Below, one piece after another: positions 1 through 64,000 of a stretch of DNA of 64,000 nt. Source of the stretch: an uncultured Marinoscillum sp. GTDB lineage: Bacteria > Bacteroidota > Bacteroidia > Cytophagales > MED-G16. The notes under the pieces were generated by a model, which did not search any database, had not been told where the DNA came from, and was given only the letters and a program-made list of their open reading frames with translations. Each line of letters starts with the position of its first letter. Within the stretch, counting starts at the first letter, position 1. The position numbers were made by a program, and so were the translations under genes. The stretch is from the NCBI GenBank assembly GCA_902633975.1, contig CACPHX010000003.1, forward strand, positions 15,373-79,372, written 5' to 3'.

Positions 1-38
1 TAATCTATTGGTCCTAGGTTCGAGTCCTAGAGAAGGCG
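1..38 (+). tRNA. tRNA 3' fragment, truncated by the window edge; identity undetermined
   Basis: T-arm CTAGG-TTCGAGT-CCTAG at 14-30, acceptor 3' strand AGAAGGC at 31-37, discriminator G38. A TGGTC variable loop lies at 9-13. Only the last anticodon base (T at position 1) is inside the window. Confidence 0.6.
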
Positions 39-100
39 CTTCTAATTTTATATCTCTTTCTTCATTTATTTTAATTCTTTATTTATTTTGGTATGCCATT

Positions 101-1028
101 ATGATCCAGATTTATAAACTGATAGCTATAATTTTACCTTTCCTTCTTCAATCACAAGAAATTGAAAAAAATTATGTTCAAGACCTACCAATAGATGGGT
201 TCTCATTGGAAATGGTTTATATACCTAATGGTAGTTTTGATATGGGAAAAGATTCTACAAAATCTATGGATTATTCGCCTTCCAAAAAAAATTGAAGTAT
301 CACCATTTTGGATTTCAAAGTATGAAATTACATGGGATATATATCAATTATTTATGGATCAGACAAATTTTGATGAAAAAGAAAATTTTGAAAGGGCTGA
401 TTTCATAGATGAGATAGATGGTATATCAGGACCTACAACTCCATACGTAGATATGAGTTTTGGAATGGGTAAAAAAGATTTTCCAGCAGTTAATATGACT
501 CATTATGCTGCGTCCAAGTTTTGTGAATGGCTTTCATCTAAGACTGGTTATTATTATAGATTACCCACCGAAGCAGAATGGGAATATGCATGTTCTGAGG
601 ACATGGATAATTTAATTATCAATGATTACTCATGGAATAGTTCTAACTCGGAAGGAAAATACCAGAAAGTAGGACAAAAAAAACCAAACAGTTTTGGACT
701 TCATGATATGCTAGGAAATGTTGCAGAGTGGACTGCAGACGTTTACGAGAAAAAAACATACAAGAAAAGGAAAAAAAAAAATCCGTTTAAATCTGGAGAT
801 AGTAAGTACCCAAGGGTAATAAGGGGTGGATCGTGGACAGATAATCCATCAAATTTAAAGAGTTATTATAGAGATTTTTCAACTAAAGACTTACAGAAAC
901 GAGACCCTCAGATACCTAAAAGTCTTTGGTGGAATACTGATGCTCCCAACATTGGTTTTAGAATATTAAGACCACTAAATAATGAATCTGAGAAGTTGAA
1001 AAGGATGTTTTGGAATTATTCGGATTAA
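101..1028 (+). pseudogene. Formylglycine-generating enzyme (SUMF1/FGE-sulfatase domain) family protein, split by a 1-nt frameshift in an A8 run
   Basis: The N-terminal piece (frame of 8..295, ATG at 101) has a signal peptide plus EMVYIPNGSFDMGK and stops at 293-295. The second frame continues with IEVSPFWISKYEIT, GLHDMLGNVAEW and RVIRGGSW. One A fewer in the run at 284-291 fuses the two frames. Confidence 0.7.
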
Positions 1029-1058
1029 ATTCTAAATTAAAAATATAAACTAACTAGT

Positions 1059-2369
1059 ATGAATAAAGAATCAAGAAGAAATTTTGTAAAAAAAACAGCT
1101 GTTTTATCAACAGCAACTCTAGCTACAACACTTCCAGTTGACGCATTTGCTAATGTTACTGAGAATAAAAAATTAAAAATATCACTTGTAGGATGTGGTG
1201 GCAGAGGATCTGGTGCAATAGTACAGGCAATGGAGGCGGATGATAATGTTGAGATAATTTCTATGGCAGATGTATTTTCTGATAGAATTGAGAAAAGTCT
1301 TAAGGGTATAAAAGAGCATTTTGGAAATAAGAAAAAAATAAATTTAAAAGAGAAAAATATTTTTGTCGGCTTTGATTCATACAAGAAGGCTATAGATTTA
1401 TGTGATGTGGTTATTCTTGCAACCCCACCAGGCTTTAGGCCCCTACATTTCGAGTATGCAGTAGATAATGGAAAACATGTTTTCATGGAAAAACCACTTG
1501 CTACAGATGCCACAGGTGTAAGAAGAGTTTTAAAATCGGCACAAAAAGCAAAAGAACAAAGACTAAATATTGTAGTAGGTTTACAAAGACATTATCAGAA
1601 TAAATACCTAGACTTATACGAAAAAGTAAAATCTGGTGCAATAGGTAAAATAGTATCAGGTCAAGTTTACTGGAACGACGGAGGAGTTTGGACAAACAAC
1701 AGGAAAGCTAACCAGTCAGAGCTTGAGTATCAGATGAGAAACTGGTATTATTTTAACTGGATTTGTGGAGATCATATCCTTGAGCAACATATACATAACA
1801 TTGATGTTGCCAACTGGTTCATTGGTGATTATCCAAAAAGTGCACAAGGTATGGGAGGACGAGAGGTGAGAAACGGAAAAGATCACGGTCATATATACGA
1901 TCATCATTTTGTTGAATTCACCTATCCTTCTGGACAGGTTATTTCAAGCCAGTGTCGACACCAGAAAGGAACTGAAAGTAGGGTAGATGAGGTATTCCAG
2001 GGCTCAAGAGGAACAGTCACATTGGGAAATGGTGAAATATCATCACTCGATGGGAGTTCAATTTATAAATATCCTATTTCTTCATCTAAAGATGCAAACC
2101 CCTACCAGGTCGAACACGATAAATTGTTTGCATCTATTAGAGAGGGAGGAGAAATAAATGATGCATTTAATGGAGCAAAAAGTACACTTGCTGCAATTAT
2201 GGGTAGGATGGCGACATATACAGGTCAAAAAATAACTTGGGATCAGATTATGAACTCTAAAGAAGATCTTGTCCCTGACAATTTGGATTGGAATTCGCCA
2301 CCTCCGATAATGCCAAATGGAGATGGAAGATATGATGTGCCAATACCTGGAATAACAAAATTTATTTAA
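1059..2369 (+). CDS. Tat-exported Gfo/Idh/MocA family oxidoreductase
   Basis: Twin-arginine N-terminus SRRNFVKKTAVLSTATLA. Rossmann motif VGCGGRGSG. Gfo/Idh/MocA-like length and C-terminal domain. Confidence 0.85.
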   Translation: MNKESRRNFVKKTAVLSTATLATTLPVDAFANVTENKKLKISLVGCGGRGSGAIVQAMEADDNVEIISMADVFSDRIEKSLKGIKEHFGNKKKINLKEKNIFVGFDSYKKAIDLCDVVILATPPGFRPLHFEYAVDNGKHVFMEKPLATDATGVRRVLKSAQKAKEQRLNIVVGLQRHYQNKYLDLYEKVKSGAIGKIVSGQVYWNDGGVWTNNRKANQSELEYQMRNWYYFNWICGDHILEQHIHNIDVANWFIGDYPKSAQGMGGREVRNGKDHGHIYDHHFVEFTYPSGQVISSQCRHQKGTESRVDEVFQGSRGTVTLGNGEISSLDGSSIYKYPISSSKDANPYQVEHDKLFASIREGGEINDAFNGAKSTLAAIMGRMATYTGQKITWDQIMNSKEDLVPDNLDWNSPPPIMPNGDGRYDVPIPGITKFI

Positions 2370-2378
2370 ATCTTTTAT

Positions 2379-3284
2379 ATGGATAGAAGACCTTTCGTTA
2401 AGAAATTATCATTTGGAGCTTCTCTTGCTCTTATATCTTCGAATAAACTTTTTTCTAGTATTTATGAAAATGAGAAATTTAAATTAAACTATGCTCCTCA
2501 TCTTGGAATGTTTGAAAACTCTGCAGGTAAAGATGAAGCTGATCAAATTAGTTTTATGTCTCAAATGGGTTTTGCTGCATTTGAGGATAATTCAATGAAA
2601 AGTAGAAGCTTAAGTACTCAAAATAAGATTTCAAAAGCACTTGAGAGCAACAATATGTCGATGGGAGTATTTGTTGCACATAAAATTTATTGGGATAAAC
2701 CTAATTTAACGAGTGGTGATTCTAGTTTCAGGGAAGAATTCCTCAAAGATATCAAAGAGTCTGTGGATGTCGCCAAAAGGGTTAATGCAAAGTGGATGAC
2801 AGTTGTTCCTGGTTTATTAGATCAGAGAAAAAACATATCATATCAGACATCAAATGTAATTGAAACTCTTAAAAGAGCATCAGATATCCTAGAACCACAC
2901 GGATTAGTTATGGTACTTGAACCTTTGAACTTTCGTGACCACCCTGGTCTTTTTCTAAGTAGAAGCCCTCAGGCATATCAGATATGTAAATCAGTTGACT
3001 CGCCATCATGTAAAATTTTATTTGATATATACCATCAGCAAATACAAGAAGGAAATTTAATACCGAATATTGAGAGTTGTTGGGATGAAATTGGTTATTT
3101 CCAGATAGGAGATAATCCAGGAAGGAAAGAACCTCTTACAGGAGAGATAAATTATAACAACATATTCAAATTTATTAAAGAGAAAAACTTCGATGGAATC
3201 TTAGGTATGGAGCATGGTAAATCTTTATCAGGAATAAAAGGAGAAAAAGCACTAATTGATGCCTACAGAAGGGTTGACTCTTAA
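2379..3284 (+). CDS. Exported sugar phosphate isomerase/epimerase (xylose-isomerase-like TIM barrel, hydroxypyruvate-isomerase-like)
   Basis: N-terminal DRRPFVKKLSFGASLAL signal. Motifs LEPLNFRDHPG, FDIYHQQIQEG and FQIGDNPGRKEP are typical of the Hyi-like TIM-barrel family. Confidence 0.8.
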   Translation: MDRRPFVKKLSFGASLALISSNKLFSSIYENEKFKLNYAPHLGMFENSAGKDEADQISFMSQMGFAAFEDNSMKSRSLSTQNKISKALESNNMSMGVFVAHKIYWDKPNLTSGDSSFREEFLKDIKESVDVAKRVNAKWMTVVPGLLDQRKNISYQTSNVIETLKRASDILEPHGLVMVLEPLNFRDHPGLFLSRSPQAYQICKSVDSPSCKILFDIYHQQIQEGNLIPNIESCWDEIGYFQIGDNPGRKEPLTGEINYNNIFKFIKEKNFDGILGMEHGKSLSGIKGEKALIDAYRRVDS

Positions 3285-3286
3285 CT

Positions 3287-4618
3287 TTAATTTCCTAAGT
3301 GTACTCTTTGATCACCTATAAGAATTAGTTTTGTTTGTCTTCCATTAACATATCTGAAACCAGTTTCTTCAAAAGTTCCAGCTTCCTCTAACATAACTCT
3401 AATTTCTTTATTCCATTCCTCAATAAATACCTTAGTATTTAGCTCAATTGCATAAACAGTGTTGTAGTTCATTGGAAAATCACCATTAAAAGGTACACCA
3501 CCTTGAGAATCCCACATCCCAATAGTTGTTCCTGCTGAGTGGCCATAAGTTCCAAGTGGGTGGGTATATATTTGAGGTTTATATCCCTTTTCTTTTCCAA
3601 TTCTAAGAGTCTCACTTAAAATTTCGTTACCGGTTTTTCCTTTTTCAAATAATCCAGTCATTATATCTTGAACTTCGTTGCCCTCAATTAGTGCATCTTC
3701 TAGATATTTTGGGGCTTTTGTTTCGTTAGGTTTTAATACATATGCAAGCTCTTGGCAGTCAGTATTTAATGTTAAATATGTAATTCCAAAATCACAATGG
3801 ACAAGGTCTCCAGGCATTATAATATCGAATTTTGATTTTCCATCAAAAGCATAGAGATCACTTACATCATTTCTTTGTACATCAATAGTTGGATGAAACC
3901 ATGTCTTCAAACCTAACTCGTTAACCCTCTCTCTCATCCACCAAACAACATCGTTAGTTGTTGTGACACCCGGGGTTATAACTTTTGTTGAAAAAGCATC
4001 TCTTATTATTCCGTGGGTGATCTCAACAAGTTGATCATAGATAATCATCTCTTTTTCTGTCCTAGTCTCTATCCATCTAATTCCAAGTTCCTCAGCTGAG
4101 ACAACTCTCTTTGCCATTTTATTTGATATGCTACTCATGAATAATTCATAGTCAGTTTTTACAATTCCATCAGAAAGTGCAAAGTGTTCAGAATAATTTA
4201 ATCCAATTTTTTCTGGATCTTTACTTTCGATAAATTTAGATAATGCTGCCATTTGATTAGGTTCCTCATCTTTGTTCCATATTGATGGTATGTTTTCACC
4301 AAAATTATATCTTGCAATCGCAACTTTTTCTACTTTATTTTCATCTTTATTGTGGTAAAATGCTATTATGGTTCTTCTTCTAGCGTTAAGCCAGGTAGGA
4401 GGTAGTAGTGTTTTGATAATAGGATCTTCATTATATTCTCTTGTTATAAGAACCCACATATCAATTCCTGTCTCATCCATTAGTTTAGGTAGCAGATTAT
4501 CTAATCTGTCTTTTTGAATTTCACTAATTACTCTTGCTCTCTCTTTTAGGCCAAGTATACTCTGTGATTGAATTTGGTTTGACAATATGACTAATAGGAT
4601 TATATTAATTAACTTCAT
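3287..4618 (-). CDS. Exported M24 family metallopeptidase (Xaa-Pro aminopeptidase-like)
   Basis: Signal peptide. Pita-bread fold motifs HCDFGITY and HPLGTYGHSAGTTIG. C-terminal EEAG segment. Confidence 0.75.
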   Translation of the reverse strand: MKLINIILLVILSNQIQSQSILGLKERARVISEIQKDRLDNLLPKLMDETGIDMWVLITREYNEDPIIKTLLPPTWLNARRRTIIAFYHNKDENKVEKVAIARYNFGENIPSIWNKDEEPNQMAALSKFIESKDPEKIGLNYSEHFALSDGIVKTDYELFMSSISNKMAKRVVSAEELGIRWIETRTEKEMIIYDQLVEITHGIIRDAFSTKVITPGVTTTNDVVWWMRERVNELGLKTWFHPTIDVQRNDVSDLYAFDGKSKFDIIMPGDLVHCDFGITYLTLNTDCQELAYVLKPNETKAPKYLEDALIEGNEVQDIMTGLFEKGKTGNEILSETLRIGKEKGYKPQIYTHPLGTYGHSAGTTIGMWDSQGGVPFNGDFPMNYNTVYAIELNTKVFIEEWNKEIRVMLEEAGTFEETGFRYVNGRQTKLILIGDQRVHLGN

Positions 4619-4664
4619 AACATTAACTTTTCTAAAAATTATAAATTTTTATAAGCTAATCATA

Positions 4665-4922
4665 ATGAATGATAAAAAAACTAATTACTGGAATAATAAT
4701 TTAAAGTATGTCGGGATATTACTTTCAGTTTGGTTTATAGTGTCATTTGGTTTTTCAATACTACTTAAGGATTATTTGGATAGTTATTCATTTGCTGGAT
4801 TTAAACTAGGATTTTGGTTTGCTCAGCAAGGCTCAATGTACGTCTTTGTAATTATCATATTTATTTACGTGTATCTCATAAATAATCTTGATAGAGTATA
4901 TAAGAAAGAAAAAGATAATTAA
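4665..4922 (+). CDS. DUF4212 small subunit of a two-component Na+/solute symporter
   Basis: An ~85 aa two-TM protein (YWNNNLKY..., GFKLGFWFAQQGSMYVF) immediately upstream of a VC_2705-type SSF transporter. ATG at 4665 is preferred over the 4587 start, which overlaps the upstream gene. Confidence 0.8.
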   Translation: MNDKKTNYWNNNLKYVGILLSVWFIVSFGFSILLKDYLDSYSFAGFKLGFWFAQQGSMYVFVIIIFIYVYLINNLDRVYKKEKDN

Positions 4923-4924
4923 AG

Positions 4925-6595
4925 ATGGATGTACAAGCCTGGACATATATAATTGTAGGAATTACATTTTTACTTTACATAGGAATTGCGATATGGTCCA
5001 AAGCAAATTCTACAAATGAGTTTTATATTGCTGGTAAAGGCGTATCACCTTTAGCTAATGGAATGGCCACTGCTGCTGATTGGATGTCTGCAGCATCATT
5101 TCTTTCAATGGCAGGAATTATAGCATTTTCAGGATATGATGGTTCAGTTTACTTAATGGGTTGGACAGGGGGTTATGTTTTGCTCGCATTATTAGTTGCT
5201 CCTTATTTAAGAAATTTTGGAAAGTATACCGTGCCGGATTTTATAGGAGAAAGGTACTACTCAACCAATGCAAGATTAGTTGCTGTTTTTTGTGCTTTGA
5301 TAGTATCTTTTACATATGTAGCAGGTCAAATGCAAGGAGTTGGAATTGTATTTTCTAGATTTTTAGAGGTCCCTTTTGAAGTTGGTGTGTTAATTGGTAT
5401 GGTTATAGTATTATTTTATGCTGTACTTGGTGGTATGAAAGGTATTACCTACACTCAGGTTGCACAATACTGTGTTCTAATTTTTGCCTTTATGGTCCCT
5501 GCTATTTTTATATCGATCCAGATGACTGGAAATTTTATCCCCCAGCTGGGAATGGGATCTGTAATTAATGATGGTTCAGGTATATATCTTCTGGATAAAC
5601 TTGATATGCTATCAAAAGATTTGGGTTTTACAGAATACACCAAGGGATCAAAGTCAGTTATTGATGTATTTTGTATTACCATGGCACTAATGGTTGGAAC
5701 TGCAGGCTTACCTCATGTTATAGTAAGATTTTTTACTGTCAAGAAGGTTAGTGACGCCAGAAAATCTGTAGGGTTAGCATTATTATTTATAACAATTTTA
5801 TATACAACTGCACCAGCAGTATCTGTATTTTCAAAAGTTAATCTAATCGAAACAGTTTGTAATAAGGAGTATGTGATGATGCCCGAATGGTTTAAGAATT
5901 GGGAAAATACAGGTCTGATAAAGTTTAATGATAAAAATAATGATGGTATAATAAATTATATAAACTCTTCTGAGAATGAACTTTATATTAACAACGATAT
6001 TATGGTTTTAGCAAACCCTGAAATTGCAAATCTACCAGCTTGGGTTATAGCTCTAGTTGCAGCTGGAGGTCTAGCTGCTGCATTATCAACTGCTGCAGGT
6101 TTGTTACTTGTTATATCAACAGCTGTATCTAATGATTTAATAAAGAAAATTTTGTATCCATCTATATCGCAAAAAAATGAACTTATCATAGCTAGATTAT
6201 CAGCAACATTTGCTGTTCTGGTGGCCGGTTATTTTGCTTACAATCCTCCTGATTTTGTTGCCGCTGTTGTTGCTTTGGCTTTTGGTTTAGCTGCCGCATC
6301 AATATTTCCTGCTATCATTCTTGGAATATTTTTTAGAAGAGTAAATAAGGAGGGCGCTATAAGTGGAATGCTTGTTGGAATATCTGTAATGTTATTCTAC
6401 ATGATGAAATTTAAACTAGGTTGGTTGGGTGATATTCCACCAAAGTCTGAGTGGTGGTTTGGTATTTCTCCAGAAGGATTTGGATCAGTTGCAATGTTGT
6501 GCAATTTTGTAACATCAATAACAGTGTCGATGGTATTTAAAAAACCACCTAAGCATGTGGCTGAGTTAATTGATAGCATCAGATATCCAAAGTAA
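4925..6595 (+). CDS. Sodium:solute symporter family transporter (ActP/VC_2705-like large subunit)
   Basis: 556 aa polytopic protein. SSF motifs FYIAGKGVSP, AADWMSAASFLSMAG and GLPHVIVRFFT. Paired with DUF4212. Confidence 0.85.
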   Translation: MDVQAWTYIIVGITFLLYIGIAIWSKANSTNEFYIAGKGVSPLANGMATAADWMSAASFLSMAGIIAFSGYDGSVYLMGWTGGYVLLALLVAPYLRNFGKYTVPDFIGERYYSTNARLVAVFCALIVSFTYVAGQMQGVGIVFSRFLEVPFEVGVLIGMVIVLFYAVLGGMKGITYTQVAQYCVLIFAFMVPAIFISIQMTGNFIPQLGMGSVINDGSGIYLLDKLDMLSKDLGFTEYTKGSKSVIDVFCITMALMVGTAGLPHVIVRFFTVKKVSDARKSVGLALLFITILYTTAPAVSVFSKVNLIETVCNKEYVMMPEWFKNWENTGLIKFNDKNNDGIINYINSSENELYINNDIMVLANPEIANLPAWVIALVAAGGLAAALSTAAGLLLVISTAVSNDLIKKILYPSISQKNELIIARLSATFAVLVAGYFAYNPPDFVAAVVALAFGLAAASIFPAIILGIFFRRVNKEGAISGMLVGISVMLFYMMKFKLGWLGDIPPKSEWWFGISPEGFGSVAMLCNFVTSITVSMVFKKPPKHVAELIDSIRYPK

Positions 6596-7195
6596 CTAAA
6601 AACGATAGAAATATTTTTCCTCTATTGACTTCCATAACAAAAGTGAAGCTATCGTATTGTATGGTTTCCAACTCAATATTAGTTTATCTAGTTTTTTGTT
6701 TGAAAGGTCTTTGATACCATAATTTATTTTAATACTATTAATAAGTGCCAAGTCCTTTTTTGAGAAAATATCTTGTCTAAATAAAATAAATATAAGGAAC
6801 ATCTCTGCTGTCCAGCTACCAATACCTTTAATTTCACATAATATTTTTATTGTTTCTTCGTCAGTCAATTTTTGAAAGTCAAATTCGTTTGATTCAAAAA
6901 ATTTATATACATTTTTTATGTATTCAACCTTTCTTGAAGAAATACCAATTAATCTAATTTTCTCGTCCGGTATATCCAGGAGATTATCACTATTGGTTAG
7001 GAGAACATTAAATTTTTTCTTAATTGTTATAGCAGCCTTGAAACTAATTTGTTGTTCAATTATTAAGTCTGAAATTGCTTTAGCATAATCATTGTTATAT
7101 CTATCTGTGATATCAATTTCGTTTTTAAATCTTTTAATTAAAAAACTCATGACTTGATCATTTTTTAAAACTTTAAATGCATCAGAGTAATCCAT
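6596..7195 (-). CDS. alkA: DNA-3-methyladenine glycosylase II-like HhH-GPD base-excision enzyme
   Basis: HhH-GPD signature IKGIGSWTAEMFLIFILFRQDIF; size about 200 aa. Confidence 0.75.
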   Translation of the reverse strand: MDYSDAFKVLKNDQVMSFLIKRFKNEIDITDRYNNDYAKAISDLIIEQQISFKAAITIKKKFNVLLTNSDNLLDIPDEKIRLIGISSRKVEYIKNVYKFFESNEFDFQKLTDEETIKILCEIKGIGSWTAEMFLIFILFRQDIFSKKDLALINSIKINYGIKDLSNKKLDKLILSWKPYNTIASLLLWKSIEEKYFYRF

Positions 7196-7202
7196 ATGAA
7201 TT

Positions 7203-7940
7203 TTAAATCGAATCTAGAAGGTATTTTGTTTCATTCTTGAAACTTTCTACTTGTATAATATGATAATTTTCTAGGTGAGGATGTAGAATTAATAGGTTCA
7301 TGCTTGAAACCTTTTTGTCGTATTTAGATTCCAGAATGTTCTTATATATATTTTGTTGTAAGCAATATTTTACGTAGTCACTTGAGGGTAGATGACTTAA
7401 TCCGTTGAGCCCATTTTCAAATGGATTATTTTTTTCTATTGATCCATCAGAGTTGATTATTTTTTTGCTTCTTTTCCAATCAAAAATGAATAGTTCACCG
7501 TTTTCTTTTTCGTACACCATATCCACAGTACCTGCAAGGTTTTTATCTTCATCAAATATTCTCCACTCTGTCCTGTGGGGCTGGTATTTATCTTGTATAT
7601 GATTTTTATGGAATTTGAAAAATTTATCTATTTCTTTTGATCTAATATATTCTTTTGAATTATAAAAATTTTCAATTTGTTCGTGTAATTCTGTTCCAAG
7701 ATCTCTTGCTTTCTTTCCAAGTTCATCCCATTTTTTTAATATTTCATTTTTGGGTTTTCCGGTTTTAATACTTTCTTTATTTGCCCAAAACTCTTTATCA
7801 AATTTTGGAAAATATCTACCAATAAGTTCAGTTACTGAAACTGCTTTATTTTTTTTGTCGATTAGATAGGTATGATCTGAATCACTAAACTGAATTCTTT
7901 CATCTCTTTCGTAATGATTTTTTGATGATAATAAATCCAT
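7203..7940 (-). CDS. PD-(D/E)XK superfamily nuclease (RecB/Cas4/MGME1-like core)
   Basis: Ordered motifs GTELHEQIE, TEWRIF, GTVDMVY, FDWKRSKK (D-x-K) and QQNIY (QxxxY). Confidence 0.65.
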   Translation of the reverse strand: MDLLSSKNHYERDERIQFSDSDHTYLIDKKNKAVSVTELIGRYFPKFDKEFWANKESIKTGKPKNEILKKWDELGKKARDLGTELHEQIENFYNSKEYIRSKEIDKFFKFHKNHIQDKYQPHRTEWRIFDEDKNLAGTVDMVYEKENGELFIFDWKRSKKIINSDGSIEKNNPFENGLNGLSHLPSSDYVKYCLQQNIYKNILESKYDKKVSSMNLLILHPHLENYHIIQVESFKNETKYLLDSI

Positions 7941-8017
7941 TTTTTTAATATAGATGATAAACGTTAATTAATTCAAAAAAAACTATATTTAATTTTTCAA
8001 CCAAACATTTAAGATTT

Positions 8018-8464
8018 ATGGAAGTAAATGAATTATTAATACCAATTATTGCAGGTGGAATTTGCCTTGCAATTAGTATTTATGGTCTAGCTGTAGCAAA
8101 AGATAGATTTTTTGCTTTAGGAGGCCTTTTTCTGTACTCATTTATACCTATTATTCACAGAGTAGGTTTATTATTAGAGGATCCACAGGATTATTTTAGC
8201 TTTGTCTCTATTGTTATATTTATTGTTCAGGCTATACTGGCAAGTCCTTTTGGTGGATTTCTTAGTCCAAATAAAGATTCAGTTCAAAAAACCTGGTCTT
8301 TAAAGGTCCAATCATCCATTTTAGTTATCAATGCTTCTTTTGCATACCTTATACTTACAAATCCACTACTACCAACAGTAATTGGAGTATATCATGCTAT
8401 ATATTCATTGATGATGTTAGTTGCAATCTCTAAGACTCTGGCTGGAAATATGGATATGAAATAA
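8018..8464 (+). CDS. Hypothetical integral membrane protein (4-5 TM)
   Basis: Hydrophobic segments throughout. A hairpin terminator follows the gene. No recognisable family. Confidence 0.5.
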   Translation: MEVNELLIPIIAGGICLAISIYGLAVAKDRFFALGGLFLYSFIPIIHRVGLLLEDPQDYFSFVSIVIFIVQAILASPFGGFLSPNKDSVQKTWSLKVQSSILVINASFAYLILTNPLLPTVIGVYHAIYSLMMLVAISKTLAGNMDMK

Positions 8465-8489
8465 TTTATTTGAAAATTATTGTTAAATT

Positions 8490-8519
8490 AAGGCCAATAA
8501 ATGTTTGGCCTTTTTTTTT
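8490..8519 (+). terminator. Rho-independent terminator hairpin
   Basis: AAGGCCAA (8490-8497), 7-nt loop, TTGGCCTT (8505-8512), and a T-run that continues to 8519. It lies directly after the 8018-8464 gene. Confidence 0.75.
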
Positions 8520-8525
8520 AATATC

Positions 8526-10001
8526 ATGAAAAACTTTTTTTTATTAATCTTAATATTTTTTGTTAGTAACAATATTCTCTCTCAGGTATCTAGAAGTATA
8601 GAAGCTGAAAGCTCAGTCGTTACGAATCATTTTGTAACTGTGAATGGCACAAGAATTCCATATTCAGCAACTGCAGGAACTCTACCGGTCTGGAGTGAAG
8701 ATGACAACGCAGTCGCAACTTTATTTTATACATACTATAAGAGATCCGATGTAAAAGATATCAAAAACAGGCCAATATTCTTTTCCTTCAATGGAGGTCC
8801 AGGCGCTGCATCTATATGGATGCATATGGGATATACAAGTCCGAGAACACTAAACATTGATGATGAAGGCTACCCAGTACAACCTTATGGCATAAAGGAT
8901 AATCCTCACTCAATTATCGATGTAGCTGACATTGTTTATGTAAACCCTGTAAATGTTGGTCTCTCAAGAATACTAGACAAAGATTATGATAGGTCAAAGT
9001 TTTTTGGTGTTAATTCAGATATTGAGTATTTAGCTCAGTGGATTGAAGACTTTATCAATAAATATAATAGGTGGTTATCTCCTAAGTATCTTATTGGAGA
9101 AAGTTATGGAACAACAAGATGCTCAGGGCTAGCTCTTGAGCTTCAAAGTCGATACCACACCACATATCTTAATGGTGTTATCTTGGTTTCACCAACAGGT
9201 TTAGGTATTGACAGAGATGGTCCAGTAGGATCTGCATTAAGATTACCTTATTTTGCAGCAACAGCATGGTACCACGACAAATTAGATGATGATTTACAAA
9301 AGATGGAACTTTTGGATCTCTTAGAAGTTGTTGAAAAATTTACTGTTGAAGAGTTTCTGCCAGCTATTACTCTTGGTAATTCGATAACTGACGATAAAAG
9401 ATCAGAAATTGCAAAAATAGCCTCAAAATATTCTGGTCTTTCAGCTAGAGATTTTATTGACAATAATTTAGATGTAACAGATCAATATTTTTGGAAAAAA
9501 TTATTATATGATGAGGGCTTTATTCTTGGAAGATTGGACTCAAGATATAGAGGTATTGATAAAAAAAATTCAGGTGTTTCTGTGGGTAGTTATCCTGAGC
9601 TAGATGCTTGGGATCACGCATTCACACCAGCTATGCAATATTATCTTAATAACGAATTAAATTATAAGACAAATATGAATTATAATGTTTGGGGTAACGT
9701 GAGACCTTGGAATAGAGATAATGACAGAACTGGAGATAATCTAAGACAGGCTATGGCAAAAAATCCTTTTCTCAATGTTATGATTCAATCCGGTTATTAT
9801 GATGGTGCTACTCAATATTTTGATGCTAAATATACTATGTGGCATATTGATCCTAGTGGTAAGATGAAAGACAGACTATCTTTCAAGGGTTATGAGAGTG
9901 GTCACATGATGTATTTGAGAAGAGAAGATCTAAAAAATTCTAATGATGACATTAGGGAATTTATAAAAAATACTATCCCAACATCACCAGCGAAATATTA
10001 A
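8526..10001 (+). CDS. Exported S10 family serine carboxypeptidase
   Basis: Signal peptide MKNFFLLILIFF. S10 motifs FNGGPGAASIW, catalytic-Ser box IGESYGT and C-terminal ESGHMMY. The start was moved to 8526 because 8505 lies inside the terminator stem. Confidence 0.8.
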   Translation: MKNFFLLILIFFVSNNILSQVSRSIEAESSVVTNHFVTVNGTRIPYSATAGTLPVWSEDDNAVATLFYTYYKRSDVKDIKNRPIFFSFNGGPGAASIWMHMGYTSPRTLNIDDEGYPVQPYGIKDNPHSIIDVADIVYVNPVNVGLSRILDKDYDRSKFFGVNSDIEYLAQWIEDFINKYNRWLSPKYLIGESYGTTRCSGLALELQSRYHTTYLNGVILVSPTGLGIDRDGPVGSALRLPYFAATAWYHDKLDDDLQKMELLDLLEVVEKFTVEEFLPAITLGNSITDDKRSEIAKIASKYSGLSARDFIDNNLDVTDQYFWKKLLYDEGFILGRLDSRYRGIDKKNSGVSVGSYPELDAWDHAFTPAMQYYLNNELNYKTNMNYNVWGNVRPWNRDNDRTGDNLRQAMAKNPFLNVMIQSGYYDGATQYFDAKYTMWHIDPSGKMKDRLSFKGYESGHMMYLRREDLKNSNDDIREFIKNTIPTSPAKY

Positions 10002-10005
10002 TTAG

Positions 10006-12102
10006 ATGAGATACTTTATACTACTTTTATTTATATCAAATCTCTCTTACTCTCAATCAAATTTTACTTTAGATCAGATTAAATCATATCCATTCCCAAA
10101 TGAGTTAACAGGATCTTCAGAAAAATCAAGGATTGCTTGGGCATTTGATGAAGAAGGAAAAAGAAATGTATATGTTGCTGAAGGACCTTCCTTTATTGCT
10201 AGAAGGTTAACCTCTTACATGGATGATACCGGTCAAGAATTATCAAGTGTTTCAATTTCTTCAGATGGTAATTGGATTGTATATATAAGAGGTGGAGATT
10301 TTGGCTCAAATTGGGATGACGAACTTCCAGTTAATCCGACTTTTAATCCTGACCCCCCGAAGGTTCAGATTTGGAGTATCCCCTTTAGTGGTGGTGATCC
10401 AATTATGATTGATGAGGGTATAAATCCAGTTATTTCTCCCCTTAGCGATCAGATTGCATATATAAAGGAAGGGCAGATATGGGTATCTTCTATTGACGGT
10501 GAGGGTGAATCAAAAAAACTCTTTCATTCAAGAGGAAGAAATGGATCTCATTCTTGGTCTCCCGACGGTTCAAAAATAGCATTTGTTTCTTATAGAGGTG
10601 ACAGATCTTTTATTGGAGTTTATAAAGATGAAAAAAATAACATAAAGTGGATTAATCCATCCTTTGATAGAGACACATCTCCTAGGTGGTCTCCTGACGG
10701 AAATCAGATTGTTTACATAAGACAACCAGGAGCTGCTGGAGAACCAGACTCAATACTCGGAGCAAGACATGTACCATGGAAACTTATGAAGTCAGATATA
10801 AATACAATGGTAAGTGAAGAATTGTGGGAAGCTCCCAAAACTATTAGAGGATCATACCCAAGGACTCAGGGTGGAGCTAATCTGCACTGGGCGCACAAAA
10901 GGATAGTCTTTCTTTCATACCACGATGGATGGCAACATTTATATTCCATACCAGAAAGTGGGGGAGAACCAACCCTACTTACCCCAGGTAAGTTTATGTG
11001 TGAGTACATTAAATTATCTCCTGATAAAAAATCACTAGTGTTTACCGCAAATACGGGGAATGATGAGTATGATATAGACAGAAGACATATCGTAAAAGTA
11101 TCAGTAGATAAGTCAGACATGAAAGTTCTTACTAACGGTATTGGACTTGAGTGGACTCCTCTAATTACTGGTGACTTAAACAATGTTGCATTCATAAGTG
11201 CAACATCAACCAGGCCCCCTTTGCCTTCAGTATTAAATCTGAATAATAATAAAATTAAATTGTTATCAGAAGACAGGATACCTAATGATTTTCCTTCTGA
11301 CAAGATGGTAATTCCAACTCAGATAAAATTTAAATCTACGGATGGAATTGAAGTATATGCTACAAAATTTGAGAAAAAGGACAATAAAAAAAATAAGCCT
11401 GCTGTGATTTATATTCACGGAGGCCCACCAAGACAAATGTTATTAGGATGGCACTACTCATCTTATTACTCTAATGCATACGCTTTAAATCAATACCTAG
11501 CTAATAAAGGTTTCGTAGTTATCTCTGTTAATTATAGACTTGGAATTGGTTATGGATTTGAGTTCCATAATCCAGTCGATGGAGGTACCAAGGGTGCGTC
11601 AGAATATAGAGACGTGAAAGCTGCAGGTTTATGGCTCAATCAACAAAATAATATTGATAAAGATAGAATTTATGTTTATGGTGGAAGTTATGGAGGATAT
11701 TTAACAGCTATGGCTCTTGGTAGAGATTCAGATTTATTTTCTGGTGGGGTAGATATACATGGAGTACACGACAGAACTTTATATGGATATTTAAACTCAA
11801 TCAATTATGAGAAAGCCCCCGATTACGATTTAGCAAGAGAGACAGCCTGGAAATCTTCTCCTATCGCAGATATAGATACATGGAAATCTCCAGTATTAAT
11901 CATTCACGCCGATGATGATAGAAATGTATACTTTAAACAGAGTACTGATTTAGTACAAAGATTAAGGAAGAAAAAGGTTTATATGGAGACTATGGTTATA
12001 GTTGATGATACTCATCATTTTATGATGTTTGAAAATCAAATGAAAGTAAATAAAAGTACTGCTGACTTTTTAATCAGATTGGCTGAAGGAAATATTAATT
12101 AG
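10006..12102 (+). CDS. S9 family prolyl-oligopeptidase/dipeptidyl-peptidase with N-terminal TolB-like beta-propeller
   Basis: Signal peptide. Repeated WSPDG propeller motifs. IYIHGGP. Catalytic GGSYGGY. C-terminal HADDDRNV and DDTHHF. Confidence 0.85.
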   Translation: MRYFILLLFISNLSYSQSNFTLDQIKSYPFPNELTGSSEKSRIAWAFDEEGKRNVYVAEGPSFIARRLTSYMDDTGQELSSVSISSDGNWIVYIRGGDFGSNWDDELPVNPTFNPDPPKVQIWSIPFSGGDPIMIDEGINPVISPLSDQIAYIKEGQIWVSSIDGEGESKKLFHSRGRNGSHSWSPDGSKIAFVSYRGDRSFIGVYKDEKNNIKWINPSFDRDTSPRWSPDGNQIVYIRQPGAAGEPDSILGARHVPWKLMKSDINTMVSEELWEAPKTIRGSYPRTQGGANLHWAHKRIVFLSYHDGWQHLYSIPESGGEPTLLTPGKFMCEYIKLSPDKKSLVFTANTGNDEYDIDRRHIVKVSVDKSDMKVLTNGIGLEWTPLITGDLNNVAFISATSTRPPLPSVLNLNNNKIKLLSEDRIPNDFPSDKMVIPTQIKFKSTDGIEVYATKFEKKDNKKNKPAVIYIHGGPPRQMLLGWHYSSYYSNAYALNQYLANKGFVVISVNYRLGIGYGFEFHNPVDGGTKGASEYRDVKAAGLWLNQQNNIDKDRIYVYGGSYGGYLTAMALGRDSDLFSGGVDIHGVHDRTLYGYLNSINYEKAPDYDLARETAWKSSPIADIDTWKSPVLIIHADDDRNVYFKQSTDLVQRLRKKKVYMETMVIVDDTHHFMMFENQMKVNKSTADFLIRLAEGNIN

Positions 12103-15007
12103 ATTTAAGTGGGTCTTCTCTAACAATAATTTTATCTGTAAATTTTTTGCCGTTTTTAAGTCGTATCTCAACATTATAGATACCCTCATCTGCTTCAAAA
12201 TTATCATATAGTTTGTCATCAAAAACTTTTACACCACCGGCATACATTCCGTAATCATCAAGAAAGCTTTTTCTTACTTTGTTTAGATCAGTAAAAGATT
12301 TTTGATCAATAAAATTATATTTGTCAAGTCCTTTCTTATCAATAACAACACTTAAAAATTCTTTTTTTATTTTAATAAGATTATCTCTATACCTGAAAAA
12401 CTCATCTTTTGTTCTCTCTAACTCAAAAGGCCAAACAAATCTGTTAATACCTGCCTTTATATTTAAACTTTTTCTAAAAATTGGTTCTTTAGAATTATCA
12501 TCTACATTATTTTTTGAGATTATTAATTCACCTTCTGTATTACTAGTACTGAAATAATTAATTAAAGTCCCGTATGGAGGATTTTCACCTCTAAACTCGA
12601 AAAAAGGTTGTTTTCTTCCTGTATTAATTTTTACCCATTTGGTAGAAATTCTTGTTGCTAGTAGGTTATCTTCTTTTTCATTTAAAAATCGCAAGGGTGA
12701 AATATCATCAAGAATCCAGATACTTCTTCCATGAGTACCAGCAACTAGATCTCCATCTCTTGGATGAATAACCAAGTCATGTATTGCAACAGTTGGAAGA
12801 TTGCTACCAAGTTTTTCCCAGGAAGTTCCTCTATCATTACTGAAATAGACAGATTTTTCAGTACCAACAAAAAGTAAATTTTCATCTACATAATCTTCTT
12901 TTATGACATAAACTGAATAATCCTGGGGTAGATTGGATGATATATTACTCCATGTTTTTCCATAATCTTCTGTAATAAAAACATAAGGTTTATTATCATC
13001 AAATCTATGATTATCAAATGATACATATGCTCTTCCTTTTGAATGTTTAGACGCTTCAACCCTACTAACCCATATCTTCTCAGGAACACCATCAATATTA
13101 TTTTTTACATTTTCCCATGAATCGCCATTGTTTCTTGTTACCTGAACATTTCCGTCATCTGTTCCAACCCATATTAATGTTGTATCTATAGGAGTATCAC
13201 TAATTGTAATAATTGTAAAGTGATTTTCACCTCCAGTGTTACTATTAGTCAGGCCACCTCCATTCGAAGTATTTCTAAGTTTTTTATCATTTGTTGTCAG
13301 GTCTGGACTTATTATTTTCCAGTTGTCTCCTCTGTCAAAAGACTGGAATAGATGATTTGATCCAAATAAGACTTTTTTTGAGTTATGGGATGAAATTATA
13401 AATGGACTACTCCAATTAAACCTAAACTGAGGAGGTAAAAGAGGTCTGTCAGGTCTCTCTCTAAAAAACCAGTGTTCACCAGGGTCAATTGTATATCTAT
13501 TTCTTGACTCATCATAATTATAATCAACAAAATTTTTAAAATTTGAAATAGTTTCAGGAGTAGGTGTAATAAATGAATATTCTCTTGTCTCAATATTTTG
13601 CCTTGCAACAAATCCAACGTGGTTAACTGTGTATACAGTTTTCCAATCCTCAGGATCTATTTGGGTATGAAAACCATCTCCCTCTGCAATCCACGTACTA
13701 TGCATATTTAAAATTCCTCTATACTCTCTGCTGTTACTTGGCGTTACCCAAAGACCATTATCTTGCAATCCTCCACCAACATAATATGGATCTCGCATAT
13801 CAACACCAATTGCATAGTACTGACCAATAGCCATATTGTTGTGTGATAACCAACTTTGACCACCATCAATAGATAGTCTAGAACCCTGATCAGTTGCTAA
13901 ATACATAATTTTATTATCATAAGGTGCAATCCACATGTCGTGGTCATCACCTCCATCTGTTCTCCATCTTCTCGGATAAAAACTTTTACCTCCATCATTA
14001 GATATCATAAACCCTCTAGAAACAACGTAAATATTATCTGGATCTATTGGATCAATCTCTATCTGTCCATGATAGAAAGGTCTTACTGCATGTTTTAATA
14101 AAAAACTCCAAGATTCACCTTCATCATATGAAATATAAACTCCTGTTCCTGGTTCATTTTCAGGAATATTTTCATCTGCTTCATATGCCATTACCATTAT
14201 TTTAGGATTATTTAGATGGATTGAGATATCTATCATCCCGCTTTTCCCTCTGGCAAGACCGGTAGTAATTTTCTTCCAGTTTTTTCCCCCGTCTGTACTT
14301 TTGAATAGTCCACCTTGTTCTCCACCACTCACAAAACTAGCAGGTTGTCTCAATCTGTGGTAAAATCCAGCAAACATAATATCTGGATTTTCTGGATGAA
14401 ATATTATCTCTGTGCAACCTGTTTTCCCATCATTAGGCAGCCCACCCTCAACACGATTCCATGATGAACCTCCATCTTTAGTCATAAAAAGTCCTCTATC
14501 ACCAGAATATCCCCACAAATGTCCTACTGCAGCAGCGTAAACAATATCTGGATTTTTAGGATGTATTTCAATTTCAGCAATTTGATGAGTGGATTCTAAG
14601 CCCATATTTTTAAAAGTCTTGCCACCGTCTACAGATTTGTAGATTCCATCACCCCACGCACTTGAGTTACGGTTTGCTGACTCACCTGTTCCTACCCATA
14701 TAGTATTTAAATTATTTTGATCAAATTTTACAGAACCTATTGATCCAGCACCATAATTATCAAAAATACTCTCCCATGTTATACCTCCATTGTCAGATTT
14801 AAATACTCCTCCTGATGCTGAGGCAATCAAAACTTTTCTGTAATCTTTATTGCTAGCATCAATTGCAGCAATTCTTCCCATCATATTGGCTGGTCCAATA
14901 TTTCTCCATTTTAGGTCGTGTGTAGAAGATTTTTTCTGAGCATTTAAACTTATATTAAATGATATAATAAAGAAAAAAAATAAAATTTTTAATTTTTTAA
15001 GATTCAT
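12095..15007 (-). CDS. Exported sortilin/VPS10-like BNR (Asp-box) repeat beta-propeller protein
   Basis: At least 10 Asp-box repeats of the S-x-D-x-G-x-(T/S)-W type (SDNGGITW, TKDGGSSW, STDGGKNW, SIDGGQSW, TEDYGKTW and others). Start set at MNLKKLKILFFFF (15007). Confidence 0.75.
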   Translation of the reverse strand: MNLKKLKILFFFFIISFNISLNAQKKSSTHDLKWRNIGPANMMGRIAAIDASNKDYRKVLIASASGGVFKSDNGGITWESIFDNYGAGSIGSVKFDQNNLNTIWVGTGESANRNSSAWGDGIYKSVDGGKTFKNMGLESTHQIAEIEIHPKNPDIVYAAAVGHLWGYSGDRGLFMTKDGGSSWNRVEGGLPNDGKTGCTEIIFHPENPDIMFAGFYHRLRQPASFVSGGEQGGLFKSTDGGKNWKKITTGLARGKSGMIDISIHLNNPKIMVMAYEADENIPENEPGTGVYISYDEGESWSFLLKHAVRPFYHGQIEIDPIDPDNIYVVSRGFMISNDGGKSFYPRRWRTDGGDDHDMWIAPYDNKIMYLATDQGSRLSIDGGQSWLSHNNMAIGQYYAIGVDMRDPYYVGGGLQDNGLWVTPSNSREYRGILNMHSTWIAEGDGFHTQIDPEDWKTVYTVNHVGFVARQNIETREYSFITPTPETISNFKNFVDYNYDESRNRYTIDPGEHWFFRERPDRPLLPPQFRFNWSSPFIISSHNSKKVLFGSNHLFQSFDRGDNWKIISPDLTTNDKKLRNTSNGGGLTNSNTGGENHFTIITISDTPIDTTLIWVGTDDGNVQVTRNNGDSWENVKNNIDGVPEKIWVSRVEASKHSKGRAYVSFDNHRFDDNKPYVFITEDYGKTWSNISSNLPQDYSVYVIKEDYVDENLLFVGTEKSVYFSNDRGTSWEKLGSNLPTVAIHDLVIHPRDGDLVAGTHGRSIWILDDISPLRFLNEKEDNLLATRISTKWVKINTGRKQPFFEFRGENPPYGTLINYFSTSNTEGELIISKNNVDDNSKEPIFRKSLNIKAGINRFVWPFELERTKDEFFRYRDNLIKIKKEFLSVVIDKKGLDKYNFIDQKSFTDLNKVRKSFLDDYGMYAGGVKVFDDKLYDNFEADEGIYNVEIRLKNGKKFTDKIIVREDPLKSN

Positions 15008-16652
15008 ATACCCATTTTCCTCCAACCATAGTTCTTTCTACTGGAATATCAATAATTCTCATAGGATCAGTTTCTCTAGGATCTTGACCTAAAATGGTCA
15101 AATCAGCCAATTTACCTATCTCAATAGAACCTTTAATATTTTCTTCATATGAGGCATATGCTCCATTGATTGTTGCAACTTTAATGGCTTCCTCGACACT
15201 TATTTTTTGGCTTGGTCCCCAGACTTCACCTGTGTAATCAGTTCTTGTTACACTTGATTGTATTGCCATCATAGGTTCGAATGGTCCTGGAGGATAATCT
15301 GAGGTTTGAGTTACAGGTATCCCAGCATCAAGAAAACTTCTAACAGCAAACATATTTTCTAGTCTTTCTTTACCATATTCTTTCATTTTTTCTCCATGAA
15401 AATAAACATATGTAGAAAAAGGATTAGGTATTACTCCAAGAGTTTTTATTCTTTGGACCAAAGACTCATTTATTATTGTGCAATGTTCAATTCTAAATCT
15501 AGGGTCTTTTCTATATTTTTCTTTTTGGAGTCTTTCAAAAACTCTTAGGGTTATATCAATACCCACATCTCCGTTTGCATGAACTCCGATTTGCCAGTCA
15601 TTTAAATGCGCTTTGATAGCTTCCTCGTAAATTTCATCTTCATTATTAATAATAATTCCATAATAATCCGGTCTACCAATATATGGTTTTGATAATCTTG
15701 CAGTTCTTTCAGATATTGATCCATCACATACTAACTTGACTGCGCCAACACGAACCCACTCGTCACCATAACCTGTTTTCTTACCAGATCCATTTACTTC
15801 ATCAAAAGCATAACCCCGAATCATACAATAAACTCTTGTCTTGAGTTCTCCACTTTCATAGGCATCCTCAAATGCTTGAAGGGATTTTACACCAGTTCCT
15901 GCGTCAGTCACAGAGGTAATTCCGGATTTTGATAACATTTCTGATATTAATTTGACTCCTGCCTGGTAATCTGATCTAGTAAATTGATTTGGAATAAATT
16001 TTTCTACAAGATAAGTAGCTGTTTCAAGAAGTCTCCCATTTAAATTTCCTGTCTCAAGATCCCTTTCAATATTACCTCCTTTTGGGTCAGGTGTTTTTTC
16101 ATCTATTCCTGCTATTTTAAGAGCTAATGAATTTACATATGCAGTATGACCTCCTCTATGAGTTATCATCACTGGGTGATCTGGAGATACTTCGTCAAGG
16201 TCGATATTATTTATATATCTTTTCTCTTTTGTCTTAGTATCATCGTATTTAAACCCACTAATCCATTCCCCTTTAGGTGTCTTCTTAGATCTCTCAAAGA
16301 TTGCATTTTTAATTTCTTCTATTGACCTCAGATCACAATCAACATTTCTAAGGTGTGATCTTCCCGCACCAGCAGGGTGAGAGTGAGCGTCAATAAATCC
16401 TGGTGTTATAATTTTTCCACCAACATTAATTTTTTTAGTGTATGCTGAACTTAGATTCATTATGTCTTCGTTACTTCCGACACCAATAATTTTATCACCA
16501 CTAATTGCTATAGCTTCAGCTGATGGTTGATTAGGGTTTACGGTTATAATATCTGCATTATATAATATTAAATCTGCTTTTTCTAAATAACATGACATTA
16601 ATGCTAATGGAGGCAATGATGCTACAAAATCTCTTCTACTAATATTTTTCAT
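14997..16652 (-). CDS. Tat/Sec-exported amidohydrolase family protein (YtcJ-like metal-dependent hydrolase)
   Basis: N-terminal SRRDFVASLPPLALMS. Metal-binding GFIDAHSHP. Length ~550 aa, typical of the Amidohydro_3 family. Confidence 0.75.
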   Translation of the reverse strand: MKNISRRDFVASLPPLALMSCYLEKADLILYNADIITVNPNQPSAEAIAISGDKIIGVGSNEDIMNLSSAYTKKINVGGKIITPGFIDAHSHPAGAGRSHLRNVDCDLRSIEEIKNAIFERSKKTPKGEWISGFKYDDTKTKEKRYINNIDLDEVSPDHPVMITHRGGHTAYVNSLALKIAGIDEKTPDPKGGNIERDLETGNLNGRLLETATYLVEKFIPNQFTRSDYQAGVKLISEMLSKSGITSVTDAGTGVKSLQAFEDAYESGELKTRVYCMIRGYAFDEVNGSGKKTGYGDEWVRVGAVKLVCDGSISERTARLSKPYIGRPDYYGIIINNEDEIYEEAIKAHLNDWQIGVHANGDVGIDITLRVFERLQKEKYRKDPRFRIEHCTIINESLVQRIKTLGVIPNPFSTYVYFHGEKMKEYGKERLENMFAVRSFLDAGIPVTQTSDYPPGPFEPMMAIQSSVTRTDYTGEVWGPSQKISVEEAIKVATINGAYASYEENIKGSIEIGKLADLTILGQDPRETDPMRIIDIPVERTMVGGKWVYES

Positions 16653-16669
16653 TTCTTTAAATATAATAT

Positions 16670-18181
16670 TTATTTAGAGATTAAATCAAGTTCCTTTTTT
16701 AAATCAGTATTTGGATAAAGTATGGAAAATATATAGCCTGTAAATAACCCCAATAATAGAGCAGGAGCTAACTCAGCAATATTATTAAAATATATACCAT
16801 AAGGCTCGATATTTGGTATTATGAATTTAAAAATAAGTACTCCAAGAAATCCTACTATCATTGAAGCAATTGCACCTGTTTCGGAAAGACCTTTCCAAAA
16901 CAGAGAAAGTATTATAGTAGGACAAAAACTTGCCGCAATTCCATGAAAACCTACTAAAACAAACCAAAATATAGTCCTTTCAGGTGTTAAATTAGCAACT
17001 GTAATAGCAACAACGAATGCCAACGAAGCCATAATAAACGTCGTGATTTTAGAAATAAATGTTAATTTATTTATCTCCACTTTTGGATTATAAATATTTT
17101 GATAAATATCTCTTGCAAATGCACTTGATGCAAGAACAAGAAGTGAGTCTACTGTTGACATTATAGCTGCAAGAACAACTGCCATATAAAAGCCTATAAA
17201 TAGTAATGGTAATAAATTTTCAACCATCATTATTAATGAATTTTGACCATTATTACCAAGTATACTTTCAACTTCAACGCCATTTTCTGTAAAAAAATAT
17301 CTTGCCATCATACCAATTAAAACGGCACATGAGTCAGTAATGAATGTGAATAAAACTGCAACCCATCTTCCTTTATTTATTTCTTGCTCATTTTTTATTG
17401 ACATAAACCTTACAAAAATTTGGGGAGAACCTAGAAAGGCTAATCCAATACATAAGTAGCCAACAATTGTAGATAGATTTATTAGATTGAATCCACCTGA
17501 TCCCCACGGTGAAATTAATCCTCTATCTATTTTATTTAGACCTTCTAATATTTGAAATTCACCATTAAAAGAGTAGTAGCCAATTACTGGTAATATAACT
17601 AGAGCTAAAAACATTAGACTTCCTTGAATTAAATCAGACCAAGCGACAGCTATGAACCCACCAAATACCACATAGGCTAAAACTATAAAGTAACCCAATA
17701 CAGCACCTGTGAAGTAATTCCAATCCATAAAGGCTTCAAATGCAGAGCCAGTAGCATCAATTTGTGCACTCACATATATTATAATGAAGAAAGTAAGGAA
17801 AAGAGACGATAAGTATCTTAAATGATTAGTCTTAGGTTTTAGTTTAGAAACTAGGTAATCAGTTATTGTAATGGATTTATATCTATCAGTAAGTTTTTTA
17901 AATTTTTTTGCCATAAAAAACCAAGCCCCTAAAACCCCTAAAACCTCTCCAATAACAACCCAAAAAGCACTAACCCCAACAACAGCACCTAGTCCAGTGA
18001 GACCTAGTAATAGCCATGCTGATTCACCGGTTGCTCTCGTTGAAAAAGCTACAACCCAAAACCCTAGTTTCTTTCCTCCAACATAATAATCCTTTATGTT
18101 TTTAATCTTTTTAGATGAGTACCAACCAATAAAAAAAAGAATAAGAAAATATAGAAATAAAATAATTAGTTTAACCTCCAT
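16670..18181 (-). CDS. Sodium:solute symporter (PutP/PanF-like SSS family)
   Basis: 503 aa with ~13 TM segments. N-terminal YYVGGKKLG and STRATGESAWLLLGLTG are typical of the SSS family. Confidence 0.8.
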   Translation of the reverse strand: MEVKLIILFLYFLILFFIGWYSSKKIKNIKDYYVGGKKLGFWVVAFSTRATGESAWLLLGLTGLGAVVGVSAFWVVIGEVLGVLGAWFFMAKKFKKLTDRYKSITITDYLVSKLKPKTNHLRYLSSLFLTFFIIIYVSAQIDATGSAFEAFMDWNYFTGAVLGYFIVLAYVVFGGFIAVAWSDLIQGSLMFLALVILPVIGYYSFNGEFQILEGLNKIDRGLISPWGSGGFNLINLSTIVGYLCIGLAFLGSPQIFVRFMSIKNEQEINKGRWVAVLFTFITDSCAVLIGMMARYFFTENGVEVESILGNNGQNSLIMMVENLLPLLFIGFYMAVVLAAIMSTVDSLLVLASSAFARDIYQNIYNPKVEINKLTFISKITTFIMASLAFVVAITVANLTPERTIFWFVLVGFHGIAASFCPTIILSLFWKGLSETGAIASMIVGFLGVLIFKFIIPNIEPYGIYFNNIAELAPALLLGLFTGYIFSILYPNTDLKKELDLISK

Positions 18182-18184
18182 CTG

Positions 18185-19510
18185 TCAATAACAAAATTCA
18201 TCTGCTACCTTCAGTGCCTTCGAAATTATATCTATACCTTCGTCAATATCCTCCTCAGATGATGTAAGTGGTGGTGCTATGAAAATATAATTCCATTTAG
18301 TATAAGTGAACATACCTTCATCTCTTAATTTTCTAATTACTTTATTCATGTCTTCCATCTCTTTAGAATTTGCATTAAAAGGAGCTAAAGGGTCTTTATT
18401 TTTTCTATTTTTTACAAGTTCAATACATCCTAACATACCAGTATTTCTCCAGTCTCCAATTGATGGATGTTTATTTATTAACTCTTCAACTTTCCTATCA
18501 GTATATGATCCAATTTTATTGACATTTTCAATTATTTTTTCATTTTCATATATGTCAAGAACAGAAACAGCAGCAGCACATGCAACAGAATGAGCAGAAT
18601 AAGTCAGACCAAGAGGTAAAAATTTATCATTAAATGAATTTATAATTTTATCTGATATCATTACACCACCTAATGGTATGTAACCAGATGTAACTCCTTT
18701 AGCTATTGTTATAATATCAGGTTTGATTCCATGATTTTGAAAACCAAACCACTTACCAGTCCTACAGAAGCCACTCATTACTTCATCAATTATCAGTAAT
18801 AAGTCATATTTTTTACATAACTCTTCAACTTTTTTTAAATAAAAAGGAGGATATTTTATACATCCAGATGTTCCTGACTCACCCTCCATCATTATTGCAG
18901 CTATATTATTTGCTCCTTCATAATTAATTGTCTTCTCTAAATTTTTTATTGCTCTATCACCACATTCCTCAAAACTATTTGAGTACCAAGGACACCTGTA
19001 ATAGTATGGATTTTCAACATGTATGAAGTTAGGGACTTGTTGACTATCGATCTCATTTTTTCTAGGATCACCACCAGCAGAGACAGATCCGATTGTTGCT
19101 CCATGGTAGGATCTATAATGAGTTATTATTTTATGTCTTTGTGTAAATAATCTAGCTAAAATAATAGCATTTTCATTTGATTCTGCTCCTCCAAGTGTAA
19201 AAAATGTTTTATTGATATTATTTGGTGTAATGTCAGCAAGTTTTTTCCCAAGTATACCTCTTGAATCAGTAGTAAATGGAGGACTAACATAACTTAGTTT
19301 TTCCATCTGTTCCTTTACAGCTTCAGTTACTTCCTGTCTTCCGTGTCCAATATTTACATTCATTAATTGTGAGGAAAAATCAATATATTTTTTGTTTTTT
19401 TCATCAAAGAGATGAACACCTTCTGCTTTTTTAACATGAATAGGATCTAGCCCTTTTTGATTTGACCATGCAAAAATCGTATTTTCAAGATTGTATTTTT
19501 TTGTATTCAT
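18185..19510 (-). CDS. Class III (omega) aminotransferase, beta-alanine/taurine:pyruvate type
   Basis: TLGGAESNENA and IIDEVMSGFCRTGKWF. A PLP-lysine region in ITIAKGVTSGYIPLG. The YYYRCPW motif is common in omega-amino acid:pyruvate transaminases. Confidence 0.8.
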   Translation of the reverse strand: MNTKKYNLENTIFAWSNQKGLDPIHVKKAEGVHLFDEKNKKYIDFSSQLMNVNIGHGRQEVTEAVKEQMEKLSYVSPPFTTDSRGILGKKLADITPNNINKTFFTLGGAESNENAIILARLFTQRHKIITHYRSYHGATIGSVSAGGDPRKNEIDSQQVPNFIHVENPYYYRCPWYSNSFEECGDRAIKNLEKTINYEGANNIAAIMMEGESGTSGCIKYPPFYLKKVEELCKKYDLLLIIDEVMSGFCRTGKWFGFQNHGIKPDIITIAKGVTSGYIPLGGVMISDKIINSFNDKFLPLGLTYSAHSVACAAAVSVLDIYENEKIIENVNKIGSYTDRKVEELINKHPSIGDWRNTGMLGCIELVKNRKNKDPLAPFNANSKEMEDMNKVIRKLRDEGMFTYTKWNYIFIAPPLTSSEEDIDEGIDIISKALKVADEFCY

Positions 19511-19511
19511 T

Positions 19512-20963
19512 TTAACTCATCCAATTTTTTTTTGCTCCTTTATTCCATTTGGTAGTTCTCTTTTTCAGTTGGGTCCAAAAGTTTATAGAACTTTTACCTG
19601 TTATATCTCCAACTCCAAACCTTGAATCATTCCATCCACCAAATGAGAATGGTTCTCTTGGTACTGGAACTCCAATATTAACCCCAATCATTCCTGCACA
19701 AACTTTTTCAGAAACATAGTCTGCCAGTTTTCCATCTTGTGTATAAACTGATGATGCATTTCCGAAGTTTGATCTGTTTTCTATTTTGATGGCTTCGTCA
19801 ATGTCATTAGTTCTCATTATTGCTAAAACAGGACCAAAAACTTCTTCTTTAGCAATTTTCATATCTGGAGTTACATTATCAATTATAGTTGGACCAATAA
19901 AATAACCTTTCTCTTTCCCTTTAACTTTAACGTTTCTTCCATCTAAAAGTATTTTTGCCCCATTTTTCTCAGCTTCGTCAATATACTTTTTTATTCTTAG
20001 TTGAGCATTTTTTGATATCACTGATCCTAAATTTTTACCAGGTATCATCTTTTTTGCTTTCATAACTAGTTTATCAATAACCTCTTGAATTTCACCAACT
20101 CCAACCATTGCTGATGCTGCCATACACCTCTGTCCAGAACATCCTGACATAGAGGCAAGAATATCATCAGATGCCATTTCTTTGTCTGCATCCTGTAAGA
20201 CAATTAAATGATTTTTAGCTCCACCTAATGCAATACACCTTTTTAAATTTTGAGTTGACATCTGATAAACAATTTTTGCAATTTTAGTTGAACCAACAAA
20301 TGAAACTGCTGATATGTCATCATTCTCACATATCGCTTTAACAATTTTTTTGTCTCCGTTTATTACATTAAAAACACCATCAGGTAAACCAGATAATTTT
20401 AATAACTCTGCAATTTTAGATACCCCAATAGGTGTTTGTTCAGAGGGTTTAAATACCATACAATTTCCTAAAATTAAAGCATTTGGTATTGTCCACATTG
20501 GCACCATAATAGGGAAATTAAATGGAGCTATCGATGCTACTATTCCAATTGATTCATGAGATGATCTGCATTCGACACCTTTACTGACTTCTTGTATTTC
20601 ATCACTTATTATTTGGGGCATAGAACAAGCAAATTCTGTAAGTTCAATTCCTTTTAATACCTCAGCTCTAGCTTCATTCAATATTTTTCCATTTTCTTCA
20701 ACAATTAATTCTGAGAGAGAATCTAAGTTTTTAATTAGTTGATTTCTGAACTCATAAAAAATTTCAGCCCTTTGTTTTAGTGTAAAATTAGACCAGGTTT
20801 TGTATGATGAGAGAGCACATTTAATAGCTAATTTTAAATCATTATTTGTTGAGTTAACGACATCACCTATTATGTTTCCTTTTTGAGGATTATATATAGG
20901 AATAGTATCATTTTCTGAATTTTGAAATTTTCCTCCAATAAAATTTTCTATTTTTTTATTCAT
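19512..20963 (-). CDS. mmsA: CoA-acylating methylmalonate/malonate-semialdehyde dehydrogenase
   Basis: ALDH fold with the MMSDH hallmarks LGGAKNH, catalytic-Cys box GQRCMA and C-terminal GVNIGVPVPREPFSFGGW. Confidence 0.85.
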   Translation of the reverse strand: MNKKIENFIGGKFQNSENDTIPIYNPQKGNIIGDVVNSTNNDLKLAIKCALSSYKTWSNFTLKQRAEIFYEFRNQLIKNLDSLSELIVEENGKILNEARAEVLKGIELTEFACSMPQIISDEIQEVSKGVECRSSHESIGIVASIAPFNFPIMVPMWTIPNALILGNCMVFKPSEQTPIGVSKIAELLKLSGLPDGVFNVINGDKKIVKAICENDDISAVSFVGSTKIAKIVYQMSTQNLKRCIALGGAKNHLIVLQDADKEMASDDILASMSGCSGQRCMAASAMVGVGEIQEVIDKLVMKAKKMIPGKNLGSVISKNAQLRIKKYIDEAEKNGAKILLDGRNVKVKGKEKGYFIGPTIIDNVTPDMKIAKEEVFGPVLAIMRTNDIDEAIKIENRSNFGNASSVYTQDGKLADYVSEKVCAGMIGVNIGVPVPREPFSFGGWNDSRFGVGDITGKSSINFWTQLKKRTTKWNKGAKKNWMS

Positions 20964-22128
20964 TTAACCTATTGTATTTTTTTAAGATATCTTTTAATCT
21001 ATCATGAGGCAACTTATAAACTGTATTATTATTTATGCCTGTCATTGTCTCAGCTGATATTAATGCATTGATTATAGCTTCTTCTGTTGCCTGACCAGTT
21101 GCATTTAAAAATGGATTCATAAGATCATTTGGTAAAAAATTAATATTTCCTATTTCTTCTCTATTAAATGCCCCTGGATTTGCTGTAGAGAAAGTGATAA
21201 AAATATCTCCCGAACCGTTTGAGCCAAAACCCCCAACTCGTGAAATACCAACTGGAACTCTTCTTGCCAATCTTTTCAATTGGTTAGGAAGAAAAGGTGC
21301 ATCTGTTGCCACTATAACTATGATTGATCCTAGACCTTCTTGTTTCTCACCAAAAGTAATTTTTGGTAGTAAATTTTTAATTTCTTTACCTATAGGTACT
21401 CCTGCAATAGTTAATTGATTTCTATTTCCATAGTTTGCTTGAACTAATACTCCTAGTGTATACTCTTTTTCCTTTAATACTATTTTTCTTGATGATGTAC
21501 CAATACCTCCTTTAAATCCATGACAAGTCATACCTGTTCCACCTCCGACATTTCCCTCACTTACAATTCCACCTTTTGCATTATTAAGTGCATTAAAAGC
21601 ATGTTCTTTTTTAACATGAAAACCATTGATATCATTTAGTGATCCATCATACGTCTCAGCTACTACAGGTAGTGTCCAGAACAGATCCTTAATATTATAA
21701 AGTGTTTTAAAAAATTTGTTTTTATAACTCCATTCTATAACTGCATCCCTAACTACACCTACACTATGAGTATTTGTTATCATTATTGGACCTTCTAGGA
21801 ATCCAGATTCTTCTACCCAAGTGGTACCAGTCATTTCACCGTTTCCATTTAAAGAGTACCATCCAGCAAATACTGGATCATAATTCATTCCTCTTGGTAA
21901 TATTGATGTCACACCAGTCCTAACTGGACCTTTACCTACAATCAAATTTCCGTCTCCTTCTATTATAGTCTCATGTCCTACAAGAATTCCTTTAACATCA
22001 GTAATAGAGTTATATTTTCCTGGATTTCCATCAAATGGTATCCCTAAATCTCTAGCTCTAATTTTATCTTGGGAATAAGTTTCGATACTAAATATTGATA
22101 GAATTAAGATTGTTGTATAAATTCTCAT
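20956..22128 (-). CDS. Exported S58 (DmpA/BapA, P1 family) aminopeptidase
   Basis: Signal peptide. GGGTGMTCHGFKGGIGTSS. A putative self-processing site and nucleophile in GLGS-IIVIVATDAPF. Confidence 0.8.
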   Translation of the reverse strand: MRIYTTILILSIFSIETYSQDKIRARDLGIPFDGNPGKYNSITDVKGILVGHETIIEGDGNLIVGKGPVRTGVTSILPRGMNYDPVFAGWYSLNGNGEMTGTTWVEESGFLEGPIMITNTHSVGVVRDAVIEWSYKNKFFKTLYNIKDLFWTLPVVAETYDGSLNDINGFHVKKEHAFNALNNAKGGIVSEGNVGGGTGMTCHGFKGGIGTSSRKIVLKEKEYTLGVLVQANYGNRNQLTIAGVPIGKEIKNLLPKITFGEKQEGLGSIIVIVATDAPFLPNQLKRLARRVPVGISRVGGFGSNGSGDIFITFSTANPGAFNREEIGNINFLPNDLMNPFLNATGQATEEAIINALISAETMTGINNNTVYKLPHDRLKDILKKYNRLNE

Positions 22129-22192
22129 TTTATTGATAACTTAAATATATATAAATCAATAAATAATATTTTATCAAATTATATATTAAATT

Positions 22193-22825
22193 TTGAGTGA
22201 AAGGATAGAGTCAAATTTTGAGAAAAAGTTAAACTATCAAACACATGGAATTGGTTTTTTACTTAGTCTTACAGGCATTTTTTTTTTAGTTAATAAGTCT
22301 CTTATTAACCCTTCTGATGAGAAATTATTTTCATCTATTATTTATGGATTTTCTCTCATTTTCATGTTTGGTTCATCAACGATTTATCATTATTTAATCG
22401 ACACAAAATATTCTAATGTACTTCAAAAACTTGATCATGTTAGTATATATTTTTTGATAGCAGGTTCTTACACGCCACCAATTATTATTAGATTAAATAC
22501 TCAGGTAGGGGAAAATATACTTTTGATAATCTGGTTTATGGCTATCATAGGAACTGTACATAAAGTATTTTTCTTTAATTCATACAAAAATTTTTCATTA
22601 GTATTTTATTTGGTTATGGGGTGGCTAATAGTTATTGAATTTAAAAATATCCTAATTTATTTCTCGGAGTATCAGGTAAATCTGATGGTTTTGGGTGGTC
22701 TATTATATACTTTTGGTGCTTTTTTTTATTCTTTTAATAACCTTAAATACAATCACGTTATTTGGCATATTCTTGTACTTCTCGCATCGGCCTCACACTT
22801 CCTATTAATGATGTCTATTGTCTAG
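22193..22825 (+). CDS. Hemolysin III / PAQR family membrane protein
   Basis: Seven TM segments. Motifs STIYH, LDHVSIYFLIAGSYTP and HVIWHILVL. TTG start. Confidence 0.8.
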   Translation: MSERIESNFEKKLNYQTHGIGFLLSLTGIFFLVNKSLINPSDEKLFSSIIYGFSLIFMFGSSTIYHYLIDTKYSNVLQKLDHVSIYFLIAGSYTPPIIIRLNTQVGENILLIIWFMAIIGTVHKVFFFNSYKNFSLVFYLVMGWLIVIEFKNILIYFSEYQVNLMVLGGLLYTFGAFFYSFNNLKYNHVIWHILVLLASASHFLLMMSIV

Positions 22826-23220
22826 TCTCCTCTAATAAAGTAAACACTGTTTCGGTTTGCATCATATTTTCTATTCATCATATCATTGTAAACTTGATTA
22901 GATTCAATTTTAAGAGTGTCTCCATTTATGCTTAATAAACTTTCAATATTTTCCCTGTATTTATAAAAAATTTGAATTTTATCTCCATCTAATTTAAAGT
23001 CATAAAATCTTTTTTCACCATTTTTGAATGTCATTTCAATATAATTCCACTCATTAATGTACATTTTTTTATCTCCAAAAAACCTGCAATGTGAAACTTG
23101 AAATCCAAGAGCGTCATTTTCAATACATACTCTCTCCCAATTACCAACAAGATCATCTAAAGGAATCTCATCTTTAACACTTACGATTGATAGTAATAAA
23201 ATTATGAGATTTGAGATCAA
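22822..23220 (-). CDS. Hypothetical small exported protein (lipocalin-like GNW motif)
   Basis: N-terminal hydrophobic signal followed by LVGNWERV. No family recognised. Confidence 0.45.
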   Translation of the reverse strand: MISNLIILLLSIVSVKDEIPLDDLVGNWERVCIENDALGFQVSHCRFFGDKKMYINEWNYIEMTFKNGEKRFYDFKLDGDKIQIFYKYRENIESLLSINGDTLKIESNQVYNDMMNRKYDANRNSVYFIRGD

Positions 23221-23981
23221 CTAATTGTGGTTTTTTTATAGTTATCAATTCTTATAAAATTAATATCATTATTTGATTCAATTTTATCGTAGTCAGCGTA
23301 TTTTATTTTTGCTAAAGCAGAAACTAATCCTTTCGCCTTCTTTTCCTCGTCATGAGTATTTATAGTTTTCTCTGGAGAAAGTTGTTTATAAAGTTCGTAT
23401 ACATTTTCCATGCCAGGATTTACGTCTCCACCCATAATTTTTGGTATTTTAAAATGAGTAAAAGTTGTAATTAGTAAACTTATATTTATGTCTTTAATAA
23501 GTTCTAATTGTTCATCATTTAATACAAAACCGTGGGGCGCATAAAATATTGCCTCATTTTTATTATTTATTATCACAACAGCAAAATAAATTGGATCAAG
23601 AATCTTATCTGGCCTTAAAGAAATGAATTTAAGTTTCTCAAATGAGGTTTTTTTATTTTCTTGCATTAAAGTTATGGCTCTATTTGGGAACTGTTTTAAT
23701 ATTTTTTTATATGCTAATTCTGTCGCTATTATTGGCTTTTTATCTGAAATTTTTTTTAAAGTTTCAATGTGGCAGTGATCCTCATAATTTTGGGATATCA
23801 TTAAAAATTTAAATTCTGGTAAATCCTCAATCTTAACAGGATCTTTAATATGCCATGCTTCGTTTAGCCATTTAAAACCATCAATCTCTGATCCTACTAA
23901 CCACGGATCTACAATAAAATTCACTGAATTAAAATCTATAGACCATGAAGAATCAAGATTAAGTCTTTTTACTGATAGCAT
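23217..23981 (-). CDS. MBL-fold metallo-hydrolase superfamily protein (UlaG/COG2220-like, degenerate metal motif)
   Basis: FIVDPWL and SQNYEDHCH in place of HxHxDH, then YAPHGF. Size 254 aa. Confidence 0.55.
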   Translation of the reverse strand: MLSVKRLNLDSSWSIDFNSVNFIVDPWLVGSEIDGFKWLNEAWHIKDPVKIEDLPEFKFLMISQNYEDHCHIETLKKISDKKPIIATELAYKKILKQFPNRAITLMQENKKTSFEKLKFISLRPDKILDPIYFAVVIINNKNEAIFYAPHGFVLNDEQLELIKDINISLLITTFTHFKIPKIMGGDVNPGMENVYELYKQLSPEKTINTHDEEKKAKGLVSALAKIKYADYDKIESNNDINFIRIDNYKKTTIS

Positions 23982-24010
23982 AATGATATAATATTCACTA
24001 AATTATTGAC

Positions 24011-24661
24011 ATGATTAGTTCAAAAATAAAGTTTTATTTAGTAATACCTTTATTTTTTTTTCAATTTAAAGGATATACGGATAAAATTAAGTTGGGATTA
24101 AATACAGGATTTAATTTTTCCACCATCGTCAACTCAAATACTTCAGACCAATTCAATAATGGAAGGGGCTTTCTACCAGGGTTAGCATTTGGATTAAATA
24201 CAGAGTATTTAATTAGAGATGATTACAGCCTATTATTTGAGATAAATTATTCAACAAAAGGTTTTACAATTAATCAAACTGGAGTAAGAGTAAAATCTTT
24301 CTATAAATACTTTGAAATACCTTTTAGACTGAAATATTATTCCTCTCAACAATTTGCGATAGAAGTAGGTCCTTATATAGGAATTGCTTTTAAAGAATAT
24401 TTAAAAAACAACATCACTAAGTCTAAGCTTTATGGAAAAATAGGTAATAACCATGATGATAAGTTAAAGCCTTTAGACATTGGCGCTCAAGGTGGAGTTT
24501 CTTACAACCAAAATAGTTTTTGTTTAGGTATATATGTCTCTTACGGAATAGTAAATATTAGACCGGCTGGTGGATTTGGAAGTTCAGTTAGAAATTTATC
24601 TACTCAGGTGCGTTTTAATTACATTTTCTCTAAATTAGAATCAAATGAAAAGAGTTTTTAG
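24011..24661 (+). CDS. Outer-membrane beta-barrel (porin family, OMP_b-brl_2-like) protein
   Basis: Signal peptide. Alternating amphipathic beta-strand pattern. C-terminal aromatic strand RFNYIF. Confidence 0.6.
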   Translation: MISSKIKFYLVIPLFFFQFKGYTDKIKLGLNTGFNFSTIVNSNTSDQFNNGRGFLPGLAFGLNTEYLIRDDYSLLFEINYSTKGFTINQTGVRVKSFYKYFEIPFRLKYYSSQQFAIEVGPYIGIAFKEYLKNNITKSKLYGKIGNNHDDKLKPLDIGAQGGVSYNQNSFCLGIYVSYGIVNIRPAGGFGSSVRNLSTQVRFNYIFSKLESNEKSF

Positions 24662-24827
24662 AGATAGTTTTAATGGAATTTTAGGAGGAGTGTGTTCAGG
24701 TTTTGGTGAATATTTTGAAATTGATCCTGTAATTTTTAGACTATTATTTATTGCCTTTTTCTTTGTGTTTGGCGGGGGAATATTTATTTATCTAATTGCA
24801 TGGTTGATTATACCTGATAGATATTAA
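24645..24827 (+). CDS. PspC domain membrane protein
   Basis: LGGVCSGFGEYFEIDPVIFRLLFI followed by one TM segment. Confidence 0.75.
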   Translation: MKRVFRDSFNGILGGVCSGFGEYFEIDPVIFRLLFIAFFFVFGGGIFIYLIAWLIIPDRY

Positions 24828-26359
24828 TCAATTTTTTCTAGAAGAAGGTAAACCATGCCTAATGTTCCATCAATAAAATTACCTACTCTGATATTTTCAT
24901 TAGGGCTGTGCTGATTATTATCTTTATTTACTGAGGGATATGTTAAGGCTGGAACATTTAATGTTGTCACAAATGGAGAAATAGGTATTGAACCACCTGA
25001 TGTTCTTTTCTTTATAGGATCTTCATTAAATGCTTTTTTCAACGCTTTGGATGCCCAATTTCCAATAGGTGAATTAATCTCAGTCCTGTACGCTAGGTAA
25101 CTTACTTTTGAGTCAAACCTAATTATATTTTTTTTGGTTAGCCTTTCTACATCTGATGGATCTCTATTTTCAATAACATATGCACCTTCTTTGATTATAT
25201 GATTCTTTATTAAGTTTAATAGCCTCTCTGGGTTACTTTCTTTTACAAGCCTTACATCAATTTCAGCAATTGCCATGTCTGGAACTATTGTTCTAACCTC
25301 TTTTCTGACCCATCCTGATTGTAAGCCCCTAACATTTAAAGACGGATATTGTATTGCTTCTTGATAATTTTCTCCGACTTTATCAGCTGATGCTACCATA
25401 AGTTCTTTTTTTATTTGATCCTCATCGTCTGGAACTGCATCCATTATTAATTTAATTTCATCGCTGAAGGTGACTCCATCATAGAATCCAGGAATTACAA
25501 CTCTACCTTCATAATCCTTCATAGACGAAAGAATTTTTGATAAGTTCATTGCTGGATTTGGTGCATAATTACCAAAGTGTCCACTATGTTGTGGTTTAAT
25601 TGGTCCATATGATGTTAATGTGATTCTACTAATACCTCTTGCTCCAAATGTTAAAGTTGGTTTATTTGAAGGGTGTCTTGGTCCGTCAATTATCAAAAGA
25701 AAATCAGACTTAAGTTTTTCTTTATGTAAAGATACCGCACTAACAACTGTTGGTGAACCCATTTCCTCCTGAAAATCAATGATCAATTTTATATTGAATT
25801 TAGGTTCCTTATTTAGCTTTTCAAGAACCTCTAATGCATTAACCAACATCATAGGAGGTCCTTTATCATCACTAGTTGATCTACCAAAAATTCTCCAATT
25901 TGGATTTGGATTGTTTTTGATTTTATCTCTTTCTATTTCTACCCATTTACCATCAATGTTCTCTGAAAGTATCGGAATAAATGGGTTCTCTTGGTTCCAC
26001 TTACTTGGATCAACGGGTTGACCATCCATATGAAAGTAAATCAAAACAGTTTTGTAGTTTTTCGAGATAAACCTATTTGCAATTAATAGCGGATGATTTG
26101 GCATCATAGGGCTAGTACTTTTGGCCATTACCCTTTCAACATCAAAACCAAGTTCTGTGAATGTTTCCTCACACCATATTATATTTTTTTCAATATTTGG
26201 AGTGTCATACCCATCATTAGGTATTGATAGCATTTCAAAAAACCTATCCCAATTATTCTGAATGGTAGAATAAGTTATTTTTTTAATCTTTTCATCACTT
26301 TGTGATAAAAGTAAATTTGGTATTAGAAGGCATCCAATTAAAAATAATTTATTCATCAT
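24824..26359 (-). CDS. Exported M20 family dipeptidase
   Basis: Signal peptide. HMDGQP, RSTSDDKGP and FQEEMGSP metal/catalytic motifs. C-terminal HSPNENI. Confidence 0.8.
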   Translation of the reverse strand: MMNKLFLIGCLLIPNLLLSQSDEKIKKITYSTIQNNWDRFFEMLSIPNDGYDTPNIEKNIIWCEETFTELGFDVERVMAKSTSPMMPNHPLLIANRFISKNYKTVLIYFHMDGQPVDPSKWNQENPFIPILSENIDGKWVEIERDKIKNNPNPNWRIFGRSTSDDKGPPMMLVNALEVLEKLNKEPKFNIKLIIDFQEEMGSPTVVSAVSLHKEKLKSDFLLIIDGPRHPSNKPTLTFGARGISRITLTSYGPIKPQHSGHFGNYAPNPAMNLSKILSSMKDYEGRVVIPGFYDGVTFSDEIKLIMDAVPDDEDQIKKELMVASADKVGENYQEAIQYPSLNVRGLQSGWVRKEVRTIVPDMAIAEIDVRLVKESNPERLLNLIKNHIIKEGAYVIENRDPSDVERLTKKNIIRFDSKVSYLAYRTEINSPIGNWASKALKKAFNEDPIKKRTSGGSIPISPFVTTLNVPALTYPSVNKDNNQHSPNENIRVGNFIDGTLGMVYLLLEKID

Positions 26360-26471
26360 CTATTTTTTTTGATCTCTTATAAATTTTTCCAGAGGGTTTA
26401 ATTTTTGTTGTATTTTTTCTCCTTGCTATCTGAGCTAATTGACCTTTTGATTGTTCCTTTTTATTTTTCAC

Positions 26472-26798
26472 TTAAAGAGCTAATTTTTTTCTTACATATT
26501 GATTCCTTATGGATTTACCATCCTCAAAATATTGAATTGTTAATGTATCAGCATTAATATAGAATGAACTCTCTATTGAGCTTCCATTTTCAAGCTCCAT
26601 CTCAATAAAATTTTCATTTTTTTTGTATCTATAATTCTTTATTTGATTTTCAGTTATTTCTTTTAATGATCCATTTTCATTAAAAATAAGATATTTTTTT
26701 TGATCAGGATCAGTCGATTCCCAAAATCCAGAGAGTTTTCTTTCTGTATTAATGTTAAATAAGATTAACATTAAAATTGAGATTAGGAATTTTATCAT
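26472..26798 (-). CDS. Hypothetical small exported protein (lipocalin-like)
   Basis: Signal peptide plus LSGFWEST. No family recognised. Confidence 0.45.
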   Translation of the reverse strand: MIKFLISILMLILFNINTERKLSGFWESTDPDQKKYLIFNENGSLKEITENQIKNYRYKKNENFIEMELENGSSIESSFYINADTLTIQYFEDGKSIRNQYVRKKLAL

Positions 26799-26923
26799 AA
26801 GTATAAATTAATATATAAAATATAATTTTATTTAAAGATATCAACATAGTTATATTTTATCTATTTTTAGTTTTAATAATTAATTAATATTTAGTTAAAA
26901 AATTCAAAACAACTTATTTAAAC

Positions 26924-27169
26924 ATGAAAAATTTTTTAAGAACAAGAGGTTATTTTAATTTTCAGAATCTAACATTTTTGGGTCTAATCATTTTATCATA
27001 TCAAAATTATGAGACAAGAAATAAATTAAATGATATAGTTTCAAGAATAGAGTATAATACATTCGAACTAGAAGAGATTAAAAAAGAAACTAGAGAAGCA
27101 ACCAAATATGCTAAATCAGCAAATACGATGGCTTTTTCTATTTTTACATCAATTGAAGAAAAAAAGTGA
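26924..27169 (+). CDS. Hypothetical small membrane-anchored coiled-coil protein
   Basis: One TM segment (LTFLGLIILSY) followed by a charged helical tail. The stop overlaps the next ORF (GTGA). Confidence 0.4.
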   Translation: MKNFLRTRGYFNFQNLTFLGLIILSYQNYETRNKLNDIVSRIEYNTFELEEIKKETREATKYAKSANTMAFSIFTSIEEKK

Positions 27170-27180
27170 ATTTTTTGTAT

Positions 27181-27513
27181 ATGAGATTTATAACTTTGAT
27201 CTTTTTTCTATTTATATGTAATAATTCTTTTAGTCAAAAAATTTACTCAACAAAATATAAGTCCCAAGCTGACATTAATGTTTTTGTCACGCAATTTAAA
27301 TCACAAGCCGATTTGTTAGTTTATAAGGTTGAATATATTTCTCAAGCAAAACAAAATGTTGGTTTATGGTTTTTTGTTGATAATGAGTCTAGATCAGATA
27401 AGAAAATTTTCTTTTCAGATTATAAATCACAAGCTGACCTAAAGGTTTTTTTTGTGGATTACAAGTCTCAAGCAGGATGGAGAAATAATTCTAAAAAATA
27501 TCTTCTTTACTAA
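27181..27513 (+). CDS. Exported repeat protein with five (Y/F)(K/I)SQA(D/K/G) repeats (possibly DUF6150-like)
   Basis: Signal peptide MRFITLIFFLFICNNSFSQ. Repeats YKSQADINVFV, FKSQADLLVYKV, YISQAKQNV, YKSQADLKVFFV and YKSQAGW. ATG at 27181 preferred over GTG at 27166. Confidence 0.6.
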   Translation: MRFITLIFFLFICNNSFSQKIYSTKYKSQADINVFVTQFKSQADLLVYKVEYISQAKQNVGLWFFVDNESRSDKKIFFSDYKSQADLKVFFVDYKSQAGWRNNSKKYLLY

Positions 27514-28223
27514 TCTTTTATTTCGTACTCTGCATATATTTTAGCTTGATTTAGATTATTACTTATATCACTAATGAGCCTAGAATAGTTATTCACATAA
27601 ATTTCAGCTCTAGTTAACAATCCAAAGAATTCATCTGAAAAATAATACTCTTCATTAAAATTATAATTTGTTAGTTGTTTAACACCATAGATTTCTCCCT
27701 CTAAATTATTTTGATCAATATTAATGCGAAATTTTGAATATACTTGATTAAAAAAGTCAACTGCAAAATTATCTATTAAAACAGAGATTGAAGTATTTCT
27801 GTCATTTTGGTGATTATAAATTTTTAAAAGCAAAAGTTTAAGTTCAGGTTTTTCTATTAATTCAAAACTACCGGTTGAGATGAGTTGATTAAAAATACCT
27901 TCTTGAGCAAAATACGAATACATAATATTAATCTCTGTCAATCTATTTATAACCTCTTTCTCTGATAAATTTTTATTTCTAGATATTATATCTCCTTGTA
28001 ATTCATTAATAATTTTAGATGATCTATTCATCTCTGATTTTATATAATCAAGCTGTTTCTGATCTTCATCAATAGTATTTATTAGATCAGTAATGAGTTT
28101 ATTTTTATTTGAATTTTTCTCTGCTAAGTCTCTTCTACCTTCAATATAAAATGATAATATTATGCTGAATAAGATAACCAAAGATTCTACTGAGTATTTT
28201 TTAATATTATCAATAATACTCAT
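27510..28223 (-). CDS. N-terminally anchored coiled-coil protein, DUF6090-like, paralog B
   Basis: One N-terminal TM segment. Shared block GIFNQLISTGSFELI. Colinear with the adjacent gene over its full length. Confidence 0.6.
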   Translation of the reverse strand: MSIIDNIKKYSVESLVILFSIILSFYIEGRRDLAEKNSNKNKLITDLINTIDEDQKQLDYIKSEMNRSSKIINELQGDIISRNKNLSEKEVINRLTEINIMYSYFAQEGIFNQLISTGSFELIEKPELKLLLLKIYNHQNDRNTSISVLIDNFAVDFFNQVYSKFRINIDQNNLEGEIYGVKQLTNYNFNEEYYFSDEFFGLLTRAEIYVNNYSRLISDISNNLNQAKIYAEYEIKD

Positions 28224-28225
28224 AA

Positions 28226-28945
28226 TTATTTGTTGGATATTTCATATTCAGCGTAAATTCTAGCTTGTTTGTAATTTTCTTCAATATCATTTAAAAGTCT
28301 AATGTACATATTTCCCCATTGTTTAGCTCTTGAGAGTAATCCATAAAATTCATTTGAATAATAAAATTCTTTATCAAATTGAAAATTTCTTAGAACTTGT
28401 TTGCCATAGTATTCGCCATCAAGGCTATTGTATTCTGTATCTATTCTAAACTTACTGTAAATATTATTTTGATATTCAATATTAAAAAAGTCAATTGATG
28501 TTGATATAGCTATATTCCTTTCATTTTGATGATTAAAAAGACGTAATAATATAGATTTTAGCTCTTGACTATCTATTAACTCAAAACTTCCGGTGGAAAT
28601 TAGTTGATTAAATATTCCTTTTTGTGGAAAAAAAGACGTTCCAACATTTGCTGTGATTGCTTTTGAAATTAATTCACTCTTTTTTGGATTGTAATCGTCG
28701 GAATTAATGTCTGATTGAATATCATTAATATTTTGAACAGCATTAGATACTGATTCATTAATATTTTGAATTTGTTCTAAATCTTCATCAATTGAATTTA
28801 TTAAATCTAGGATGAGCTTATCTTTATTATCATTTTTTTCAGCTAAATCTCTCTGACCTTCAACATAAAATGAAAGAATCACACTAAATAAAATAACCAT
28901 TCCCTCAATACCATAGGATTGAACTTTACTAAAATCGATTCTCAT
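28226..28945 (-). CDS. N-terminally anchored coiled-coil protein, DUF6090-like, paralog A
   Basis: Same architecture and the same conserved blocks as 27510-28223 (VILFS.ILSFY.EG.RDLAEKN, GIFNQLISTGSFELI, ARIYAEYEI). Confidence 0.6.
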   Translation of the reverse strand: MRIDFSKVQSYGIEGMVILFSVILSFYVEGQRDLAEKNDNKDKLILDLINSIDEDLEQIQNINESVSNAVQNINDIQSDINSDDYNPKKSELISKAITANVGTSFFPQKGIFNQLISTGSFELIDSQELKSILLRLFNHQNERNIAISTSIDFFNIEYQNNIYSKFRIDTEYNSLDGEYYGKQVLRNFQFDKEFYYSNEFYGLLSRAKQWGNMYIRLLNDIEENYKQARIYAEYEISNK

Positions 28946-28949
28946 AATA

Positions 28950-31184
28950 TTATATACTTAGTGATAAAGATATATAATAATTTCTTGGTAAACCTGGGTA
29001 GTAGTATCTTGGATCTCTACCTCCAAAACCAATCGCATTTATTACAATACCTGATGCATAACTTTTATCAAACAAGTTATTAACTCCAGTTGATATATGT
29101 ATGTCTAACTTATTTATTGAAAAAAGTTTTGATAATTTAAAGTTAAAAAGTGAATATGCATCAGTAAATAATTCGTTTGAATCATTCATTGGTAATTTCC
29201 CTACATTTTGAAATGAAACTTGAGCAATATAATTTTTAAAATCTATTTTAATTTTTGAATTAATCGTGTGGGTAGGTACACCGGTTAATTTATTTTTAGA
29301 GTAGTCATTGCCTCTGTTGTTAAAATCTTTAAATACATACCAGTATTTAGAAAAATTATTTGATGATATAACGGAAAATTTTTCACTTCTATATAATGAA
29401 AAGTTCATTGTTGCTTCTAATCCTGGGTGAGATGTTTTCCCAGCATTAACCCCTGTAAATGTATCGAAACCTGTTCTCTGTGCTACCAAAAGATTCTTGA
29501 TATCAACATAATAAATTCCAAAATTATATGAAAGGATGTTATTTCTTGAAGATCCTATGAGTCCTAACTCATAATTCCAACCAGTTTCTGGTTTTATATT
29601 TGGATCTACAATTCCATTTTCATCGAGGGTTTCATCAATATTAGGAGAAGAAAACCCGTGACTAATATTTGCAAATATTGAGTTATTATTCAAATTAATA
29701 TTATATGATATTCTCGGGGATATAATTGTTTTCGTACTGTAGCTTAGTGAGTTAGAATTAATATTATCAATCCAATCGTAATTAATTTTATTAGATCCAA
29801 TACCAAAAGTCAAAAATGAATTTTTAAAGGTTTTATCAATCTGCATAAAAAAATTATAATTCTTTCTGTCTTGAGTTTGCTGAGATATTATTCTCTCGTT
29901 TGCAGTTCTATATTCATCCCATGTGCTGAATAAATAATTTTCGTTGGAATATTCAAAACCGTAACTAAGGTCAAAAGGAGTTATCGATAATTGACCAATA
30001 TGTCTAAATCCAAATGAATCACTATCCTCAATCAAATAATTAAACGGTCTTTTCTCATCATTGTCAAATGTCTTATAGAAAAATGTAGTAATCGATTTGT
30101 ATTTATTCCTTTTTATATTAAATGTTATTCCAGATAATGATCTGTTATAATCTTCTCCCCCTTGAACATTTCCCCAAGTAAATGCGGCACTTGATGGATT
30201 ATTTTGAAAATTTTCTAAACTTAATGAAGAGGGTATAAATGCATCTGCTGTATTAAAAAAATTTATAAACTCTAGGCTGTAATAATCATTTATTTCATAA
30301 TTAATACTTGTAAAAAATCTATTATTATTGTAAGAATTGTTGTCTCTATATCCATCACTTTTAATCTTTTCAAAGTTAAAGAGTAAGTTTAATCTGTTAA
30401 TTTCTCTTGAAACAGATATACTGTTTTGATAAGTATTGAATGACTTAAATATGGATTTTATCTTAACAGTTTTATCAAAACTTTTAGAGGTTTTAAGAAT
30501 AATATTACCACCAAGACCAGAACCATAGATACTTGAGTTGGGTCCTTTATTTATTTCTATTTGATCTAATATATCTATTCCAAAATCTTCAATTGTTGTT
30601 TCACCTACACCATTAGATAGGGGAATATTATTAAGGTATGATTTTATCTTGTTTGTTGAATATTGAGATCTCGAACCCATACCTCTTATAGTAATTCTAT
30701 TGGTATTGTATCCTGCAGAATGTGTATATAAACCTGAAGTTTGATTAAGTGTATTAATTAAAAACTCTCCCTCATTCTTTCTGAATTCAATATCATCAAT
30801 TATCGAAGTTGATGAATTATTATCTTTGAATCTTTTTGGATAAAAATTGGAGTTGATAATTATGTCGTCAAGAATAAAACCTTTATGAATAAGTTCAATC
30901 GTTTTATTTCTAAAATTATCCAACTCAATTTCTTTAGAATAATATCTAAAATCATTTATGCTAATGTTTATTGGTAATTTGCTAGGATTGATTGTTACAA
31001 TTCCTTTTTCGTTTGTATAAATAATATCATTACCTATATTGATCTTTATATTTTCTAGAGCAGATCCATCAATTTTATCAATAACAGTAAGTGATATAGT
31101 ATTTTTTGATAGAACACTAAAAGGAATGAAAAATAAAATAAATATTATAGAAATATTTTTATTTAGTAGAACATGTAAATACAT
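28950..31184 (-). CDS. TonB-dependent receptor with N-terminal CarboxypepD_reg-like domain
   Basis: Plug motifs ITIRGMGSRS and IEINKGPNSSIYGSGLGGNIIL. Long beta-barrel. No SusD-like partner adjacent. Confidence 0.85.
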   Translation of the reverse strand: MYLHVLLNKNISIIFILFFIPFSVLSKNTISLTVIDKIDGSALENIKINIGNDIIYTNEKGIVTINPSKLPINISINDFRYYSKEIELDNFRNKTIELIHKGFILDDIIINSNFYPKRFKDNNSSTSIIDDIEFRKNEGEFLINTLNQTSGLYTHSAGYNTNRITIRGMGSRSQYSTNKIKSYLNNIPLSNGVGETTIEDFGIDILDQIEINKGPNSSIYGSGLGGNIILKTSKSFDKTVKIKSIFKSFNTYQNSISVSREINRLNLLFNFEKIKSDGYRDNNSYNNNRFFTSINYEINDYYSLEFINFFNTADAFIPSSLSLENFQNNPSSAAFTWGNVQGGEDYNRSLSGITFNIKRNKYKSITTFFYKTFDNDEKRPFNYLIEDSDSFGFRHIGQLSITPFDLSYGFEYSNENYLFSTWDEYRTANERIISQQTQDRKNYNFFMQIDKTFKNSFLTFGIGSNKINYDWIDNINSNSLSYSTKTIISPRISYNINLNNNSIFANISHGFSSPNIDETLDENGIVDPNIKPETGWNYELGLIGSSRNNILSYNFGIYYVDIKNLLVAQRTGFDTFTGVNAGKTSHPGLEATMNFSLYRSEKFSVISSNNFSKYWYVFKDFNNRGNDYSKNKLTGVPTHTINSKIKIDFKNYIAQVSFQNVGKLPMNDSNELFTDAYSLFNFKLSKLFSINKLDIHISTGVNNLFDKSYASGIVINAIGFGGRDPRYYYPGLPRNYYISLSLSI

Positions 31185-31402
31185 AATAAGATAATTGAAA
31201 TGACACCTATTATATACTTAAATGATTTAAAAATGTTTAGTAGAATTTTATCTTCTGTCATATTTGCAAATGCTCCTAGAGAAAAGTAAATCATCCATAA
31301 AATAAAAAAAGCTATTAATATCTTAGTTATTGTTATTTCCATTATTAAATCTAATAAATTTAAATTTTTAATTTCACTACTGAAAATTAGATTTAAATTC
31401 AT
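31163..31402 (-). CDS. Hypothetical small two-TM membrane protein
   Basis: 79 aa with two hydrophobic segments. Overlaps the TBDR start by 22 nt. Coding status uncertain. Confidence 0.35.
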   Translation of the reverse strand: MNLNLIFSSEIKNLNLLDLIMEITITKILIAFFILWMIYFSLGAFANMTEDKILLNIFKSFKYIIGVISIILLCIYMFY

Positions 31403-31460
31403 TATTTGAATTAAGCTATATTGATTTATAAATAAATAATAAATTTTAAGAAAATAATAA

Positions 31461-31958
31461 CTATTTTGAGACTGTGAGTGTATTGTTTTCTATTACAGCA
31501 GTGTAAGAATCTAAATCTCCTGTTCCTCCTGGAGCGCTTAATACAGAACCTTGATTATTAAATAATGCTCCATGACAACCGCATCTAAAATTATTGTTTG
31601 AGTATCCCCAACTAGTTCTACATCCTGCATGGGGACACACACTCGTAAAAGCTCTTATTATGTTTTGTCCAACATTAACAATTAACATAGCTCCCTGATC
31701 AAAACGTTTCCAGCCTCCTTGAATTTTTAGTGATGAAAAAGATGGGTGATTTAAATCTATGGTATAAACATTACCATCAACTGTAAATCCTACACTAGTT
31801 TCAGTATTTTCTTCAGTTTTTTCGTCATCAGATATTTCGTCAATAGTTTCATCTGCTTCACTACAACTTGAGAAAAAAGATGTTCCTAATGCTGTAAAAA
31901 GTGCTGAAGAACCAGCAGTTTTCAGAAATTCTCTTCTTTTATTTTTAGTAATTTTCAC
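31461..31958 (-). CDS. Tat-exported lipoprotein with a bc1/b6f-type Rieske [2Fe-2S] domain
   Basis: KRREFLKTAG twin-arginine motif, lipobox FFSSC, and an acidic linker. Cluster boxes CPHAGC and CGCHG are separated by 12 residues; together they give CxH-x15-CxxH plus the disulfide cysteines. Confidence 0.85.
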   Translation of the reverse strand: MKITKNKRREFLKTAGSSALFTALGTSFFSSCSEADETIDEISDDEKTEENTETSVGFTVDGNVYTIDLNHPSFSSLKIQGGWKRFDQGAMLIVNVGQNIIRAFTSVCPHAGCRTSWGYSNNNFRCGCHGALFNNQGSVLSAPGGTGDLDSYTAVIENNTLTVSK

Positions 31959-31990
31959 TTAAAAGATACGTGGTACCTTGTTTAATTGTT

Positions 31991-34198
31991 TTATAAATTA
32001 ATTAGATACTGAAATTTTATAAAAACTTGAGAGTTATCTATATTATAGTATTTTTCTTTCATAAAATTTTGATTTCCTCCAACATAAAAGATTGTAAAAG
32101 GATTGGGGATCCATTCAAATAAGGGTTGAAAGAAAAGAGAATTATTAAAAGTATTAATTTCTGATGTTAATCTTACACCTATTGTTTTAGAGAATTGATA
32201 TTTAGTATCAATTCTATAAATGTAGCCATCAAAATAATATTTATCATTTTTTAAATTTTTGAGTCTGGATTTATTAAAGATATTTGATATTGAGAAATTA
32301 TCAGTAATTTGAAAAGTTAAATTAAAATACAAATCAAGCTCTCTTCCAACCTCAGGATTATCAGAATTAAATGCTATATCTTTTCCAAATCTTATATTTG
32401 AAATAAGATTCAAAAATTCAATGGGTTTAGTACTTATACCTAATCTATTGGTTCCATAATTTTTATAATCGACTCCTAAGTAGTTTGTAATGAAATCATA
32501 ATCATAATAATATGAGAATTCAGTATTTCCTTTGAATCTAGTATTTATACTTCCATCAAGGGACATAATATCAAGATTATCTGTAAAATCATATAAAATA
32601 TCCTTCTTGATTGTTAATGAGGCAGTTTTTATAAAACCATTATCCCAAAACTTATTGTGTGATTGAAGTAAAGTAATCCATTTTCTATCATTCTTTACAG
32701 CGAATCCTACATCTGTCCTATAATTTGGATCAATATGTTTGTAGCCAACATAAGTAGTCCATCTTTCTGTTTTACGAGTAATACCTAATGAAATTCCAGT
32801 CCCATTGAATTTTTCGCCATCGAGACTTATAGTATTTTCTCCAAAGAATTCATTTGAATCAATCCAGTTTTTACTTGGTTCAAGATTTAAGTTTTTGAGA
32901 ATATCAAAGGCAAACCTAATATTTTTAGATATCTGAATTAATCCATCAAGTCCAAATAAATTACCATATCCGCCACCACTATAGATCCTACTCGATGATA
33001 AAAATCCTATTTTAGAACCCTTTCCAAGTAGATGTTGGTATCTAAATATATTGATAATGCTTTTTCCACCTTCACCAAGGTATGATTTGTCATTTCCTGC
33101 AATAAGGTATGGAGAATTTCTATCAAGTGATGATAATAATAGAAATCTTGAACTTTTCCCTTGATTTAATATTTTTAAGGCATACAGTGGATCATTAATA
33201 GATCTTGAATAGAAGGGCTGTAAATCATTAGAGTTAAGATTTAATATGTCTACACCGTTATTAAAAAATGGTCTTTTTTCTGGATAGCTTAGTGAGTATG
33301 AAGAGTTTGCATCAACTCTTGTGACATCAGCTTCAACCTGAGAAAAATCAGGGTTTAATGTTAATTCAAGTGATAGGGTTTTTGATAATTCAGCATTTAC
33401 ACCTAAGCCAATACTTGGTTTAATTTTTTGGTAATTAATTGTATTTGAATTATCATTTCTACTTCCCGTAATATTTGAAGATACATATGGTAATAGATCA
33501 AATTTTTTCTTAACTCTAAATTTATCAAAGACAATTAAATCATTTAATTGACAGGTTGTACACGAATTATTTCTATCTTCTTTGCTTGTTGAAATTGCAT
33601 AATCAAGATATCTTCTGTTGAAACTAAATTTCCATTTTTGGGTTTTATTATTTGAAAATGAAATTGATGAAAAAGGAATTTTAAGTTCAACAAAATATTC
33701 ATTATCTCCGATAACACCTATTGACTCAAATTCAAGGTCATATGCCAAATCATATCTTCCTTCTTCGGTTAAGCTATTGAGAATTCTTACATCGAGTTGA
33801 GATCCCAAAGGGTTACAACCAATAAATATGTTATTCCTGCCATCACCGTAAGTATCTATACTGATACCAATCAGATCATTTCCTAGTGATCCTAAATCAT
33901 CTCTTTTTCTAACTGCAGCCCTAACAGGTTCATTTGTTTTAGCACGAAATGCAACATAAATATAGTTTTCAGAATATTGAATATATCCTTCAGTCTCAAC
34001 TATTGGTTTAGTATTATATCCAGGTTCAGTCTCATAATCTAAACTTAATTTTTTACTATCTTTCCATTCTTTTTCATCTAAAAACCCATCAAGTTTAATT
34101 TTTTCATCATTGATAAAAGGAACATCAATAACCCTTTGAGATATGCATTTATTAATGTTAATTAGAAGAAAAAAAATAATGCAGATTATATTTTTCAT
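31991..34198 (-). CDS. Outer-membrane protein with an N-terminal CBM9/DOMON-like domain and a large beta-barrel (DUF5916-like)
   Basis: Signal peptide. N-terminal KLDGFLDEKEW...YIYVAFRA is CBM9-like. The ~500 aa C-terminal region has a beta-strand pattern and ends FKFQYLINL. Confidence 0.55.
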   Translation of the reverse strand: MKNIICIIFFLLININKCISQRVIDVPFINDEKIKLDGFLDEKEWKDSKKLSLDYETEPGYNTKPIVETEGYIQYSENYIYVAFRAKTNEPVRAAVRKRDDLGSLGNDLIGISIDTYGDGRNNIFIGCNPLGSQLDVRILNSLTEEGRYDLAYDLEFESIGVIGDNEYFVELKIPFSSISFSNNKTQKWKFSFNRRYLDYAISTSKEDRNNSCTTCQLNDLIVFDKFRVKKKFDLLPYVSSNITGSRNDNSNTINYQKIKPSIGLGVNAELSKTLSLELTLNPDFSQVEADVTRVDANSSYSLSYPEKRPFFNNGVDILNLNSNDLQPFYSRSINDPLYALKILNQGKSSRFLLLSSLDRNSPYLIAGNDKSYLGEGGKSIINIFRYQHLLGKGSKIGFLSSSRIYSGGGYGNLFGLDGLIQISKNIRFAFDILKNLNLEPSKNWIDSNEFFGENTISLDGEKFNGTGISLGITRKTERWTTYVGYKHIDPNYRTDVGFAVKNDRKWITLLQSHNKFWDNGFIKTASLTIKKDILYDFTDNLDIMSLDGSINTRFKGNTEFSYYYDYDFITNYLGVDYKNYGTNRLGISTKPIEFLNLISNIRFGKDIAFNSDNPEVGRELDLYFNLTFQITDNFSISNIFNKSRLKNLKNDKYYFDGYIYRIDTKYQFSKTIGVRLTSEINTFNNSLFFQPLFEWIPNPFTIFYVGGNQNFMKEKYYNIDNSQVFIKFQYLINL

Positions 34199-34223
34199 GT
34201 AGAAAAATTATCCGTTAAACTAA

Positions 34224-35849
34224 TCAATCCATAAAAGGATACCTATAATCTTTAGGTGTATTATAAACTTCTTTTATAGTTCTAGGAGAAACCCATCTAA
34301 GTAGATTAAGATACGATCCAGCCTTGTCGTTTGTCCCTGATGCTCTTCCTCCACCAAACGGTTGTTGTCCAACAACTGCTCCCGTTGGCTTATCATTTAT
34401 ATAAAAATTGCCTGCGGCATATTCAAGTAATTTATTTGCAAGATCAATTGCAGTTTGTTCCTTTGCAAATACAGCACCCGTTAAAGCATATGGAGATGTT
34501 TTATCTACAAGCATAAGTGTTTCCTTAAACTTATTATCATCATACACATATATACAGGTCACAGGTCCAAAAACTTCCTCTTCCATTAATTTATTATTCG
34601 GATTTTTAGTAACGAAAACAGTTGGCTCAATAAAATAACCTTTACTGTCATCATAATTTCCACCTATCAATAGTTCTAGATCTGAATCTTTTTTCCCATC
34701 ATCTATATATGAAATTATTTTTTTAAATGCTTTCTCCTCTATAACTGCATTCATAAAATTTCCAAAATCCTCTGGATCTCCGATTTTAATGTCTTTAATA
34801 TCTTGAATTAAATTTTTTTTAACATCATTCCATATAGATTTTGCTATGTAAATTCTTGACGGGGCACTGCACTTCTGCCCTTGAAACTCAAAACAACCTC
34901 TAATTATTGCGGTTGAAACCTCCTTTGTATTAGCAGATTTGTGAGCTATTATAAAATCTTTTCCTCCTGTTTCTCCAACAATTCTTGGATATGATTTATA
35001 TCTGTTAATATTATTCCCAATTTCTTTCCATAAATTTTTAAAGACAGCCGTACTTCCAGTAAAATGTAATCCAGCAAAATCTTTATGTTTAAAAATCACA
35101 TCTCCAGCAATAGGTCCGTCAACATATATAATATTAATTACACCATTAGGTAATCCTGCCTCTTTAAAAATTTCCATAATTATATTAGCCGAATATATTT
35201 GAGGGTATGCAGGTTTCCATACGATAGTGTTACCCATAAGAGCAGGACTTGCGCAGAGGTTTCCTGCGATTGATGTAAAATTAAATGGACTAATAGCAAA
35301 TACAAACCCTTCAAGAGGTCTGTAATCAAGTCTATTCCACATCCCGTTTGAAGATTCAGGTTGCTTTTTATAAATTTCTTCCATATAAGAAGCATTGAAA
35401 TTTAGAAAGTCAATAAACTCACATGCAGCATCTATTTCAGCCTGAAAAACATTTTTGGATTGACCAAGCATAGTCGATCCGTTGATTTTAGATCTGTATG
35501 GTCCAGCAATAAGTTCAGCTGCTTTAAGAAAAATAGATGAGCGAGATTGCCATGACATAGATGCCCACTCTTTTTTTGCTTCAAGAGCTGCATTAATTGC
35601 CATTTTAACATGTGATTTATCTCCTTCATTAAATGTTCCAAGTTTAAGTTTATGATTGTGGGGTGCCGTAATTTCAATTTTTTGGTTTGTTTTTATTTCT
35701 TTTCCACCAATAATCATTGGTATATCGATCTCTTTTTTTTTCATTTCTTGGATCGTATCTAAAAGTTCTCTCTTTTCTATTGAACCTTCTCTAAACTCTT
35801 TAATTGGCTCATTAATTGGAATTGGTATTTCAAAAAAAGCATTGCTCAT
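34224..35849 (-). CDS. pruA: L-glutamate gamma-semialdehyde (1-pyrroline-5-carboxylate) dehydrogenase
   Basis: 541 aa ALDH. VGETGGKDF, catalytic box FEFQGQKCSA and C-terminal QPFGGGRASGTNDKAG are typical of long bacterial P5CDH. Confidence 0.85.
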   Translation of the reverse strand: MSNAFFEIPIPINEPIKEFREGSIEKRELLDTIQEMKKKEIDIPMIIGGKEIKTNQKIEITAPHNHKLKLGTFNEGDKSHVKMAINAALEAKKEWASMSWQSRSSIFLKAAELIAGPYRSKINGSTMLGQSKNVFQAEIDAACEFIDFLNFNASYMEEIYKKQPESSNGMWNRLDYRPLEGFVFAISPFNFTSIAGNLCASPALMGNTIVWKPAYPQIYSANIIMEIFKEAGLPNGVINIIYVDGPIAGDVIFKHKDFAGLHFTGSTAVFKNLWKEIGNNINRYKSYPRIVGETGGKDFIIAHKSANTKEVSTAIIRGCFEFQGQKCSAPSRIYIAKSIWNDVKKNLIQDIKDIKIGDPEDFGNFMNAVIEEKAFKKIISYIDDGKKDSDLELLIGGNYDDSKGYFIEPTVFVTKNPNNKLMEEEVFGPVTCIYVYDDNKFKETLMLVDKTSPYALTGAVFAKEQTAIDLANKLLEYAAGNFYINDKPTGAVVGQQPFGGGRASGTNDKAGSYLNLLRWVSPRTIKEVYNTPKDYRYPFMD

Positions 35850-35866
35850 GTTTTATTATATTTAAT

Positions 35867-36247
35867 TTATCTCCAGGATTTTAGTTCTAATTTATTAATT
35901 GCTAACTCTCTATTATTAAACATTATATCGTACGCCTCAAGATCTTCTTTAAGTTGTAAATCTTTATCTAAATAATCAAATATTTGATCAATTATATCTA
36001 GTGCTTCCTCTCTCAAAGAATAAAAAATAAATTGATCTTGATTTCTAAAATTTAACAGTCCAGAATTTTTTAGATAATTAACATGTCTAGAGGTTTTTGT
36101 TTGAGTAAAATCTAAAATTATTTCAAGATCTGTAATTGTTGCTTCTTTTCTGTTTGATAAAATATTTAGAATTCTAATTCTTGAAACATCAGATAATGAT
36201 TTAAAAACCGTTTTTCCGTATTCAATATTAAATTTTTTTAACCTCAT
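35867..36247 (-). CDS. ArsR/SmtB family winged-helix transcriptional regulator (no metal-binding Cys motif)
   Basis: SDVSRIRILNIL and TKTSRHVNYLKNSGLL HTH region. The sequence contains no cysteine, so the CxC metal site is absent. Confidence 0.75.
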   Translation of the reverse strand: MRLKKFNIEYGKTVFKSLSDVSRIRILNILSNRKEATITDLEIILDFTQTKTSRHVNYLKNSGLLNFRNQDQFIFYSLREEALDIIDQIFDYLDKDLQLKEDLEAYDIMFNNRELAINKLELKSWR

Positions 36248-36339
36248 ACCTAGTTAAATAATGTTATATCTTCACATTCTAAACAAAAAAAAAATATTTA
36301 TTAAGTAATTTAGCATCTATTTTAAGTTTTACATTTTTT

Positions 36340-36984
36340 ATGTTTAAAAAAATAATTCATATTATTCCATTTTTATTGATTTTGATTTTGGCTTATAATT
36401 ATAAAAGCCTTGCTCAGGGTCAAAAAAAAATTATTCAACTATCTGGTGTTGTTGTAGGACAGGATAGTATATCAGGTGTTGGAGGGGTACATATATATGT
36501 ACCAAAAGCAGGTAGAGGAACAACATCAAATCCTTACGGATACTTTGCGATGCCTGTTATACAAGGCGATAGTATTATTGTGAGTGCAGTTGGATATCAA
36601 AAGCAAAATTTTATAATGCCAGGAGATAAAGGAGAGTCAGTGACCTTATTTATTGAATTAAAGCCTGATACTACAATTTTGCCTGAATTAGAAATATTTC
36701 CATATCCAACAGAGGATTTATTTAAAAAAGCTGTCTTAGCAATTGAACTTCCGAATAGAGTAGATCTAGATAACTTAAATAGATCTTTAGACAAAGACTT
36801 ACTTAGACGAATGTACAATAACGAGCCTATGAGTGCTAATATGAATTATAAATATTTTATGGATCAACAAATGCTTTCAACATCAACAAAATTTCAACTT
36901 CCATCAAATCCATTATTGAATCCATTTGCTTGGGTAAAATTTATAAAGGCTATTAAAAATGGAGATTTTAAGAAAAAAGATTAG
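36340..36984 (+). CDS. Exported carboxypeptidase-regulatory-like domain protein
   Basis: Signal peptide, then LSGVVVGQDSISGVGGVHIYV...GYFAMPV...VSAVGYQ (CarboxypepD_reg fold motif). Confidence 0.65.
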   Translation: MFKKIIHIIPFLLILILAYNYKSLAQGQKKIIQLSGVVVGQDSISGVGGVHIYVPKAGRGTTSNPYGYFAMPVIQGDSIIVSAVGYQKQNFIMPGDKGESVTLFIELKPDTTILPELEIFPYPTEDLFKKAVLAIELPNRVDLDNLNRSLDKDLLRRMYNNEPMSANMNYKYFMDQQMLSTSTKFQLPSNPLLNPFAWVKFIKAIKNGDFKKKD

Positions 36985-37463
36985 TTGCAATTAATATTAA
37001 TTAATTCAAGATCAATTGAGTCATTTTTTAAAATGTTGGCTTTAATCCAATCCCTGCATGCAGATTTTGTTAATCCTAAGTCATATTTAATTGATCCTCT
37101 ATTTATCAAATAACTAACATTATTAGGATCATTTTTTAAAGCTAAGTTCAGGTTTTGAAGTGCCTTTTCACTTTTATTAATTAGAAAGTACGACATACCC
37201 ATTTCAAAATAAATTATACTTTTTTTAAAATTTCCTTCCAAAGCCTTTTCGTACATTTTTATTGCACTCTCATTATCATTTGTCAAGGAATATGAGTGAC
37301 CAAGATAGAAATAGTTTTTAAACTTTCTTTTATTTTTTTTCTCCCTTAAAAAAAAATTTATTGCTTTTATATAATCTCCACTTTTATAATATTTGAGACC
37401 CCTCTGTGAACTATTAGAGGACTCTATGTTTATTATCAGTGATATAAAAAAAAGTATTTTCAT
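36981..37463 (-). CDS. Exported TPR repeat protein
   Basis: Signal peptide MKILFFISLIINI. TPR-like repeats (AINFF, YFYLGHSY, AIKMYEKAL, ALKNDPNN). Confidence 0.65.
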   Translation of the reverse strand: MKILFFISLIINIESSNSSQRGLKYYKSGDYIKAINFFLREKKNKRKFKNYFYLGHSYSLTNDNESAIKMYEKALEGNFKKSIIYFEMGMSYFLINKSEKALQNLNLALKNDPNNVSYLINRGSIKYDLGLTKSACRDWIKANILKNDSIDLELININCN

Positions 37464-37465
37464 AG

Positions 37466-37537
37466 TAGCCCTGACAAGAATCGAACTTGTATCTAAAGTT
37501 TAGGAAACTTCTATTCTATCCATTGAACTACAGGGCC
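37466..37537 (-). tRNA. tRNA-Arg (anticodon CCT)
   Basis: Hand-folded 72-nt cloverleaf: acceptor GGCCCTG/CAGGGCT, anticodon stem GAAGT/ACTTT, loop TTCCTAA, T-arm ACAAG-TTCGATT-CTTGT, discriminator A. No CCA is encoded. Confidence 0.85.
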
Positions 37538-37593
37538 AAAGGGTAAAATTATATTTCATTTAATAAATTATTATTAATAAACAATATAATTGT

Positions 37594-37601
37594 TAGTTTT
37601 G
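37594..37601 (+). promoter_or_regulatory. Bacteroidota -7 promoter-like box TAGTTTTG
   Basis: Exact match to TAnnTTTG, 13 nt upstream of the ATG at 37615. Confidence 0.4.
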
Positions 37602-37614
37602 AGGTTTATTAAAA

Positions 37615-39024
37615 ATGGCTGAAGAATACAAGAAAAGACGAGAAGAGATTCAAAGATTAGTTACAGAATTCGAATTAAAATTAAAAGATGAGTTAGATTT
37701 TTATTATGACTCAGAAACTTACGAAAAAATAATCAAGTGGTATATTGATAACCATAAATTTAAATTTGGATTAAAGGCTGTAAATTTTGCATTATCCCAA
37801 CACAAATTTTCTTCTGATCTTTTAATACAAAAAGCAAATATTCAAATTGCTCTACAAAACTTTACAGAATCTTTAAATTCTTTAGAAAAAGCTCATTCAC
37901 TTAATCCTAAGGATGAAAATATTTTTATTTTGATGGGACAAGTTAAAATTATTTTAGGAGATGCTTATGGATCTATAAAAATTTTAAAAAAAGCTCTAAA
38001 TATTTCTGAAAATAAGGACGAAATCTATTATCAAATTGGTTTAGCATTTCAATCACAAAAAAAATTTAATAAAGCTTCTAAATATTACAAAAAAACTATT
38101 GAATCTAATTTGACTCATGAGAATGCCTTATATGATCTTGCATATTGCTTAGAGACATTGGGCGAACTTGAAAACAGTATATCATATTATAAAAAGTTTA
38201 TTGATGAAGATCCTTATTCAGAATTTGCTTGGTTTAACATAGGAAATATTTATTTTAAATTAAATCAATATGATAAAGCAGTTGATGCTTTTGAATTAGC
38301 TATTGCTATTGATGAGGAATATTCTATTGCTTACATAAAACTTTCTCAAGCATTAATAAAATTAAAAAAATATGAGAAAGCTAAAAAATATTTGGATAAC
38401 TGTATGAAAATAGATGGACCATCACCTGAAATTTATTCTGATTTAGGTAATGTCTTGTATTTATTACAAGATTATTCTACTTCCATTAAATATTATCAAA
38501 AATCAATAAAGATAGATCAATCCTTCAAGGAATCTTATTTTGGATTAGGAAGAAGCTTATCGAAGCTTGATAAATGGTTTGAAGCTATTCATTTTTTTAA
38601 AAAAGCTTACAAGCTTGATAGCAATAATTTTGAATATATCAAGTCACTTGCTTATGCTGAATTTAAGGTAGGGAATTTAGTTTCAAGCATTGATTTATAT
38701 AATAAAGCTCTTAATCTTAAACCTGATGATTTAGAATTATCTCTTGAATTTTCTCAAATATTTTATGAAAGTGGTGAAATAGAAAAAGCTATTCAAATAA
38801 TTTATGATTGTATTGAAGAGCTTCCAGGTGAATCTTTACTTTATTACAGATTAGTCATTTATTTAATGGATGCTGGAAAATATAAAGAATCCATAAATGT
38901 TTTAGAAAACGCTCTTTCATTAAATTTTGAAAATCATGAGGTTTTATTTGATTTTTTACCGAATTATGAAAGTCATTCCTCACTAATTAGAATAATAAAT
39001 CAATTTAAAAAGAATAATTCGTGA
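37615..39024 (+). CDS. TPR repeat protein (about 10 TPR units, cytoplasmic)
   Basis: Repeated A..Y...L...P / Y..G..Y pattern throughout. No signal peptide. Confidence 0.7.
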   Translation: MAEEYKKRREEIQRLVTEFELKLKDELDFYYDSETYEKIIKWYIDNHKFKFGLKAVNFALSQHKFSSDLLIQKANIQIALQNFTESLNSLEKAHSLNPKDENIFILMGQVKIILGDAYGSIKILKKALNISENKDEIYYQIGLAFQSQKKFNKASKYYKKTIESNLTHENALYDLAYCLETLGELENSISYYKKFIDEDPYSEFAWFNIGNIYFKLNQYDKAVDAFELAIAIDEEYSIAYIKLSQALIKLKKYEKAKKYLDNCMKIDGPSPEIYSDLGNVLYLLQDYSTSIKYYQKSIKIDQSFKESYFGLGRSLSKLDKWFEAIHFFKKAYKLDSNNFEYIKSLAYAEFKVGNLVSSIDLYNKALNLKPDDLELSLEFSQIFYESGEIEKAIQIIYDCIEELPGESLLYYRLVIYLMDAGKYKESINVLENALSLNFENHEVLFDFLPNYESHSSLIRIINQFKKNNS

Positions 39025-39776
39025 ATTTCAATTTAAAAAATCTACCTAAAAGAAAGAGCAAACCAAGATCAGAGGGTATGACAATGGTCATTGATAAGGG
39101 ATCAAGTCTACAACAATGTAAAGATTTAATTGAGTCTAGTTCAGAGTATATTGATGTGATTAAATTTGGTTGGACTACTTCAAACTTTATAAATAATCTT
39201 AAAAAGAAAATTAAACTTTTTAAAGATTCAGATATAAACGTTTATTTTGGAGGAACTTTATTTGAAGCTTTTGCTGTAAGAAATCAATTAAATGAATACA
39301 TTTCGATTTTAAAAGAATACGATTTAAATCTTGCTGAAGTCTCTGATGGTTCGATATCAATACCACATAAAAAAAAATGCGAATACATTGAAAAGCTTTC
39401 AAAACATGTTACCGTATTTTCCGAAATAGGATCAAAAGATGAAAAAAAAATTATACCACCTTATAAATGGATAAAACAGATGAAAGCTGAATTGAACGCT
39501 GGTTCAAAGAAAGTAATAGGAGAGGCAAGAGAATCAGGAAGTGTTGGTCTTTTCAGATCATCCGGTGAAGTCAGACAGGGTTTAGTTGAGGAAATATTGA
39601 CAGAAATACCAAAAGAGAAGATAATATGGGAGGCACCTTTAAAAACTCAGCAGGTTTGGTTCGTAAAATTATTAGGCTCTAATGTTAATCTTGGAAATAT
39701 TTCTGGAAAGGAAGTTATTTCTTTGGAGACAATTAGGGTTGGCTTAAGAGGTGATACATTCAATGATTTCTTATAA
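39021..39776 (+). CDS. comA: (2R)-phospho-3-sulfolactate synthase (ComA family)
   Basis: KPRSEGMTMVIDKG, IDVIKFGWTTS, GGTLFE, EVSDGSI, GEARESG, WEAP, VNLGNI, LETIRVGLRGDTF. GTG start overlaps the upstream stop (GTGA). Confidence 0.8.
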   Translation: MNFNLKNLPKRKSKPRSEGMTMVIDKGSSLQQCKDLIESSSEYIDVIKFGWTTSNFINNLKKKIKLFKDSDINVYFGGTLFEAFAVRNQLNEYISILKEYDLNLAEVSDGSISIPHKKKCEYIEKLSKHVTVFSEIGSKDEKKIIPPYKWIKQMKAELNAGSKKVIGEARESGSVGLFRSSGEVRQGLVEEILTEIPKEKIIWEAPLKTQQVWFVKLLGSNVNLGNISGKEVISLETIRVGLRGDTFNDFL

Positions 39777-40647
39777 GTTATTTAATAAAATTTCCTTTTA
39801 TAATTTTTTAAAAGGTATGGCTATGGGAGTTTCTGATTTGATTCCAGGAATATCTGGTGGCACAGTAGCTTTACTATTAGGTATATATCACGACTTTATA
39901 ACTTCTATCAAAGCATTTAATTTAAGATCTATCAATTATTTATTTACTTTAAATTTTAAAAAATTAAATCAACAACTAAACTTAGCTTTTTTGATTCCTA
40001 TTTTTATTGGGATTCTATTTTCAATAATTTCTTTTTCTTTTTTAGTTGATTTTCTTCTTGAAAATTTTAGAGTTGTTCTATTCTCATTTTTTTTTGGATT
40101 AATATTTTTTTCTTCATTGAAGATAATTTACAATTTAAGACCATCTAAATTTTATGATTTTTTATTTATTGTAATTGGTTTATTGGTTGGATATTATATC
40201 TCATTAATAAATCCAATTGGGATAGGAGAGAATTATTTTTCTTTATTTATTTCTGGCTTGATAGCAATTACAGCAATGCTATTACCAGGCATATCTGGAA
40301 GTTATATTCTTCTTATTCTTGGAAAATATGACTATTTAATAAATTCACTTACAAATTTTTATGTTGATATAATTTTAATTTTTTTATTCGGTGCTACAAT
40401 TGGAATTATTATTTTTTCAAGGGTTATAAGTTTACTATTAAATAGGTTTTATAGAAATACAGTTTTTGCATTATCAGGTCTGATGTTAGGTTCCTTGAAC
40501 AAAATGTGGCCATGGCAATTTGATGGAATTAATTATTTGCCAAACGATTTTTCTAAGTCCTCTGGAATAGAAAATTATATAGAGCTTTCAATTTTTTTTA
40601 TAATAATTTCATTTATTTTATCATATTCTTTAAAACCTATTAAATGA
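39751..40647 (+). CDS. DUF368 family integral membrane protein
   Basis: KGMAMGVSDLIPGISGGTVALLLGIY and a second LPGISGSYILLILG repeat are typical of DUF368. The exact start is uncertain. Confidence 0.75.
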   Translation: MIHSMISYKLFNKISFYNFLKGMAMGVSDLIPGISGGTVALLLGIYHDFITSIKAFNLRSINYLFTLNFKKLNQQLNLAFLIPIFIGILFSIISFSFLVDFLLENFRVVLFSFFFGLIFFSSLKIIYNLRPSKFYDFLFIVIGLLVGYYISLINPIGIGENYFSLFISGLIAITAMLLPGISGSYILLILGKYDYLINSLTNFYVDIILIFLFGATIGIIIFSRVISLLLNRFYRNTVFALSGLMLGSLNKMWPWQFDGINYLPNDFSKSSGIENYIELSIFFIIISFILSYSLKPIK

Positions 40648-41375
40648 AAGTTTTTGGATTAATTGGATACCCTCTTGGTCATTCTTTTTCAAAAGATTAC
40701 TTTACCAAAAAGTTTTCTCAAGAAAAAATCACAGACAGTATTTATAAAAATTTTGAAATGGCATCATTAGATACATTTACTAAGACAATAAAGGATGAAA
40801 AAAATTTAGTGGGGCTTAATGTCACAATTCCTCACAAAGAAAATATCATAGAGTATTTGGATGAAGTTGACAGTGTAGCTAACGAAATTGGTTCAGTAAA
40901 TGTCATTAAAGTAACAGATAATAAATTAATAGGCTTTAATTCAGATTATTTGGGATTTAAAATTTCATTAAAAAAATGGTTGCCAAACAGAAAGTTTAAT
41001 GCTTTAGTTTTAGGTTCAGGTGGAAGTTCAAATGCTATATGCTTTGCATTAAAAAAATTAGACATTAATTATAAAATCGTTTCTACATCAAATTCCTCAT
41101 ATTTTTCATATGATGAAATTAGAAATGAAGAAATATATTCTAAGTATAAATTAATTATTAATACTACACCTCTTGGTATGTCACCTAATGTTGATTCTTT
41201 TCCTGATATTCAATATAAGTTTTTAGATAATAATAGTTATCTATACGATTTAGTTTATAATCCAAAACAAACAAAATTTTTATCAAAAGGACGAAAAAAT
41301 AATTCGAAAATAAAAAATGGTATTGAGATGCTAGAGACTCAAGCTAAAATATCGTGGGATATTTGGAATAAATAA
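40644..41375 (+). CDS. aroE: Shikimate dehydrogenase
   Basis: GLIGYPLGHSFSKDYF, NVTIPHK, LGSGGSS and TTPLGM motifs. Confidence 0.85.
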   Translation: MKVFGLIGYPLGHSFSKDYFTKKFSQEKITDSIYKNFEMASLDTFTKTIKDEKNLVGLNVTIPHKENIIEYLDEVDSVANEIGSVNVIKVTDNKLIGFNSDYLGFKISLKKWLPNRKFNALVLGSGGSSNAICFALKKLDINYKIVSTSNSSYFSYDEIRNEEIYSKYKLIINTTPLGMSPNVDSFPDIQYKFLDNNSYLYDLVYNPKQTKFLSKGRKNNSKIKNGIEMLETQAKISWDIWNK

Positions 41376-41382
41376 TTGAAGA

Positions 41383-43404
41383 TTGGATTTTAAATTAAAG
41401 GCAGATTTTAAACCAACTGGTGATCAACCTCAAGCAATAGAATCTTTGTTAAGAGGCTTAGAAAATGATGAGACCCATCAGGTTTTATTAGGTGTAACAG
41501 GGTCCGGAAAAACCTTTACGATGGCTAATGTAATTAACAAAGCAAATAAACCATCACTAATTATTTGCCATAATAAAACACTTGCGGCTCAATTATACGG
41601 CGAGTTAAAAAGTTTTTTTCCAGAAAATAAGGTTGAATATTTTATTTCATATTATGATTATTATCAACCAGAGGCTTATATACCAACCACAAATGTTTAC
41701 ATAGAGAAGGATTTGTCAATTAATGAGCAAATAGAAAAGTTAAGATTAAGTGCAACCTCCTCACTACTATCCGGTAGATCAGATGTAATAGTTGTCGCAT
41801 CAGTATCTTGTATATATGGTATTGGTAATCCAGACGATTTTGGTAAGAATGTTGTTCAAATTAAAGTTGGAGATCAGTTTAAATTAAAAAATCTTTTGTA
41901 TGATCTTGTTGATATTTTATATGAAAGATCTTACGAGGAAGATTTCAAAAGAGGTTCTTTTAGATTAAAGGGAGACACAGTTGATATTTTTCTTGCATAT
42001 GATGATTATATTGTTAGAATTATTTTTTGGGGTAATGAGGTCGAGTCGATACAAAAAGTTGATGCAATAACTGGTAAAATAATCTCAGAGGAAGATATAA
42101 TCCAGATATATCCTGCAAATCTATTTGTTACTTCTAAAGACGTAATTGATATAGCAATAAATGAAATTAGTAATGATTTAGAAAAGCAGATAAATTTTTT
42201 TGAATCAGAGGGTAAGTTTAGTGAAGCAAAAAGAATAAAAGAAAGAACTGAATTTGATATTGAGATGATTGGTGAAATGGGTTACTGTTCTGGGGTTGAG
42301 AATTACTCTAGATACTTTGATAGAAGAAATCCTGGTAAAAGACCATTCTGCTTATTTGATTATTTTCCTGATGATTTTTTATTATTTATTGATGAGAGTC
42401 ATGTCACAATACCCCAAATAAGAGCAATGTGGGGAGGAGATAGGTCTAGAAAAATGAATCTAGTTGATTACGGCTTTAGATTACCATCAGCACTTGACAA
42501 TAGACCTTTAAATTTTGAGGAATTTGAGTCTCTAATAAATAAAGTTATTTTTATAGGTGCTACACCTTCGGATTATGAGTTAACTTGTTCAGGTGGTTCA
42601 ATTGTTGAACAAATAATAAGGCCAACTGGTCTTCTAGATCCACCTATTGATATTCGTAAATCAGATAATCAGATAGATGATATTATAGACGAAATACAAA
42701 AAAGAATTGAAAAAGAGGAAAGAGTATTAGTAACTACTTTAACTAAAAGGATGTCTGAGGAGTTAACTAAATATCTAGATAAAAGTGGTATAAAAACAAA
42801 ATATATTCACTCAGAGATTGATTCATTAGATAGAGTAAACATTTTAAGAGAATTGAGATTAGGCAGTTTTGATGTATTAGTTGGAGTAAATCTTCTTAGA
42901 GAGGGATTAGATTTACCAGAGGTTTCATTGGTAATTATATTAGATGCAGATAAAGAAGGTTTTTTAAGAAATGAAAAATCTTTGATTCAGACAGTTGGAA
43001 GGGCTGCAAGAAATGTTAATGGTCAAGTTATAATGTATGCTGATAAGATTACAAGGTCGATGCAAGCGACAATTGATGAAACAGAGAGAAGAAGAAAAAT
43101 TCAAAAAAAATATAATTCCGATAATAATATTGTTCCCAAGACAATTTCAAAATCTAAAAAGAAGATTATGGAACAAACTGTTGTTGCTCAGGATAAAATT
43201 GAATCAGGTAATTTTATATCTGATCTACAAATTGATCCGGTAATTAAAAATATGACTGGTAATGAGATTGAAAAAATCATTTCAAAAAATGAAAAAGAAA
43301 TGATGGAAGCAGCTGAAAAATTAGATTTTTATCAAGCAGCAAAACTAAGAGATGAAAATATTGAGTTAAAAAAAATATTAAATTCTAAATTAGATCGCAG
43401 GTAA
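41383..43404 (+). CDS. uvrB: Excinuclease ABC subunit B
   Basis: GDQPQAI, Walker A GVTGSGKTFTMA, DESH box, helicase motifs and C-terminal UVR domain (FYQAAKLRDE). TTG start. Confidence 0.95.
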   Translation: MDFKLKADFKPTGDQPQAIESLLRGLENDETHQVLLGVTGSGKTFTMANVINKANKPSLIICHNKTLAAQLYGELKSFFPENKVEYFISYYDYYQPEAYIPTTNVYIEKDLSINEQIEKLRLSATSSLLSGRSDVIVVASVSCIYGIGNPDDFGKNVVQIKVGDQFKLKNLLYDLVDILYERSYEEDFKRGSFRLKGDTVDIFLAYDDYIVRIIFWGNEVESIQKVDAITGKIISEEDIIQIYPANLFVTSKDVIDIAINEISNDLEKQINFFESEGKFSEAKRIKERTEFDIEMIGEMGYCSGVENYSRYFDRRNPGKRPFCLFDYFPDDFLLFIDESHVTIPQIRAMWGGDRSRKMNLVDYGFRLPSALDNRPLNFEEFESLINKVIFIGATPSDYELTCSGGSIVEQIIRPTGLLDPPIDIRKSDNQIDDIIDEIQKRIEKEERVLVTTLTKRMSEELTKYLDKSGIKTKYIHSEIDSLDRVNILRELRLGSFDVLVGVNLLREGLDLPEVSLVIILDADKEGFLRNEKSLIQTVGRAARNVNGQVIMYADKITRSMQATIDETERRRKIQKKYNSDNNIVPKTISKSKKKIMEQTVVAQDKIESGNFISDLQIDPVIKNMTGNEIEKIISKNEKEMMEAAEKLDFYQAAKLRDENIELKKILNSKLDRR

Positions 43405-44727
43405 TTGCCATCCGTTGTGATATTTTGGTTTGATAAGTGAATCTGCTTCAATGTCATTGAATGATCTTTTTTCTTTATCCCAGTAAATTTTTTTTCCAGT
43501 TCTAAAAGCAATATTCCCCATATGAGCATTGATAGCTGCAGAACTTCCTTCTTCCAAGCTACATTTCAGATTATTTTTATCATTTTTTCTTATACTTTCA
43601 ATAAAGTTTTCGGTATGCTTATCTAGGGCATTTCCTTTACCGTTAGTTTTTGGAATATTTTTAAAATATAATTCTTTTGTGTATCTCTGGTCTTTTTCTG
43701 AAGTGACTTGCCACCATCTTCTATTCACTTTTAATGTGCCTTTACTACCAATAAAAGAGACGCCTTCAGGCATACCATAATTACCTTGACTAATTCCATT
43801 AGCATGCTCCCAAATCATAGTAAAATTTTTATATTCATAAATTGCTTGCAATGTATCTGGAGTTTCAGTGTCTTGATTAGGATATCCAAACTTTCCACCG
43901 CTTGCCATAACTGATATGGGCTCTGATTCTTTCATACCCCAGAGTGCTATATCAATTTCATGAACACCCCAATCCGTCATTAATCCACCTGCATAATCCC
44001 AATACCATCTGAAATTAAAATGATATCTATTTTCATTGAATTTTCTCATCGGTGCAGGACCCAACCACATATTGTAGTCTATACCTGGAGGCGTTTCTTT
44101 ATTAGCTTTTTTATCAACCCAACCATACCAGCCCATATATGCCCATGCTTTTACTAATCTTATTCTTCCCAGTTTTCCTGAGGATAGGTATTCGATAGCA
44201 TCTTTGTATTGGGTTCCACTTCTTTGCCATTGTCCAATTTGAACACATTTATCTGACTTTTTAGAAGCATCTAGCATTATATAAGCTTCTTCAATTGAAT
44301 TAGATATCGGCTTTTCGCAATATGCGTGTTTTCCTGAATCAAGTGTGTCAACAAGATTAAGGCAATGCCAATGGTCGGGTGTTCCAATTACAACTGCATC
44401 AATATCATTATTTTCAAGCATCTTTCTGTAATCTTTATAAATCTTAGGCTTGTCTCCTGTAATTTTTTCTACATCAGAGCTTCTTTCATTAAGTACAATA
44501 TCATCAACATCACATAAAGCAATGCAATTAGTATTTTTTTTTTTCAGAATGGATTTCATATTACTCCATCCCATCCCTTTACATCCAATTACTCCAAAGT
44601 TAATTGTCTCGTTAGGTGAGTTTTTATATAAATCTTTGGCAATTAAAAAATTTGGAATACTACTAATAAAACCACTGCCAAATCCAAAAGCAGTACTTTT
44701 TTGAATAAAATTTCTTCTTGACTTCAT
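43390..44727 (-). CDS. Tat-exported Gfo/Idh/MocA family oxidoreductase
   Basis: SRRNFIQKSTAFGFG twin-arginine signal. GVIGCKGMG Rossmann motif. EKP motif. Confidence 0.85.
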   Translation of the reverse strand: MKSRRNFIQKSTAFGFGSGFISSIPNFLIAKDLYKNSPNETINFGVIGCKGMGWSNMKSILKKKNTNCIALCDVDDIVLNERSSDVEKITGDKPKIYKDYRKMLENNDIDAVVIGTPDHWHCLNLVDTLDSGKHAYCEKPISNSIEEAYIMLDASKKSDKCVQIGQWQRSGTQYKDAIEYLSSGKLGRIRLVKAWAYMGWYGWVDKKANKETPPGIDYNMWLGPAPMRKFNENRYHFNFRWYWDYAGGLMTDWGVHEIDIALWGMKESEPISVMASGGKFGYPNQDTETPDTLQAIYEYKNFTMIWEHANGISQGNYGMPEGVSFIGSKGTLKVNRRWWQVTSEKDQRYTKELYFKNIPKTNGKGNALDKHTENFIESIRKNDKNNLKCSLEEGSSAAINAHMGNIAFRTGKKIYWDKEKRSFNDIEADSLIKPKYHNGWQLPAI

Positions 44728-44735
44728 AAATAAAT

Positions 44736-45332
44736 TTATGAAATTCTTTCGTTCACTTTACTCCAGTCAACTACATTAAAAAAAGCATCAATGTATTCAG
44801 CTCTTTTATTCTGATATTTAAGGTAATAGGCATGTTCCCAAACATCAATACCAATGATTGGATTACTCTTATCATTACAAATTCCTGGCATTAAAGGGTT
44901 GTCTTGGTTTGCAGTAGAGCAAATTTCAAGGTGATTATCAATTTGACATAACCAGGCCCATCCCGAGCCAAATCTTGTCATCGCGGCAGTGGAAAATTTA
45001 TTTTTAAATGAATCAAAATCATTGAAAGTTGAATTTATTAGTTCAGCAACTTTTCCGTGTGGATCTCCTCCGCCATCAGGTGAGATTATATTCCAAAACA
45101 AGGAGTGATTATAGTGACCGCCACCATTGTTTCGTACAGCTATATTTTCGGAGTGATTTTTACAAATCTCCTCGATACTTGCATTCTCCATATTTGTATC
45201 TCTGATAGCATTATTAAGGTTTGAAATGTATAAATTATGATGTCTAGAATGATGAATTTCCATGGTCAGAGAATCAAAATGTGGTTCTAATGCATTGTAG
45301 GAATAGGGTAGATCAGGTAATGTGAATGACAT
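44736..45332 (-). CDS. sod: Fe/Mn superoxide dismutase
   Basis: [20 protein letters not shown] and [15 protein letters not shown]. Confidence 0.95.
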
Positions 45333-45403
45333 ATTTTTTTTATTTAATTTTACATAATATTTTGAATATTAATTTAAGAATTTTAAACTAATATATGGGT
45401 ATT

Positions 45404-45853
45404 TTATGATCTTAATTTAAAGAAAAAAGTATTTAATAATTCCTTAGACTCCTCTTCAAGAACGTTTGAAATTATATCAATTTTTTTATTATAATCTAAC
45501 TTGGAATTTCTGAGGTATCCCTTCTGTTTATCATCTAAAGCATAAATCACTTTTGGAATTTTTGAGAGATATATAGCACCTGAACACATCATACATGGTT
45601 CTAATGTCACATACAACTCACAACCATTAAGATATCTACTTCCAATTGTATTCTGGGCAGATGTTATTGCAATCATTTCCGCATGTGCTGTTGAATCATT
45701 AAGTCTTTTTGATTGATTATGTCCTCTCGCAATTACTTGATTTTCACAAACAACCACAGCTCCAACAGGTATTTCATCTTCTTCGAATGCAATCTTTGCT
45801 TCATTGATTGCAATTTTCATAAAATGCTCATCTCTATTTTTTAGTATACTCAT
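45404..45853 (-). CDS. tadA: tRNA adenosine(34) deaminase
   Basis: CMP/dCMP deaminase zinc motifs HAEMIAI and PCMMCSGAI. Confidence 0.9.
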   Translation of the reverse strand: MSILKNRDEHFMKIAINEAKIAFEEDEIPVGAVVVCENQVIARGHNQSKRLNDSTAHAEMIAITSAQNTIGSRYLNGCELYVTLEPCMMCSGAIYLSKIPKVIYALDDKQKGYLRNSKLDYNKKIDIISNVLEEESKELLNTFFFKLRS

Positions 45854-45902
45854 CCTTTCTGTAAGAAAATAAAAAAAATCAATCCATTCTTTATAATTCT
45901 AT

Positions 45903-45910
45903 TAATTTTG
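45903..45910 (+). promoter_or_regulatory. Bacteroidota -7 promoter-like box TAATTTTG
   Basis: Exact TAnnTTTG match, 16 nt upstream of the aspS ATG. Confidence 0.4.
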
Positions 45911-45926
45911 TGAAAAATATTTTTAT

Positions 45927-47675
45927 ATGTTAAGGTCTCATACTTGTGGTGAGTTAAGGTTAAGTGATAAGGAAAAAAAAGTTCAACTATCGGGATGGGT
46001 TCAAAAGATAAGAGATAAGGGGAAATTAGTTTTTATAGATATAAGGGATAGATACGGTATAACTCAACTTATTTTTGAAGAAGAAAATATTTCTAAAGAT
46101 GTTTTTAATACGGCCAAGAAGTGTGGAAGAGAGTTTGTAATATTTGTGGAGGGTAACGTTTCAAGGAGATCTTCAAAAAACGATAAATTAAAAACAGGAG
46201 AGATTGAAGTTTTGGTTGATAAAATTGTTATTTTAAATGAGTCGGAGGTCCCACCTTTTACAATACAAGAAGATACTGACGGAGGGGATGATTTGAGAAT
46301 GAAATATAGGTACCTTGACATAAGAAGGTCTAACGTAAAAGATAAATTATTACTTAGACACCAACTTTTGAAGACAACTAGAGATTTTTTCAATGATGCT
46401 GATTTTATTGAAGTTGAAACACCGGTTTTAATTAGGTCAACTCCAGAGGGGGCTAGAGATTTCATTGTACCCTCAAGAATGAATCAAGGTCAATTTTATG
46501 CGTTGCCTCAATCACCTCAAACATTCAAACAACTTTTGATGGTAGGTGGGTTAGATAAGTATTATCAACTTGTGAAATGTTTTAGAGATGAGGATCTTCG
46601 ATCTGATAGACAGCCTGAGTTTACACAAATCGATTGTGAAATGTCATTTGTTGATAGGAGTAATGTAATTCAGATCTTCGGAAATTTCATGAGTCATCTT
46701 TTTAAAAAGATTCTAAATATAGATATTGGTGAAATTCCAATTATGAAGTATGATGATGCTATGAAAATGTATGGTTCAGATAAACCAGATTTAAGATTTG
46801 ATATGAAGATCTGTGATATCTCATCTGTTACACATGGTAAAGGATTTAAAGTATTTGATGATGCAGAATCTGTTCTAGCAATATCAGTCCCAGGTTGTTC
46901 TAACTACTCAAGAAAAGATATTGATGAGATAACTGAGTATGTAAAAACTCCTCAAATTGGTTCTAAGGGCTTGGTTTATTTAAAAGTTAATGAGGATGGT
47001 ACTTTTAAGTCCTCCGTTGACAAGTTCTATTCCTCTAATGATCTAAAAAGTATTTCTAAATTATGTAAAGCAAATCAAGGTGATCTAATTCTCATATTAG
47101 CAGGAGAAGAGAATCAAAACTTAAAAGCAATGTCTGAATTAAGATTATTTATGGGTAAAAAAACAAATTTGTTTGATAATAAAATTTTTAAACCAGTATG
47201 GATTGTAGATTTTCCTCTCTTTATTTGGGATTCAGAATCAGATAGATATCACTCAGTACATCATCCATTTACTTCTCCTTTAACAGATGATATTGAATCA
47301 ATTAAAAATGATACCAGAAATATTAAGGCAAATGCCTACGATTTAGTAATTAATGGAGTTGAAATAGGTGGTGGATCAATAAGAATTCATGATAGAAAAC
47401 TTCAGGAAACTATTTTTGAGGTCCTTGGTTTCTCTAAGGAAGAAGTTAAAAATCAATTTGGCTTTTTATTAGATGCATTTAGATTTGGTACACCTCCTCA
47501 TGGTGGTATTGCATTTGGCTTTGATAGAATTTGTTCATTATTTGCTGGAGAGGACTCAATAAAAGATTTTATCGCTTTTCCAAAAAATACATCGGGACGT
47601 GATGTGATGATAGATTCCCCATCAATAATTGATAATGATCAGTTAGATGAGTTAGGTATAAAATTATCAGATTAA
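45927..47675 (+). CDS. aspS: Aspartate--tRNA ligase
   Basis: Class II motifs FRDEDLRSDRQPEFTQID, GGGSIRIH and GFDR. Bacterial-type insertion domain. 582 aa. Confidence 0.95.
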   Translation: MLRSHTCGELRLSDKEKKVQLSGWVQKIRDKGKLVFIDIRDRYGITQLIFEEENISKDVFNTAKKCGREFVIFVEGNVSRRSSKNDKLKTGEIEVLVDKIVILNESEVPPFTIQEDTDGGDDLRMKYRYLDIRRSNVKDKLLLRHQLLKTTRDFFNDADFIEVETPVLIRSTPEGARDFIVPSRMNQGQFYALPQSPQTFKQLLMVGGLDKYYQLVKCFRDEDLRSDRQPEFTQIDCEMSFVDRSNVIQIFGNFMSHLFKKILNIDIGEIPIMKYDDAMKMYGSDKPDLRFDMKICDISSVTHGKGFKVFDDAESVLAISVPGCSNYSRKDIDEITEYVKTPQIGSKGLVYLKVNEDGTFKSSVDKFYSSNDLKSISKLCKANQGDLILILAGEENQNLKAMSELRLFMGKKTNLFDNKIFKPVWIVDFPLFIWDSESDRYHSVHHPFTSPLTDDIESIKNDTRNIKANAYDLVINGVEIGGGSIRIHDRKLQETIFEVLGFSKEEVKNQFGFLLDAFRFGTPPHGGIAFGFDRICSLFAGEDSIKDFIAFPKNTSGRDVMIDSPSIIDNDQLDELGIKLSD

Positions 47676-49264
47676 TTTTTTCTACCAATTGACTCATATA
47701 ATAAACTTTTCCAATCTGGAGTTTTTGATTTTTCTTCATCAACAATTTTCTTAACGTCTTCTAATAGTAACCTCGCATCATAAACTATTCCGTCTTTGAT
47801 TGTCTTCTCTACTCCTCCCACTCTTACAACATCATTTTCTTCATCAAGTTTTATATCTCCAGTAGCATATAAATATTTTAGATTTTTAAGTGGATTTTCA
47901 TCCATTAATATTAAATCTGCTAGTTTTCCAACTTCTACGGTTCCAATCTTATCTTCCATTCCAATTGCCTCTGCTGCGTGTAGAGTACCTGCTCTTATTA
48001 CTTCCATGGGATGAAAACCTGCTTCTCTTAATAGTTCTAATTCTTGAACGAAACCAAAACCATACAGATTATACATATAACCGGAATCAGATCCAGCTGT
48101 CACTCTTCCACCTCTATTTTTATATTCGTTTATGAATGTCATCCACAGCTTGTAATTTTCTTTCCATTCTGTTTCTAATTCAGATCCCCAATCATAATAA
48201 GCAGCTGCGTGTGAATCTCTCGATGGTAAGAAAAATTTTAAAAGTTGGGGCCTAGTATAATCTTTATGCCAAGGCAAGCTACTTCCTCTTTGAACATCTC
48301 TGAATACACTGTAAGGTACAAATGTCACATCAATTGTGAAATCCAGAGATATCAATTCATTCATAACGTCATTCCATTTCTTTGAATAAGGTTCTGCAGC
48401 TTGTTTCCATAGTTTTCCTGCTTCCTCAAATCTGTTTCCTTCATTCATATAATTATAATCAAGAGGATAATTTTGAATTGTTTTGTTTTCAAATAATGCT
48501 TCGGGTAGCCCATACCAATGTTCCATAGTAGTTAAACCATTTCTTGCTGTTTGTAATACATTCATTTCAGCTACATCCATTTGGGCATGATGACATGCCG
48601 ATCTTAAACCAATTCTCTTATTTTCTTGTAGAGCAGCTTTAAAAATATCAGGTCTCGATCCAAAAAACTTAACTCCGTCTGCTCCTTTTTCTTTATTTTT
48701 CCTAATCCATTCAACTGCCTCATTTGGTGAATTAATACCATTTTTTGATCCTTGACCAAAACTGGTATAGGCTAAGATTCTTGGTGCAGTAATTTCATTT
48801 TTTTGACTTTTATTTTTTTGATCCAACACCCAATCTAAACCCTGACCACATGATGGATCTCTAACGGTAGTTATCCCATGAGCCATCCAAAGTTTAAATA
48901 CGTATTCTGCCTCACCAGATCTCTGAGATGAAATATGTCCGTGCATATCAATAAATCCTGGAAGTAAATATTTTCCTTGAGCATCAATTTCAATTCCTCC
49001 TTTTTCAAGTATGGGTCTTCTGCTTTCTTTTATCTCTAATCCTGGATACCCTACATTTATAATTTTTTTAATAATATTTTTTTCTATAACTACATCAACA
49101 GGTCCAGTAGGTGGAGCTCCGTTTCCATTTATTAATGTTGCACCCCTTATGATCAGTTGGTTGTATGGACCCTCTCCTCTATATCTTTCAGGTGCTTTAT
49201 CTATTTGTGAGAAAATATTATTGTTAATAAAGAGTATAATTGAAATTAGAATGATGTTTTTCAT
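47672..49264 (-). CDS. Exported amidohydrolase family protein
   Basis: Signal peptide. GFIDMHGHI metal motif. C-terminal GTVEVGKLADLIL is typical of the amidohydrolase superfamily. Confidence 0.75.
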   Translation of the reverse strand: MKNIILISIILFINNNIFSQIDKAPERYRGEGPYNQLIIRGATLINGNGAPPTGPVDVVIEKNIIKKIINVGYPGLEIKESRRPILEKGGIEIDAQGKYLLPGFIDMHGHISSQRSGEAEYVFKLWMAHGITTVRDPSCGQGLDWVLDQKNKSQKNEITAPRILAYTSFGQGSKNGINSPNEAVEWIRKNKEKGADGVKFFGSRPDIFKAALQENKRIGLRSACHHAQMDVAEMNVLQTARNGLTTMEHWYGLPEALFENKTIQNYPLDYNYMNEGNRFEEAGKLWKQAAEPYSKKWNDVMNELISLDFTIDVTFVPYSVFRDVQRGSSLPWHKDYTRPQLLKFFLPSRDSHAAAYYDWGSELETEWKENYKLWMTFINEYKNRGGRVTAGSDSGYMYNLYGFGFVQELELLREAGFHPMEVIRAGTLHAAEAIGMEDKIGTVEVGKLADLILMDENPLKNLKYLYATGDIKLDEENDVVRVGGVEKTIKDGIVYDARLLLEDVKKIVDEEKSKTPDWKSLLYESIGRKN

Positions 49265-49329
49265 GTGTGTATAGTTTTACTTTTACTAAATTTATAATAA
49301 ATAATTATTAATAACTAAAACAGATTCAA

Positions 49330-49881
49330 ATGGCCTTAACATATTCTCAAATGCTTCCCTTAGGAACTGATTTCCCAAAATTTAAATTACACAATGTCAT
49401 AAATGATAAACAATTTAATTCAGATGATTGTAAATTAAAGGATTGCATTCTTGTAATGGTAATTTGTAATCATTGTCCCTACGTTATTCATTACCATGAT
49501 CAATTGAAAAAGCTAGTATCAGATTTCAGTCAATCAGTAAGTTTCATAGCAATTAGTTCAAATAATGTTATTACACACCCAGAAGATTCTCCTGATAAAA
49601 TGAAAAAATTATTTCAAAAATTAAATTTTGATTTTCCTTACTTATATGATGAAAATCAGGATGTTGCAAGATTATTTAAAGCTGAATGTACACCAGAATT
49701 TTATCTTTACGATAATTTAAAAAAATTAGTTTATAGGGGTAGGTTAGATGATTCTTCGCCAGGTAATGGTAAAGAAATTGATGGTAAAGACTTGAGATCT
49801 GCAATTGACTCTCTTCTTACAGGAAAAAAAATAAGCTCTGAACAGTTTCCAAGTATGGGTTGTAACATTAAATGGAAATAA
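49330..49881 (+). CDS. Thioredoxin-fold (AhpC/TSA-like) protein
   Basis: CNHCPY active-site-like motif and TPEFYLYD in a thioredoxin-fold context. Confidence 0.7.
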   Translation: MALTYSQMLPLGTDFPKFKLHNVINDKQFNSDDCKLKDCILVMVICNHCPYVIHYHDQLKKLVSDFSQSVSFIAISSNNVITHPEDSPDKMKKLFQKLNFDFPYLYDENQDVARLFKAECTPEFYLYDNLKKLVYRGRLDDSSPGNGKEIDGKDLRSAIDSLLTGKKISSEQFPSMGCNIKWK

Positions 49882-49959
49882 AATCATTTGAATAGATGTT
49901 TTCTTCATTTTATTAAAAAATCTCTATTATTGCTATCCAATTTTAAAATATAGTAGATT

Positions 49960-51186
49960 ATGGCACCAAATAAGATAAGTTTTACTGAGGGTAAAATTAA
50001 TGTTCCGGATAATCCAATTATTCCTTTTATTGAAGGCGACGGAATCGGCGTTGACATATGGCCAGCAAGTAAGCATGTTTTTGATTCTGCCGTAGAAAAA
50101 GCATATGGTGGCAAAAGAAAAATTGAATGGAAGGAAGTTTTGGCAGGTGAGAAGGCCTATGATAGTACAGGAAATTGGCTTCCTCTAGAAACACTCGATG
50201 CTTTTAGGGAATATTTGGTTGGTATCAAAGGCCCATTAACAACACCAGTTGGGGGTGGGATAACATCTTTAAATGTTGCTCTCAGACAAAAATTAGATTT
50301 ATTTGCTTGTGTAAGGCCCGTAAAATGGTTTGATGGTACTCCTTCACCAGTAAAGGATCCCTCTACATCAGATATGATAATTTTTAGAGAGAATACAGAA
50401 GATATCTATGCAGGAATTGAGTTTGAGAATGGAACAAAAGATAATGAAATAATTAAAGATCTGATTAAAGAAAATTTTAAAGATAGATTTAGTAAAATTA
50501 GATTTCCTAGTACTGTAGGGATTGGTATTAAACCTATTTCCGTAGAGGGAACAAATAGACTAGTTAGATCTGCCATAAAATATGCAATTCAATATAAAAA
50601 AAGATCTGTCACATTAGTTCACAAAGGAAACATAATGAAATATACTGAAGGAGCATTTAGAGATTGGGGATATCAATTAGCAAAAGATGAATTTGGTGCA
50701 GTAGATTATGAGGGAGGCCCATGGCAAGTGATTAATTCTGGAGATCATAAAATCATCATTAAGGATGTTATAGCTGATGCATTTCTTCAACAAATTCTTT
50801 TAAGGCCAAAAGAATATTCTGTGATTGCAACAATGAATTTAAATGGTGATTACATTTCAGATGCACTCGCTGCTATTGTTGGAGGGATAGGAATTGCACC
50901 TGGTGCAAATATTAATTACCAATCTGGTCATGCAATTTTTGAGGCTACTCATGGGACTGCTCCAAAGTATGCAGGTCAAGATAAAGTTAATCCAGGATCA
51001 GTAATTCTATCAGGGGCCATGATGTTAGAATATCTGGGGTGGAAAGAGGCAAAAAATTTGATTCACCATGGATTAACAAAAGCCATACTTTCTGGAAAAG
51101 TTACTTACGATTTCGAAAGATTAATGGATAATGCAACTCTACTTTCTTGTTCTGAGTTTGGTAGAGAAATTGTGAAAAATATGTAA
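49960..51186 (+). CDS. icd: NADP-dependent isocitrate dehydrogenase (homodimeric type)
   Basis: [42 protein letters not shown] and [11 protein letters not shown]. Confidence 0.9.
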
Positions 51187-51209
51187 ATTCAACCATCATA
51201 TCTATTCAA

Positions 51210-52367
51210 ATGTCTGAAAAACAAAAAGTTTATGTTTTTGATACTACTCTTCGTGATGGGGAGCAGGTTCCTGGTTGTCAATTAAATACTGATGAAAAAG
51301 TAGAAATAGCATTGGGTTTAGAGGATCTAGGTGTTGATATAATTGAAGCAGGTTTTCCTATATCTAGTCCTGGAGATTTTAATTCAGTTGTGGAAATATC
51401 AAAAAATGTAAAGAGACCTATTATATGTGCACTATCAAGAGCATTGGTTGATGATATCAATATGGCACACGTTTCTCTTAAAAGTGCCAAGAGAAGAAGG
51501 TTGCATACTGGAATTGGATCATCAGACATCCACATTAAACACAAGTTTAACTCCACTAGGGATAAAATTTTAGATCAAGCAGTTGCAGCTGTTAAATATG
51601 CAAGAAGATATTTTGAAGATATTGAATTTTATCCTGAGGATGCAGGAAGAGCAGACCCTGATTTTTTGGCAAAAATGGTTGAAAAAGTTATTGATGCCGG
51701 AGCTACAGTGATAAATATTGCTGATACAACTGGATATAATTTACCAGAGATGTATGGAAAAAAAATAAAAAATTTATTTGACAGAGTTCCTAATATTGAT
51801 AAAGCTATTGTTTCAGTTCATTGTCATAATGATCTAGGATTAGCGACTGCAAATTCTTTAGCTGGATTACAAAATGGAGCTAGGCAAGTTGAAGGAACTA
51901 TTAATGGAATTGGGGAGAGAGCAGGTAATACATCAATTGAAGAGGTAGTTATGGCATTGAAAGCACACCCTGATTTGAATTTATCAACAGGTATTGATAC
52001 AAAAAAAATAATTAAACTGAGTAAAAAAGTTAGCAGAATGATGAATATGCCAGTTCAAAAAAATAAGGCTATTGTTGGGGCAAATGCATTTGCTCATTCA
52101 TCGGGTATTCATCAAGATGGTTTTTTAAAAAATAGAGATAATTATGAAATTATTAATCCTGAGGATGTTGGATTAGACTCATCTTCAATTGATTTAACGG
52201 CAAGAAGTGGTAGAGCTGCATTGAGGCACAGACTTAGCCTGTTAGGTTATGAGTTTTCAAAAATTGAATTAGAAACTTTGTACGTTAGATTTATAGAGCT
52301 AGCTGATGAAAAAAAACTTCTACATGATGAAGATTTAATTGAATTAGTTAAAGAAAAAAATGGGTAA
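51210..52367 (+). CDS. leuA: 2-isopropylmalate synthase, short form lacking the C-terminal regulatory domain
   Basis: [21 protein letters not shown] and [11 protein letters not shown]. Only 385 aa. Sits at the head of leuCDB. Confidence 0.8.
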
Positions 52368-53751
52368 AACATTATTTGATAAAGTATGGGAAGAACATGT
52401 AGTAGACTCAATTCCTAACGGTCCAGATATTCTCTATATTGACAAACACCTCATTCACGAAGTTACTAGCCCCCAAGCTTTTGACGGAATTAACTCAAGA
52501 AAAATAAATGTATTTAGACCTGATCGAACTATAGCAACAGCTGACCATAATGTTCCAACTGAAAATCAGCATTTGCCAATTAAGGAAGAATTATCAAGAA
52601 AACAAGTAGAAAAACTTACAGCTAATTGTAAAGAACACAATATTAAATTATATGGCTTAGGTCATAAATATCAAGGTATTGTACATGTAATAGGACCAGA
52701 ACTAGGTCTAACCCAGCCAGGAATGACAATTGTATGTGGTGATAGTCATACCTCAACTCATGGCGCATTTGGTTCTATTGCCTTTGGTATTGGAACTAGT
52801 GAAGTCGAAATGGTACTTTCAACTCAATGTATTCTCCAAAATAAACCAAAAACCATGAGAATAGAGATTAATGGTGAGTTAAACTCGGGTGTATACTCTA
52901 AAGATATTATTTTGTATATAATATCTAAAATTAGTGCATCTGGAGGCACTGGATATTTTGTGGAGTACGCTGGTTCTGCTATTGAAAAATTATCAATGGA
53001 GTCGAGAATGACTATTTGTAATATGAGCATTGAAATGGGAGCAAGAGGGGGGATGATCGCACCAGATGAAATAACTTACAAATATTTAAAGGATAAAGAG
53101 TTTGCACCTAAAGGAATAGAACTGGATAAAAAAATAAAATATTGGAATACACTCAGATCAGATGCAGATGCAAATTATGATAAGGTATTAAAATTTGACG
53201 CTGAAGATATTCAACCAATGATAACCTACGGTACTAATCCTGGAATGGGAATTAAAATTGATGAGGAAATTCCTAGCTCAGCTATAAACAGTTCCAAACA
53301 TTCTTTTGAAAAGTCTCTTAGATATATGGGTATTAATTCTGGGGACAAACTTAAAAATAAAAAAATTGATTATGTATTTATAGGTAGTTGTACTAATTCA
53401 AGAATAGAGGATCTGAGGTCTGCAGCAGATATAATAAAAGGTAAAACTAAATCGCCACATGTTCATGCTTGGGTAATCCCAGGGTCTAAATCAGTAGAGA
53501 GGGCTGCAATTAATGAAGGTTTAGATAAAGTTTTTATTGATGCTGGTTTTGATTTTAGGCAGCCAGGATGCTCAGCTTGTTTAGCTATGAACGAAGATAA
53601 AATACCAAAGGGAAAATACTGCTTATCTACTTCTAATAGAAATTTTGAGGGAAGACAAGGACCAGGATCTAGAACTTTTTTAGCAAGTCCTGCAACAGCT
53701 GCATTATCTGCAATTAGTGGTCATGTATCAGATGTAAGAGATTATTTATAA
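52360..53751 (+). CDS. leuC: 3-isopropylmalate dehydratase large subunit
   Basis: Aconitase-family motifs [25 protein letters not shown] and CSACLAMN. Confidence 0.95.
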
Positions 53752-53752
53752 T

Positions 53753-54343
53753 ATGGAAAAGTTCGTAAAACTAAAATCAACTATTACGCCTTTAAATATT
53801 GAGAATATAGATACGGATCAAATTATTCCAGCAAGATTTTTAAAGGCAGTTTCTCGAGATGGCTTTGGAGAAAATTTATTTAGAGATTGGAGATACTGTT
53901 CAGATGGGAATTTGAATAACGACTTTATTTTAAATTCTAAACCAAAAAACTCAAAAATACTTTTGGCAGGAAGAAACTTTGGATGTGGGTCAAGTAGAGA
54001 ACATGCTGCATGGGCTATACATGACTATGGTTTTAGGGTTGTTATAAGTAGCTTCTTTGCTGATATTTTTAAAAATAATGCATTAAATAATGGTTTATTA
54101 GTATTTGAATTGGATGAAAATTTAATTCAAAAGATTTTTAAAAAAATATCTAATGAATCTAATATTGAATTTGAAACTGATTTGAATGAACAAAAATTTT
54201 ATTCCTTAGATGGCAGTATTGATGAAAAGTTTCAAATTAATGATTACAATAAAATATGTTTACTTAAAGGTTATGATAATGTAGATTATCTATTAAGCAT
54301 AAAAGAAAAAATATTAAAGTTTGAAAATGAAACGGGCAGGTAA
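53753..54343 (+). CDS. leuD: 3-isopropylmalate dehydratase small subunit
   Basis: NIDTDQIIPARFL and GRNFGCGSSREHAAWA. Confidence 0.95.
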   Translation: MEKFVKLKSTITPLNIENIDTDQIIPARFLKAVSRDGFGENLFRDWRYCSDGNLNNDFILNSKPKNSKILLAGRNFGCGSSREHAAWAIHDYGFRVVISSFFADIFKNNALNNGLLVFELDENLIQKIFKKISNESNIEFETDLNEQKFYSLDGSIDEKFQINDYNKICLLKGYDNVDYLLSIKEKILKFENETGR

Positions 54344-55403
54344 AAAAATAGCTTTGTTAAGTGGTGATGGTATTGGACCTGAAGTAATTAGAGAATCAGT
54401 CAAAGTTCTTGATACCCTCTCAAGTAATTCAGATATAAATTTTTCTTATTACGATGCTCCCATAGGTGCGAAAGCAATTGATAAATATGGGAACCCTTTC
54501 CCTGATAAAACAAAAAAAATATGCGATAGTTGTGACGCAATATTGTTTGGAGCGATAGGGGATCCAAAGTACGATAATAATCCAAAAGCTAAAATGAGGC
54601 CTGAAGATGGGCTTCTTGAAATGAGAAAATATTTAGGTCTATACGCCAATATAAGACCTGTTAAGGTTTATGAATCTCTAATAAATTCTTCGCCATTAAA
54701 AGCTTCAATTTTAAAAAATACTGATTTTATTGTTTTTAGAGAACTTACTGGAGGTATTTACTTTGGAGAGAAAGGTCTTGATCAAAAAAAATCAATTGCA
54801 TTTGATACGTGTAGATATACCAGGGAGGAGATTGAGAGAATATCTCATATAGCATTTAAAGAGGCAAAAAAAAGGAAAAATATTTTAACATTAGTTGACA
54901 AGGCAAATGTTTTAGAGACTTCAAGACTTTGGAGAGAAGTAGTACAAAATATGTCTAATGATTACAGTGATGTAAAAGTCCAATATCTTTTTGTTGATAA
55001 TGCAGCCATGAAAATAATAACAAATCCATCTGATTTTGATGTAATATTAACAGAAAATATGTTTGGTGATATAATAACAGATGAAGCCTCAGTTATAACT
55101 GGATCAATTGGCATGTTACCTTCTGCTTCAATTGGTAATAAGATTTCGTTATTTGAACCAATTCATGGATCTTATCCACAAGCTGCAGGAAAAAATATAG
55201 CAAATCCAATGGCGATGATACTTTCTTCGAGTATGATGTTAGATCTTTCATTTGGACTCAAAAAATATTCTAAAAATATAAATCAAGCTGTTTCAGATGC
55301 ATTAGATAAAGGTATTGTTACACAGGATATTAATCATGAAAAGAATTACTCTACTTCTTATGTTGGTGATTGGATATCAGAAAGAGTAAAAAAATTGTTG
55401 TAA
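54321..55403 (+). CDS. leuB: 3-isopropylmalate dehydrogenase
   Basis: GDGIGPEV, LYANIRP, NMFGDIITDEAS and EPIHGSYPQAAGKNIANP. Overlaps the leuD end; the exact start is uncertain. Confidence 0.9.
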   Translation: MKMKRAGKKIALLSGDGIGPEVIRESVKVLDTLSSNSDINFSYYDAPIGAKAIDKYGNPFPDKTKKICDSCDAILFGAIGDPKYDNNPKAKMRPEDGLLEMRKYLGLYANIRPVKVYESLINSSPLKASILKNTDFIVFRELTGGIYFGEKGLDQKKSIAFDTCRYTREEIERISHIAFKEAKKRKNILTLVDKANVLETSRLWREVVQNMSNDYSDVKVQYLFVDNAAMKIITNPSDFDVILTENMFGDIITDEASVITGSIGMLPSASIGNKISLFEPIHGSYPQAAGKNIANPMAMILSSSMMLDLSFGLKKYSKNINQAVSDALDKGIVTQDINHEKNYSTSYVGDWISERVKKLL

Positions 55404-55460
55404 TTTTACTTTAATTAATAATTAGATATTTTTATTTTATTTTCTATTATATATTAAAAT

Positions 55461-55790
55461 ATGAAAAAAAGTATATTGTTTTTATTTTTTTTAAGCTTTT
55501 CTTTTTCTTCTTTCTCTCAAGAAAAAGATAGAAATAAACTTTATGAATTATATCCCAATCCTGCCATTGACCATATTAATATAAAATTTAAAGATATAAA
55601 TTTTATTGACAACCAATCAATATCTGTTTTCTCATTAATTGGTAATCCCCTAAATATTGAGACTGAGAGGCTTGAAGATAATATTATTCAAATATCTCTT
55701 AGAGAGGTAAATTCTGGAATTTATTTTTTATCTATCAAAAATATTATTACAAATGAGAGAGAAATTTTAAAATTTTTAAAAGTTAATTGA
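55461..55790 (+). CDS. Signal peptide plus T9SS type A C-terminal sorting domain only (no evident cargo)
   Basis: MKKSILFLFFLSFSFSSFSQ, then within ~8 residues YELYPNPAIDHINIKF ... GIYFLSIK ... KFLKVN (Por_Secre_tail pattern). Confidence 0.65.
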   Translation: MKKSILFLFFLSFSFSSFSQEKDRNKLYELYPNPAIDHINIKFKDINFIDNQSISVFSLIGNPLNIETERLEDNIIQISLREVNSGIYFLSIKNIITNEREILKFLKVN

Positions 55791-58728
55791 CTGAACTTTT
55801 AGTGTAATTTTTTTCAAAAAGTTCTCTATATTTTTTTGATAGATCTCTATTATTAGTCTTACTGAATGCCCTAGCCAAAGTATTAAGTGATACAAGATTT
55901 CTTTGGATTTCGTATTTATTATTAATTTTTTCATCAAAATAATAGTTTAAAACTTCGTCTGCTCTAACGCTTGTAATTTCTGCAATTTCATTAGCTAATT
56001 CCATTGTTTCAAAATTAGCTTTTTGATTAAGATCAATAAGGAATTCAACTAATTGAACTGAAAAATGGTCATACATTATGGATTTGTCAGGCATTAACTG
56101 TAAACATTTGTTAATTACTATTTGTGCATCCTCATATCTTTTTTTATCTATCAAATTTCTAATAAGAGTATTAAAGTTAGATCTATAATTCATAATAAAA
56201 CCTCTATGATCTTCCGAGAAATAAGCTTTTTCATTATCAAGACCTCTCCAAAACGAATTATTCATGAGATTATCATACATTTTATCTGTATCAATAAAAC
56301 TTGAGTTAGATAAATTTTGAATAGGAAGTAGTTTGTAAACAAATCCTTCTTGAATTACATGTCTTTTAAGATCTATACCAATACCGTTAAGTGATGTATT
56401 ATTAAAATATATTGGTCTTTTCCAATTTCCTTTCTGAAGAATATCAAGAAATGCCAAATCTTTTTTTTCAAGACCATTCTTATTTCCTTTAATTCTTAAT
56501 ATGAGCGTGTCTTGATAGTAATTCTTTAAATTATTTGGTAATAGATTTTCATTGAAATCAAAATCAGTTAAATAAAATGATTTTGAAGGTACCGTATTGT
56601 AGTTCCTAAATTGAATTGCCTTAACATTTCTATTAACAAACTCAATATATTTTTTTAAATTAATGGACCTTTCATCATTTGCCCTAATAGGTAGGTAATC
56701 ATTATACCCGCCCTGAATATAGTTATCTAGATCAATGCTGAAATTTATTTTATCTGACTTATTTTTCTTTGACATCATTTGTTCAATATACCAGTCAGTA
56801 TTAAAATAACTCAATACAATAACTCTAACATCTGTTCGAAAATTTTCTACTTCTTGAGCATACCATAGAGGGAAAGTATCATTGTCACCACCAGTAAAAA
56901 GTATTGAGTTAGGTTCACAAGATGCTAATAAATTTTTTGCTGAATCTACCGTTAAGAATCTCTCAGATCTGTCGTGATCATCCCAGTTTTCAATAGCAAG
57001 AATCATTGGAGAAGAGAAAGATATTATTCCCGAAAGAAATAATGCTAATTTTTTATTACTAATAAATTTTCCTAAAAAAGTAAATATTGACACAACTCCA
57101 AATCCAATCCATATGGAAAATGTATAGTAAGAACCTGCATAGATATAATCCCTTTCTCTTGGCTCAATTGGTGGACTATTTAGATATACCACAAGAGCGA
57201 GTCCAGTTAATATGAATAAAAGTAATACAACGTAAAAGTTTTTTTTATCGATCAAGTACTGGAAGACAAAACCCAACAAACCTAGAATTAGGGGTATCAT
57301 GAAATAATTATTTCTTGCCTTATTATTTTCAATTGTGTAAGGGACATCATCAAATAAATTTAAAAATCCTAGCCAGTTAGCACCTTGAATGTCAGACGAT
57401 CTTCCAGAAAAATTCCAAAGAAAATACCTTAAATACATATGACCAACTTGATATTTAATAAAAAAAGTTAAATTATCTGAAAAAGTAGGTTTTTCGTTCT
57501 TTGACAATCCTGTTATCTCTCTATATCTTTCAATATGATTAGGAGAAGAACTATACATCCTTGGGAACAAAGTAGTCCTTTTTTTATCATACACATACTT
57601 TAACTTTTTCTCCTTTATTTCATATTTTTCTTCCCCCCTTTTGTATGAAACTCCAATATCATCTTGACCAATAATTTTTGCATCAAAATATTGTCCACTA
57701 AAAAGAGGTCTATAACCATATTGTTCTCTTTTTAGATATGAAATAAAATTTAAAATATTTTCTGGATTATTTTCATCAATAGGTGGATTGTAATTTGATC
57801 TAATTAATACTATTGAGTACGAAGAATATCCAATCAGTATAAAACAAAATGAAAGAAAAGTTGTATTTAATGTTACTTTATTTTGAATTTGACTGTACCA
57901 TAAAATATAAAATATTAAAATGAAGAATACGAATGAAAAAAATATAATTCCGCTTCCAAAAGGCAAACCTAAATTATTAACAAAAATTATCTCAATAGAA
58001 TTGGCAAGAGTTGGAATTCCTGGAATAATTCCTTCAACAATAAAACCAACTGCGATTAATCCAAGAATAAGAGATAGTATTATGCCAATAAAGCTAACCT
58101 TATTATATTTTTTAAAATATATAATCAAAGAAAGTGCTGGAATAGTAACAAGATTAAGGAGGTGTACACCTATTGACAGGCCCATCATGTAAGCTATGAG
58201 TATTATCCATTTATTTTGATCTACTTCAGATTCAAGGCTTTCCCATTTTAAAATTGCCCAAAAAACAAAAGCAGTAAAAAATGAAGACATAGCATAAACT
58301 TCTGATTCAACTGCAGAAAACCAAAAAGAATCAGTAAATGCAAAAGATAAAGATCCAATAAAACCTGAGAGAATAACTAATAATTTATTATTGGAATTTA
58401 ATCTTGGATCAATAACTTTTTTTATCAAATATGTAATAGTCCAAAAAAGAAATAGAATTGTTAATGCACTAGAAACAACACTGAGTAAATTTATTGCTAT
58501 AGCAATATTTTCCGGTACTCCAAATGCAAACATTGAGAAAAATCTACCAAGCAATAGATAAAATGGTGCTCCCGGAGGGTGAGGAACCTCAAGTTTACTT
58601 GAGACAGCAATGAATTCTCCTGCATCCCAAAAACTTGCTGTATCTTCAACAGTTATAGAATATACAATTAGTGCTATTATAAAAGCAGTATAGCCAGAAA
58701 ATTTATTTAATTTTTTATATTCTAACAT
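55783..58728 (-). CDS. DUF2723 (TMEM260-like, GT-C fold) polytopic membrane glycosyltransferase-like protein
   Basis: N-terminal SFWDAGEFIAVSSKLEVPHPPGAPFYLLLGRFF. About 12 TM segments. Large C-terminal soluble region. 981 aa. Confidence 0.8.
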   Translation of the reverse strand: MLEYKKLNKFSGYTAFIIALIVYSITVEDTASFWDAGEFIAVSSKLEVPHPPGAPFYLLLGRFFSMFAFGVPENIAIAINLLSVVSSALTILFLFWTITYLIKKVIDPRLNSNNKLLVILSGFIGSLSFAFTDSFWFSAVESEVYAMSSFFTAFVFWAILKWESLESEVDQNKWIILIAYMMGLSIGVHLLNLVTIPALSLIIYFKKYNKVSFIGIILSLILGLIAVGFIVEGIIPGIPTLANSIEIIFVNNLGLPFGSGIIFFSFVFFILIFYILWYSQIQNKVTLNTTFLSFCFILIGYSSYSIVLIRSNYNPPIDENNPENILNFISYLKREQYGYRPLFSGQYFDAKIIGQDDIGVSYKRGEEKYEIKEKKLKYVYDKKRTTLFPRMYSSSPNHIERYREITGLSKNEKPTFSDNLTFFIKYQVGHMYLRYFLWNFSGRSSDIQGANWLGFLNLFDDVPYTIENNKARNNYFMIPLILGLLGFVFQYLIDKKNFYVVLLLFILTGLALVVYLNSPPIEPRERDYIYAGSYYTFSIWIGFGVVSIFTFLGKFISNKKLALFLSGIISFSSPMILAIENWDDHDRSERFLTVDSAKNLLASCEPNSILFTGGDNDTFPLWYAQEVENFRTDVRVIVLSYFNTDWYIEQMMSKKNKSDKINFSIDLDNYIQGGYNDYLPIRANDERSINLKKYIEFVNRNVKAIQFRNYNTVPSKSFYLTDFDFNENLLPNNLKNYYQDTLILRIKGNKNGLEKKDLAFLDILQKGNWKRPIYFNNTSLNGIGIDLKRHVIQEGFVYKLLPIQNLSNSSFIDTDKMYDNLMNNSFWRGLDNEKAYFSEDHRGFIMNYRSNFNTLIRNLIDKKRYEDAQIVINKCLQLMPDKSIMYDHFSVQLVEFLIDLNQKANFETMELANEIAEITSVRADEVLNYYFDEKINNKYEIQRNLVSLNTLARAFSKTNNRDLSKKYRELFEKNYTKSSVN

Positions 58729-58815
58729 TGCATAACAATAATTGCGAAAATAATTAAAATTATTATAACCTTATTCTATATGATTCAGTTATTTTGTTAA
58801 TAAAATTTAAGAAAA

Positions 58816-59994
58816 TTGTGTAAAATATTGTTATCAGCAATTTTAATATTAAGCCCTTTCAATTTCAAAGGTTCAAGTTTTGATACTATCAGTATTTTAA
58901 AAAATATTGATATACAAATTGAATCAACATCATCAATTAATAAGATGTATAATTTTAAATTTGATGATGCAGAGAAAGAATTTTTTTGGCTCATGCAAGA
59001 ATATAAAGATCACCCTCTTCCCTCCTTTCTTTTAGGCTTGAGTATGTGGTGGAAAATTGATGCTAATTCTGGAAAAATTAATGCAATATCTAAAGAACTT
59101 GATAATAAATTTTTAATACAAATGGATGTAACAATTGATAGAGCACAGAAAATCTATAAAAGAGGGAGTAAGATTGATGGGGCATTTTTTTTAGCTGCCT
59201 CTTATGCTTTTAAAGGAAGACTTTTAGCAGAAAGAAAAAAGTGGACTCAATCAGCACTATCAGGTAGAAATGCATTAAAATATTTAAAAGAAATTAAAAA
59301 AAATGATATAATGATTCCCGAAATTGATTTTGGAAATGGTCTTTTTAATTATTATTCTGTATGGATACCAGAAAGATATCCCTTACTTAAACCAATAGTG
59401 AAACTGTTTCCTGAGGGAAATAAATTAGTTGGTATTGAACAATTAGAGAATGCTTCTAGAAATTCTTTCTATACTCGAACTGAATCTCAGTTTTTCTTGA
59501 TGAAAATTTATTTATCAGAAAAAAAACTATCTAAAGCTCTTCAATTATCAAAATATTTACATGAATTATATCCATTAAATTCAATTTTTCATAGATATAA
59601 TACTCAACTATTATATCAAAATGGAAGATTTATGCAAGCTTATAACAAAGCAAATAAAATATTGGAAAATTTTAAATCTAATATTTATGGTTATAATCAT
59701 GATGAAGCTAGAGTCTCTCATTTTTTTGTTGGTGAGTACTATTACTCTATTTTTGAATTTGAGAAAGCAATATTTAACTATACCAAAGCGATAGAGTATG
59801 CAAAGATATTGGGAAAAGAGAAAATGGGATATAATATTTATTCTAATTACTATCTAGGAAAAATTTTTTATGATAGAAGTGAATTTGATAAATCTAAAAA
59901 GTATTTTAATAGTGTTATAAAATTAACAAATAGAAAAAACGAATTAAATAAAAGAGCAAAATTAAATCTTAAGAAAATCAAAGAAAATTCTTAA
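58816..59994 (+). CDS. Hypothetical exported TPR-like protein
   Basis: TTG start. Signal-like ILLSAILILSPF. Helical-repeat C-terminal part (YYYSIFEFEKAIFNYTKAIEY). Confidence 0.5.
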   Translation: MCKILLSAILILSPFNFKGSSFDTISILKNIDIQIESTSSINKMYNFKFDDAEKEFFWLMQEYKDHPLPSFLLGLSMWWKIDANSGKINAISKELDNKFLIQMDVTIDRAQKIYKRGSKIDGAFFLAASYAFKGRLLAERKKWTQSALSGRNALKYLKEIKKNDIMIPEIDFGNGLFNYYSVWIPERYPLLKPIVKLFPEGNKLVGIEQLENASRNSFYTRTESQFFLMKIYLSEKKLSKALQLSKYLHELYPLNSIFHRYNTQLLYQNGRFMQAYNKANKILENFKSNIYGYNHDEARVSHFFVGEYYYSIFEFEKAIFNYTKAIEYAKILGKEKMGYNIYSNYYLGKIFYDRSEFDKSKKYFNSVIKLTNRKNELNKRAKLNLKKIKENS

Positions 59995-60064
59995 ATCAAT
60001 TTGAAAATTTCTAAAAAACAAAACATTCTTCAAAATATAGTCGTTTCACAAAATAAAATTCTTT

Positions 60065-60523
60065 ATGAAAATTGATGCAATAGATAAGAAAATTTTAAAT
60101 ACTCTTCAAAAAAGTGCAAAAATCACAAATGCCAAGTTATCTAAAGAGATTGGATTATCTCCTGCTCCAACATTAGAAAGGGTAAGAAAATTAGAAACTA
60201 GAGGTATTATTAGTGGCTACCACGCCAAATTAGACAAATCTAAAATTGGTTTAAATGTGAGCACTTATGTTATGGTATCGCTGAAAAGCCATAACAAAAA
60301 AAATCTAGAATTATTTATTGATCAAATAAAGAATGTAGATAATATTATTGAATGTCATCACATTACAGGTTCTGGAGATTTTATATTGAAAGTAGTTGCA
60401 AAAGATATTGAATCTTATCAAAAATTAATGCTTGAGAAGGTTAGTGAAATTGAATCTACTGATAGTCTACAATCTATGATTATACTTTCTACATTTAAAG
60501 ATAATAAAGTAATGCCCCTATAA
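60065..60523 (+). CDS. Lrp/AsnC family transcriptional regulator
   Basis: IDKKILNTLQKSAKITNAKLSKEIGLSPAPTLERVRKLE HTH region plus a RAM domain. Confidence 0.9.
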   Translation: MKIDAIDKKILNTLQKSAKITNAKLSKEIGLSPAPTLERVRKLETRGIISGYHAKLDKSKIGLNVSTYVMVSLKSHNKKNLELFIDQIKNVDNIIECHHITGSGDFILKVVAKDIESYQKLMLEKVSEIESTDSLQSMIILSTFKDNKVMPL

Positions 60524-60527
60524 TCTA

Positions 60528-61022
60528 ATGAAAAATATAATTTTATATTCGGAGGATATTGAAAATAAGATAAGAAGAATTTCTTTTGAAATAATTGAAA
60601 AAAATTTTGATAAGGAGATAATCTTCATTGTTGGATTACTCCCTAACGGTAAATATATTTCAAAAAAGATTTCTGAATATATAATGAAAAATTCAAATTT
60701 AAGTGTAGAAAATTTACATTTTAGTTATGATAAAAACAAAAGCGAGTTCTTTTGTGAGGAATCAGATTTTAATTTCGATAGTTTTAAAAACGAAACTGTA
60801 ATTATTCTGGATGATGTTATGAATTCAGGTAATACAATAATATATGCAATAAACACTATCCTCAACTACTCTCCAAAACATATTCAAGTTGGAGTTTTAA
60901 TTGAGAGAAATTACAAAAATTTCCCAATTACACCTGATTTCAAAGGTCTGGAGCTTAGTACTTCACCCGAGGAGCATGTTCAGGTCAAACTTGGAAGTTC
61001 ACCTAAGGTTTTGATAATATGA
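60528..61022 (+). CDS. PyrR-like phosphoribosyltransferase family protein
   Basis: PRPP-binding loop VIILDDVMNSGNT. PyrR-like C-terminus NFPITPDFKGLELSTSPEEHVQVKL. Confidence 0.7.
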   Translation: MKNIILYSEDIENKIRRISFEIIEKNFDKEIIFIVGLLPNGKYISKKISEYIMKNSNLSVENLHFSYDKNKSEFFCEESDFNFDSFKNETVIILDDVMNSGNTIIYAINTILNYSPKHIQVGVLIERNYKNFPITPDFKGLELSTSPEEHVQVKLGSSPKVLII

Positions 61023-61438
61023 TATACATCACAAGAAAAGAACACTTTAATGCCGCACATAAATTATATAATCCTGATTGGTCTAAAGAGAAAAATAAAA
61101 ATGTATTTGGTGTCTGTTCTAATGAGAATTGGCATGGACACAACTATGAGATTTTGGTAACTGTAAAAGGTAAAGTTGATAAAGAATCTGGTATGATAGT
61201 TAACCTAAAGTTTTTATCAGATATAATTAAGGAAGAAATTCTTGACAAAGTCGATCATAAAAATTTAAATATTGATGTACCATTCTTGAAAGGTATAATT
61301 ACAACAACTGAGAATGTTGCCATTAAGTTTTGGGAAGTTTTAGAAAAGAGACTCAAACAAGATAATATCTGTAAATTACATAGGATTCGTCTATATGAGA
61401 CACCTAGAAATTTTATAGATTATTATGGCGAGAAATAA
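61019..61438 (+). CDS. queD: 6-carboxy-5,6,7,8-tetrahydropterin synthase
   Basis: FNAAHKL, WHGHNY and DHKNLN motifs. 139 aa. Confidence 0.85.
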   Translation: MIYITRKEHFNAAHKLYNPDWSKEKNKNVFGVCSNENWHGHNYEILVTVKGKVDKESGMIVNLKFLSDIIKEEILDKVDHKNLNIDVPFLKGIITTTENVAIKFWEVLEKRLKQDNICKLHRIRLYETPRNFIDYYGEK

Positions 61439-62516
61439 TTCAGATTTATTTATTATTTGTGGTGAGAGGTCAGGAGATTTGCATGGTTCTGAGTTAGTTA
61501 AAGAGCTTTTTAAAATAAATCCAAATCTAAAAATTCATTGTTGGGGAGGTGACTTATTAAAAAGTGCAGGTGCTATTTTGCTTGAGGATTACAAATCTTA
61601 TTCTGTAATGGGATTTTATGAGGTATTAAAGAGATTATATTTTCTATATAAAAAAATTGAAAAATGTAAAATTGACATACTGAAACTAAATCCAAAAAGA
61701 GTTCTTCTTATTGATTTTCCTGGTTTTAATTTAAAAATTACAAAATTCTGTAAAAAAAATAATATTAAGGTTGATTATTATATTCCTCCAAAAACTTGGG
61801 CTTGGAATTCTAAGAGAAATATTGTTCTAAAAAAAAACATAAATAGCATCTATTCTATTCTTCCATTTGAAAAAAATTATTTCATGGGTGAAGGTATAGA
61901 TATAAAATATATTGGTAATCCATTAGTTCATAGAATAAAAAAAAATAAACTAAAAAAAACAGATAATTATATTGCTCTTTTTCCAGGAAGTAGAGAAACT
62001 GAGATTAAATATTCACTACCTATTCTAATCCAGTTAGTAAAAAATATTAATGATGAGAAGTTTTTAGTTTTTGGTGTGTCAAACATTTCCTCATTATTGT
62101 ATGAGGGAATTTTAAAGTATGATCACGTGGAGATAGTATATGATGATACTTACGGATCGTTAGATAAATGTGAATCTGCTGTAGTTATGTCAGGAACTGC
62201 CAGTCTCGAAGTTGCTTTAACCAATACTCCTCATGTTGTTGTCTTTAAAGCTTCTTATGCATCTTATTTAATTGCAAGGCTTCTCGTGAAGTTAAAATAT
62301 ATTTCGTTAGTTAATTTAATTTTGGATAAGGAAATAGTAAAAGAGTTGATTCAGGATAAATTCAATATTAATAATCTAATAAATGAATTGAAATCACTTA
62401 AAAAGAATCAAATAAGGAAGACAATGAGAAAAAATTTTTATGTATTGAGAAGAAAAATTGGTGATAATAATTCTTCTAAAAAATTAGCAAACATTATATA
62501 TGAGAAAATATTATGA
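61425..62516 (+). CDS. lpxB: Lipid-A-disaccharide synthase
   Basis: CGERSGDLHGSELV, IDFPGFNL, YYIPPKTWAW and SGTASLE. Confidence 0.85.
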   Translation: MARNNSDLFIICGERSGDLHGSELVKELFKINPNLKIHCWGGDLLKSAGAILLEDYKSYSVMGFYEVLKRLYFLYKKIEKCKIDILKLNPKRVLLIDFPGFNLKITKFCKKNNIKVDYYIPPKTWAWNSKRNIVLKKNINSIYSILPFEKNYFMGEGIDIKYIGNPLVHRIKKNKLKKTDNYIALFPGSRETEIKYSLPILIQLVKNINDEKFLVFGVSNISSLLYEGILKYDHVEIVYDDTYGSLDKCESAVVMSGTASLEVALTNTPHVVVFKASYASYLIARLLVKLKYISLVNLILDKEIVKELIQDKFNINNLINELKSLKKNQIRKTMRKNFYVLRRKIGDNNSSKKLANIIYEKIL

Positions 62517-63179
62517 TTTTTTTGTTAATACTTCGTCAATGATACCATATTCTTTGGCTTCCTCAGATCTCATCCACTTATCTCTGTCGGAATCTTTCTC
62601 AATTTGACTGTATGATTTTCCGGTGTGTTCAGAAAGAATATTATATAGATCTTTTCTTAGTTCCTGCATTTGTTTGAGAGTGATTTCCATGTCAGTAGAT
62701 TGTCCCTGCATTCCGCCAGAAGGTTGATGAATCATAACCCTTGAATGTTTTAAAGCTGATCTTTTACCCTTTGCTCCTCCAGATAACAAAACAGCACCCA
62801 TTGATGCAGCCATCCCTGTACAAATTGTTGCAACATCGGGCGATATATACTGCATTGTATCATAGATACCTAGTCCTGCATATACTGAACCACCTGGACT
62901 ATTGATATAAAGTAATACATCTTTTTTTGAGTCAACCGACTCAAGGAATAGCAGTTGTGCTGTGATTATATTAGATATATTTTCCTCAATTCCCATGCCT
63001 AGGAATATAATTCTATCCATTATAAGCCTAGAAAATACGTCAATCTCTCTAAAATTTGTAGGTCTCTCCTCAATTACAGCTCTTGTCATGCTTTCAACCC
63101 TTTCTGCATACTTGTCAAAGGTAAGGCCATTTATATTTTTTTCATTTACTAAAAATTTTCTTAATTCCTTTTTGTTCAT
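62511..63179 (-). CDS. clpP: ATP-dependent Clp protease proteolytic subunit
   Basis: INSPGGSVYAGLGIYDTM, catalytic GMAASMGAVLL and MIHQP. Confidence 0.95.
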   Translation of the reverse strand: MNKKELRKFLVNEKNINGLTFDKYAERVESMTRAVIEERPTNFREIDVFSRLIMDRIIFLGMGIEENISNIITAQLLFLESVDSKKDVLLYINSPGGSVYAGLGIYDTMQYISPDVATICTGMAASMGAVLLSGGAKGKRSALKHSRVMIHQPSGGMQGQSTDMEITLKQMQELRKDLYNILSEHTGKSYSQIEKDSDRDKWMRSEEAKEYGIIDEVLTKKS

Positions 63180-63181
63180 AA

Positions 63182-64000
63182 TTACAATTTACTAGCTAAC
63201 GTTTTAAATTTATCAAATGTTATAGACTTTTTAGTAATAGTTGATTTTTCTTTAATTTTATTAAATACTTTATTTGACTTAACTTGATTAAAGATTTTTA
63301 AATAATTTTCACCTTTATTGTGTTTAAGATAATTATCTACAAACTTATTAATATCTTTCCCAACATTTTGCATACCAGATGACATAAGCTGTTGCTCTAT
63401 TTGACTTTTTGCAACCTGTTCAATTTCTTCATTTTCTACTGAAATTTTATACTTCTCAACAATATCATCAACTATGTATGACCATTTAATTTGTTTGCAA
63501 TAATCTTCAAACTGTTCATTTATTATTTTTTTTGATGTTTCTTCATCATTATTTTTTTTCACCCAGTCCTCTACATAACTATTTGGCATATCAATTTTAT
63601 TTTTTGATAATAATTCATTTTCAATAATTCTATTAAGATAGATTTCAGTTTCTCTCATGTAATTAAACTCAATAGACTTTTTAATTTCTGCATTGAAATC
63701 TTTTTTGTTTTTTACTTTTCCAGGACCAAAAATTTTATCAAAAAATGTAGTATTTAATTTAGCTGGTGTTCTTTCAATTATATTTTCAATTTGAAGTGCT
63801 ACGTTAGATGGTATATCTTCTATTTTTATTGAGTCACCTAATATCTGAGAAACAGTTCTCTCATCATTTTTTGACAGTTTTTTAAGATCAATATTTATAC
63901 TGTCATTTAGTTTTTTACCTATTAATTTTTTTGATTCTTTTTTTTCTAACATTTTAATATCCAATAACCCTTTATGCTCTTTATCTTTGTATGATATTTT
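63182..64000 (-). CDS. tig: Trigger factor, C-terminal part (5' end lies beyond the window)
   Basis: The frame stays open from 63964 to the window edge (KISYKDKEHKGLL...). Position immediately upstream of clpP. Charged helical C-terminal domain. Confidence 0.7.
   Translation of the reverse strand, partial: KISYKDKEHKGLLDIKMLEKKESKKLIGKKLNDSINIDLKKLSKNDERTVSQILGDSIKIEDIPSNVALQIENIIERTPAKLNTTFFDKIFGPGKVKNKKDFNAEIKKSIEFNYMRETEIYLNRIIENELLSKNKIDMPNSYVEDWVKKNNDEETSKKIINEQFEDYCKQIKWSYIVDDIVEKYKISVENEEIEQVAKSQIEQQLMSSGMQNVGKDINKFVDNYLKHNKGENYLKIFNQVKSNKVFNKIKEKSTITKKSITFDKFKTLASKL

Follow-up and report, generated by a model that had tools for sequence, protein, structure and literature searches.

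What is an exported DmpA/BapA-type aminopeptidase for in the bacterium that makes it? The S58 family, to which such enzymes belong, is known chiefly through test-tube chemistry, and the locus described here places one of its genes in a close-packed set with genes of transport and catabolism. The window (the whole stretch of DNA analysed, 64,000 nucleotides) derives from a marine member of the Bacteroidota. Below we take the genes one by one, follow them into relatives and other phyla, and then weigh what the set may do.

Anatomy of the putative operon

The six genes lie on the minus strand (12095-22128), with recomputed spacings of -8, +1, +3, +17 and -11 nt. A first-pass annotation of this DNA had called them as a unit; all six open reading frames were found where it had placed them, its spacings were reproduced, and each of its family calls was borne out by HMM search. 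For the last gene, the mechanical call starts at TTG 15025 and the first-pass annotation at ATG 15007; the latter agrees with the 11-nt overlap called in relatives. As read from their sequences, the products comprise three proteins with export signals, a transporter, and two cytoplasmic enzymes.

No terminator-like site was found in any gap between the six genes (gaps of at most 17 nt). A 64-bp intergenic region (22129..22192) separates the aminopeptidase gene from a divergent HlyIII/TrhA gene and would be the sole non-coding space for a candidate operon promoter; no promoter was callable there by a scan that stayed at shuffle level and whose coverage stops short of Bacteroidota promoters. At the other end, a prolyl-oligopeptidase-type S9 peptidase gene (10006..12102, plus strand; Peptidase_S9, 134 bits) is a convergent flank outside the operon. 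Tight packing of co-oriented genes is commonplace in bacteria, and the above-chance feature of this locus is the recurrence of the S58 partnership elsewhere, rather than the packing of the six genes.

The S58 aminopeptidase

The first gene (20956..22128, minus strand) encodes a DmpA/BapA-type (S58/P1) aminopeptidase of 390 aa, exported and predicted to be self-processing. It matches Peptidase_S58 (PF03576) at 382.2 bits (threshold 23.9) over profile positions 1-306 of 307, and is homologous over its full length to DmpA (PDB 1b65; E 8e-104, 49% identity) and BapA (PDB 3n2w; E 5e-98). The signal peptide claimed for it is readable as MRIYTTILILSIFSIETYSQ (approximately 20 aa) at the N-terminus, followed by RARDLG, the motif with which mature DmpA and BapA start and at which the deposited BapA chain begins. 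BapA, too, is synthesized with a signal peptide.

It shares with these two enzymes the site of Gly/Ser self-cleavage, together with the catalytic residues that align. G267/S268 aligns with the self-cleavage site G249/S250 of DmpA (BapA has N/S there) and is invariant across 14 relatives (alignment A1); the Ser nucleophile, whose absence the first-pass annotation would have counted against its own reading, is therefore present, aligned with DmpA S250. The remaining DmpA active-site residues, Tyr146, Asn218, and Ser288-Gly289-Asp290, align with Y160, N232, and S306-G307-D308, again invariant in A1. Judged by alignment, this is a close DmpA/BapA relative with all aligned catalytic residues kept.

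DmpA, BapA, and BapF cleave carnosine and like beta-alanyl substrates (PMC9235088) and, to go by the reference list of that paper, BapA-type enzymes also cleave N-terminal beta-homo-amino acids. In Pseudomonas aeruginosa, beta-alanine aminopeptidase activity requires bapF, which is located beside a permease (PMC13344977). DmpA and BapA have been characterised in vitro on synthetic substrates.

The semialdehyde dehydrogenase

Overlapping the S58 stop by 8 nt is the start of a gene (19512..20963, minus strand) for a cytoplasmic CoA-acylating malonate/methylmalonate-semialdehyde dehydrogenase (MMSDH) of the IolA/MmsA type, 483 aa long. It passes the TIGR01722 cut-off by a narrow margin (486.2 against 448.5 bits), and its best ten PDB matches are all MMSDHs (368-400 bits), with the next family at 230. 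The motifs cited for it earlier, GAKNH (248), GQRCMA (277), and VPVPREPFSFGGW, were all found. The catalytic Cys is preceded by Arg (GxRC; Arg301-Cys302 in ALDH2 numbering), and ALGGAKNH replaces ELGGK; GQR279C280MA and ALGGAKNH form a pattern identical to that of 4zz7 and 4e4g. MMSDHs have a second carboxylate-binding Arg, which we take to be Arg124 in ALDH2 numbering. The MMSDHs 4zz7 and 4e4g carry the Arg of an RG(I/L)E motif at the aligned position where the window's enzyme has Lys104 (LKGIEL); this Lys is present in all marine orthologues, the iol-linked ones included, and Acidobacteriota homologues have Arg. No N-terminal export signal is readable in the sequence of this protein or of the transaminase encoded next to it.

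The likely substrate is indicated by a sister lineage. There (L085-87 and L091-93), an orthologue with 76% identity stands at the head of an iolBCDEG cassette: behind it come iolB, iolC, iolD, iolE, iolG, and a symporter, in the canonical iolA-B-C-D-E order, and no second iolA was found within the locus. HMM scores against cut-offs, in bits, are 317/205 for iolB, 370/300 for iolC, 874/715 for iolD, and 418/355 for iolG. The myo-inositol operon of the Bacillus subtilis type is iolABCDEFGHIJ, iolA is the same as mmsA, and the breakdown of inositol leads finally to malonate semialdehyde; since the orthologue occupies the iolA position, malonate semialdehyde would be the dehydrogenase's substrate. 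This supports malonate semialdehyde as the probable shared intermediate, and hence a beta-alanine-type route, on grounds independent of the operon itself. The window's own enzyme shares the family HMM and motifs of iolA but has no iol genes behind it, its partner being a transaminase instead.

The transaminase

That partner (18185..19510, minus strand; 441 aa, cytoplasmic) is a class-III (omega) aminotransferase of the PRK06062 subfamily (Aminotran_3, 295 bits; NF004718, 486.1 bits, cut-off 472), with its PLP lysine, K271 in AKG, aligned with FAKGVT of Toa. Toa, the taurine:2-oxoglutarate aminotransferase of Bifidobacterium kashiwanohense (6jix), is its best PDB match and nearest solved homologue (full-length, 325 bits, 38% identity). 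At 180.5 bits for 4b98, against 325 for Toa, membership in the beta-alanine:pyruvate transaminase (BauA/4b98) subfamily is ruled out; a second enzyme of that activity, 3a8u, gives 192 bits. The transaminase may nevertheless act like a beta-alanine:pyruvate transaminase, though it lies outside that subfamily. Its placement as a class-III omega-type enzyme stood, and neither HMM nor PDB comparison puts it in the ornithine/acetylornithine clade; the nearest solved homologue is a taurine enzyme and not a beta-alanine:pyruvate one.

The symporter, amidohydrolase, and BNR protein

The sodium:solute symporter (SSS family; 16670..18181, minus strand; 503 aa) matches SSF at 239 bits and TIGR00813 at 213.5 (cut-off 184), which places it in the superfamily; no substrate-specific model matched, PutP giving 311.7 bits (cut-off 515.5) and PanF 195.4 (cut-off 328).

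The next gene (14997..16652, minus strand; 551 aa) encodes a YtcJ-like Amidohydro_3 metallohydrolase (PF07969, 321 bits, threshold 29.7), exported and probably a lipoprotein, in keeping with the export claimed for it: it has the twin-arginine motif SRRDFV (residue 5) and LMSC (residue 18). By eye, candidate ligands for metal can be assigned in the following motifs, numbered by their first residue: DAHSHP (88), KLVCDG (306), VHANGD (357), IEHCT (388), and TSDYP (450). Its PDB matches were the uncharacterised hydrolases 3icj and 3igh only, and no function could be assigned.

The last product (12095..15007, minus strand; 970 aa) is a BNR/Asp-box, Sortilin-Vps10-like propeller protein (Pfam Sortilin-Vps10, 124 bits; BNR, 46 bits), exported as previously proposed, with a readable N-terminal signal, MNLKKLKILFFFFIISFNISLNAQ. 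No informative PDB relative of it was found. Homologues at 29-36% identity occur near S58 genes in L049, L050, L051, and L071, and within the host lineage the BNR protein is the constant partner of S58.

Alleles of the locus in relatives

The first-pass annotation had looked to the Flavobacteriia for conservation of this neighbourhood. The order is indeed kept, flanks included, in lineages whose amino-acid identity is 74-88% (L083/84, L088-90, and L094-96), but these relatives are labelled Cytophagales, and the host probably belongs there and not to the Flavobacteriia.

The same slot comes in three alleles, with 2, 6, and 13 genes, which have the S9 peptidase flank in common. The closest relative (S58 93%, BNR 92%) has S58 and BNR only, joined by an ATGA overlap, and this two-gene allele occurs in five places from independent samples as well as on a MAG contig (L003). 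Because the closest relative manages with this pair, the four middle genes must be dispensable, and S58 and BNR are kept here without the catabolic genes. In the 13-gene allele, the set is split by seven genes of the iol cassette, of which six are co-directional and the other lies on the opposite strand: S58 and MMSDH stay with the iol genes, and the opposite-strand gene divides off the transaminase, symporter, amidohydrolase, and BNR genes, so a single transcription unit does not hold the whole set in every case. The 8-nt overlap of S58 and MMSDH is present in every 6- and 13-gene allele. The six-gene order is conserved, then, but the module proposed earlier as self-contained is not indivisible.

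Recurrence in other phyla

We surveyed the neighbours of this S58 clade at 80 species loci over a range of 8 kb. The commonest neighbour family is the class-III aminotransferase, found at 20 of the 80 loci and absent within 8 kb from the other 60. Twelve of these aminotransferase genes lie within 2 kb, eight are co-directional and less than 250 bp upstream, and the linkage decays steeply with distance.

The order MMSDH-transaminase-S58, with a PRK06062-type transaminase, a TIGR01722 MMSDH, and an exported S58, is found in Christiangramia (L006) and Mucilaginibacter (L058). In the Acidobacteriota the same pair accompanies S58 at seven loci, and in the Vulcanimicrobiota it does so in Ca. Aquilonibacter (L072). 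The trio is thus present in Bacteroidota, Acidobacteriota, and Vulcanimicrobiota, in differing gene orders. The Christiangramia locus follows the logic of the six-gene operon with parts that are not orthologous to it: beside the transaminase and MMSDH stand an S12 hydrolase, also exported, and a Na+ symporter of the SNF type.

Comparison with known systems

To our knowledge, neither DmpA nor BapA has been described in a catabolic operon. The S58 gene here differs from theirs in being apparently translationally coupled to a malonate-semialdehyde dehydrogenase. A parallel in design is the proposed beta-alanine scavenging operon of P. aeruginosa, bapF (PA1486)-permease (PA1485)-regulator (PA1484) (PMC13344977). 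Both loci combine an S58 gene with a transporter gene, and for both a release-then-uptake logic is proposed; the transporter is an amino-acid permease there and an SSS symporter here, and the bapF locus has a regulator, which the operon here lacks, while a transaminase and MMSDH are not described for it.

For the catabolic half, a bicistronic omega-transaminase and MMSDH-type operon has been demonstrated biochemically to take beta-alanine through malonate semialdehyde to acetyl-CoA (KES23458/KES23460 of Pseudomonas sp. AAC; PMC4907197). In that pair, as here, a class-III transaminase adjoins a TIGR01722-type CoA-acylating dehydrogenase; the transaminase here is of a different subfamily (PRK06062), and exported hydrolases and a transporter are added. 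We take bauA/bauC of P. aeruginosa to be a further omega-transaminase and malonate-semialdehyde dehydrogenase pair for beta-alanine. Taurine is the sulfonate analogue of beta-alanine. The partner of Toa is, as a title has it, a sulfoacetaldehyde reductase; the partner of the transaminase here is the MMSDH.

Proposed pathway and rival readings

We consider it somewhat more probable than not that the six genes form an operon for the release, uptake, and catabolism of beta-alanine-type (beta/omega-amino) compounds. The DmpA-type Ntn-aminopeptidase would be exported, mature by self-cleavage at Gly267/Ser268, and then act outside the cytoplasm on peptides or amides, from which it would cut off an N-terminal residue that is beta-alanyl or else comparably small and non-alpha; the amidohydrolase and the BNR protein, both exported, are possible helpers. 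The freed amino acid would be taken up with Na+ by the SSS symporter, converted by the PRK06062-type omega-transaminase to malonate semialdehyde, and passed to the CoA-acylating dehydrogenase, which would yield acetyl-CoA by oxidative decarboxylation. Beta-alanine is the amine that we infer, in preference to 3-aminoisobutyrate or some other amine; the symporter's cargo, the compound cleaved outside the cytoplasm in nature, transcription of the genes as one unit, and whatever the amidohydrolase or BNR protein may contribute are likewise putative parts of this scheme. The pathway proposed in the first-pass annotation is partly supported: it gains from the conservation, the cross-phylum trio, and the iolA position, and loses by the two-gene relative, the split 13-gene allele, the Toa-like transaminase, the slim margin and Lys104 of the MMSDH, the 60 S58 loci that lack a nearby aminotransferase, and a symporter that fits none of the substrate-specific models.

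One could instead see a mosaic and not a pathway, which we think unlikely. S58 and BNR, with the flanking S9, S10-like, and M20 peptidases, would be a general exported peptide-scavenging set, and MMSDH-transaminase-symporter-amidohydrolase a separate cassette, open to exchange, that handles a free amine (beta-alanine, 3-aminoisobutyrate, or some other) and by chance occupies a slot, prone to recombination, that lies between S58 and BNR. The existence of three alleles agrees with this, as do the commonness of the two-gene allele and its presence in the closest relative, the peptidase-rich neighbourhood, and the lack of a nearby transaminase at most S58 loci elsewhere. Chance placement sits poorly with the S58/MMSDH overlap kept in all larger alleles, with an S58-transaminase(-MMSDH) neighbourhood that arose independently in three phyla with differing orders and strands and a steep distance decay, and with the Christiangramia locus, where exported hydrolases are once more found together with a Na+ symporter, a transaminase, and an MMSDH.

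Other rivals keep the pathway or its parts and change the chemistry. That the amine is 3-aminoisobutyrate (methylmalonate semialdehyde then going to propionyl-CoA) or another beta-amino acid, such as beta-homo-amino acids from natural beta-peptides, seems to us quite improbable. TIGR01722 enzymes commonly accept both malonate and methylmalonate semialdehyde (PDB 9izv and 8xxq are so named), and the listed work on beta-homo-amino acid cleavage also speaks for it; the orthologue's iolA position, however, points to malonate semialdehyde, and the dehydrogenase would be superfluous for ketone-forming beta-amino acids. We know of no natural peptide with 3-aminoisobutyrate as its N-terminal residue. 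To a taurine/hypotaurine route, with a Toa-type transaminase and an aldehyde dehydrogenase acting on sulfoacetaldehyde, we give very little credence: Toa is the best solved homologue and JGI auto-annotation names relatives "taurine--2-oxoglutarate transaminase," but the identity is just 38%, no Xsc-type gene is among the six, the dehydrogenase is an MMSDH (the SafD sulfoacetaldehyde dehydrogenase model gives 200.7 bits, cut-off 700) with an iolA position in the sister lineage, and it is not obvious how an aminopeptidase would serve to release taurine. Scarcely credible, finally, is salvage, in which S58 and a reversed transaminase would supply beta-alanine for pantothenate and CoA, even though the bapF operon has been suggested to scavenge for CoA synthesis (PMC13344977). 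An MMSDH-type enzyme had no detectable reverse reaction (NADH-dependent acetyl-CoA reduction; PMC4907197), and the forward reaction consumes malonate semialdehyde, so that tight coupling of the MMSDH to S58 and transaminase argues for degradation.

If the release-uptake-catabolism reading is right, the operon and the trio in three phyla would give the S58 family a testable natural role, that of feeding on beta-alanine-type compounds.

Gene layout and family assignments

Six minus-strand open reading frames (ORFs) lie at the positions given in the first-pass annotation, with the spacings it reported (-8, +1, +3, +17, and -11 nt), and profile searches bear out each of its family calls. Read in the direction of transcription, they encode an S58 aminopeptidase of the DmpA/BapA type (20956-22128; Peptidase_S58, 382 bits, cut-off 23.9), a (methyl)malonate-semialdehyde dehydrogenase or MMSDH (19512-20963; TIGR01722, 486.2 bits, cut-off 448.5), a class-III omega-aminotransferase (18185-19510; NF004718, PRK06062, 486.1 bits, cut-off 472), an SSS-type Na+:solute symporter (16670-18181; SSF, 239 bits, cut-off 22.8; TIGR00813, 213.5 bits, cut-off 184), an amidohydrolase (14997-16652; Amidohydro_3, 321 bits, cut-off 29.7), and a Sortilin-like Asp-box propeller or “BNR” protein (Sortilin-Vps10, 124 bits, cut-off 33; BNR, 46 bits, cut-off 27). 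The mechanical ORF of the last spans 12095-15025, but translation more likely begins at the ATG at 15007, which yields the 11-nt overlap that gene callers give in relatives.

We infer that these genes are co-transcribed. A scan with a sigma-70 model, outside which Bacteroidota promoters fall, returned 53 promoter-like sites where shuffles predict 57.5, and inspection of the 64-bp upstream region by eye found no exact TAnnTTTG. The terminator scan gave just two terminator-like matches, both inside ORFs, and in the Rfam and tRNA scans the vicinity of the operon was free of riboswitches and other RNA elements. Over the whole window, the only family in the Rfam scan was a tRNA-Arg(CCT) (37465-37537, minus strand).

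Four peptidase genes surround the operon: M24 (3287-4618, minus), S10-like (8505-10001, plus), S9 (10006-12102, plus), and M20 (24824-26359, minus), the last being the family to which carnosinases belong. The S9 and BNR genes are convergent, and their 3′ ends overlap by 8 nt (12095-12102). Upstream of the peptidase genes, 1059-3284 and 4925-6595 encode a GFO_IDH_MocA oxidoreductase, an AP_endonuc_2 (xylose-isomerase-like TIM barrel) protein, and a second SSF symporter, which may be part of a sugar or inositol-type utilization set. A further aldehyde dehydrogenase of 541 aa is encoded at 34224-35849 (minus).

Catalytic residues and topology

The S58 protein is 49% identical to DmpA, with BapA nearly as close. 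The serine nucleophile, on which the first-pass annotation had made its reading depend, is in place: G267 and S268 align with the DmpA self-cleavage site G249/S250. Likewise, Y160, N232, and S306-G307-D308 align with Y146, N218, and S288-G289-D290, and these catalytic residues are invariant among 14 relatives. About 20 hydrophobic residues precede RARDLG, where the DmpA and BapA chains start. The amidohydrolase carries a twin-arginine motif (SRRDFV) followed by LMSC, and the BNR protein has a classical signal peptide; the dehydrogenase and transaminase have no such N-terminal export signal.

For the dehydrogenase, the best ten PDB matches are all (methyl)malonate-semialdehyde dehydrogenases (368-400 bits), and the next family follows at 230 bits. 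It contains the ALGGAKNH and GQRC motifs, and its Lys104 occupies the position of the Arg in the RG(I/L)E of aligned MMSDHs.

The transaminase was placed by bit-score ranking against the PDB, as a proxy for a tree with Tpa, Toa, BauA, and AptA. Among solved structures it is most similar to Toa, the taurine:2-oxoglutarate aminotransferase of Bifidobacterium (325 bits, 38% identity); the next match scores 267 bits, and the beta-alanine:pyruvate transaminase 4b98 is at 180 bits. By this ranking the protein is an omega-transaminase from a little-studied subfamily; it is neither an ornithine or acetylornithine enzyme, the outcome that would have counted against the first reading, nor of the BauA type. 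A limited literature search on PRK06062 found no paper.

The remaining proteins are less easily assigned. The symporter scores below the cut-offs for both PutP (311.7 vs. 515.5) and PanF (195.4 vs. 328), and a PDB search with the amidohydrolase matched uncharacterized hydrolases only. PDB sequence and profile searches with the BNR protein gave weak partial matches and no characterized relative: the BNR “glycosyl hydrolase” 3b7f (37-41 bits), dispase autolysis-inducing protein (22-27 bits), and Ycf48. An AlphaFold2 model from a 14-sequence alignment was unusable (mean pLDDT 53.6, pTM 0.40), the alignment being too shallow because the listed homologues are all at least 78% identical.

Three alleles of one locus

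Close relatives of the window come from marine metagenomes and metagenome-assembled genomes (MAGs) labeled Marinoscillum, Flammeovirgaceae, Cytophagales, or Cytophagia, with one labeled Marinimicrobia. Given these labels, the host, whose window has a G+C content of 26-36%, probably belongs to a marine Cytophagales lineage rather than to the Flavobacteriia as first supposed. Tara Oceans and other marine metagenomes hold such carriers in abundance, each variant being represented by dozens of contigs. All alleles share the same flanks, namely a divergent HlyIII gene and convergent S9 and S10-like peptidase genes.

The six-gene form, whose absence from relatives would have counted against the first-pass reading, recurs in related lineages, with proteins 86-88% identical to the window's in one group of loci (L094-96) and 74-82% in another (L083/84 and L088-90), and the 8-nt overlap between the S58 and MMSDH genes is conserved. 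The lineage nearest to the window (S58 93%, BNR 92%) has a two-gene allele: the S58 gene runs straight into BNR through an ATGA overlap, and none of the genes for the dehydrogenase, transaminase, symporter, and amidohydrolase is present at the locus. This form occurs in five places from independent samples (L097-L101, 8001-12079) and in a MAG contig (L003, 10001-14076). We rejected an assembly artefact in view of the identical ATGA junction across independent JGI, Tara, and ENA samples and the MAG contig.

A third lineage, at 76-81% identity, carries 13 genes (L085-L087 and L091-L093; e.g., L092, 151-17430) in the order S58-MMSDH, iolB, iolC, iolD, iolE, iolG, symporter, an opposite-strand iolG-like gene, and then AT3-SSS-amidohydrolase-BNR, AT3 being the class-III transaminase. 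The iolB, iolC, iolD, and iolG products exceed their NCBIfam equivalog cut-offs; the iolE model is the sole match for its gene, yet falls below cut-off. In this canonical iolA-B-C-D-E order the MMSDH gene takes the iolA position, and the locus holds no other iolA. Since the inositol route ends in malonate semialdehyde, this dehydrogenase, the orthologue of the one in the window (76% identity), is predicted to handle malonate semialdehyde. In L091 and L093, two long-read (“pilon”) contigs of this lineage, five genes (those for the amidohydrolase and the symporter, and iolC, iolD, and iolE) are each in fragments; indel errors are more likely than pseudogenes because the short-read L092 of the same lineage is intact.

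The six genes had been described as a self-contained module. Their conservation in relatives upholds part of this description, but they are not an indivisible unit, since the slot between S58 and BNR exchanges cassettes. With 2, 6, or 13 genes in one slot, the three alleles offer a clean natural case of intra-operon cassette exchange around a shared intermediate.

Linkage beyond the lineage

We scanned one genome per species for S58 and obtained 80 loci (S58 58-93% identical to the query), and all ORFs within 8 kb of S58 were clustered. Class-III aminotransferases are the commonest neighbor family, in 20 of the 80 loci, and an MMSDH-like aldehyde dehydrogenase cluster is found in 12. Twelve loci have their nearest aminotransferase within 2 kb, five at 2-4 kb, two at 4-6 kb, and one at 6-8 kb, the distance bins sampling nearly equal amounts of sequence; eight of these genes share the strand of S58 and lie upstream of it by less than 250 bp. 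A typical bacterial genome holds just a handful of class-III aminotransferases, from which a few would be predicted by chance in the approximately 1.1 Mb of flanks; these contain 33.

A PRK06062-type transaminase together with a TIGR01722 MMSDH stands beside S58 in Christiangramia (L006; 497 and 532 bits) and Mucilaginibacter (L058), in the order MMSDH-AT-S58, in seven Acidobacteriota loci (e.g., L027; 529 and 576 bits), and in Ca. Aquilonibacter of the Vulcanimicrobiota (L072, 13 bp away). Between groups the genes vary in order and strand, which argues for repeated selection for proximity rather than one inherited arrangement. The S58 of Christiangramia is exported too, and after it come genes for an exported hydrolase of the S12 family (beta-lactamase fold) and a Na+ symporter of the SNF family; this module follows the same logic as the operon in the window, with a hydrolase and a transporter that are not orthologous. 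In the stretch 254-16551 of L006, which includes the module, it is preceded by SusC/SusD-like genes and an IS1595-type transposase, and a LacI-type regulator is nearby.

A second aminotransferase subfamily, PRK07483, lies directly upstream of S58 (<250 bp) in six further loci: L016, L034, L043 (8403-17357), L051, L063, and L073. The PRK07483-type match scores 515 bits. A GcvT-like (demethylase-like) protein is encoded downstream in L016, L043, L063, and L073, and two CrtI-like FAD oxidoreductases also occur in the first three; such loci may specify a route for N-methylated amines or betaines.

Exported amidohydrolases of approximately 490 aa that belong to a different subfamily from the window's lie within 8 kb of S58 in five loci, including L016, where the gene (5141-6613) directly follows S58; pairing of S58 with an exported amidohydrolase may be recurrent. 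BNR/Sortilin-like proteins 29-36% identical to the window's are encoded a few kilobases from S58 in four loci of distant phyla (L049, L050, L051, and L071), a hint that the S58-BNR pairing is itself functional.

Proposed pathway and alternatives

DmpA, BapA, and BapF hydrolyze or synthesize carnosine and other beta-alanyl compounds (PMC9235088), and a bicistronic operon of an omega-transaminase and an MMSDH-type enzyme converts beta-alanine to acetyl-CoA in vitro (PMC4907197). In the pathway that we propose, the exported Ntn-aminopeptidase would free a small beta- or omega-amino acid, most likely beta-alanine, from a presumed extracellular substrate; the symporter would import it coupled to Na+; transamination would give malonate semialdehyde; and CoA-dependent oxidative decarboxylation would yield acetyl-CoA. 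The amidohydrolase and BNR protein may contribute. Taken as a whole, we consider this reading somewhat more probable than its negation.

Its main competitor is a mosaic: S58, BNR, and the peptidases on either side would together serve general peptide scavenging, with the four genes between S58 and BNR as a cassette open to exchange. Both the two-gene allele and the abundance of peptidase genes nearby (M24, S10-like, S9, and M20) speak for it; the linkage across phyla and the conservation of the 8-nt overlap between S58 and MMSDH speak against it, and we think it rather unlikely. As a variant of the proposed pathway, the amine could be 3-aminoisobutyrate or another beta-amino acid, which we regard as improbable. 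More improbable still is a taurine route: the 38% match to Toa and automatic names are its sole support, and it is contradicted by the type of dehydrogenase present and by the iolA role of that enzyme. Least probable is a biosynthetic supply of beta-alanine, as the dehydrogenase consumes malonate semialdehyde and the MMSDH-type enzyme studied earlier had no detectable reverse reaction (PMC4907197).

Significance

Every component of the proposed pathway comes from a known family, and the transaminase-MMSDH and S58-permease pairs each have precedent; this is not a new type of system. In a limited literature search, which is no proof of novelty, we found no description of an operon joining an exported S58, a transporter, a transaminase, and an MMSDH, nor of such an operon turning up in several phyla or having its dehydrogenase in common with an inositol cassette.

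DmpA/BapA beta-aminopeptidases find use in biocatalysis, beta-peptides and the synthesis of carnosine being examples; which substrates they meet in nature, and to what end, is unsettled. A 2026 preprint on P. aeruginosa bapF could go no further than to suggest beta-alanine scavenging (PMC13344977). The cross-phylum S58-transaminase-MMSDH neighborhood makes the question directly testable, and Christiangramia and Mucilaginibacter are cultured carriers suited to genetics. We put forward a broader conjecture, itself rather doubtful in all its parts together: that this S58 clade serves as dedicated front end to a pathway, widespread among Bacteroidota, Acidobacteriota, and Vulcanimicrobiota, which mineralizes beta-alanyl-terminated peptides or amides from dissolved organic matter, that marine Cytophagales share one malonate-semialdehyde dehydrogenase with an inositol cassette inserted in the same operon, and that the Sortilin-like BNR protein is an obligatory extracellular partner of the peptidase. 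If the front-end reading is true, it would be the first physiological role for the DmpA/BapA family. Since beta-alanine is a classic non-protein amino acid in degraded marine organic matter, the operon could be a marker for one specific route by which dissolved organic nitrogen is turned over.

Follow-up and report, generated by a model that had tools for sequence, protein, structure and literature searches.

Bacteroidota use Alternative Complex III, and Alternative Complex III has no Rieske subunit. The 64-kb stretch of DNA analyzed here (the window) encodes a Rieske protein, which raises the question of what such a protein does and which partner it serves. The sequence-only reading of the window had argued from the respiration of Flavobacteriia; however, the closest genomes proved to be those of Marinoscillum/Flammeovirgaceae-type Cytophagales.

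A Rieske lipoprotein gene without cytochrome b nearby

The gene and the features of its product lie in the window as follows.

31461-31958, minus strand: Rieske lipoprotein gene, 165 aa, GTG start, stop codon at 31461-31463 (ORF list, PF00355 and same-length homologues)
31866-31958, minus strand: Tat-type signal peptide, residues 1-31, with a mildly hydrophobic h-region (read from the sequence)
31920-31940, minus strand: twin-arginine motif KRREFLK (K7-K13), fitting the Tat consensus RRxFLK
31863-31874, minus strand: lipobox F29-S-S-C32, with C32 as the predicted lipidated N-terminus of the mature protein
31794-31862, minus strand: acidic disordered tether, residues 33-55, with 11 D/E in 23 residues and pLDDT <50
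31464-31793, minus strand: Rieske [2Fe-2S] domain, residues 56-165 (110 aa; AlphaFold, Foldseek and sequence matches)
31620-31637, minus strand: Box I, C108-P-H110-A-G-C113, with ligands Cys108 and His110 and disulfide Cys113 (read from the sequence)
31560-31583, minus strand: Box II, C126-G-C128-H129-G-A131-L-F133, with Cys126 and His129 as ligands, Cys128 for the disulfide, and the potential-tuning positions occupied by Ala and Phe

The open reading frame is a genuine gene, as had been observed earlier, and homologues with 96% and 89% identity confirmed both its length and its start. In the Pfam scan, the Rieske protein matched PF00355 with 41.3 bits against a gathering cut-off of 20.3. The AlphaFold model has a pLDDT above 90 across most of residues 56-165, and all 44 Foldseek matches at E≤0.001 were Rieske proteins, among them Kuenenia kuste4569, PetC3 and the Chlorobaculum Rieske protein. 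The pattern CxH-(14-22)-CxxH occurred only once, at 31572-31637, when all open frames of at least 60 aa in the window were scanned. The Pro-loop is also present, as GPA in the family consensus and as S-A-P143 in the window clade. Alignment of 22 homologues showed that R8, F11, L12, C108, H110, C126 and H129 are invariant and that C32 is at least 90% conserved. Overall, the domain of about 110 aa with its two boxes and disulfide pair was borne out, as were the twin-arginine motif, the lipobox and the acidic linker. A sub-threshold Pfam match of the linker to Lsr2 was dismissed as a low-complexity artefact.

The best 120 matches of a profile search with the Rieske protein were all short Rieske proteins, and those with a named source came from Bacteroidota and allied lineages; no set of cyanobacterial PetC3 proteins emerged. 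The family consists of small Rieske lipoproteins from several orders of Bacteroidota and from allied lineages. Some members are longer (up to 235 aa), and fused domains were considered for these; the extra length turned out to be N-terminal extensions or miscalled starts. Distant relatives carry from two to about five tandem Rieske domains behind a similar signal, an arrangement that fits electron transfer better than catalysis.

We then looked for the usual partners of Rieske proteins. Pfam scans covered nearly all window ORFs of 110 aa or more, apart from a few short ones that overlap longer genes, and revealed no cytochrome b, cytochrome c1/f, molybdopterin subunit or oxygenase alpha subunit in the 64 kb. 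No CxxCH motif was present in window open frames of at least 60 aa, and a tblastn probe with cytochrome b6 found no match in the window, so that the absence of these partners reported in the sequence-only reading was upheld. The same probe was applied to all 61 fetched loci (0.95 Mb together with the window) and matched only two of them, L050 and L053, in which the Rieske protein has no lipobox. Cytochrome b was encoded within 10 kb at none of 47 lipoprotein-type loci, compared with both of the non-lipoprotein control loci. The lipobox cysteine is kept in 47 of 49 family loci and is missing only from the two Rieske proteins linked to cytochrome b. In addition, no AioA molybdopterin subunit was found in the window or beside any family member examined.

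Likeness to PetC3 and the predicted redox potential

The Rieske protein fell far short of the cut-offs of the following equivalog models: it scored 39.9 with PetC (cut-off 250), 25.4 with the proteobacterial Rieske model (97.4), 15.8 with QcrA (275) and 27.2 with AioB (95.65). The best sub-threshold NCBIfam matches were PetC models. AioB shares Tat export, bc-type boxes and weak sequence matches with the window protein, and some AioB proteins have the disulfide; however, AioB pairs with AioA, which is not encoded near the window gene. The Rieske proteins of b6f and of the green-sulfur menaquinol:cytochrome c oxidoreductase (8HN2, 2E74) have the fold, disulfide, Pro-loop and box spacing in common with the window protein. 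On the other hand, they possess an N-terminal membrane helix, are docked on cytochrome b and are encoded by adjoining genes, whereas the window protein carries a lipobox and no cytochrome b is encoded near it.

The top PDB match was PetC3 (5CXM), whether the search used a profile (3.3e-17) or the single sequence, which aligned across almost the entire domain (7.2e-11). PetC3 ranked second in the Foldseek search, where its target TM-score of 0.73 was the highest and its identity to the window protein 32%. Both PetC3, from Synechocystis PCC 6803, and the window Rieske carry a Tat-type signal and have a lipidated cysteine (predicted in our case) in place of the membrane helix. Both contain a minimal Rieske domain of about 100 aa that keeps the disulfide cysteines, with identical box spacing and a conserved Trp117 (features in which b6f also matches both), and both have Ala and Phe at the two tuning positions. 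Neither is encoded with a cytochrome b. The differences are that identity is only about 32% and the phylum another, that the window protein has a long acidic tether resembling a Bacteroidota export signal, and that its gene shows a conserved linkage to outer-membrane barrel genes. PetC3 has been described as a lipid-anchored Rieske protein of the periplasm or plasma membrane that stands outside the b6f complex and has no assigned function or partner (PMC10172866, PMC12341915). PetC3, the best solved relative of the window protein, thus provides a precedent for it. We conclude that the window protein resembles PetC3 in its sequence features and that PetC3 is its best solved match.

The comparison also bears on the redox potential. 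Ala131 and Phe133 stand where the Rieske proteins of bc1 and b6f have the Ser and Tyr hydrogen-bond donors after CxCHG. F133 is invariant in the 22 homologues, and 114 of 121 family proteins have Phe in place of this Tyr. PetC3 carries the same A..F pair (CPCHGAEF, compared with CGCHGALF in the window protein). Where the hydrogen bonds are absent, potentials of +135 to +160 mV have been reported, compared with about +300 mV where they are present in bc1 and b6f (PMC10172866); the measured midpoint of PetC3 is +135 mV, and the Chlorobaculum Rieske protein, with Ala at the Ser position, has a potential of +160 mV (PMC10172866). Because both donor residues are replaced as in PetC3, the description of the protein as a high-potential type has to be abandoned, and the equivalog scores far under the cut-offs likewise speak against it. 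By analogy, the midpoint is predicted to lie near +100 to +160 mV, a range that would suit a menaquinone-based chain.

Linkage to outer-membrane barrel genes

The genes around the Rieske gene are the following.

31991-34198, minus strand: outer-membrane protein, 735 aa, directly upstream and co-directional with a 32-nt gap; divergent DUF5916/CBM9_1-type
34224-35849, minus strand: aldehyde dehydrogenase, pyrroline-5-carboxylate dehydrogenase-like, upstream and co-directional (Pfam)
35867-36247, minus strand: ArsR-family regulator, upstream and co-directional (Pfam)
31163-31402, minus strand: small predicted two-helix membrane protein, overlapping the start of the receptor gene; homologues of 60-72 aa, no Pfam match
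28950-31184, minus strand: TonB-dependent receptor, 744 aa, with a Pfam Plug domain and only weak NCBIfam matches
27510-28945, minus strand: two tandem paralogues of 239 and 237 aa after the receptor, with apparently hydrophobic N-termini

The AlphaFold model of the 735-aa protein (pTM 0.77) comprises a signal peptide, a CBM9-like beta-sandwich (about residues 23-225) and a large beta-barrel (about residues 232-735). Foldseek matched it to LptD, ushers, TonB-dependent transporters and CBM9, and its N-terminal domain to the CBM9 structures 7NWN and 4JPQ. The 735-aa protein of the window itself had no PF19313 or PF06452 match at E≤0.01; among 28 aligned homologues, CBM9_1 was found in 12 and DUF5916 in 3. 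The barrel has no obvious redox cofactor site, as a CxxC (C213-x-x-C216) is invariant in the homologue alignment but no His or Met is. This CxxC and the loop NPDFSQVEAD (residues 282-291) are candidate conserved patches at which the cluster tip of the Rieske protein (His110/His129) may dock. No His/Cys motifs and no family matches were found in the small membrane protein or the two tandem paralogues. A promoter scan, which does not cover Bacteroidota promoters, returned 74 promoter-like sites compared with 69 expected, and the terminator-like sites in the scan were all inside genes.

The order of barrel gene followed by Rieske gene was retained in all 12 independent clade loci, with gaps of 28-53 nt. 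Insertions and losses occurred on both sides of this pair and never between its two genes. Downstream, the receptor gene is kept 0.3-1.3 kb from the Rieske gene in the clade, mostly beyond antisense genes, and it is preceded by the small membrane protein in most clade loci that reach that far. In some relatives a 600-aa esterase-like protein takes the place of the two tandem paralogues. The proposed linkage to the flanking outer-membrane genes stands for the upstream barrel but is weaker for the downstream TonB-dependent receptor. Upstream, the ArsR and aldehyde dehydrogenase genes are conserved throughout the clade and are separated from the barrel gene in most relatives by an antisense fatty-acid-hydroxylase gene; they are probably inherited neighbors and not functional parts.

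Outside the clade, the Rieske gene is found in other company. In 11 species loci across Balneolia, Chitinophagales and Rhodothermaceae it forms a module with YceI and DUF5777 genes, while the flanks vary. The gaps within this module measure -23 to +57 nt in 10 of the 11 loci, and in L033 the Rieske ORF, which the gene caller had missed, was placed by tblastn. In Flavobacteriaceae relatives, the Rieske gene is flanked by two TonB-dependent receptors. Three unrelated outer-membrane barrel contexts therefore recur: DUF5916-like, YceI with DUF5777, and TonB-dependent receptors. In about three quarters of 49 species loci an outer-membrane barrel gene lies no more than two genes away. Since the three barrel types are non-homologous, a shared mechanism cannot be assumed.

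Several closer relationships among these neighbors were considered and rejected. DUF5777 is not a relative of the DUF5916-like barrel (profile comparison probability 1.6%). Orthology was likewise dismissed for the TonB-dependent receptors of the two contexts, whose best cross-matches covered about 30% of the length at E values between 1e-3 and 1e-7. Nor is the 184-aa gene on the downstream side of the Flavobacteriaceae Rieske genes the MORN lipoprotein of the clade, as the MORN profile matched only the 11 loci of the clade. The Rieske-linked barrels did not form one clade in a neighbor-joining tree but fell into two, with barrels lacking a Rieske neighbor in a third, under a weak midpoint rooting.

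The linkage can also be read as synteny without functional meaning, with the Rieske protein a stand-alone periplasmic redox protein of the PetC3 type whose partners, such as soluble cytochromes or inner-membrane quinol-oxidizing enzymes, would be encoded elsewhere. The adjacency of barrel and Rieske genes is restricted to a single clade, and upstream genes that are clearly unrelated show the same degree of synteny there; the housekeeping ArsR and aldehyde dehydrogenase genes are as conserved in position as the barrel. Flavobacteriaceae-type contigs carry barrel orthologues of similar divergence with no Rieske neighbor, and about ten family loci (for example L001 and the Cyclobacteriaceae loci) have no adjoining barrel. 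PetC3, too, is without an assigned partner. However, the clade pair has remained intact amid changes on both sides, the Rieske-YceI-DUF5777 module is independent and mobile and spans several orders, and a barrel gene is close at hand in most species loci. On balance, we regard the stand-alone alternative as unlikely, though as the most probable of the alternatives.

Proposed role in the cell envelope

We propose that the window protein is a PetC3-like periplasmic Rieske lipoprotein that stands outside any bc-type complex and serves outer-membrane proteins as a tethered one-electron carrier, and we give this reading a probability of about one half. The [2Fe-2S] cluster would be bound in the cytoplasm, and the folded protein would be exported by the Tat pathway, cleaved and lipidated at Cys32. 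The 23-residue acidic flexible tether would then hold the Rieske domain in the cell envelope, and the carrier would be aimed at outer-membrane proteins, among which its physical partner is presumed to lie. In the window clade, the Rieske gene would be co-transcribed with that of the DUF5916-like barrel bearing the CBM9-like domain. In sister lineages, the same role may be fulfilled by the self-contained three-gene module of Rieske protein, YceI lipocalin and DUF5777 barrel. Possible roles are envelope or lipid redox homeostasis and reductive nutrient uptake.

The ligands of YceI lipocalins include ubiquinone-8 and other isoprenoids, and these lipocalins, through linkage or fusion to cytochrome b561, belong to an envelope system that detoxifies lipid peroxyls (PMC9113575). 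Because the YceI family binds isoprenoid quinones, the composition of the three-gene module suggests that quinol-linked redox reactions take place at the outer membrane or close to it. In the BcnA/LcoA system of Burkholderia, a YceI protein (BcnA) is likewise coupled to a small envelope redox protein, the cytochrome b561 LcoA (PMC9113575). The redox partner in the sister-lineage modules is instead a Rieske lipoprotein and the module includes a barrel, and no YceI gene was found in the window; the resemblance would thus be a functional one only.

The tether allows a different reading of where the protein acts. Its start, S-E-A-D-E, resembles the Bacteroidota lipoprotein export signal, known forms of which (SDDDD, SDDFE and K-(D/E)2; PMC5080379) begin with a polar residue at +2 and continue with acidic ones. 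If the acidic stretch is such a signal, the lipoprotein may be flipped to the cell surface, where it would cap the upstream barrel in the manner of SusD on SusC and deliver electrons outside; one use would be reductive iron uptake that supplies the nearby TonB-dependent receptor. The sequence C32-S-E-A-D-E agrees with the definition of the signal (polar +2 and at least two acidic residues in +2 to +6; here there are three), and the order of barrel gene and then lipoprotein gene with a short gap mimics SusC/SusD pairs. Members linked to DUF5916-like barrels or TonB-dependent receptors have 2-4 acidic residues at +2 to +6, compared with 0-2 in YceI-linked members, and at least two are present in only 11 of 44 other lipoprotein-like N-termini of the same loci, although neither set of counts is phylogenetically independent. 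To our knowledge, however, no folded Tat-exported iron-sulfur protein crosses the outer membrane by the export-signal route, and the cluster would not survive if the protein had to be unfolded for export. Furthermore, there is no apparent electron path across the outer membrane, and the acidic stretch may be a mere flexible tether. Surface exposure thus appears quite improbable.

It is very unlikely that the protein serves as an alternative Rieske subunit in a quinol-oxidizing complex of the inner membrane whose genes lie elsewhere, either bc-type or as an accessory to Alternative Complex III: the bc-type boxes, disulfide pair and Pro-loop and the PetC models as best sub-threshold matches are consistent with it, but a lipobox with predicted cleavage replaces the retained membrane helix, the scores are far under the PetC, bc1 and QcrA cut-offs, cytochrome b was found within 10 kb at both non-lipoprotein loci and at none of the 47 lipoprotein-type ones, and the Alternative Complex III of Bacteroidota lacks a Rieske subunit.

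The tethered-carrier reading can be extended to a more ambitious scheme, which we consider rather a long shot. The Rieske lipoprotein would be the redox head of a cytochrome-free, envelope-spanning pathway and the dedicated partner of a barrel (DUF5916-like here, DUF5777 in sister lineages) at the outer membrane and possibly at the surface. YceI would ferry menaquinol in the sister lineages, and electrons of the quinone pool would reach the outer membrane or pass beyond it. If true, such a pathway may be used for reductive iron acquisition or for quenching of outer-membrane lipid radicals.

Little is understood about Rieske proteins that belong neither to bc complexes nor to oxygenases, and for their prototype, PetC3, there are a structure and a measured potential but no assigned function. 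If the linkage described here is incidental, the finding shrinks to one more annotated "Rieske (2Fe-2S) protein". The locus does show that a comparable family of lipid-anchored Rieske proteins exists in several orders of Bacteroidota and in allied lineages. Its recurrent genetic partners, namely the DUF5916-like barrel, YceI with the DUF5777 barrel, and the TonB-dependent receptors, make the function of a periplasmic Rieske protein experimentally approachable, with quinol shuttling by YceI, outer-membrane redox chemistry and iron uptake in marine bacteria as candidate functions.

Sequence features and the search for bc-type partners

31461-31958, minus strand: Rieske open reading frame, 165 codons, GTG start
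31572-31637, minus strand: Rieske boxes I and II, read from sequence

The GTG start is credible because metagenomic homologues with 96% and 89% identity share the length and the N-terminus of the window protein. The twin-arginine motif, lipobox cysteine, acidic linker and two Rieske boxes described in the sequence-only reading were all found in this frame. The Tat motif K7-R-R-E-F-L-K13 occupies residues 7-13, a mildly hydrophobic h-stretch terminates at F29-S-S-C32, 11 of the 23 linker residues are acidic, and the Rieske domain of 110 residues contains the boxes C108-P-H-A-G-C113 and C126-G-C-H129. The domain matches PF00355 above the curated Pfam cut-off, and the Rieske-type pattern occurs only this once among all open frames of the window. 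In the alignment of 22 homologues that served as input for the structure model, R8, F11, L12 and the four cluster ligands are invariant, and the lipobox cysteine is at least 90% conserved. The pLDDT of the model exceeds 90 for the bulk of residues 56-165; in the signal and the linker it is under 50.

Nearly all window ORFs of at least 110 aa, except a few short ones overlapping longer genes, were scanned with Pfam. The families returned were peptidases, transporters, proteins of amino-acid and central metabolism, TPR proteins and a single superoxide dismutase. None of these ORFs matched a cytochrome b or c, a molybdopterin enzyme or an oxygenase alpha subunit. There was no CxxCH motif in window open frames of at least 60 aa, and a cytochrome b6 probe had no match in the window, in agreement with the earlier claim that a bc-type, molybdopterin or oxygenase partner is missing from it. 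Over all 0.95 Mb of the window and the fetched loci, the probe matched only at L050 and L053, two loci whose Rieske proteins have no lipobox and carry classical CPHLGC/CPCHG boxes. The search is therefore able to detect bc-type operons, and the lipoprotein-type Rieske family is not part of them. The description of the window protein as an orphan stands.

The closest genomic loci come from Cytophagales (Cytophagia), in metagenome-assembled and single-cell genomes that bear the names Marinoscillum sp. and Flammeovirgaceae, and the earlier placement of the gene in Flavobacteriia is therefore one class off. The G+C content of the window is about 30%. Bacteroidota are known to use Alternative Complex III.

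Resemblance to PetC3 and breadth of the family

The top NCBIfam matches (b6f PetC models, AioB and the proteobacterial bc1 Rieske protein) all fell far under their cut-offs. The best match among solved structures was PetC3 of Synechocystis (5CXM), at 3.3e-17 with the family profile and 7.2e-11 with the single sequence, the latter covering nearly the whole Rieske domain; the Rieske protein of Chlorobaculum tepidum and b6f subunits followed in the sequence ranking. Foldseek placed at the top Kuenenia kuste4569, PetC3, which had 32% identity and the highest target TM-score, and the Rieske protein of Chlorobaculum. PetC3 is described as a Rieske lipoprotein whose N-terminal cysteine anchors it to the periplasmic face of the plasma membrane; its measured potential is +135 mV, and it has no established function (PMC10172866; PMC12341915). 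The low potentials of PetC3 and the Chlorobaculum protein have been explained by lost hydrogen bonds to the cluster: in the motif CxCHG-S-x-Y, first the Ser is replaced by Ala and then the Tyr by Phe (PMC10172866).

This motif reads CPCHG-A-E-F in PetC3 and CGCHG-A-L-F in the window protein. Phe replaces the Tyr in 114 of 121 family proteins, and Ala replaces the Ser in 11 of the 121, the window's clade among them. The window protein also has the disulfide pair, Pro-loop, box spacing and conserved Trp of the b6f/PetC3 type. From the Ala and Phe of the motif, its cluster potential is predicted to lie near +100 to +160 mV. The protein had been called a high-potential Rieske protein of the bc1/b6f type; given the PetC3-like motif and the shared features, "bc1/b6f-type with disulfide" is fair, but "high-potential" is unsupported. 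The protein also has a precedent, being a PetC3-like periplasmic Rieske lipoprotein, and what is new here is that such a lipoprotein occurs in Bacteroidota and has genes for outer-membrane proteins as its partners.

The Rieske lipoprotein family is widely distributed: a profile search yielded over 5000 Rieske proteins. The best 120, whose lengths range from 135 to 235 aa, are annotated merely as "Rieske (2Fe-2S) protein" or, from JGI, as a b6f subunit; the few source names among these 120 were Bacteroidota, Balneolaceae, Rhodothermaceae, Cytophagales and Cyclobacteriaceae. The 50%-identity library gave 49 clusters at E<=1e-30, rising to 1518 when the limit is relaxed to E<=1e-10. In four distant relatives from this protein library (P0264, P0314, P0306, P0253), a twin-arginine signal precedes 2 to about 5 Rieske domains in tandem, some of them degenerate, and three of the four have a clear lipobox Cys. 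These proteins resemble periplasmic electron relays assembled from Rieske units.

Recurrent gene neighbourhoods

Gene context was sampled in 49 loci, one genome per species, and several metagenomic contigs, with genes labelled via BLAST and Pfam. The window's clade, defined by Rieske identity of at least 55%, comprises 12 independent loci including L061. Its genes run in the order ArsR, aldehyde dehydrogenase, (antisense fatty-acid hydroxylase), DUF5916-like barrel, Rieske, (antisense MORN lipoprotein and 137-aa gene), small membrane protein and TonB-dependent receptor, the genes in brackets being variably present. The barrel-Rieske pair is unbroken in all 12 loci, with a gap of 28-53 nt, and this bears out the linkage to the upstream outer-membrane gene proposed earlier.

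The hydroxylase-family gene (421-445 aa) is divergent beside the barrel gene in most relatives (L002:5394-6659; same position in L003, L004, L010-L012, L014, L015 and L061) and is missing from the window and L008; its product weakly matches the ornithine-lipid hydroxylase OlsE.

The Balneolia, Chitinophagales and Rhodothermaceae have a tight Rieske-YceI-DUF5777 module, Rieske first, in which neighbouring genes lie -23 to +57 nt apart. Its flanks vary between genomes, and a tight module in changing flanks is the signature of a functional unit. In a group of Flavobacteriaceae genomes (L021, L023-L028, L030, L031, L035, L037-L039, L045, L056), the Rieske proteins are without both disulfide cysteines (CPHQG[SA] ... 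CxNH), and the gene has a TonB-dependent receptor on each side; in L028, one of these receptors is divergent from a 113-nt intergenic region. In the remaining loci, about 10, no recurrent neighbour was found.

At L048:7243-9488, the DUF5777 barrel gene comes first and the Rieske lipoprotein gene last; between them is encoded a 176-aa protein (sequence partly masked) that bears the heme motif CxxCH, so that a c-type cytochrome occupies the position that YceI has elsewhere. Most YceI-linked Rieske proteins (L005, L016-L020, L022, L041), and some others such as that of L001, have RK or even RI/RS instead of the twin arginine (SRKDFLK, DRIEFLK), with FLK and the lipobox kept.

The 735-aa barrel protein of the window has no Pfam match of its own, and homologues at 43-45% identity match DUF5916 or CBM9_1. 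Its model (pTM 0.77) comprises a signal peptide, a beta-sandwich (residues 23-225) matched by Foldseek to CBM9 structures, and a large barrel matched to LptD, pilus ushers, TonB-dependent transporters and AlgE. A CxxC (C213, C216; SCTTCQ) at the sandwich-barrel junction is invariant, and a poorly modelled loop, residues 282-337 (NPDFSQVEAD...YPEKRPFF...FYSRSIN), is very conserved, its NPDFSQVEAD... part invariant. Orthologues without a Rieske neighbour conserve both just as well. Such orthologues (L057-L060) adjoin Sortilin-Vps10/BNR proteins of about 1000 aa, and a Rieske partner is therefore not a general requirement of the barrel. A 976-aa homologue of these proteins (32% identity) is encoded at 12095-15025, minus strand, about 17 kb from the barrel gene.

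Other genes of the window include two tandem paralogues (239 and 237 aa; 27510-28945, minus strand) after the TonB-dependent receptor, with apparently hydrophobic N-termini and no family match found; in L002, L011, L012 and L061, a protein of about 600 aa with a weak esterase match replaces them. A 115-aa ORF (27166-27513, plus strand) has several YKSQAD..V[FY] repeats. A ComA-family (phosphosulfolactate synthase) gene (39021-39776, plus strand), adjoining an undecaprenyl-phosphate-translocase-like gene, may be related to sulfonolipid synthesis in Bacteroidota.

Cellular location and proposed role

In the lipoprotein export signal of Bacteroidota, acidic residues come after a polar one within +2 to +6 (SDDDD, SDDFE, K-(D/E)2); this signal suffices for surface display (PMC5080379). 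In the window protein, the predicted lipidated Cys is followed by S-E-A-D-E. At these positions, acidic residues number 2-4 in Rieske proteins whose genes are linked to the DUF5916-like barrel or to TonB-dependent receptors, and 0-2 in YceI-linked ones, most of which have RK instead of RR; at least two are present in 11 of 44 other lipoprotein-like N-termini from the same loci. The acidic stretch hints at targeting to the outer membrane or the cell surface, the counts being phylogenetically non-independent. We know of no precedent for a folded iron-sulfur protein exported across the outer membrane.

The sequence-supported features suggest that the holo-protein would be exported through Tat, lipidated at Cys32 and tethered on its flexible acidic linker. 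From three independent associations with outer-membrane barrels, together with the YceI link, we infer that it would act as an envelope electron carrier directed at outer-membrane proteins. The earlier interpretation holds in part, in that the protein is an orphan, is tethered and has a gene linkage to the upstream barrel. Isoprenoids, ubiquinone-8 among them, are bound by YceI lipocalins, which occur linked or fused to cytochrome b561 as part of a system that guards the envelope against lipid peroxyl radicals (PMC9113575); secreted redox proteins also combine YceI-like domains with domains of cytochrome c (PMC8981238). The tandem multi-Rieske relatives would fit an electron relay. The recurrent gene partners provide testable hypotheses for a type of Rieske protein that has long been unassigned.
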